A DNA stretch of 36,918 nucleotides from an uncultured Clostridia bacterium (GCA_944384485.1 CALWTO010000014.1:1-36918); one strand, 5' to 3'. Shown: positions 1 to 36,918, numbered from the stretch's first letter. Numbers and translations: made by a program. The notes: generated by a model from the letters alone, not told the origin.

Positions 1-2
1 AA

Positions 3-1376
3 GAAACAACAGAGGAAGAAAGTGAAAGCGTTACTTTTGAAGGTTACAGCAAAAATGCAAAAATTGAAAATGGAGTGATAAAAAAGACTTCTGTTGCAAA
101 GAAGGTTATTGATGAATATGATTATGATGCTTCAAATGCACATGATTATAGCAATAAAGAAGATAAAGATTACATTTACACAAGTTTTGTAAAATTTGTT
201 ACAAGTGAAAACGAGAACTATCAAAAAGCTTTTGAACAATATAGACAAGATTTAATCACTTCTGAAAAAGGATTAAATCTTTCTACAAACACAGTCGAAT
301 TGTTTGCAAGAGAAATTGATAGACTGGCAAATTTAATGTTTGAAAATTATTTAATCGAGTTATACGGAGAATATTATCAAGACTATAGTGAAGTTTCTTC
401 TGTCACAATAAATGATGTTTTACAACTTTACTCAAGCAAAGTGAGAAAAGGCTATGTTCAATATGTAATTGAGCAAAATTCTTCTTATGATGAAAATATG
501 CAAAAAAATCCTTCTACCGTTTACTACTACAAAAACGATAACGATACAAAATATTTTACAGTGGCAAATGTTCTTGTTAAATTTAATGATGAACAACAAG
601 AAACATATAATGAATTGTATGAAAAATTTTATGGCCAAAGTCCTGATGATGGAGATGCTCCAGAAGTAGGAGATATGGGTTATGATGGAAGTTATTCAAA
701 AACTCAATATGAAGCGGATCTGAATGAACTTTATGGAAGCCTTGAATATATTGTAAGAGAACCAGATAGCAAAGGGGAAGTTTACACTGAAAAAGGCAGA
801 GTAGCTGATCTTGACGGCTTATGGACTACAATATCAACACAGCTTAAAAATGCAAAAGATGACAGTCAAAGAGCATCGCTTATAAAAGATTATATTTATC
901 TTTATGGTGAAGATACTGGAATGATAAATGCTGAATCAATGTATGTTGTTGGAGTTGACAGCGAAGGGAACGCAGTTTCATCTTTTGTTGATCCATTTAA
1001 CGATGCGGCAATTGAACTTTATAACAACGGCAATGCAAAATTTGGTGATGTTTCTCAATTCGTTAGAACAAGTTATGGCCTTCATATATTAATTTATACA
1101 GGAGTAGCAGAAAATCCAAACATTGTAAAATTGCAAGAAGCAGTCAATGAAAATGTTGTTTTTGAATATGAAGAAGGTGATGAATATAATGCAGATAGTG
1201 CAATTTATATTCTTTATAATACAAAAGTAAATCCTATTGTCGACAAAACTTATTTTGATGTTTTGTATGATGAACTTTATGAAGATTCTTCAACGTTAGA
1301 ATCTGAAAAATTGCAATCAGCAAAAAACCAATATACTATCACTCATTATGAAAGCAGATATGCCGACCTAGTTTAA
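3..1376 (+). CDS. PpiC/parvulin-type peptidyl-prolyl isomerase (PrsA/SurA-like), 5'-truncated by the window edge
   Basis: The frame is open from nt 3, with no stop before the listed GTG at 75, so the gene begins upstream of the window. The C-terminal part has a parvulin-like block: SSFVDPFNDAAIELYNNG...FGDVSQFVRTSYGLHILIY. A terminator hairpin follows. Confidence 0.5.
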   Translation, partial: ETTEEESESVTFEGYSKNAKIENGVIKKTSVAKKVIDEYDYDASNAHDYSNKEDKDYIYTSFVKFVTSENENYQKAFEQYRQDLITSEKGLNLSTNTVELFAREIDRLANLMFENYLIELYGEYYQDYSEVSSVTINDVLQLYSSKVRKGYVQYVIEQNSSYDENMQKNPSTVYYYKNDNDTKYFTVANVLVKFNDEQQETYNELYEKFYGQSPDDGDAPEVGDMGYDGSYSKTQYEADLNELYGSLEYIVREPDSKGEVYTEKGRVADLDGLWTTISTQLKNAKDDSQRASLIKDYIYLYGEDTGMINAESMYVVGVDSEGNAVSSFVDPFNDAAIELYNNGNAKFGDVSQFVRTSYGLHILIYTGVAENPNIVKLQEAVNENVVFEYEEGDEYNADSAIYILYNTKVNPIVDKTYFDVLYDELYEDSSTLESEKLQSAKNQYTITHYESRYADLV

Positions 1377-1399
1377 AACTTAAATATTAATTTATAGAA

Positions 1400-1434
1400 A
1401 TGTCTTTGTTAAGTTGACAAGGACATTTTTATTT
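1400..1434 (+). terminator. Rho-independent terminator after the PPIase-like gene
   Basis: ATGTCTTTGT (1400-1409) pairs with ACAAGGACAT (1417-1426), giving a 10-bp stem with one G-U pair and a 7-nt loop. TTTTATTT follows. Confidence 0.6.
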
Positions 1435-1442
1435 GTTAAACT
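1414..1442 (+). promoter_or_regulatory. Sigma-70-type promoter with extended -10, probably giving a leaderless mRNA that starts at ATG 1449
   Basis: TTGACA (1414-1419), 17-nt spacer ending in TGt, TAAACT (1437-1442). Then 6 nt (ATGCTT) and ATG at 1449. No Shine-Dalgarno is present. The -35 lies inside the preceding terminator hairpin. Confidence 0.5.
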
Positions 1443-1448
1443 ATGCTT

Positions 1449-2927
1449 ATGCAAAAAAGAGGAGAGAAAAAAACAGAGTCTGTTGTGGAATTTAAGACAG
1501 AACAACTTGTTTTACCGGAAATAAAAAAAGATTTATTGACTGAAAAAAAAGTTGATGAAAATTCAACCGCTTTTGTTGATGAAAAAATTGCATTAAAAAA
1601 AGGACAATTATTTTACTCTAATTGCTCCGCTAAAAACAAAAATAAAAATCTAAAAAAAACAAGCATTGTAAAAAATGCTTTAAATTCACATCAATTAAAA
1701 ATAAGGCATGATTCTATTTTTGCGAAAGCAACTACAGAAGAAGAGCAAAAGTTGAAGATGGCAGAAGCCGAGCAATCTGCGTCTAAAAAAAGTAGCAAGA
1801 AAAGTAAATTGACAAATTTAATTTTTTTCTTTGTAAATATAGCTGTTGTTGCAGGAATTTTGGTTTATCAACTTTCCAAAGAAGAATTTGCACCTTTATC
1901 TGGACTTAAATTTAATTTTATAGCAATAATTATTGCTTTATTGTTTTTTGGATTGACCATTTTTTCAGAAACTTTAACAACAAGTTATTTAATGAAGATT
2001 TCCACAGGCAAGTGGAGGTTTGTTTTTTCATATAAGTTGACTTATATTGGAAGATACTATGACTGTGTTACTCCTATGGCAACAGGCGGACAACCTTTCC
2101 AAATAACATATTTAAAATCACACGGAGTCCCACTACATACATCACTGTCTATTCCACTTGGCAAATATATATTTGGACAAATTGCATGGTTTTTCTTAAG
2201 CATAGTATGCTTGATTTATAGTTTTGTAAATCCTACACAAAATACATTTGTTTCTATTACTAGTATTATTGGTTTTGTGCTTGGCTCTGTTTTGTTGGTT
2301 GCGACAGTCTTTTTATGTGTTTGTAAAAGTTTTGGGCATAAATTGGTTGTTAAAACCTTAAAATTACTTTACAAAATGAAAATCATAAAAAATTATGATA
2401 AACAATATGAAAAAATTACCAAATATATTAGTGATTTTCAAGATGTTATGCAACAGTATGCAAAATCACCAAAGGATTTTTTTATCATTGTTGGATTAAG
2501 CATAATTAAAATGATATTTATTTACAGTACACCATTTTTTATTATTTCTTTCTTTAATGGTGGTTTGGAAGGGAGTATGTTTATTCCTGTTTTTGTAATG
2601 TGCTATTTAGTTGACATTGCTTCATCATTTTTCCCTTTGCCTGGTGGAACGGGAATGAATGAAATTTCATTTGCTGCAGCATTTGGCTCAATTGTGGGAC
2701 AAAATAATATTTTAGTTTGGGTTCTTTTGGGCTGGAGATTTTTCTCATATTATATTTATTTATTGCAAGGTATTATCATTTTATCTTATGATTTCAGCAT
2801 AGGAAACAGAAAATATAAATGGCTTGTATGCAAAGAAAATTTAAAAGAAGAAAGCAATCAATTTAAACAAATGCAAATTGATAAATTTAGAAAGGAAAGA
2901 TTAAAAAGAAGAAGTAAAAATGCATAA
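1449..2927 (+). CDS. Flippase-like membrane protein with a lysylphosphatidylglycerol-synthase TM-region (MprF N-terminal/UPF0104) domain and no visible aminoacyl-transferase domain
   Basis: Multipass TM protein with the family motifs VTPMATGGQPFQITYLKSHGV and FFPLPGGTGMNEISFAAAF. A K-rich soluble N-terminal region of about 120 aa precedes the TM part. The track start is 1443; ATG 1449 is preferred because of the promoter geometry. Confidence 0.7.
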   Translation: MQKRGEKKTESVVEFKTEQLVLPEIKKDLLTEKKVDENSTAFVDEKIALKKGQLFYSNCSAKNKNKNLKKTSIVKNALNSHQLKIRHDSIFAKATTEEEQKLKMAEAEQSASKKSSKKSKLTNLIFFFVNIAVVAGILVYQLSKEEFAPLSGLKFNFIAIIIALLFFGLTIFSETLTTSYLMKISTGKWRFVFSYKLTYIGRYYDCVTPMATGGQPFQITYLKSHGVPLHTSLSIPLGKYIFGQIAWFFLSIVCLIYSFVNPTQNTFVSITSIIGFVLGSVLLVATVFLCVCKSFGHKLVVKTLKLLYKMKIIKNYDKQYEKITKYISDFQDVMQQYAKSPKDFFIIVGLSIIKMIFIYSTPFFIISFFNGGLEGSMFIPVFVMCYLVDIASSFFPLPGGTGMNEISFAAAFGSIVGQNNILVWVLLGWRFFSYYIYLLQGIIILSYDFSIGNRKYKWLVCKENLKEESNQFKQMQIDKFRKERLKRRSKNA

Positions 2928-2955
2928 TAATTAACTTGTCGACCAAAATAAATTT

Positions 2956-3507
2956 ATGAAAATTAATAAATCAAATTTTGGTTGGCTATTTGCTTGTATA
3001 GGGCTATTTATCTTACTTGCAATATCTATTTATCTGGGAGTAAGTGGCTTTTTCTTTAAAACTCAAAATTCATATACAACTGATTTAAAATTGGGACAAA
3101 CTATAGAAGGTGGCTTAAACAAAAATCAAGCAACTTCAATGTCTTTGAATTTTTCTGGTGATTTTTTGCCAGGGGAAAAACTTCCTCAAATTGTTTCTGT
3201 CAAAAATTCAAGTGATGAAGATTTATTTGTAAGAGCAAAGGTTTTTATTTATAATTCACAAAATCAAACACAAGAAATTAATGTCATTGAAAATAGCAAT
3301 TGGAGTAAACAAGAAGATGGCTATTTTTATCTGACTGATTTAATTTCAAAAGAACAAAAAGTTAATTTTTGTTCACACATAATTGCCAGCGAAGATTTTG
3401 TTACTTTAAGTTGGAAAAAATATATTGTTACTTTTGTCTTTGAAACACTTGATAGCGAAAGTGATGTTATATCTTTATGGGGAATAAATCCAATCGAAAT
3501 CATTTGA
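2956..3507 (+). CDS. Exported protein, possibly TasA/camelysin-type (SipW-class signal peptide family)
   Basis: N-terminal K-rich and hydrophobic signal ending in GVSGFFFKT. The block LPGEKLPQIVSVKNSSDEDLFVRAKVFIY resembles the PGD...v.N.g..d.yvRvkv signature of this family. The gene ends in TGA. Confidence 0.4.
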   Translation: MKINKSNFGWLFACIGLFILLAISIYLGVSGFFFKTQNSYTTDLKLGQTIEGGLNKNQATSMSLNFSGDFLPGEKLPQIVSVKNSSDEDLFVRAKVFIYNSQNQTQEINVIENSNWSKQEDGYFYLTDLISKEQKVNFCSHIIASEDFVTLSWKKYIVTFVFETLDSESDVISLWGINPIEII

Positions 3508-3553
3508 CATAAAACAAAAATCAATTTATAATTGTAAAAAACAAGGAGAAATT

Positions 3554-3784
3554 ATGCCAAATTTTAAAATTCCACCACCACCTCCACCACCAAATTTTAA
3601 TTTTACAAATAAAACAAACAATGAGCAGAAAAAAACTTCACCACTTTCAAAAACGGAAGGAAAACAAAATCTTGACAAAAAAAATAAATTGTCTGAAAAA
3701 GGGAAAAAAGCTTTGTTTTTCTTTTTAGGGGCTTTATGTTTTGCTTCTTCAATCGTTATGTTTACTTTAATGTTTGTTTTATAA
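3554..3784 (+). CDS. Small tail-anchored membrane protein with an N-terminal polyproline tract
   Basis: Strong RBS AAGGAG 7 nt upstream of the ATG. MPNFKIPPPPPPPNF, a K-rich linker, then a C-terminal TM helix ALFFFLGALCFASSIVMFTLMFVL. Confidence 0.55.
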   Translation: MPNFKIPPPPPPPNFNFTNKTNNEQKKTSPLSKTEGKQNLDKKNKLSEKGKKALFFFLGALCFASSIVMFTLMFVL

Positions 3785-3840
3785 CAAATTTCTACATTTT
3801 TCAATATTCAATAATTAACAAAAATGGCAATCATTGTTTT

Positions 3841-4290
3841 ATGAAAACTTTGGTTGCTGTTTTATTTTTACCCTTGTTATGCTTTGCTGTTTATTATTTT
3901 TCAGCAGAAGAAATTTTGCCAATAGAGAATGCAAAAGCGGTAAGTTTTGTTACTACAAAAAAATTTGAAGGCTTGGATTGTATAAAAAACGGAAATGATT
4001 ACATTGTGACTATTTACAGCGATTTTTCAAATTTTTATACAACTAATAAAGATTTTATTAAGGGTTTTAATTTATATTTTGATGAAAATTTTAATTTAGA
4101 TATTTATTTAAAACAATTAAATGCAATTGTTTACAAAAGTTGCGATGTAGACAGCAAAGAGATTTATTATGGATATACAAATATTTTTAATGATTTTAGA
4201 TTTGTTGACGGAAAAAAAATAAATTTACAAATTGCAAAAGATGAAAATGCAGTAATAATTGGCTTCCCACTTATTCTTACAGGTTTTTAA
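3841..4290 (+). CDS. Hypothetical secreted or membrane-anchored protein (possibly YwmB/DUF1779-like)
   Basis: Signal-like N-terminus MKTLVAVLFLPLLCFAVYYFSA. The C-terminal ending KINLQIAKDENAVIIGFPLILTGF resembles the YwmB-family ending as I recall it. The track ORF starts at 3736, but that extension overlaps the previous gene and is not signal-like. No clear RBS. Confidence 0.45.
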   Translation: MKTLVAVLFLPLLCFAVYYFSAEEILPIENAKAVSFVTTKKFEGLDCIKNGNDYIVTIYSDFSNFYTTNKDFIKGFNLYFDENFNLDIYLKQLNAIVYKSCDVDSKEIYYGYTNIFNDFRFVDGKKINLQIAKDENAVIIGFPLILTGF

Positions 4291-4351
4291 TTTTTTTAAA
4301 TAATATGTATAAAATAATTTTTTATGGCAATAAATTTGGCAGGAGGTAAAA

Positions 4352-4915
4352 ATGGAAATATCAAGAAAAAACAAAGTCGTCGAATTTTTCAAAAATTATT
4401 GGATGTATGTATCTGTAGGGGTTACAATTTTGATTATTGCAATAGTTGTTGGAGTTGTGGCTGGCTCTCAAAATGCTTTACAAACCGGTAATACAAACCT
4501 TGAATTTGCTTTGCCAATGAACAATGCAACGATTATTAAAGATTATTCATCTACTGAATTACAAGAAAATCCAACATTAAATCAATGGGAAGCGCATCTT
4601 TCAATTGATTTCACATCTGAAAACAGTGATGTGTTTGCAGTTTTAGACGGAACAGTTTCTTCAGTAAGTTACGATATTTTAAATGGTAATGTCGTTGAAA
4701 TTACACATGAAAACGGATTTGTTAGCAGATACTGTTCTTTGGCAGAAAATCCAGATGTAAAAGAGGGCGACAAAGTTGTTGCAGGACAAAAAATTGGTTC
4801 AGCAAGTAGTACTGCAACAGGAGAAATAGATTTGGGTGAACATTTGCATTTTACTTTATATTTAAACGATTCGCCGGTTGATCCAAACAACTATTTAGAT
4901 TTGCAAAACAAATAA
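4352..4915 (+). CDS. Membrane-anchored M23 (LytM-domain) peptidase, SpoIIQ-like architecture
   Basis: RBS GGAGG. N-terminal TM helix (YVSVGVTILIIAIVVGVVAG). HxxxD motif (HLSIDF), EITHENGFVSRYCSL, and HxH (HLHFTLYLNDSPVDPNNYL). Confidence 0.8.
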   Translation: MEISRKNKVVEFFKNYWMYVSVGVTILIIAIVVGVVAGSQNALQTGNTNLEFALPMNNATIIKDYSSTELQENPTLNQWEAHLSIDFTSENSDVFAVLDGTVSSVSYDILNGNVVEITHENGFVSRYCSLAENPDVKEGDKVVAGQKIGSASSTATGEIDLGEHLHFTLYLNDSPVDPNNYLDLQNK

Positions 4916-4936
4916 GCAGAAATTTCTGCTTTTTTT
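4916..4936 (+). terminator. Rho-independent terminator after the M23 peptidase gene
   Basis: Palindrome GCAGAAATTTCTGC (4916-4929) followed by T7. Confidence 0.7.
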
Positions 4937-4937
4937 G

Positions 4938-4966
4938 TTTACATATTTTTCTATTTATGATACAAT
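4938..4966 (+). promoter_or_regulatory. Sigma-70-type promoter (extended -10) for the carrier-protein gene
   Basis: TTTACA (4938-4943), 17-nt spacer ending in TGa, TACAAT (4961-4966). GGAGG RBS and ATG at 4982 lie downstream. Confidence 0.6.
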
Positions 4967-4981
4967 ACCTTTGGAGGAATT

Positions 4982-5218
4982 ATGGAAACAATCGATAAAG
5001 TAAAAAAAATTATTGCGGAGCAATTATGTATTTCAACAGATGATATTGCAGATGACGCAAATGTTGTTGAAGATTTAGGCGCAGATTCATTAGATGTTGT
5101 AGAAATGCTTATGACTTTTGAAGATGAGTTTAAAGTTTCAATCCCTGACGAAAAACTTAAGGAACTTAGCACAATTCCATCAATAGTAAAACTTATTGAT
5201 GAATATAAAAAAGATTAG
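4982..5218 (+). CDS. acpP: Acyl carrier protein (phosphopantetheine-binding)
   Basis: 78 aa and acidic, with the motif LGADSLDVVEMLMTFEDEF; the attachment Ser codon is at 5087-5089. The gene has its own promoter and terminator. I cannot tell whether it is the housekeeping AcpP or a dedicated carrier. Confidence 0.85.
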   Translation: METIDKVKKIIAEQLCISTDDIADDANVVEDLGADSLDVVEMLMTFEDEFKVSIPDEKLKELSTIPSIVKLIDEYKKD

Positions 5219-5257
5219 ATTTCATTTTTTTAATTTGTAATTTTTTTTAAACAAAAG

Positions 5258-5283
5258 TTATGGTTTTATACCATAATTTTTTT
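5258..5283 (+). terminator. Rho-independent terminator after the ACP gene
   Basis: TTATGGT (5258-5264), loop TTTAT, ACCATAA (5270-5276), then T7. Confidence 0.55.
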
Positions 5284-5313
5284 ATTTTATTACTTTAAAG
5301 TATTATAGATTTC

Positions 5314-5342
5314 TTTACTTAATTCTATTTTTATGATAGAAT
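5314..5342 (+). promoter_or_regulatory. Sigma-70-type promoter (extended -10) for the ligase-acyltransferase operon
   Basis: TTTACT (5314-5319), 17-nt spacer ending in TGa, TAGAAT (5337-5342). RBS AAAGGA and ATG at 5377 lie downstream. Confidence 0.5.
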
Positions 5343-5376
5343 AAAAATGTTGATAATTGTATTTAAAGGATGAAAA

Positions 5377-6975
5377 ATGGAGAATATGACTTGTTACGAA
5401 ATGCTTATTAAAAATTGCAACTATAAAAAAGGTGCAATAATCTTTAATAAGCATAGAATTACAATGGAAAAATTTATTAAAGATATAGATGCTTTCGCGG
5501 AGTCTTTACATAATTTGGGATTTAAAAAAGGAGATGTTTTAACAATTTAGTTGCCTACATGTCCTCAATCGCTTGTTGGGTTTTATGCTTGTTCTAAATT
5601 AGGAATTATTGCAAATATAGTGCATCCCTTATTTCCATTGGACCAACTTAAAGACAATCTAATAAAAACAAAATCAAAAGGTTTGATGTTTTATGATATA
5701 TTAATTAAAAATCACAAAGAGCTTATAGGTTTGAATCAAATTTTAATAAGTTGTTCAATAGCGAATTATGTTTTTTTTAGAAAAGGAATTTATTATTTAT
5801 ATACTAAAATTAAAAGCAAAGCATGCAAGCGCACGTTAAAATATTCTAAACTTATAATGCAAAAACCTATCTATAACATAAGTAAAAAGAAAATTCTTCC
5901 TATTAAAGGTAAAAGCGAAGATGTGGTTTGTACAATGCATAGTGGAGGAACAAGCGGACAACCAAAAATTGTATGCTTAACAAATAAAGCTTTAAACAAT
6001 TTAAGCGTGTCACTTGAACAAATGTATACGAGAAAAAACCGTGGAAATGAGTATGGACTTGTTGCTTTACCTATGTTTCATGCTTATGGGTTAGGCGTTT
6101 CAGTTCATACTTGTTTGACAAATAAATATAGTTTAATTTTAGTTCCAAAGTTTTTGCCAAAAGAAATCAATAAATTAATCAAATATCACAATGTTACATT
6201 TATGGCTGGTGTTCCTATTATGTTTAAAAAAATGTTGGAACAAAAAAACTTTAGAGGTAGTTATTTAAGTAAATTAAGAGATTTGTGGTGTGGTGGAGAT
6301 GTTTTAAACGAGTCTTTTGTGGAATATTTTAACACGATTCTTGAACATTACAATGCTCCAGCAAGGCTTATGAGGGGGTATGGATTAACAGAAGTTTCAA
6401 GTGTTTGTGCAGTAAATACTTTTGAAAATTATAAAAAGTTTAGCTGTGGAAAAGCAATTCCTAATACTACAATTGAAATTTGGGACGAAAACGAAAAAAA
6501 ATTAAAAGCAAATTCAATTGGTGAAGTTGTTGTAAATTCTCCATCTGTTATGAAAGGTTATCTTGACGGCGATGGATTTGTGCAAAAAAATGATAAAATT
6601 TGGATTAAAACAGGTGATTTAGGTTACTTAGATGAGGAAGGATTTTTATTTATTTTAGATAGAAAGAAGAGATCAATAAAAATTAGTGCTGTAAACATTT
6701 TCCCTTCAGAAATAGAGGATGTTGCAAAAAATCATCCAGATGTAGATGAAGCATGTGCAGTTGCTTATCATTACAAAGAAAAGGTTTATATTAAACTTTA
6801 TGTTACATTAAAAGATGACCAACTTAATAAAGAAAAAATCAAACGAGAGATCTTTGCTCTTTGTGAGAAAAAATTGATTAAGTATTCATGGCCTCGATTG
6901 ATTGAAATCATTGATGAAATGCCTAGAACTAATTTTGGAAAAGTCGATTATAAAAAATTTGAAATGTTAAGGTAA
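5377..6975 (+). pseudogene. AMP-dependent synthetase/ligase (FadD/acyl-CoA- or acyl-ACP-synthetase-like, ANL superfamily) interrupted by one in-frame TAG at 5548-5550
   Basis: ATG 5377 opens 57 family-like codons (…GDVLTI). TAG follows, and the same frame then continues (LPTCPQSLVGFYACSKLG…) for 474 codons. All core motifs are present: SGGTSGQPK (5941-5967), GYGLTE, TGDLGYLDEEGFLFILDRKKRSIKISAVNIFPSEIE, PRTNFGKVD. The track's TTG start at 5551 is the codon immediately after the TAG. Confidence 0.6.
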
Positions 6976-6979
6976 AAAT

Positions 6980-8257
6980 ATGATTAAACAAAAAACTTTA
7001 AGTTTAAATGAAGAAACAATAGATGAAAAAAATGATTGCAAAAATTTGAAAGAAACAAAAAGAATTAAAAGTATCGACAGATTTAGGGGATTTTGCGTAT
7101 TTGCAATGCTCATTTTCCAATTTTTAAAAAATTTTCCTAGTTTGGGATTTTTTTCTAGACTCGCAGATCACAGTTTGGAAAATGGAATAGTAATTTTGCC
7201 AGGTATGACTCTTGCTGACATCATTGCACCTGCTTTTATTTTTGCTATTGGGCTAACTTTTGCTCTTTCCTTCGTAAAATGGGAAAAATTATATGGAGCT
7301 AAATACGCTATCATTCATTATCTAGAAAGAGCACTTTCTATTATTGGGCTTGGGACTTTTCTTGCCCTTTGTAATAAATTTTTGGATATGTTTGGCGGAA
7401 ATTACACTTTAAATGCATTTGACTGGACTGTTTTTGCTTTTTCGGTTATTGCGTTAATAGGCTTAATATTAAGACTTTTAGCCTTGATTCCTGCATGGAA
7501 GAAAAAACTTTCGCCTGTTGCCGAGCAAATTTTTTACATAGCTTTGTCTTGTCTTGGTATTATGAATTTGATTATAACTTCAATTGATTATGCAAGCGTT
7601 GTAAATGGCAGTGCTTTTATGTATAACTATTGGGTTACATTGCAAGATATAGGTTTTGCAATATTGCTTGCTTTTCCTTTTGTCAAAGCCAAATCTTGGG
7701 TTAAATTTCTTGGCGCATCTTTAATTACGATCGTTTTTTCAATTTATCATCAAATTGGCAACAACCGTGAACTTCTTGATGTGATTGTGCACGGAGGTAT
7801 TGTTGGTGGATTTGGTTGGGGCGCAATGCTTATTTTTGATATGTTTATTGCTGACCTTTATTTTAAAGACAATAAGATAGCCTTTATTGTATCTGCTTTA
7901 TTTTGTGCAGTTGGAGTCATGGCAACGCAATGGCTTGGCACAATAAATATGGGGAGTTGTTCTCCAACTTTTATATTAGTTGGGGTTGGTTTAAGTGGTT
8001 TAATTTTTGAAATTTTTGAAGTTACGGACAAATATTATAAATCAAAATTTGATCCGCTTGTATGGTGGGGTAAGAATCCTATCATAATGTTTTTAGTTGA
8101 ATTTTTCGTGATAGGTGTTTACACATCACTCATGCCTGCATCCGCTTTGGGAGAAGCACCAATTTGGCTTGCAATAATACAAGGAGTGATAGCAGTTGTG
8201 GCATTAACTGCATTTACATACTTACTTGCGAAAAAGAAAAAATCAATAAGTTTATAA
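6980..8257 (+). CDS. Multipass membrane acyltransferase-like protein (HGSNAT catalytic domain / DUF1624-DUF5009-like), paralog 1
   Basis: The start lies 4 nt after the ligase stop. The signature RIKSIDRFRGFCVFAMLIF, at least 9 predicted TM helices and LPGMTLADIIAPAFIFAIGLTF fit the R.xS.D.xRG motif of heparan-alpha-glucosaminide N-acetyltransferase-like proteins. Confidence 0.6.
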   Translation: MIKQKTLSLNEETIDEKNDCKNLKETKRIKSIDRFRGFCVFAMLIFQFLKNFPSLGFFSRLADHSLENGIVILPGMTLADIIAPAFIFAIGLTFALSFVKWEKLYGAKYAIIHYLERALSIIGLGTFLALCNKFLDMFGGNYTLNAFDWTVFAFSVIALIGLILRLLALIPAWKKKLSPVAEQIFYIALSCLGIMNLIITSIDYASVVNGSAFMYNYWVTLQDIGFAILLAFPFVKAKSWVKFLGASLITIVFSIYHQIGNNRELLDVIVHGGIVGGFGWGAMLIFDMFIADLYFKDNKIAFIVSALFCAVGVMATQWLGTINMGSCSPTFILVGVGLSGLIFEIFEVTDKYYKSKFDPLVWWGKNPIIMFLVEFFVIGVYTSLMPASALGEAPIWLAIIQGVIAVVALTAFTYLLAKKKKSISL

Positions 8258-8269
8258 AAGGAGATGATT

Positions 8270-9649
8270 ATGAAAAATAAAGAAAATCAAAATATGCCTA
8301 ATCAAGAAAGCTTGATTGAACAGCAAAATGCAAATTTGCTACAGTCAAGCAACGAAGAAAATGTGACAACAAAGAAAAAAACAAAAAAAGAAAAATCAAA
8401 AATAATTGAAAATCAACCATCAAATAATGCCAAAACAGAAAGAATTCTTTCAATCGATAGATTTAGAGGATTATGTATGTTTCTTATGGTTTGCTCTTTT
8501 ATTTTACCAATTTTCTCATGTTTTAACTTTCTTGCTCCAATTGTAGAACATGGAGATGCTGGTTTCCAAGTTTTACCAGGAATTTCTTTTGCAGATTTAT
8601 TCGCTGCAATGTTTATTTTTGTAATTGGATTAACAATTGTGAAAAGTTTTAAGTCAAGGGAAAGTAAATTTGGTACTAGAAGAGCGTATTTACAACTTGC
8701 TGTCAGATTTTTATGTTTAATTGGACTTGGTTTGCTTTTCAATGGGTTTGAAAATGCTTGGGTGGATATCTTCTTGGGCGATTCAACATTTGCAGATCTT
8801 TCTATACAATTGAAAATCTATGCTGTAGGATTTTGGATTGCTATTGCTTTAGCAATTGTTCTTCTTGTTTCAAAATTTGTTAAAAATGAAAAATTTAAAG
8901 TTGTAGCAAGCTCTTTATTTAAATATTTTGTTGCAATTATTGGAATATGTGGTTTATTCTTCATTTTGGTTGCAACTGCAGAGAAAGTTACACCACCAGT
9001 AGATGGCAATAGATTTGGTGGTTGGGAGTGGGACACTCTTCAAAATATTGGACTAGCAGGACTTTTAGCTCTTCCATTTATTAGATTTGATAAATGGGGT
9101 AGATTAATTATAGTTGGTATTACATTTACAGCGTTAACCATTCTTATGCAAGCAGGACTTTTCCCACTTGCAAACTCAATTCTTGAAGGTGGAATAATAG
9201 GTGGATTCTGCTGGGCTTCAATTCTTTTAATGGGCTCTGTTTTTGCAGAATTAAAAGATGACAATAAAAAATATTGGATTCTTTCTTCATTATTTCTTCT
9301 TTTAAGTGTTATTTTAATCGTTTCTTTTAACGTTACTGCAGCAAAAAGAGGTTGCACTCCAGTTTATGCAATATTCTGTATCTCAATTTCATCTATGGTT
9401 TGGGCGGGACTTAATCAACTTAACAACTGGAAACCAAAATTTGATTTCTTTGCAATTTGGGGAAGCAATGCAATTCTTACTTATATTTCAACTATATTTG
9501 TAGTGGGAATGATATTTGGAGGACTATTGGGCGAACAATTAGTAAATCTTTCTATTTGGGCAGCTCTCCCTATAGTAATTGCTTTCTTGGCTGGATTTAC
9601 AGTGATGAATTGGTTGCTTAAGAAAAATAATAAATATATTAGAATATAA
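8270..9649 (+). CDS. Multipass membrane acyltransferase-like protein (HGSNAT/DUF1624-DUF5009-like), paralog 2
   Basis: AAAGGAG RBS (8257-8263) sits 6 nt before ATG 8270; the track start at 8264 abuts the RBS. Motifs shared with paralog 1: RILSIDRFRGLCMF, LPGISFADLFAAMFIFVIGLT, TLQNIGLAGLLALPF, EGGIIGGFCW. Confidence 0.6.
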   Translation: MKNKENQNMPNQESLIEQQNANLLQSSNEENVTTKKKTKKEKSKIIENQPSNNAKTERILSIDRFRGLCMFLMVCSFILPIFSCFNFLAPIVEHGDAGFQVLPGISFADLFAAMFIFVIGLTIVKSFKSRESKFGTRRAYLQLAVRFLCLIGLGLLFNGFENAWVDIFLGDSTFADLSIQLKIYAVGFWIAIALAIVLLVSKFVKNEKFKVVASSLFKYFVAIIGICGLFFILVATAEKVTPPVDGNRFGGWEWDTLQNIGLAGLLALPFIRFDKWGRLIIVGITFTALTILMQAGLFPLANSILEGGIIGGFCWASILLMGSVFAELKDDNKKYWILSSLFLLLSVILIVSFNVTAAKRGCTPVYAIFCISISSMVWAGLNQLNNWKPKFDFFAIWGSNAILTYISTIFVVGMIFGGLLGEQLVNLSIWAALPIVIAFLAGFTVMNWLLKKNNKYIRI

Positions 9650-9685
9650 ACTTATTGTTAAAATTTTCTTCGATTAGTAAAAAAG

Positions 9686-9720
9686 AGCCATAGTAAAATC
9701 TATGGCTTTTATATTTTTTT
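9686..9720 (+). terminator. Rho-independent terminator ending the ligase-acyltransferase operon
   Basis: AGCCATAG (9686-9693), loop TAAAAT, CTATGGCT (9700-9707), then TTTATATTTTTTT. Confidence 0.65.
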
Positions 9721-9783
9721 GAATTCTACAATATTTGACATATTTTAACATTTTTATTCATAGGTTATCGCATGGAGGCATCT

Positions 9784-10041
9784 ATGAATAAAGATTTGCT
9801 GGAAAGAGTGTCAATGCTTGCAAATCATATTCTTTCCACTCATGATACTATAAGAAAAACTGCAAAAATTTACGGGCTTAGCAAAAGTACTGTGCACAAT
9901 GATATTTCAAAAAAATTATATAAGACCGATCGAATTTTGTATTTAAAAATTCATCAAATTCTCGATGTAAATTTTGCAGAAAAACATATAAGAGGTGGAG
10001 AGGCGACTAAACAAAAATATGCAAAAAATAAAACTTGTTAG
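9784..10041 (+). CDS. spoIIID: SpoIIID-family sporulation transcriptional regulator (HTH)
   Basis: GGAGG (9774-9778) lies 5 nt before ATG 9784. TIRKTAKIYGLSKSTVHNDISKKL and AEKHIRGGEATKQKY closely match the B. subtilis SpoIIID blocks VSKSTVHKDL and IRHLRGGEATK. The gene ends in TAG. Confidence 0.8.
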   Translation: MNKDLLERVSMLANHILSTHDTIRKTAKIYGLSKSTVHNDISKKLYKTDRILYLKIHQILDVNFAEKHIRGGEATKQKYAKNKTC

Positions 10042-10050
10042 CCAAGTTTT
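10030..10050. terminator. Weak AT-rich hairpin shared by the convergent spoIIID and fba ends
   Basis: AAAACTTG (10030-10037), loop TTAGC, CAAGTTTT (10043-10050), with T-runs on both sides. There are only 2 G-C pairs, so strength is doubtful. Confidence 0.35.
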
Positions 10051-10978
10051 ATTTTTTATTTTTAGAATTTAATGTTTTTTCTATTTTTTCACTTATAATT
10101 TCTTCCGCTTTCATTCTGCCTTTTGCCAAATATTTTCTTGGATCAATTTCTATTTTGTTTTCTGCTAACACTTTTCTTGTTTCGCTTGAAAAGGAAAGTC
10201 GAATATCTGAATCAGTGTTTATTTTTACAACATTATGCTTTTGTACTGCCTCTTTTAACAAATCTTCATCAACACCTATTGCCTTTTTAATTTTCCCTCC
10301 AAATTTGTTGTAAGTTTTAATAAGTTCTTGATTAATTGTAGATGCCCCATGTAAAACTATTGGTAATGAAGGCAACAATTTTTCAATTTCAGTAAGTATG
10401 TCTAATCTTAATGTTGGGGTTTTGGTGTATTTGTTGATGCCATGTGAAGTGCCTATCGCAACAGCCAACATGTCAACTTTTGTTTCTGTTGCAAAATCAC
10501 AAGCCTGTTTTGGTGAAGTGTAAACATTATTTTTTGCTGAAATATTATCTTCAACTCCTTTAATCTGACCTATTTCTCCTTCAACCAAAACGCCTTTTTT
10601 GTGAGCATAATCAACGACCTTTTTGGTCAATTTTACATTTTCTTCAAAACTCAAATTGCTATCGTCAATCATCACACTGTCAAATCCAAGGTCGACAGCC
10701 TTTTTACAAACGTCAAAAGTTTTTCCATGGTCAAGATGTAAAAACAATGCAGGAAATTGTTTTTTACAAGCATTAAACAGTGCGATTGTAAATTCTTCTC
10801 CCATATATTTCAATGCACTTTCGGAGACAGCGACAATGGCTGGGCTATTTGTTTTTTTACAAGCGGTTAAAATTGATTGCAAACTTTCCATGTTGCAAAA
10901 ATTAAAAGCACCTAATGAAAATTTTTGTTTTAAGGCTTTGTTAAGATAAAATTTCAAATCTTTTTTTGTTTTTTCCAT
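10049..10978 (-). CDS. fba: Class II fructose-bisphosphate aldolase family protein
   Basis: FSLGAFNFCNMESLQ, LHLDHGKTFD, DSVMIDDS, LVEGEIGQIKG, AVAIGTSHG, LVLHGAST: the typical class II ketose-bisphosphate aldolase metal and substrate motifs. Confidence 0.85.
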   Translation of the reverse strand: MEKTKKDLKFYLNKALKQKFSLGAFNFCNMESLQSILTACKKTNSPAIVAVSESALKYMGEEFTIALFNACKKQFPALFLHLDHGKTFDVCKKAVDLGFDSVMIDDSNLSFEENVKLTKKVVDYAHKKGVLVEGEIGQIKGVEDNISAKNNVYTSPKQACDFATETKVDMLAVAIGTSHGINKYTKTPTLRLDILTEIEKLLPSLPIVLHGASTINQELIKTYNKFGGKIKKAIGVDEDLLKEAVQKHNVVKINTDSDIRLSFSSETRKVLAENKIEIDPRKYLAKGRMKAEEIISEKIEKTLNSKNKK

Positions 10979-10984
10979 AAAAAA

Positions 10985-11013
10985 ATTTTAACACATTTTT
11001 TACATAATTCCAA
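10985..11013 (-). promoter_or_regulatory. Sigma-70-type promoter (extended -10) for fba, with leaderless geometry
   Basis: The minus strand reads TTGGAA (11013-11008), 17-nt spacer ending in TGt, TAAAAT (10990-10985), TTTTTT, then ATG (10978). No Shine-Dalgarno. Confidence 0.5.
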
Positions 11014-11040
11014 CATATTTTACATGTGAAAGGAGTTTTT

Positions 11041-11703
11041 ATGAAGAAATCGTTGTTGTTTTTATTTATATTAATTTTGCCAGTAATCCTTGTGGGTTGT
11101 GGTAGTAAGATATTTAATTTAAGTGATTACATGAGTGAAATCACAACAAGCTATTATCAAGGAGAAAATGAAAACTTTAATGCTAGTATAAGCGTGGGGC
11201 AACGAGAAATTAACTACAAAGTCGATGGCAAACATGGACCAGATTGTGATTTTTCTTTGGTAGAAGTTAAATTTTCATCTTTAAAAGAAGAACTTGGTTT
11301 AGATATCGAAGTAATTATAGACGGGCAAGAAAACGATTTGTTTTTAGAATATGTTCCTTTGCATAACACTTTTATGGGTGATTTGGGGTTTGCGATAAAA
11401 TCAGGAAGCAAAGTTGCTATAAAAATTGGTGACGAAACACTAAATTTGAGCCAGGTAAGTGAAAATTTTACAGTCGATTATAACAAAGCTTTAGATATTG
11501 CCAAATTACAACTTATAGATGAAATTTCTTCTTACAATATCAATGGGCAATTTAATGCAGAGGGGTATTTAAAACTTCTAAATAAAGAAGGGGAAAGTTT
11601 TAATCAACTTTTCTGGTGTTTTACTTTGGTTGGAAGTGATGGATTGAAATTTGACGTTGTAATAGATGCAAATACAGGCGAAGTAATTGGAGTTAATATT
11701 TAA
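11041..11703 (+). CDS. Lipoprotein, function unknown (PepSY-like C-terminal end)
   Basis: AAAGGAG RBS before ATG 11041; the track GTG at 11026 overlaps the RBS. Signal MKKSLLFLFILILPVILVGC with a canonical LVGC lipobox. The C-terminus DVVIDANTGEVIGVNI resembles a PepSY ending. Confidence 0.7.
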   Translation: MKKSLLFLFILILPVILVGCGSKIFNLSDYMSEITTSYYQGENENFNASISVGQREINYKVDGKHGPDCDFSLVEVKFSSLKEELGLDIEVIIDGQENDLFLEYVPLHNTFMGDLGFAIKSGSKVAIKIGDETLNLSQVSENFTVDYNKALDIAKLQLIDEISSYNINGQFNAEGYLKLLNKEGESFNQLFWCFTLVGSDGLKFDVVIDANTGEVIGVNI

Positions 11704-11709
11704 TTTAAG

Positions 11710-11738
11710 TTGTCAAGTAAAACAAATTATGGTATAAT
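11710..11738 (+). promoter_or_regulatory. Sigma-70-type promoter (extended -10) for hflX, with leaderless geometry
   Basis: TTGTCA (11710-11715), 17-nt spacer ending in TGg, TATAAT (11733-11738), 6 nt (AAACTC), then ATG 11745. No Shine-Dalgarno. Confidence 0.6.
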
Positions 11739-11744
11739 AAACTC

Positions 11745-12848
11745 ATGAAAAATATTTATGAAAATAAAAAAATTCAAGAAAATGCAATTTTGATTGTTGT
11801 CTGTTCTAAAAAAAGCGACAACAAAGAAAGAAAAATTGATGAAATTGCTAGGCTTTCTACCACAGCAGGATTAAATGTGGTAGAAAGTTTTTATCAAAAT
11901 ATAAAAGATTTTAACCGATCTACTGTTATCGGAAAAGGTAAAGTGGAAGAAATAAAAAATTATATTGAAAATTCTCAAGAAAAAATTAATGTAGCTGTTG
12001 TTGATTATCCATTGACAGGGTCACAAGTAAAAAATCTTGAAAATGAATTTGGTGTGAAGGTTATTGATAGGGTGGGAATCATAATTGATATTTTTGCACA
12101 AGGTGCTCAAAGCAAAGAGGCAAAATTGCAGGTTAAACTTGCTCAAAATCTTTATATTTTGCCACGACTTTCTCAAATGCAAGGCTCGAGTGGACGTTTT
12201 GGTGGTGTCGGTGTCGGAATGAGAGGGCCTGGAGAAAGTAAATTGGAACTAAACAGGCGTATTATTGAAAAAGAAATTGATAGTTTGAAAAAACAAATTG
12301 AAAAAATAAAAACACAAAGACAGGTTTCTAGAAAAGAAAGATTGAATTCTTCTCTTGCAAAAATTGCTTTGGTAGGTTATACAAACTCTGGAAAAAGTTC
12401 GCTTTTAAATTTGCTTACCAAAGAAAATATTTATGCAGATGACAAATATTTTGCTACTCTTGATACTACAAGTAGAAAATTATATTTGGGAGAAGGCAAC
12501 TATGCTTTTTTAACTGATACAGTTGGGTTTATTTCTGATCTTCCGCACCAACTTGTCGATGCGTTTTCTTCAACTCTTGAAGAATCTGTTGACGCAGATT
12601 TACTTTTGCATGTTGTCGATGTATCGTTGCAAAAGAAAGATGGCGACAAAAAAGAATATCAAGTAAACATTGATGTAACAAATAAGTTGTTAGATGAAAT
12701 TGGTGCAACAAAAAATCGTATAGTTGTTTTAAACAAATGTGATAAACTTGAAACTCCTATTGAAATTCATGATAATGAAATTTTAATTTCAACAAAAAAT
12801 GGTAAAGGGATAGAGAGATTGATTTCAATAATAAAAGAAAAAATATAA
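11745..12848 (+). CDS. hflX: GTPase HflX
   Basis: HflX N-domain (AILIVV…, AKLQVKLAQ…LPRL, GPGESKLELNRR) and G-domain motifs GYTNSGKSSL, DTVGF, NKCD. Confidence 0.9.
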   Translation: MKNIYENKKIQENAILIVVCSKKSDNKERKIDEIARLSTTAGLNVVESFYQNIKDFNRSTVIGKGKVEEIKNYIENSQEKINVAVVDYPLTGSQVKNLENEFGVKVIDRVGIIIDIFAQGAQSKEAKLQVKLAQNLYILPRLSQMQGSSGRFGGVGVGMRGPGESKLELNRRIIEKEIDSLKKQIEKIKTQRQVSRKERLNSSLAKIALVGYTNSGKSSLLNLLTKENIYADDKYFATLDTTSRKLYLGEGNYAFLTDTVGFISDLPHQLVDAFSSTLEESVDADLLLHVVDVSLQKKDGDKKEYQVNIDVTNKLLDEIGATKNRIVVLNKCDKLETPIEIHDNEILISTKNGKGIERLISIIKEKI

Positions 12849-12850
12849 AA

Positions 12851-12878
12851 ACAGCAATTTAAAAATTGCTGTTTTTTT
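12851..12878. terminator. Bidirectional terminator between the convergent hflX and DUF1858 genes
   Basis: ACAGCAAT…ATTGCTGT hairpin (12851-12872), flanked by an A-run upstream and T7 downstream. Confidence 0.65.
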
Positions 12879-13080
12879 AATGTTTTAAGTTATACTGTTC
12901 ATTTAATTTTTCAAGCAAGAAGTCAAGCTCTATTCCATGTGCAGAAGCGGCTTGCTCAATGGTTTCTGCTTCTCCTATATGGCAAAGAACGCAAAACATT
13001 CCAAATCCCATTAAGACTTCTGCTAAACTTTCATCTAGTTCTAGTAGTTCTTTTATTGTCATATTTTTTGTGATTTTCAT
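12877..13080 (-). CDS. DUF1858 / hybrid-cluster-protein-associated redox disulfide domain protein
   Basis: GGAG RBS before ATG at 13080; the track start at 13152 lacks an RBS. MKITKNMTIKELLELDESLAEVLMGFGMFCVLCHIGEAETIEQAASAHGIE fits the Gm.C.gC…tieeAa..hGi pattern. Confidence 0.7.
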   Translation of the reverse strand: MKITKNMTIKELLELDESLAEVLMGFGMFCVLCHIGEAETIEQAASAHGIELDFLLEKLNEQYNLKH

Positions 13081-13099
13081 ATTTTTTCTCCTATGAAAG

Positions 13100-13128
13100 A
13101 ATATAAAATCTTTTTTAAAAAAAGTCAA
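13100..13128 (-). promoter_or_regulatory. Sigma-70-type promoter for the DUF1858 gene
   Basis: The minus strand reads TTGACT (13128-13123), 17-nt spacer, TATATT (13105-13100), then a 19-nt leader containing GGAG. Confidence 0.55.
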
Positions 13129-13230
13129 TTGTTTTTTCACACAAGTAATCAATTAGTTTTACAAAAAATCTATTTTGTCTTTTTTTGTCGATTGGTTATT
13201 TTTTACATTACACAAAAATAAGATTATAAC

Positions 13231-13947
13231 ATGGAAAAGTTAAGTCAAATTATTTCAAAAAGAGTTATATCTATAAATGATGCCTGCAACGTTGGATATG
13301 TTTTAAATGTTGTTTTTGATGAAAATTATAACTATATAATCGGTTATATTATAAATGATGAAGAAAGTGAAGTTGAAAAGTATTTGGCTGTTGAAGATGC
13401 AGTTGTGTTGAGTGATGAAGGAGTCTTTATTCAATCTGTTTTTTCTATGCAAAATTTAAATGTTGAAAGCCAAAATAATCCTATTGGAAAAATGGTTTAC
13501 GATAAAAAAGGTGTTTGTTTGGGAAGGGTTGAAGAATGTTTTTTAGAGCACAATAAACTTATAAAATTGCAAACTAATTGTTGCGAAATAATGCAAAAAA
13601 ATATTTATTCGATTGGAAAAGATTTTGTGATTTTTGAGAAAAATAAAAAAAATAATAAAAGAAGTATGAAAAAATATACAAAAAAAATAAATTTTAATAA
13701 AATTGATCAAAAAGTAGAAATTTTAAGTAAAATAAATAATCAAGAAAAAACATCAAATTTTTCAAATAATTTGCCAATTAAAACTTATGCTAATAAATCT
13801 CTATTAATGGGGAAAATACTAACAAATGACATTTTGGGATTTAATAATAAAATAATTGAAAAAAAAGATGAAAAAATAACTGAAAAAATAATAAAAAAAG
13901 CAATTAATCATAATAAATTAAATTTTTTATTTTTTTGTTCAAAATAA
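13231..13947 (+). CDS. PRC-barrel domain protein (YlmC/YmxH-like N-terminus) with a K/N-rich low-complexity tail
   Basis: The N-terminus SKRVISINDACNVGYVLNVVFDENYNYIIGYIIND resembles YlmC/YmxH PRC barrels, and a second similar unit follows (IGKMVYDKKGVCLGRVEECFLE). The C-terminal ~100 aa are K/N-rich. No clear RBS. Confidence 0.5.
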   Translation: MEKLSQIISKRVISINDACNVGYVLNVVFDENYNYIIGYIINDEESEVEKYLAVEDAVVLSDEGVFIQSVFSMQNLNVESQNNPIGKMVYDKKGVCLGRVEECFLEHNKLIKLQTNCCEIMQKNIYSIGKDFVIFEKNKKNNKRSMKKYTKKINFNKIDQKVEILSKINNQEKTSNFSNNLPIKTYANKSLLMGKILTNDILGFNNKIIEKKDEKITEKIIKKAINHNKLNFLFFCSK

Positions 13948-13950
13948 TTA

Positions 13951-13977
13951 AACAATGTTTTATGCATTGTTTTTTTT
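13951..13977 (+). terminator. Rho-independent terminator after the PRC-barrel gene
   Basis: AACAATG (13951-13957), loop TTTTATG, CATTGTT (13965-13971), then a T-run. Confidence 0.6.
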
Positions 13978-14005
13978 ATTTTTTTATTTTTTTTATTTTA
14001 TTTTA
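13970..14005. repeat. Array of T-tracts (T8A, T7A, T8A, T4A, T4A)
   Basis: Read directly from the sequence: T-runs are interrupted by single A residues at 13978, 13986, 13995, 14000 and 14005. Confidence 0.5.
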
Positions 14006-14197
14006 TAAATAAAATATTTTTTGAAAATTATATGAAAAGTTGTTTAATCGTTTGTATTTTTGTCGCTAATTGTAGTAAAATAAATTTAGAAAACTTAAAT
14101 CAATTATTGTCTTGGTAAACGTTAAGAAAAAATTTTTGTTTTTAATAGTTTTCATTTTACATAGAGTCTAGCAATTTTTATTTTGTGTGAGGTTGTT

Positions 14198-16876
14198 GTG
14201 GTAAGAATTATTCCAAGAAAAACAAAAGTGAAAATGGAATTCGTCCGTGGCTTTACTGTCATGGATTTAGTTTTGGCTGTGCTTGTGGCTGCAATTTTAA
14301 TCGTTTTGATTGCATCCGATTTTGATGGACATATTTGGGTTGCAATTGTTTGGGCGATTTTTGGTATTTCATTATTTTTTAAAATTTCAGATACCGATCG
14401 TTTATACATAACTTATGTGCATATTATTCGATACTCAATGCAGAAAAAAGTTTATGAGAAACATCCAAAAAATAATAAACCAAATATTAAAGCAATTGTT
14501 CCATTTGAAAAAATTTATCAAGACAGATTTATCAGTTTTGGAGAATATTATGCCCAAGTGCTTGAAGTAAAACCAATTTTGTTTGGTCTGTTAAATGAGT
14601 ACAATCAAAACAATGTTATTGATGTTGGATTTTCAAATGCTTTGCGTAGACTTGAAGAAAGTCAAGTGTGTGAAATAGTTAAAATCAACAAGGCAATGGT
14701 TCTTGATAATTATGCTTACAATGAAAATAAAAAATTTGATAGACTTCTTGAACAGGTTTACGAAAAGCAAATGACTCAAAGTGAACTTGATGCAAGAGAA
14801 CCTGTTTTTCAAGAAAGACTTTCTTTTATTGAAAGCAGAAACAGAAAAGAAAAAATTTACAAAGACTATTTTTACATTGTTGTTTTAGGCAAAGACATTG
14901 AGGCTCTTGAAAATACAATAAATGGTATGGCTAGTGCTTTATCAAGTTCGCTCGTTCCTGTTGAAACAAAAAGACTTACCGGTGCTGAACTTGCAGTTTT
15001 CATTAGAGCAAATTACAACAGAGAATTTAATGAAAGAGAAATAGAATCTGTTTCTTACATTGATTATGTAAATTGGGCAACCCCAGAAAAAATTAAATTT
15101 AAATCTGCAAAATATAGTGTGGATGACAAATATTACAGAACTTTTGTTATCAATGAATATCCTCTTCAAGTTGGCAATGCATGGGGAGCATCATTCTTCC
15201 TTCTTGACAGAACAAAAGTTGTCATGAAATTTAAAAAAGCACAGAAATATGAAAGTGAAAGAAAAATAGATAAAGCCATAATGGATATGGAAAGCAAACT
15301 TTACAAAACAGGAAAGAGCAGTACGCAAATTGAAATCAAAACACACCTTGACACTTTAAGAAACTTGCTTACTGAACTTAAAAACAATAACCAGCAACTT
15401 TATGATGTAAACACTTTTATTACATGTGAAGATACTGCAAGAAAAGATGTAAAAGCAGTTCTTAAACAAGAGGGCTTCAGATTTAGCGAACTTTACGCAA
15501 GACAAATTGATGCTTTTATTTCTTCAAATATTTCAATGAGAGATAATATGCCAGAACTTCAAAGAGGATTTCCTACTTATACTCTTGCTGGCGTGTTCCC
15601 TTTCGTTTCCTCAGAATTGCAAGATGAAAATGGAATTTATATTGGTGACAATGTTTATCCTGTTTTTGTAGATTTCTTCCAAAGAGATTCTCAAAGAGTT
15701 AACTCAAATATGATGGTTATTGGTAAGTCTGGTTCAGGTAAATCTTACGCGATAAAAATGCTTCTTGCAAATTTTGCTGCTGACAACACAAAGATATTTA
15801 TTTGTGACCCTGAAAAAGAATATTACAAATTGACTGAAAGTTTGAAAGGAAAACTTATTGACGTGGGATCTTCATTGCAAGGAATTTTAAATCCTTTCCA
15901 TGTTATAAGGGCACTTGATAAAGATGATGATGAAAACGATTATGCATCTAAATCGGATTATTTCAAAGTGGAAAAGAAGGATGACTCTTTCAATCAGCAT
16001 TTACAATTCCTTGAGCAATTCTTTAGAACTGTTCTTGAAGGGATTTCATCCGATGCGTTCGAGATTGTAAACTCTTTGGTACTTGAAATGTATGCACGCA
16101 AAAAAATTGATGAAAACACGGATCTTAAAAAATTAAAACCAACCGATTATCCTATTTTTGATGATTTATATAACTTGGTTAAAGAAAAATTGGAAACTTC
16201 AACAAATGAGTTTTATTCTAAAAATTTAAGAATCGTTGAGGCTTACATAAGAAAGTTTGCAAAGGGAGGCAGAAACTCTAACCTTTGGAATGGACCAACT
16301 TCTATTGAAACAAATGAAAATTTTGTTTGTTTCAATTTCCAATCTCTTATTGCTGGAAACAATGATATGCTTACAAATGCTCAAATGCTTTTAGTATTTA
16401 AGTATCTTGAAAATGAAATCATCAATAATAAGGATTACAACACTTTACATAATACCAACAGAAAAATCATTATTGCAGTTGATGAAGCTCACACATTTAT
16501 TAACCCTAAATATCCTATCGCATTAAACTTCATGACTGCTATGGCAAAGAGAATTCGTAAATATGGTGGTATGCAAATTGTTATTACACAAAATATTAAC
16601 GACTTCGTTGGTTCTGAAGAAATCAAAAGACAGTCTACGGCTGTCATAAATGCTTGTCAATATTCAATTATTTTCTCTCTTTCTCCAAACGATGTAAACG
16701 ACCTTATAGAACTTTACAAAAACTCTGGAGGTATAAATAAAGAGGAGCAGAACTCAATTGTTACTGCTCAAAGAGGACAAGCTTTTGTTATAACTTCTCC
16801 AACTTCAAGAACAATGGTACAAATCAGAGCTCTTGATTATGTTGAAAATATGTACGAAGATAAAAAGAAAAGATAA
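14198..16876 (+). CDS. VirB4/TraE/PrgJ-family type IV secretion ATPase with a fused N-terminal PrgI/VirB3-like two-TM module
   Basis: GAGG RBS lies 5 nt before GTG 14198; the track uses TTG 14183 and ATG 14231 is also possible. PrgI-like N-terminus RIIPRKTKVKMEFVRGFTVMDL plus two TM helices. VirB4-type blocks: YRTFVINEYPLQVGNAWG, Walker A GKSGSGKS (15722-15745), Walker B IIAVDEAH (DEAH at 16481-16492), RKYGGMQIVITQNINDF. Confidence 0.8.
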   Translation: MVRIIPRKTKVKMEFVRGFTVMDLVLAVLVAAILIVLIASDFDGHIWVAIVWAIFGISLFFKISDTDRLYITYVHIIRYSMQKKVYEKHPKNNKPNIKAIVPFEKIYQDRFISFGEYYAQVLEVKPILFGLLNEYNQNNVIDVGFSNALRRLEESQVCEIVKINKAMVLDNYAYNENKKFDRLLEQVYEKQMTQSELDAREPVFQERLSFIESRNRKEKIYKDYFYIVVLGKDIEALENTINGMASALSSSLVPVETKRLTGAELAVFIRANYNREFNEREIESVSYIDYVNWATPEKIKFKSAKYSVDDKYYRTFVINEYPLQVGNAWGASFFLLDRTKVVMKFKKAQKYESERKIDKAIMDMESKLYKTGKSSTQIEIKTHLDTLRNLLTELKNNNQQLYDVNTFITCEDTARKDVKAVLKQEGFRFSELYARQIDAFISSNISMRDNMPELQRGFPTYTLAGVFPFVSSELQDENGIYIGDNVYPVFVDFFQRDSQRVNSNMMVIGKSGSGKSYAIKMLLANFAADNTKIFICDPEKEYYKLTESLKGKLIDVGSSLQGILNPFHVIRALDKDDDENDYASKSDYFKVEKKDDSFNQHLQFLEQFFRTVLEGISSDAFEIVNSLVLEMYARKKIDENTDLKKLKPTDYPIFDDLYNLVKEKLETSTNEFYSKNLRIVEAYIRKFAKGGRNSNLWNGPTSIETNENFVCFNFQSLIAGNNDMLTNAQMLLVFKYLENEIINNKDYNTLHNTNRKIIIAVDEAHTFINPKYPIALNFMTAMAKRIRKYGGMQIVITQNINDFVGSEEIKRQSTAVINACQYSIIFSLSPNDVNDLIELYKNSGGINKEEQNSIVTAQRGQAFVITSPTSRTMVQIRALDYVENMYEDKKKR

Positions 16877-16909
16877 GAGATAATCAAATAAAAGGGGCAA
16901 GGTTGCGCT

Positions 16910-19900
16910 ATGATAAACATAAAGAAATTTAGTTTGTTCGCATTTAGTTTGTTAATGGTGTTAACAAGCCTCTTTTTCGTTGCATGTGGTAAAGATGATT
17001 TTAGCAATGTTTCACTTTCAGTTTCTAATTCCGCAGTTGAATTACAAGTTGATGAAAGTGTTGATTTGACTTTCACAATAAACAATATGCCCGAAAATAT
17101 GAGCAATGAACTTGTGTTTGAATTTTCACCTGCAGGCATTGCGAAAGTGGAAATTATTTCTTCAAGTGTAGATCAAATTAATGTAAGAGTTACCGGCGTT
17201 GAAGCGGGATCAACTGTGATGGCGGTAAAGACAAAAGAGGGATTAAAAACTTGCAATGTTAGCATTTTTGTTACGGAATATTCTTCCTTTTTAGAGGCAA
17301 ACGAGAACAATCTTTATGTTTCTACAAGTGATGATTTAACAATAAAAAATAGCGATTTTGTTTTTGGTGACAAAGTAAACGAAAAACACTTGGATTTTTA
17401 TTTTTATGGATTTAATGCAGAAGGAAATGATTTGACTTTAGATGATGTTTCTAGTGTAAACTCAAACAGTCAAAGAAATTTTTTTAATAAATTTGTGTCG
17501 ATTAAACTTATAAATCAAAATGAAAAAAGTTATTTAATTTTTAGCGACGAAGAAGGCAATGAATATTCACTATCGCAAGGGCAATATGATTTAAGCCATG
17601 CTGGGAATATAAAATATTCTTTTATTGCTGTTTCTAAAAACAATGATGGTCAATACATTTTAAATAGTGCTTCTCAAGTTTCAGTTGGAGATAAATTTAC
17701 TTTTATTGCAAATTATGAAAATCCAAATAGCAATGAGGATATATTTACGCAAAGGGAATTTGTCGTTTTAAAAGATTTAGATAAAGAATCTTTTGTAATG
17801 GAATATGGTTATGCTATTTTTGATCAAAACAATCCTCAAGCAGGGGCTGAAGAAGAAGTTTATTTTGATGAACAATTTGATAGCAATAAAATAACCCTTG
17901 TTCCTGAATATACAAAAAATCTTGATAACGAAGGAAAGATAGGGTATTATGCGGACTTTAAAAATGCAATAATATCAATTTTTGTTCCTATAGATAATGA
18001 ATTACTTAACTATAAAGTGGAAAGTTCTGTTGAGAATGTATGCAATTTTACTTATCAAACTGTCAAAGTTGCTGGTGGTGTAAATTATGTTATAGACCTT
18101 TCTACTAAGTCAACAGACGTGCAAGATTTTGTTATTAAATTTAGTCTGTTCTATGATGGATTTGAGAGTTCTTCAAATCAAAATGTCTGTGCAAGTATCG
18201 AAATACCTGTTTCAATAAAATCAAAACCAAACCAAATTTGGATTAGTAGCAGCAATTTTTCAAATATTTTAGTTGATAGTAAAACTTTTGTTTTTTATAA
18301 TCATTATTTTTCTAACGACTTGGGCTGGCAAAGATTTTATTTTGCTGTTTCGCCTATAGGTTGCAATTTCTCATCTTTGCAAATTGTTTTACCGGAAGGT
18401 TGTGGATTACAAGTTCGATACAACGGTGTTGTATATCATTCAGGAGATACTGTAGTTGTGAGCAACCTTAAAAACTATGTTGAGTTTAAAGGTGAGGAGG
18501 GAGCTACTGTTTCTGAAAATTCCGCTTTGCAAATCAAAGTGTTATATGACATTTTGATTGAAGGGGAAGAGCTTATAAGTAATTTTAATTATAAAATTTT
18601 GGAAGGACCAACAAATATAGATTTTGAAAATCAAAACTTTAAAACCAAAAATATTGGTCTTACATTAAGTAGCGATGGTGAAATAATAGATTTTTCAAAT
18701 CAAATTTACACGGATGCACTTTTTGAAGATTTTAATGTTGTTTTAAGCTCGGGAAACAATATAGTCGAGTTTGTAAAGTATGAAGAGGTTTGTCAAAAAA
18801 TAGGCGAAAAATATTATTTAAATTTTGGATTTAAAACTTTAAGTACCGGAATTGCAATTTATTCAATAACTTTACCAAATGGAAGTGCAATTTCTGTCAG
18901 CGTAGAAGTGGTTGATGCTTTAAATTATCCTTCTATCTCGACAACAAACAAAAATGCAAATATGGAAATTGTTGATTTCAATGAAGCAAGCGCCACCATA
19001 TATGCGAGATATAATAGTGAGAATGTCGGCTCAAATAATAGTTTTGATTTAAATATTTTATCAAATGGGACAAACAATTCTAATGCTATCAATGATTTAG
19101 AAATTAATATAAACGATAATTCCATAATTAGTATTTCTAATCAAAATGGTTTTGAATTCGACGTTGTTTTAGCAAAAACAGGAACAACCAAACTTGTATT
19201 AAACGTTATAGGTAAAAGAGTTGATGATTTTGTAATTTCAAATTACGAAATTCAGTTTACAATAGATATTGTTGTTTATGAATATATTAAAGAATTGAAT
19301 GTTTATAAATTAAGAGATGGACAAAATGAATCTTATTCTAGTGGAACATCGGCAAGATATGTTTATGTTTATGACAGCAATGCAAATTCTATTTCAAAAA
19401 GACAAGCTCAACTTGAAATAACTGCTTCTCAATATAGTGAGTCCGTTGCACCATATTTATTTAAAAATCCAGCAACTGGAGAATTTGAATATTCTTCATT
19501 TAATTCTAGTTATATTTATTGGACTGTGCCTGGTGGTTATAATGTTTATCTAAACGATATGCTTGTAAGTGATGGAAGAATGTACATTCAAGGCGAAGGG
19601 CAATCTTTATATCAAATTGCTGATTCAAGTGGTATAGTTATTGCAAATTTTGATGCAAGTTCTTTAACTTTAACTTTAACAAAAGATGCATATGCCAATT
19701 TTATACTTGTCGCAAATATTGAACAATTTGGAATAAGTGCTCGTTCTTATACAGTAAATGTTTCTATTTTAAAATATGACATTGTAGAAAGCCTTTCTCC
19801 ATTAACTCCTGTAAGTTATCTTTCTTTCTCAACAATGGATACAACTCAAAAATTTAATTTTAGAGTTTTACAAAATTCAGCAATAAATAAAAATGTTAAA

Positions 19901-22900
19901 ATAAATCTTACAGGTGATTCATTTGTAGAAAATAACAAAACTTATAGAATTTTTGGTGAAAAACAAGCAGATGGAAGTTATGAAAATATTGATGTTGAAA
20001 TAAATGGTAGCGTCGTTAATATAGTTATGACTTTAAATGAAGATTTCCTTAACGCTTCTGCAAATTTAAAAGAATTTAATCCTGTTCTGACAATTGCAGC
20101 AGAAGATTGGTATGATGATACAGGCTATTTATTGGATCAATATAGTGGAAAAGTTATAACATTAAACATCATTTTTGAAAACGGAACAGAGTATAATCCT
20201 TTTATTTTGGATAGCACTGAAGACATTTTAAAAATTAGTGACAATCTAAATGCTCATTACCAAGTTATTACAACTATAGACGTTTCTTCTATAACTAACG
20301 AATTGCCTCTTGGAGAGTTTAACGGAACTATTTCAGGTACAAAAAGTTATTCGAAAATTGTTGGGATTAATGTTTCTTCAATGGAAGTTGCAGAAAATTA
20401 TGTCTATGCTGGGCTTTTTAGTAAACTTGGGAAAAATGCCGTTATTGAAAATTTAATTTTTGAAGGAAGTTTTAATCTTGCAATTAATGCTGATACAAAT
20501 GCTTATATTGGTATAGTTGCCGGAGAAAATTATGGAACGCTTAAAAATGTTTCAGTTAACATAAATTCTTCAAATATCACATTGCAAGGTTCAAGTTTTT
20601 CAAGTGGAGAACAAGCAACTTCTAACAATGCCTATATTGGTGGATTGGTCGGAAAAAATAGCGGAGAAATAATTCAAGACTTTACTGAAATTGATGAAAA
20701 CATATATAAACTTTATGATTATATGTTGTTTATGAATGACTTTTTAAATATATCTTATCAATATTTTAATACTTATGCTGGTGGTATAACAGGTTACAGC
20801 GAAGGAAGTATTAAAAAGATAGATGGAAAAACAATTTATGGTTATTCAAATTATATGGCATATTCATTGATTAGAACTCAACTTTTGCCATTAGAAGATG
20901 GGGAAACAGATTCGGTGTCAAAAGATTATGTAGGGGCAATTGCAGGCTATGTAATAACAAATAATGATAATGTTTTTGTGGCTTATCAATCAAGTGAAAA
21001 TACCTATACAACTACTTCATATTTTGCGGGAAAAGGTATACTTGTTGGTGGTGAAGTGGAAGGAATGAGTTATGTTGGCGGCGTTGCAGGAAAAGTTGAA
21101 GTGGGAGCAAACAGTAGCTTTTTAGGTATATCGTCAAGAACTTTTGTCCGTGCATTATCAGAAAGTAGTAATGCTGGTTTGATTTCTGGAAACATTTCTA
21201 CTTCAAACAATTCAGTTGTAGAGCCAATATTCTTCATGCAAGCCGTTGATGATGGGAAAACAAGTGAAAATTCTTCTATGCTTGTAATCAATTCTGCAAC
21301 TGAAAACAGTATCTTTGGAGCGACTGGTAAACAAGGAACGATTTTAAATAGACTTGCCTTTGGTGTTCAAGGTGTTTTGGTAGATACTTTCAAAGTGGGC
21401 AAAGATGAGAACTATTTTATTACCTATCTATCAAGGGAAGTTGTTAAAATAGGTGAGGACAATCAGCCGATTACAATAACTCCAAATAATTCTTCTATTT
21501 ATTATGGTGAAGCGGTAGTAGTTAATCAAGGTACAATAGTTGAACAATACATTTTTGCAAATAAAGGGCAAACAGAGGACTTAAGTGTAACTGGAAATAT
21601 TAAAGATGCAGAGAGAAATATTATTAACGCATTAAGTTCTCAAAATGGCAACTTGGCTTTTTATGCTTATTTCTTTAATGCTTTGTCAAGTTCAAGTGAA
21701 AGTGAAGTCGGACTAGCTCAAGCACAAGAATTGTTAAATGAAAACTATAATAGTTTAAATGTTGGCGATGAATTATATCCTTTTGTTACGCAAAGCGATC
21801 TATTACTAAAATCGCAGAATACTGATATTTTAAAAATTGACGCAAATGGCAAAATTACTATAAAAGGTACAGGTTGGGCTAGAATTGTAGGGGATAGTCT
21901 TTTAAATGTAAATCAGGGAATTTCTTTCTATATTTATGTTACAAATTATTTCAATCCTGATAAAAATATTTCTATTGTTTATTCAGATTTGTCAACATCA
22001 TCTACTCCTCTTAATCAAGCCACAATTTATATGTTTGCAAACGATACAGCAGTTTTGTATGTTAGACCTAATTATAAATTTGAATCAAAAGACAATGGAA
22101 CAGGGCAGACATTTATTGTTGATTCATTTGGGAACGCTGTGATAAACAACTATCAATTTAATCTTGATCAAAACTCTAGCATCACAGCGGATGTTGAAAT
22201 TAATGAAGAACAATTTATTAAATCCATTTCAGGTCAAACTGTAATAATCACAAAAAAGCAAACTGATGCAAATAATTCTCAATATAATTTAAAAATAACT
22301 CCAATATTAAAAAGTTCTTATAATGGAACTGAATATAAAGTAGAAGTAAATAAAATGCTTACTTCTGTGAATGTGAGTTATTCAAAAGGTGCGGAATCAA
22401 TTGGTTTAAGTACTTATGACAATTTGACTATTTCAACAACTACTGAAGCAAGCGAAACGATCATAATGCGTTCTTCTGCTGATGCAACAGTTGAAGGTGT
22501 TGATTATTATATCACTTATAATAATCAAATTATTCAAGAAGCAGATAGTGAAGATGAATTGTTTAACATTTCTATATCTTTAAATGAAAATTACGATAGC
22601 AATGAATTAATTAAAGAGTATAAATATTCTTTAAAAATAAGTGTTAATAAAGAAAGTGAAGCTTATAAAAATAGGTTCCAGAATAATATTTATGGTCAAT
22701 ATAAAATTGTATTTATTGCAAAAACAAATTCTGCAGTTTACACAACAATGAATTTAAATTTGGAAAATCTGCCATTACAAAATATTGTTATTGATAACTA
22801 TAACGGCTTTGCTGACATGAAAGAAAATATTGGAAATTCAAGTGAATTTGCATACCCTGGTAGCAGTTCTCTTCTTGCTGTGACTTTGTCACCTGAAGAT

Positions 22901-25900
22901 AGTGATTTTGATTACATTGTAATAGAAAATGATGAACAAAATTATCAATCTGGAAATGGTAATGCAGTCTTTGAACTTGCGGCAAGAAAAGAAAATGTTG
23001 AAAGTGGAAAAACATTGTTTGAATCTGGAGTAATTAGTGGTTCTGCTACAAGTAAAGGGCTTTTGATTACAAAAGATGAAATTTTAAAAGTTTACAATGA
23101 TTCTACTTCTTATAAAGATTATTCAGGTGTTGTTTACTTTAAGTACGAAATTGGAAATTCAGGTATAGTAGATGGCTCTGTTTCAAGATTTATAATAAGA
23201 GTTTATAAAGATGGAAATGTTGTAAAATCTTCATCTATTGACTTAACGCTAAAATTGAAAGAAAGTGTTTCTCTTTCAATTGATGGAAAAGACAAAGAAA
23301 TTGGATTTGAATATGATACATATCGTGTTGCTAGAGGGTTGAGATACAAAATCAATGTTAATTCGTATGGCTTTAGCGACGATAATATTGAATTGATTGT
23401 TAAAGATAATCAAAATCTTGTTACTCTTGAAAAAGTTGATGGAGAATATTACATTCAAATAGACAACAGAAATATTGTAAGTAGTTCAATAGCGTCTATT
23501 GAAGTTCATGCATCAAGAATGGATGGAGAAAACGAAATTACCGCAGATAATGTTATTGACCTTATTATAATGAATTATGTTGTTAATTCTAATTTAACTA
23601 CAGATGAAAATCCTGACATTGTAAATGGTATGGATGATGGTGTTATAACAATGCCTATTGGAACAAGCAAATCAATTAAAGTTGATATAAAAGACTATAT
23701 TGAATATGATAGTTCAAATCAATCTGTTGTAGATTTAGTAGAAAGTTTTGTAGAAAGTTTAAATCAAAAGGGCAATTGGAAATATACAAGCAACATAAAA
23801 CCAGGACAAACAGTGCCAGAAGCAGGAGTAGGTGAGGCTAAATATTCTTATACATTGAATAGTGGAGAAAGCAATTATTACTTTAATTATGACAACTTTG
23901 CTTTTGTTCCTGTAAGAATAAATGATCCACAAGCAAATTTGTATTATATTACTTATCAAGGCTATTATGAATTGAATGAAGACAACACAGGTTATGTTGC
24001 AGTTGATAATAAAGAAGGAGCAAATACATTTGCTACTGAAATTCGATTTGATGTTTATGTTTCAAGTAGCGAAGAAACCCCAATTCCTATCTTCAATTAT
24101 CAAGATTTCTTAAATATGAAAGTTGATGGGTATTACATTCTTTTAAACGATATCGTACTTCCATCAAAGGAATATGTTGAAAATAGTGATGAAGTTAATG
24201 ACCAATATATGCCAATGGTTGGAAACTTTGCATCGCTAGATGGAAATGGACATTCTATCGTCCTTGATGGAACTTATGATTTTGGTTCTTCCAGCGATTT
24301 GGCTATTTTCTCATCTTTAGCAAGTGAGAGCATAATAAAAAATTTAAATATAAAACTTCTTTCTTCTTATCAAACATCAAGCGCTGAATTTGGAGTTATT
24401 TTCAAAACTACAAATGCTAATAACAGGGTTGGAATTTTGGTCGCAAGCAACAGCGGAATTATAACAAACTGTAAAATTTCCACTCCAACAAATACATTCT
24501 TTACTATTGAAAGCCCTCTTGCTGGAATAGAAGCGACTTACTTTGGTGGCCTTGTTGGTGAAAATAACGGCTATATTACAAATTGTTCTACTTCAATCAA
24601 TGTAACAGGTTCTTTCAATATTGCTGGCCTTGTTGGTGTCAATAGCGGTAAAATTGCGGCAAGTTACTTTGAGGATGGAATTTTACTGTCAAGTGGAAAT
24701 CAACTTGGTGAATCTTACCATGTTGCAGGGCTTGTAAATAAAAACTTGGAAAATGGTCAAATAATTACAAGCTATGTTACTTCAGGTATATCATCTCAAA
24801 GTCTTTATTCTCAAAATAAAGAAAGTTATCTTTCATCTCCAAATTATTCAGCAGGTTTTGTTTATGACAATGATGGTTTAATTCAAGATTGTTATTCAGA
24901 TATTTATCTTGCAAAAAATGCAAATATGGCTGGCTTTGCTTATATTAATACGAATACAATAAAGAATTGTTTCTCTTTAAGTGTTCTTCAAAATAATACT
25001 ATTGCAGCAGCTGGCTTTGCAATGAGAAATAATGCAATTGATGATGCTGATGAAAATCAAGGTGATAATAGTGGTGAAGGTGTTTTTGAAAATTGCTATT
25101 ATTTATCTGATGAAGAAGAAAACATCAACATAGATTTAAATACAGTTGTTTTTGAAGGTGTTGAGAAGTTAAGTGTTGATGATTTTGCAAACCTTGAAAA
25201 TTTTGAGGCTTATGCTTATAGTAATGTTGTTAGCACTGGTGCTGTTTGGTTCTTCTCAACAAGTGGAGAAAACAATAGCAATTATGTAAAATTTTCTGCG
25301 ACAAGTGAAATTGATTCAGTAGATAACGACAATGGTCTAGGTGTTCAGTATAACACAGTCTATGAAAAAGAATATAAAACATTACCTAAAGGAAGACTTG
25401 AATTATCTGCTCCAAATATTGATGTTTTGTCTGTGCGTAATTTTATCAATGCTGAAGAAAATGTAGAAAATGGAGATATTGTTTACAATTATCAAGATGA
25501 CACTTCAACAGATGCAACAAGTTTTGCAACAAGAGGCTCAATCTATAATCCTTATCTTATATATGACGCTCAAACTATGGAAAGTTTGATTTTGGAAAAC
25601 AGTAATTCGAGTTCAAATTTAAATAGCGAAAATTACAGATTGATAAGTGATATTGATTACAATTCTTATACGCAAAATTCTCAAATTTACAATACTGTTT
25701 ATACCGGAATATTTGAAGGCAATGGTATGGAAATAAGTGCTATTGTTTTGCAATCAAATTCAAATCTTGAAAATGCTGGGCTATTTGCTCAACTTGGAAT
25801 ATCTTCAGCGAAATATGGTGTTATCAAAAATTTAACTCTTTCTCCAGCTAGTGTAACATTCCCAAATGCTTCTTCTGTCGGTGGTGTTGTCGGTTATGTA

Positions 25901-36918: not shown

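Follow-up and report, generated by a model that had tools for sequence, protein, structure and literature searches.

Origin of the question and gene content of the locus

Four consecutive genes on one strand of a contig from an uncultured Clostridia bacterium (GCA_944384485.1, CALWTO010000014.1, positions 1–36,918; the whole stretch is hereafter called the window) encode an acyl carrier protein (ACP), an adenylate-forming ligase and two multipass membrane proteins, and they raise the question of whether all four work in one pathway. The original prediction was that they do, and all of the sequence features that it listed for the four genes were found. Our answer differs in the composition of the unit: the locus holds a cassette that consists of an acid-activating ligase and two membrane acyltransferases (memA and memB) resembling HGSNAT, heparan-alpha-glucosaminide N-acetyltransferase, and it lies beside an ordinary acyl carrier protein gene. 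Judged from sequence, the outcome of the ligase-memA-memB cassette is probably the acylation of something at the outer face of the membrane.

All features described here are on the plus strand. The first gene, acpP (4982–5218), encodes a housekeeping-type, AcpP-like carrier protein of 78 amino acids with the expected DSLD motif (PP-binding, E = 4e-16). Both of the signals ascribed to this gene are present. Upstream, and outside the cassette, a promoter-like site at 4938–4966 (TTTACA-17-TACAAT) has 10/12 consensus matches and an upstream TG; it is joint best among five 10/12 sites between 4850 and 9850 and the sole one of the five with TG, and an identical promoter sequence precedes acpP in the sister species L090. 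Downstream, an AT-rich hairpin at about 5253–5281, followed by a U-run (−10.9 kcal/mol, z = −3.7), is likely the intrinsic terminator of acpP; it is absent from a simple consensus terminator scan because its stem has fewer than three G-C pairs.

The ligase gene (5377–6975, 532 codons plus stop) is separated by the predicted 4 nt from memA (6980–8257, 425 amino acids). The predicted gap of 12 nt between memA and memB likewise holds if memB starts at ATG 8270 (8270–9649, 459 amino acids). A start at ATG 8264 would give 461 amino acids and a gap of 6 nt, and ATG 8270 is preferable because GGAG lies at 8260–8263. A candidate cassette promoter at 5314–5342 (TTTACT-17-TAGAAT with TG, 9/12) is a consensus match only, and promoter-like sites in the region are barely more numerous than expected after shuffling (32 vs. 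24.5). The end of the cassette is marked by an intrinsic-terminator-like hairpin at 9683–9710, with an 11-bp stem including four G-C pairs and a T-run (fold −14.9 kcal/mol, z = −4.3).

Linkage and distribution of the cassette genes

Linkage was counted among the species representatives of GTDB. In a clade of uncultured gut Clostridia, 33 of 34 evaluable species loci have the ligase, and memB is found at 27 of 31 close-clade loci. Linkage between ligase and membrane genes recurs in other species at more than 40 loci, which is beyond chance, and the identity of the ligase to its counterpart in the window rises and falls with that of memA (Spearman 0.85, 39 pairs). The genes stay together in Malacoplasma iowae, where the order is rearranged to memA-memB-ligase, and the arrangement at another locus (L052) is divergent. 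Cassette flanks vary between loci, and no neighboring gene family recurs beside the cassette other than its own. The ligase and the two membrane genes had been proposed to form a unit, and these counts bear this out. The conserved unit is best read as a self-contained, horizontally mobile cassette of two to three genes, ligase and memA with or without memB, rather than a set of four.

Five close-clade species have ligase and memA without memB, and therefore a heterodimer of memA and memB is not obligatory. More distantly, ligase relatives at 45–50% identity are standalone, with memA absent, and only 4 of 29 distant memA relatives have a ligase nearby, which indicates that the partnership is clade-specific. 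A more mundane possibility had also been raised, that of an acyl-ACP synthetase with its ACP among unrelated neighbors; this is not borne out either, as the ligase travels with the membrane genes and not with ACP.

Membrane acyltransferases

The SIDRFRG signature reported for both multipass proteins reads KRIKSIDRFRG in memA and ERILSIDRFRG in memB, and their description as HGSNAT-like acyltransferases is upheld by profile searches. For example, memA matches HGSNAT_cat (PF07786) with 25.7 bits (gathering score 22), and HGSNAT is the sole PDB sequence match of the memA family profile (E = 3.8e-7). In the Pfam HMM search, memA has no match to Acyl_transf_3 and memB has no match above threshold (Acyl_transf_3, 17.3 vs. 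31 bits). The paralogy of memB to memA is evident from 29% identity over 416 residues (E = 5e-47), and the N-terminus of memB is disordered and rich in Lys, Asn and Glu. The AlphaFold2 (AF2) model of memA (pLDDT 83.8, pTM 0.84) finds HGSNAT (E = 2e-5, TM 0.54) and GWT1 (TM 0.51–0.53) in Foldseek; transporters, the next best, have TM below 0.2. By profile and model for memA, and by paralogy for memB, the two are transmembrane acyltransferase (TmAT)-fold proteins and not transporters.

The acyl-CoA site of TmAT proteins comprises a DxxR motif in TMH1, an FxxxxG motif in TMH2 and an Arg in TMH3 (PMC12423673). The corresponding residues are D33/R36, F86 to G91 and R117 in memA, and D65/R68, F117 to G122 and R148 in memB, and an hmmsearch alignment to HGSNAT, which is colinear, matches up the TMH1 motifs and sets R117 of memA against R345. 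Conservation is at least 95% for D33, R36, Q47, H64, F86 and R117 among 74 memA sequences, and for D65, R68, H96, F117, G122, R148 and Y407 among 33 memB orthologues; G91 of memA is the consensus residue, though outside these lists. The Tyr of TMH9 is kept as Y407 in memB and replaced conservatively by F371 in memA, while the profile alignment gives memA no confident placement of the TMH6 Gly. H64 and H96 are located in the loop after TMH1, which is predicted to face outward because of the Lys/Arg-rich N-terminus and the memA model. By position, across a 6-residue insertion, they are the putative counterparts of the catalytic His of HGSNAT.

These features also bear on an alternative in which nothing is acylated outside the cell. 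Vectorial acylation is known from FadL/FadD or FATP, and memA and memB could analogously be channels for an external fatty or organic acid that the ligase traps inside as a CoA thioester. The tight operon linkage of a ligase with polytopic membrane proteins would suit such a role, as would the wide occurrence of standalone ligase relatives in Clostridia and the nature of the hosts, which are small-genome gut organisms, one of them a Mollicute reliant on lipids from outside. However, fold and profile matches are restricted to acyltransferases, with transporters below TM 0.2, and in both paralogues the CoA-site residues and the outward His, which a passive channel would not need, show at least 95% conservation. 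We therefore consider uptake an unlikely function.

The ligase

The ligase contains AMP-binding (PF00501, E = 1.5e-58) and AMP-binding_C (PF13193, E = 9.5e-12) domains. Intact orthologues adjoining memA are 526–532 amino acids long, and the ANL core motifs are complete in intact orthologues: MHSGGTSGxPK, FHAYGL, GYGLTE, TGD, DRKKR and the Lys of P-R-T-x-x-G-K (A10 Lys) show little or no variation among 19 members. In NCBIfam, long-chain fatty-acid-CoA, MenE and 4CL-type ligases score best, all far below their cut-offs (the top one, PRK06187, has 266 bits vs. 476); no named equivalog in NCBIfam, such as FadD or MenE, reached its cut-off, and DltA is not among the 25 best matches. The AF2 model of the ligase (pLDDT 88.5) superposes best on CoA ligases in the CoA-bound thioester state. 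In the PDB, 4CL and MenE come closest to the ligase, and none of the top 50 structure matches is described as a fatty acyl-AMP ligase (FAAL).

FAALs carry an insertion that blocks the CoA-thioester conformation. The cassette ligase is colinear with 4CL (residues 180–526 against 177–527) with no extra segment, and also with MenE and fatty-acyl-CoA synthetases, and the alignment to 4CL revealed no FAAL-specific insertion within its 532 amino acids. On this indirect evidence from alignments and model, the ligase is of the ordinary CoA-ligase type without the FAAL insertion. The earlier description of the ligase as FadD/FAAL-like rather than DltA-like is thus right as to its FadD/4CL-like character and its distance from DltA, but probably not as to FAAL.

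Stop codon and other lesions

The ligase frame of the window is broken by an in-frame TAG at codon 58 (5548–5550), within the motif T-I/L-Y-L-P-T. This codon is TAT in 6/6 conspecific contigs, so that the TAG is private to this strain, and Tyr58 is invariant in 19 ligase family members. TAG is a true stop here, since it also terminates acpP. Barring a sequencing error at this codon, the pathway is probably off or crippled in this strain. The remainder of the window ligase is undamaged and 80% identical to that of the next species, and therefore any inactivation must be very recent.

Other strains have lesions of their own. One conspecific contig (L085) has a Q195 nonsense change in the ligase (CAA to TAA) together with a frameshift in the N-terminal region of memB, where an A7 homopolymer (8375–8381) has become A8, and another (L088) has a 35-bp deletion in memB. 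In total, lesions in ligase or memB, independent of one another, affect three of the seven conspecific sequences, and the cassette may thus be decaying in this species.

It could then be supposed that the cassette is a decaying, non-functional remnant in this strain, or else a functional one in which the TAG is an assembly error, and that the adjacency of the four genes is meaningless. The nonsense codon at an invariant Tyr and the independent lesions in L085 and L088 favor such a reading, especially as only one comparable lesion was seen in some ten genes flanking the cassette on these contigs. Against this, the ligase is intact in 5/7 and memA in 7/7 conspecific sequences, so the ligase is not dead in all strains; any inactivation in the window is very recent, as its otherwise undamaged ligase indicates; and the cassette is conserved in dozens of species. 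This explanation is improbable in our view.

The resident carrier protein and the insertion beside it

The ACP scores 83.7 bits against TIGR00517 acyl_carrier (cut-off 70.45) and only 17.8 bits against the DltC model. Its homologues are 79–92% identical in many species, a conservation far above that of the cassette. The synteny M23 peptidase-ACP-SpoIIID is common to sister species, which have no gene between ACP and SpoIIID. In two of them, L090 and L091, the ACP-SpoIIID spacer is 96 nt, and similarity to the window restarts at "ttctaca", around 9724. Relative to this empty site, the inserted segment spans approximately 5219–9723 (~4.5 kb), and no mobile-element flanking repeats were found around it. 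The ACP adjoins the cassette solely in this species, in 7/7 conspecific sequences, and no ACP lies within ~8 kb of a memA relative at any of 83 loci from other species. Conservation of the gene neighborhood is accordingly positive for the ligase with the membrane genes and negative for ACP (0/83). There are no fab or pls genes within the 37-kb window. Going by synteny and profile scores, the ACP is a resident, housekeeping-type AcpP and the cassette was inserted next to acpP, and membership of the carrier in the pathway is not borne out.

A Dlt-like pathway, in which the ligase would load the adjacent ACP and the membrane proteins would pass the acyl group outward from acyl-ACP, is very unlikely: a same-strand ACP does lie directly 5' of the ligase in all seven conspecific sequences, CoA and ACP share the phosphopantetheine arm, and acyl-ACP synthetases are among the structures that the ligase model resembles (8i8d, TM 0.74), but the carrier is AcpP rather than DltC, is served by a promoter and terminator of its own, stands without the cassette in sister species and is unlinked to memA elsewhere, the acyltransferases keep the residues that in HGSNAT/AT3 proteins touch the adenosine and pantothenate parts of CoA (PMC12423673), and equivalents of MBOAT (DltB), DltD and DltA were not found. 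The use of an ACP in trans would be compatible with the synteny, since every genome has an ACP somewhere.

Proposed mechanism

We favor, with a probability of roughly 0.55, the reading that this is a mobile cassette in which the ligase makes acyl-CoA and memA/memB transfer the acyl group across the membrane to an outer acceptor. First, the cytoplasmic ANL-family ligase would use ATP to activate a carboxylic acid, probably a fatty or other organic acid, to its CoA thioester. The acyl-CoA would next enter the cytoplasm-facing pore of memA/memB, TmAT-fold members of the HGSNAT/DUF1624 branch that may act as a heterodimer. Finally, the acyl group would cross to an outer-face acceptor, and the outward conserved His would take part in this step. 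We infer that CoA would serve as the carrier and that transfer would run outward, without need for a carrier protein; acyl-CoA is a likelier donor than acyl-carrier protein because the CoA-binding residues of HGSNAT/AT3 are kept (PMC12423673). The acceptor would most likely be membrane-embedded or membrane-proximal (for example a glycolipid, a lysolipid, another lipid or a lipoprotein), because the cassette occurs in the wall-less M. iowae and its proteins have no extracellular domain. Peptidoglycan or wall teichoic acid is an unlikely acceptor.

Comparison with known systems

The cassette shares with the Dlt system a logic, namely an ATP-dependent adenylating enzyme in the cytoplasm and a polytopic acyltransferase acting across the membrane, and the likeness ends there. 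In Dlt, DltB is an MBOAT, DltA a D-alanine-specific ligase and DltC the operon's dedicated carrier, and DltD is required, whereas every part differs here: the membrane proteins are TmAT-fold, and the carrier, a resident AcpP, is unlinked to the cassette in other species. Further, the targets of Dlt are teichoic acids, which are absent from M. iowae.

Aas (acyl-ACP synthetase/2-acyl-GPE acyltransferase), which functions with LplT in lysophospholipid re-acylation, likewise pairs an ANL ligase with a membrane acyltransferase, and its ligase domain (NF006386) is a detectable relative of the cassette ligase (139.6 bits). However, the acyltransferase of Aas is PlsC-type, works at the inner leaflet and uses ACP after LplT has flipped the lipid, while the acyltransferases of the cassette have the TmAT fold, and flippase and ACP are unlinked.

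The bacterial AT3 acyltransferases (OatA, OafA/OafB, Oac, IcaC, TmaT, OpgC) belong to the same superfamily and share the concept of an acyl-CoA pore (PMC9833829; PMC12423673), and standalone members such as TmaT act on lipid-linked or lipid acceptors (PMC9558356). In a text search of this AT3 review (PMC9558356), neither "ligase" nor "synthetase" turned up. Differences are that Acyl_transf_3 does not reach threshold in either cassette protein and that both lack an SGNH partner domain.

HGSNAT (human; PDB 8JKV, 8VKJ) is the best fold match and the sole PDB family found by sequence profile. Its likeness to memA and memB extends to the DxxR and FxxxxG motifs and the TMH3 Arg (PMC12423673), to an amide residue 11 positions past the TMH1 Arg (Q47 in memA, Asn in HGSNAT) and, judged by position, to a conserved His in the loop that follows TMH1 and is predicted to face outward. 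By analogy, the mechanism would be the same, with acyl-CoA taken from the cytosol and the acyl group delivered across. In contrast to HGSNAT, memA has no N-terminal luminal domain and has Phe for the TMH9 Tyr, identity is 14% and the TM of 0.54 is moderate, and the cassette has two paralogues and a dedicated coupled ligase, which HGSNAT does not. The memA profile matches DUF5009-type relatives (~320 amino acids) in two stretches, skipping the central part, and none of the bacterial DUF5009/HGSNAT-like proteins has a demonstrated function (PMC12423673).

GWT1/PIG-W, the GPI inositol acyltransferase (PDB 8XIJ, 8XIK), is the second-best fold match. It gave no sequence-level match to the membrane proteins in the Pfam HMM search, it lacks the DxxR Asp, which memA and memB have, and the catalytic His, for which H64 and H96 are the candidates in these two, and it is eukaryotic and draws on the general acyl-CoA pool. 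GWT1 is a TmAT that takes the long-chain acyl-CoA palmitoyl-CoA as donor and acylates a membrane lipid at the opposite face (PMC12423673), and it is thus a precedent for the combination of a fatty-acyl donor and a lipid acceptor.

Gene Organization

Four open reading frames on one strand occupy positions 4982–9649. They are an acyl carrier protein gene (ACP; 4982–5218, plus strand; 78 amino acids with a DSLD motif), a ligase of the AMP-binding family (5377–6975, plus strand; 532 codons with a single in-frame TAG at 5548–5550), and two membrane protein genes, memA (6980–8257, plus strand; 425 amino acids) and memB (8264/8270–9649, plus strand; 461/459 amino acids), the products of which are 29% identical over their whole length (E = 5e-47) and have the SIDRFRG motif in common. 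The ligase and memA are separated by 4 nt, and memA and memB by 12 nt if memB starts at ATG 8270, six bases upstream of which lies a GGAG. A promoter-like site precedes ACP (4938–4966, plus strand; 10/12 consensus, tied for best in the region and alone among such sites in having a TG upstream), a hairpin follows it (~5253–5281, plus strand; −10.9 kcal/mol), and a stronger terminator closes memB (9683–9710, plus strand). The four-gene arrangement of the original prediction, including its reading frames, motifs, gaps, ACP promoter, and hairpin, was borne out in every detail.

The window has a G+C content of ~30%, carries genes for SpoIIID, an M23 peptidase, a class-II aldolase, HflX, RpoB, and RpoC, and looks like that of a spore-former-related Firmicute. 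Its start truncates an ORF (75–1376) that is part of a 595-aa protein without Pfam match. This is followed by a 494-aa protein (1443–2927, plus strand) whose sole domain is LPG_synthase_TM (MprF-type membrane), an aminoacyl-PG synthase domain being absent, with synteny kept in the sister species, and by a 183-aa gene, also uncharacterized and without Pfam match (2956–3507). An 897-aa TraG/HerA-like P-loop ATPase (14183–16876, plus strand; PF19044, DUF87), which conspecific and sister-species contigs (L085, L090–L093) carry at the corresponding position, lies directly upstream of a 3,478-aa ORF (16910–27346, plus strand) that matches nothing in Pfam at E ≤ 1e-4. Toward the end, tRNA-Glu(CTC) (35783–35857, minus strand) is the lone minus-strand gene among plus-strand ones, and after it comes a patatin-like phospholipase gene (35993–36826, plus strand; PF01734, E = 1.6e-32). 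SpoIIID (9772–10041) is 89 aa long from ATG 9772, compared with 82–85 aa in the calls from other strains, and in one conspecific contig (L084, 14802–15050) a stop interrupts the N-terminal extension; translation probably begins a few codons further in.

The Carrier Protein and the Inserted Cassette

The carrier was originally proposed to play a DltC-like part in a trans-membrane acylation pathway. It scores 83.7 bits against the AcpP equivalog model TIGR00517 (cut-off 70.45) and only 17.8 bits against DltC, and looks like an AcpP of the housekeeping type. Its homologs are 79–92% identical over a long list of species, a conservation much higher than that of memA (54–83%) or the ligase. An identical ACP is found on conspecific contigs, which are 98.5–99.3% identical to the window in nucleotide sequence and have the order ACP-ligase-memA-memB-SpoIIID. 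In sister species, in which ACP is 88% identical, the entire neighborhood is retained, namely Mfd, the 595-aa protein (577 aa in its counterparts in L092 and L093), the LPG_synthase_TM protein, M23, ACP, SpoIIID, aldolase, and HflX, with SpoIIID directly 3′ of ACP and nothing in between. The ACP-SpoIIID spacer in one of them (L090) is 96 nt, and similarity to the window returns at ~9724. Since ACP and SpoIIID are adjacent in the sister species and similarity resumes at this point, the ~4.5-kb ligase-memA-memB segment (hereafter, the cassette) is an insertion beside a resident gene. A search for mobile-element signatures flanking the insert yielded only AT-rich chance repeats, and no tRNA or Rfam element was found near it.

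Among 83 loci of other species with a memA relative, not one has this ACP within ~8 kb, and its linkage to the cassette is seen in this species only. ACP is therefore a bystander of the cassette rather than a functional partner, and its adjacency should be read as the outcome of insertion next to a housekeeping gene. Taken together, the AcpP-type score, the lack of linkage elsewhere, and the empty site in sister species leave the Dlt-like role of the carrier unsupported. The original interpretation is supported in part, its ligase and transmembrane acyltransferase (TmAT) genes standing as a conserved cassette.

Distribution and Conservation of the Cassette

Scanning one genome per GTDB species gave 74 loci with a memA relative, which were then compared by BLAST. 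In a close clade (memA 54–83% identical to that of the window), comprising uncultured Clostridia or 'Christensenella'-labeled MAGs, Candidatus Caccovivens, and Candidatus Borkfalkia, the ligase is present at 33 of 34 evaluable loci and memB at 27 of 31, and so the predicted linkage of the ligase to the membrane genes does extend across genomes. A distant clade, mostly Acutalibacteraceae (memA 31–38% identical), has the ligase at 4/29 loci and memB at 0/25. Divergence of the ligase and of memA co-varies (Spearman 0.85), and the conserved unit is the ligase plus memA, with or without memB. Gene order is variable: it is memA-memB-ligase in Malacoplasma iowae, divergent at one locus (L052), and interrupted by an extra gene at another (L047). 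Five related species keep ligase-memA without memB, and one Borkfalkia locus has memA-memB with the ligase missing within 8 kb. The flanks also vary among the loci (RsmE/DnaJ, AcnX, YchF/GAPDH, and HU genes in M. iowae), and all-against-all clustering of flanking ORFs from 46 loci recovered only the ligase and memA/memB families and an antisense ORF artifact, with no additional recurrent neighbor such as glycosyltransferases, lipid synthases, or flippases. PADLOC gave no anti-phage defense match for any of the three cassette genes. MemA relatives are rare, with only 1,550 of 1.84 billion cluster representatives matching at E ≤ 1e-3 and 126 at E ≤ 1e-30.

M. iowae is a wall-less poultry pathogen. 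Three loci (L001–L003) come from this species, with the cassette at 8001–12571 of L002, and its memA and ligase are 58% and ~50% identical to those of the window despite the distant host lineage; memA-memB is also present in an 'uncultured Mycoplasma sp.' MAG (L042). The occurrence of cassette genes in these lineages suggests horizontal movement of the cassette between gut Clostridia and Mollicutes.

The Ligase

All core motifs of the adenylate-forming (ANL) superfamily are present in the ligase, the A10 lysine included, and the solved structures nearest to it are those of 4-coumarate-, o-succinylbenzoate-, feruloyl-, and fatty-acyl-CoA ligases. It is colinear with these in alignment and shows no FAAL-type insertion; the enzyme appears to be of the CoA-ligase type. 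Its structural model (pLDDT 88.5) superposes best on the CoA-bound thioester-state structures 5bsr, 5x8f, and 1pg4 (TM ~0.8). The ligase reached no NCBIfam equivalog cut-off and has no closely related characterized enzyme, and sequence and fold place it only among the 4CL, MenE, and fatty-acyl-CoA synthetase types.

The ligase is a member of a broader, uncharacterized 'acyl-CoA ligase' family, marked by a WCGGD motif and conserved Cys residues. Relatives that are 45–50% identical occur on their own next to Trk genes in other Clostridiales, and the cassette ligase was probably recruited from this standalone family. Two such ligases (~48% identical; L094 7001–8569 and L095 7001–8578) have a phosphoribosyltransferase gene on one side and trkA/trkH on the other.

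The Membrane Proteins

MemA exceeds the Pfam gathering score of HGSNAT_cat, in agreement with the acyltransferase assignment first made. Its AlphaFold2 model, built with 19 homologs (pLDDT 83.8, pTM 0.84), matches human HGSNAT best among PDB structures (E = 2e-5, TM 0.54), followed by GWT1, a palmitoyl-CoA-dependent GPI inositol acyltransferase (TM 0.51–0.53), and then by assorted transporters at TM < 0.2. With the memA-family profile, HGSNAT is the sole PDB match, colinear from the DxxR motif to the C-terminus.

The acyl-CoA pore of the TmAT superfamily is characterized by DxxR in TMH1, FxxxxG in TMH2, Arg in TMH3, Gly in TMH6, and Tyr in TMH9 (2025 analysis, PMC12423673). The corresponding residues are D33/R36, F86 to G91, and R117 in memA, and D65/R68, F117 to G122, R148, and Y407 in memB. 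They are at least 95% conserved (n = 74 memA and 33 memB sequences), except for memA G91, a consensus residue that does not figure in the conserved lists. The TMH9 position is Phe in memA, and no reliable placement of the TMH6 Gly was obtained from the alignment. Q47 of memA, 11 residues past the TMH1 Arg, is at the position of the important Asn of HGSNAT. A conserved His (H64 in memA, H96 in memB) is located in the loop after TMH1, which is predicted to face outward given the Lys/Arg-rich N-terminus, and by position, across a 6-residue insertion, it would correspond to the luminal histidine of HGSNAT. MemA is therefore a TmAT/HGSNAT_cat member by HMM, fold, and pore residues, and since the pore residues and outward His are conserved, both paralogs look catalytically competent. 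The cryo-EM structures of HGSNAT are dimers, from which we infer that memA and memB may pair with each other and that memA may self-pair where memB is missing.

Lesions within the Species

The in-frame TAG of the ligase is not a recoded codon. TAG is a genuine stop in the window, where stop usage is 16 TAA, 2 TAG, and 1 TGA, because acpP itself terminates in TAG; all six conspecific contigs read TAT at this codon, and Tyr at codon 58 is invariant among 19 family members. Therefore, the TAG is either a T-to-G nonsense mutation private to this strain or an error in base calling. Restart at TTG 5551 would give a product that lacks the first 58 residues, conserved N-domain strands among them, and the enzyme is probably nonfunctional here.

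In another conspecific contig (L085), the ligase has an independent nonsense change in the P-loop (Q195, CAA to TAA), and memB has an A7-to-A8 frameshift (tract 8375–8381 of the window), while in a third (L088) memB has a 35-bp deletion at ~8743 of the window. MemA is undamaged in 7/7 conspecific sequences, and only one comparable lesion was found in about ten flanking genes, in what is a small sample from metagenome assemblies. This distribution of lesions hints at, but does not prove, recurrent inactivation or decay of the cassette within the species. Several independent lesions in one species could represent on/off variation, decay, or assembly noise.

A Putative Mechanism

We hypothesize that the ligase adenylates an acid and makes an acyl-CoA, as its family membership would imply; that the acyl-CoA would enter the cytoplasmic mouth of memA/memB, in keeping with the structures of HGSNAT and GWT1 and with the conservation of the CoA-site residues; and that the acyl group would then pass to an acceptor on the outer face, with the outward histidine participating. 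We consider this general mechanism slightly favored (probability of about 0.55), and our confidence in any specific acid or acceptor is low. A dedicated ligase would be sensible where the needed acyl-CoA is otherwise lacking, as in a Mollicute. Because M. iowae is wall-less and memA/memB have no extracellular domain, a membrane lipid, glycolipid, lysolipid, or lipoprotein is a more likely acceptor than a wall polymer; the occurrence in both walled Clostridia and a wall-less Mollicute points to a membrane lipid or lipoprotein. GWT1 offers a precedent for a fatty-acyl donor combined with a lipid acceptor (PMC12423673).

More tentatively, and with considerable doubt, the cassette might be a hitherto undescribed type of portable activate-and-export device for acylation. 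Its own CoA ligase would supply a heteromeric HGSNAT-like acyltransferase pair, which would attach a fatty or organic acid from the environment to a lipid of the outer leaflet or to a host-derived molecule, for example by re-acylating lysolipids from host phospholipases or by acylating glycolipids or sterols, with neither carrier protein nor flippase needed. Such a device would pass horizontally from one to another of the gut Clostridia and gut-dwelling M. iowae, and within populations it would be recurrently switched off by nonsense, homopolymer-slippage, and deletion mutations. A link to the 3-O-acyl bile acids of Christensenella minuta, which are built from short-chain acyl-CoAs (PMC12692188), is unsupported, as no C. 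minuta genome is among those with the 74 memA-relative loci.

Comparison with Known Systems

For bacterial proteins of the HGSNAT/DUF1624/DUF5009 type, no function is known from experiment, and the TmAT study states this for all DUF5009 proteins (PMC12423673). The cassette hands one clade of these proteins a built-in clue, a dedicated acid-activating ligase, and this branch is therefore experimentally tractable. Literature searches found no ligase partnered with DUF1624 or AT3, and a word search of an AT3 review (PMC9558356) for 'ligase' and 'synthetase' gave no mention. The ligase-TmAT cassette is real, conserved, and uncharacterized, with its function open to experiment. It is not of the Aas type, as a PlsC domain is missing, and it resembles Dlt in logic only; every defining Dlt part tested for is absent. 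Its predicted mode of action is like that of the HGSNAT, GWT1, and AT3 enzymes. If the proposed mechanism is confirmed, the cassette would give gut bacteria a new means of modifying their surface or outer leaflet, and export of an ATP-activated acyl group would have a second architecture alongside that of Dlt.
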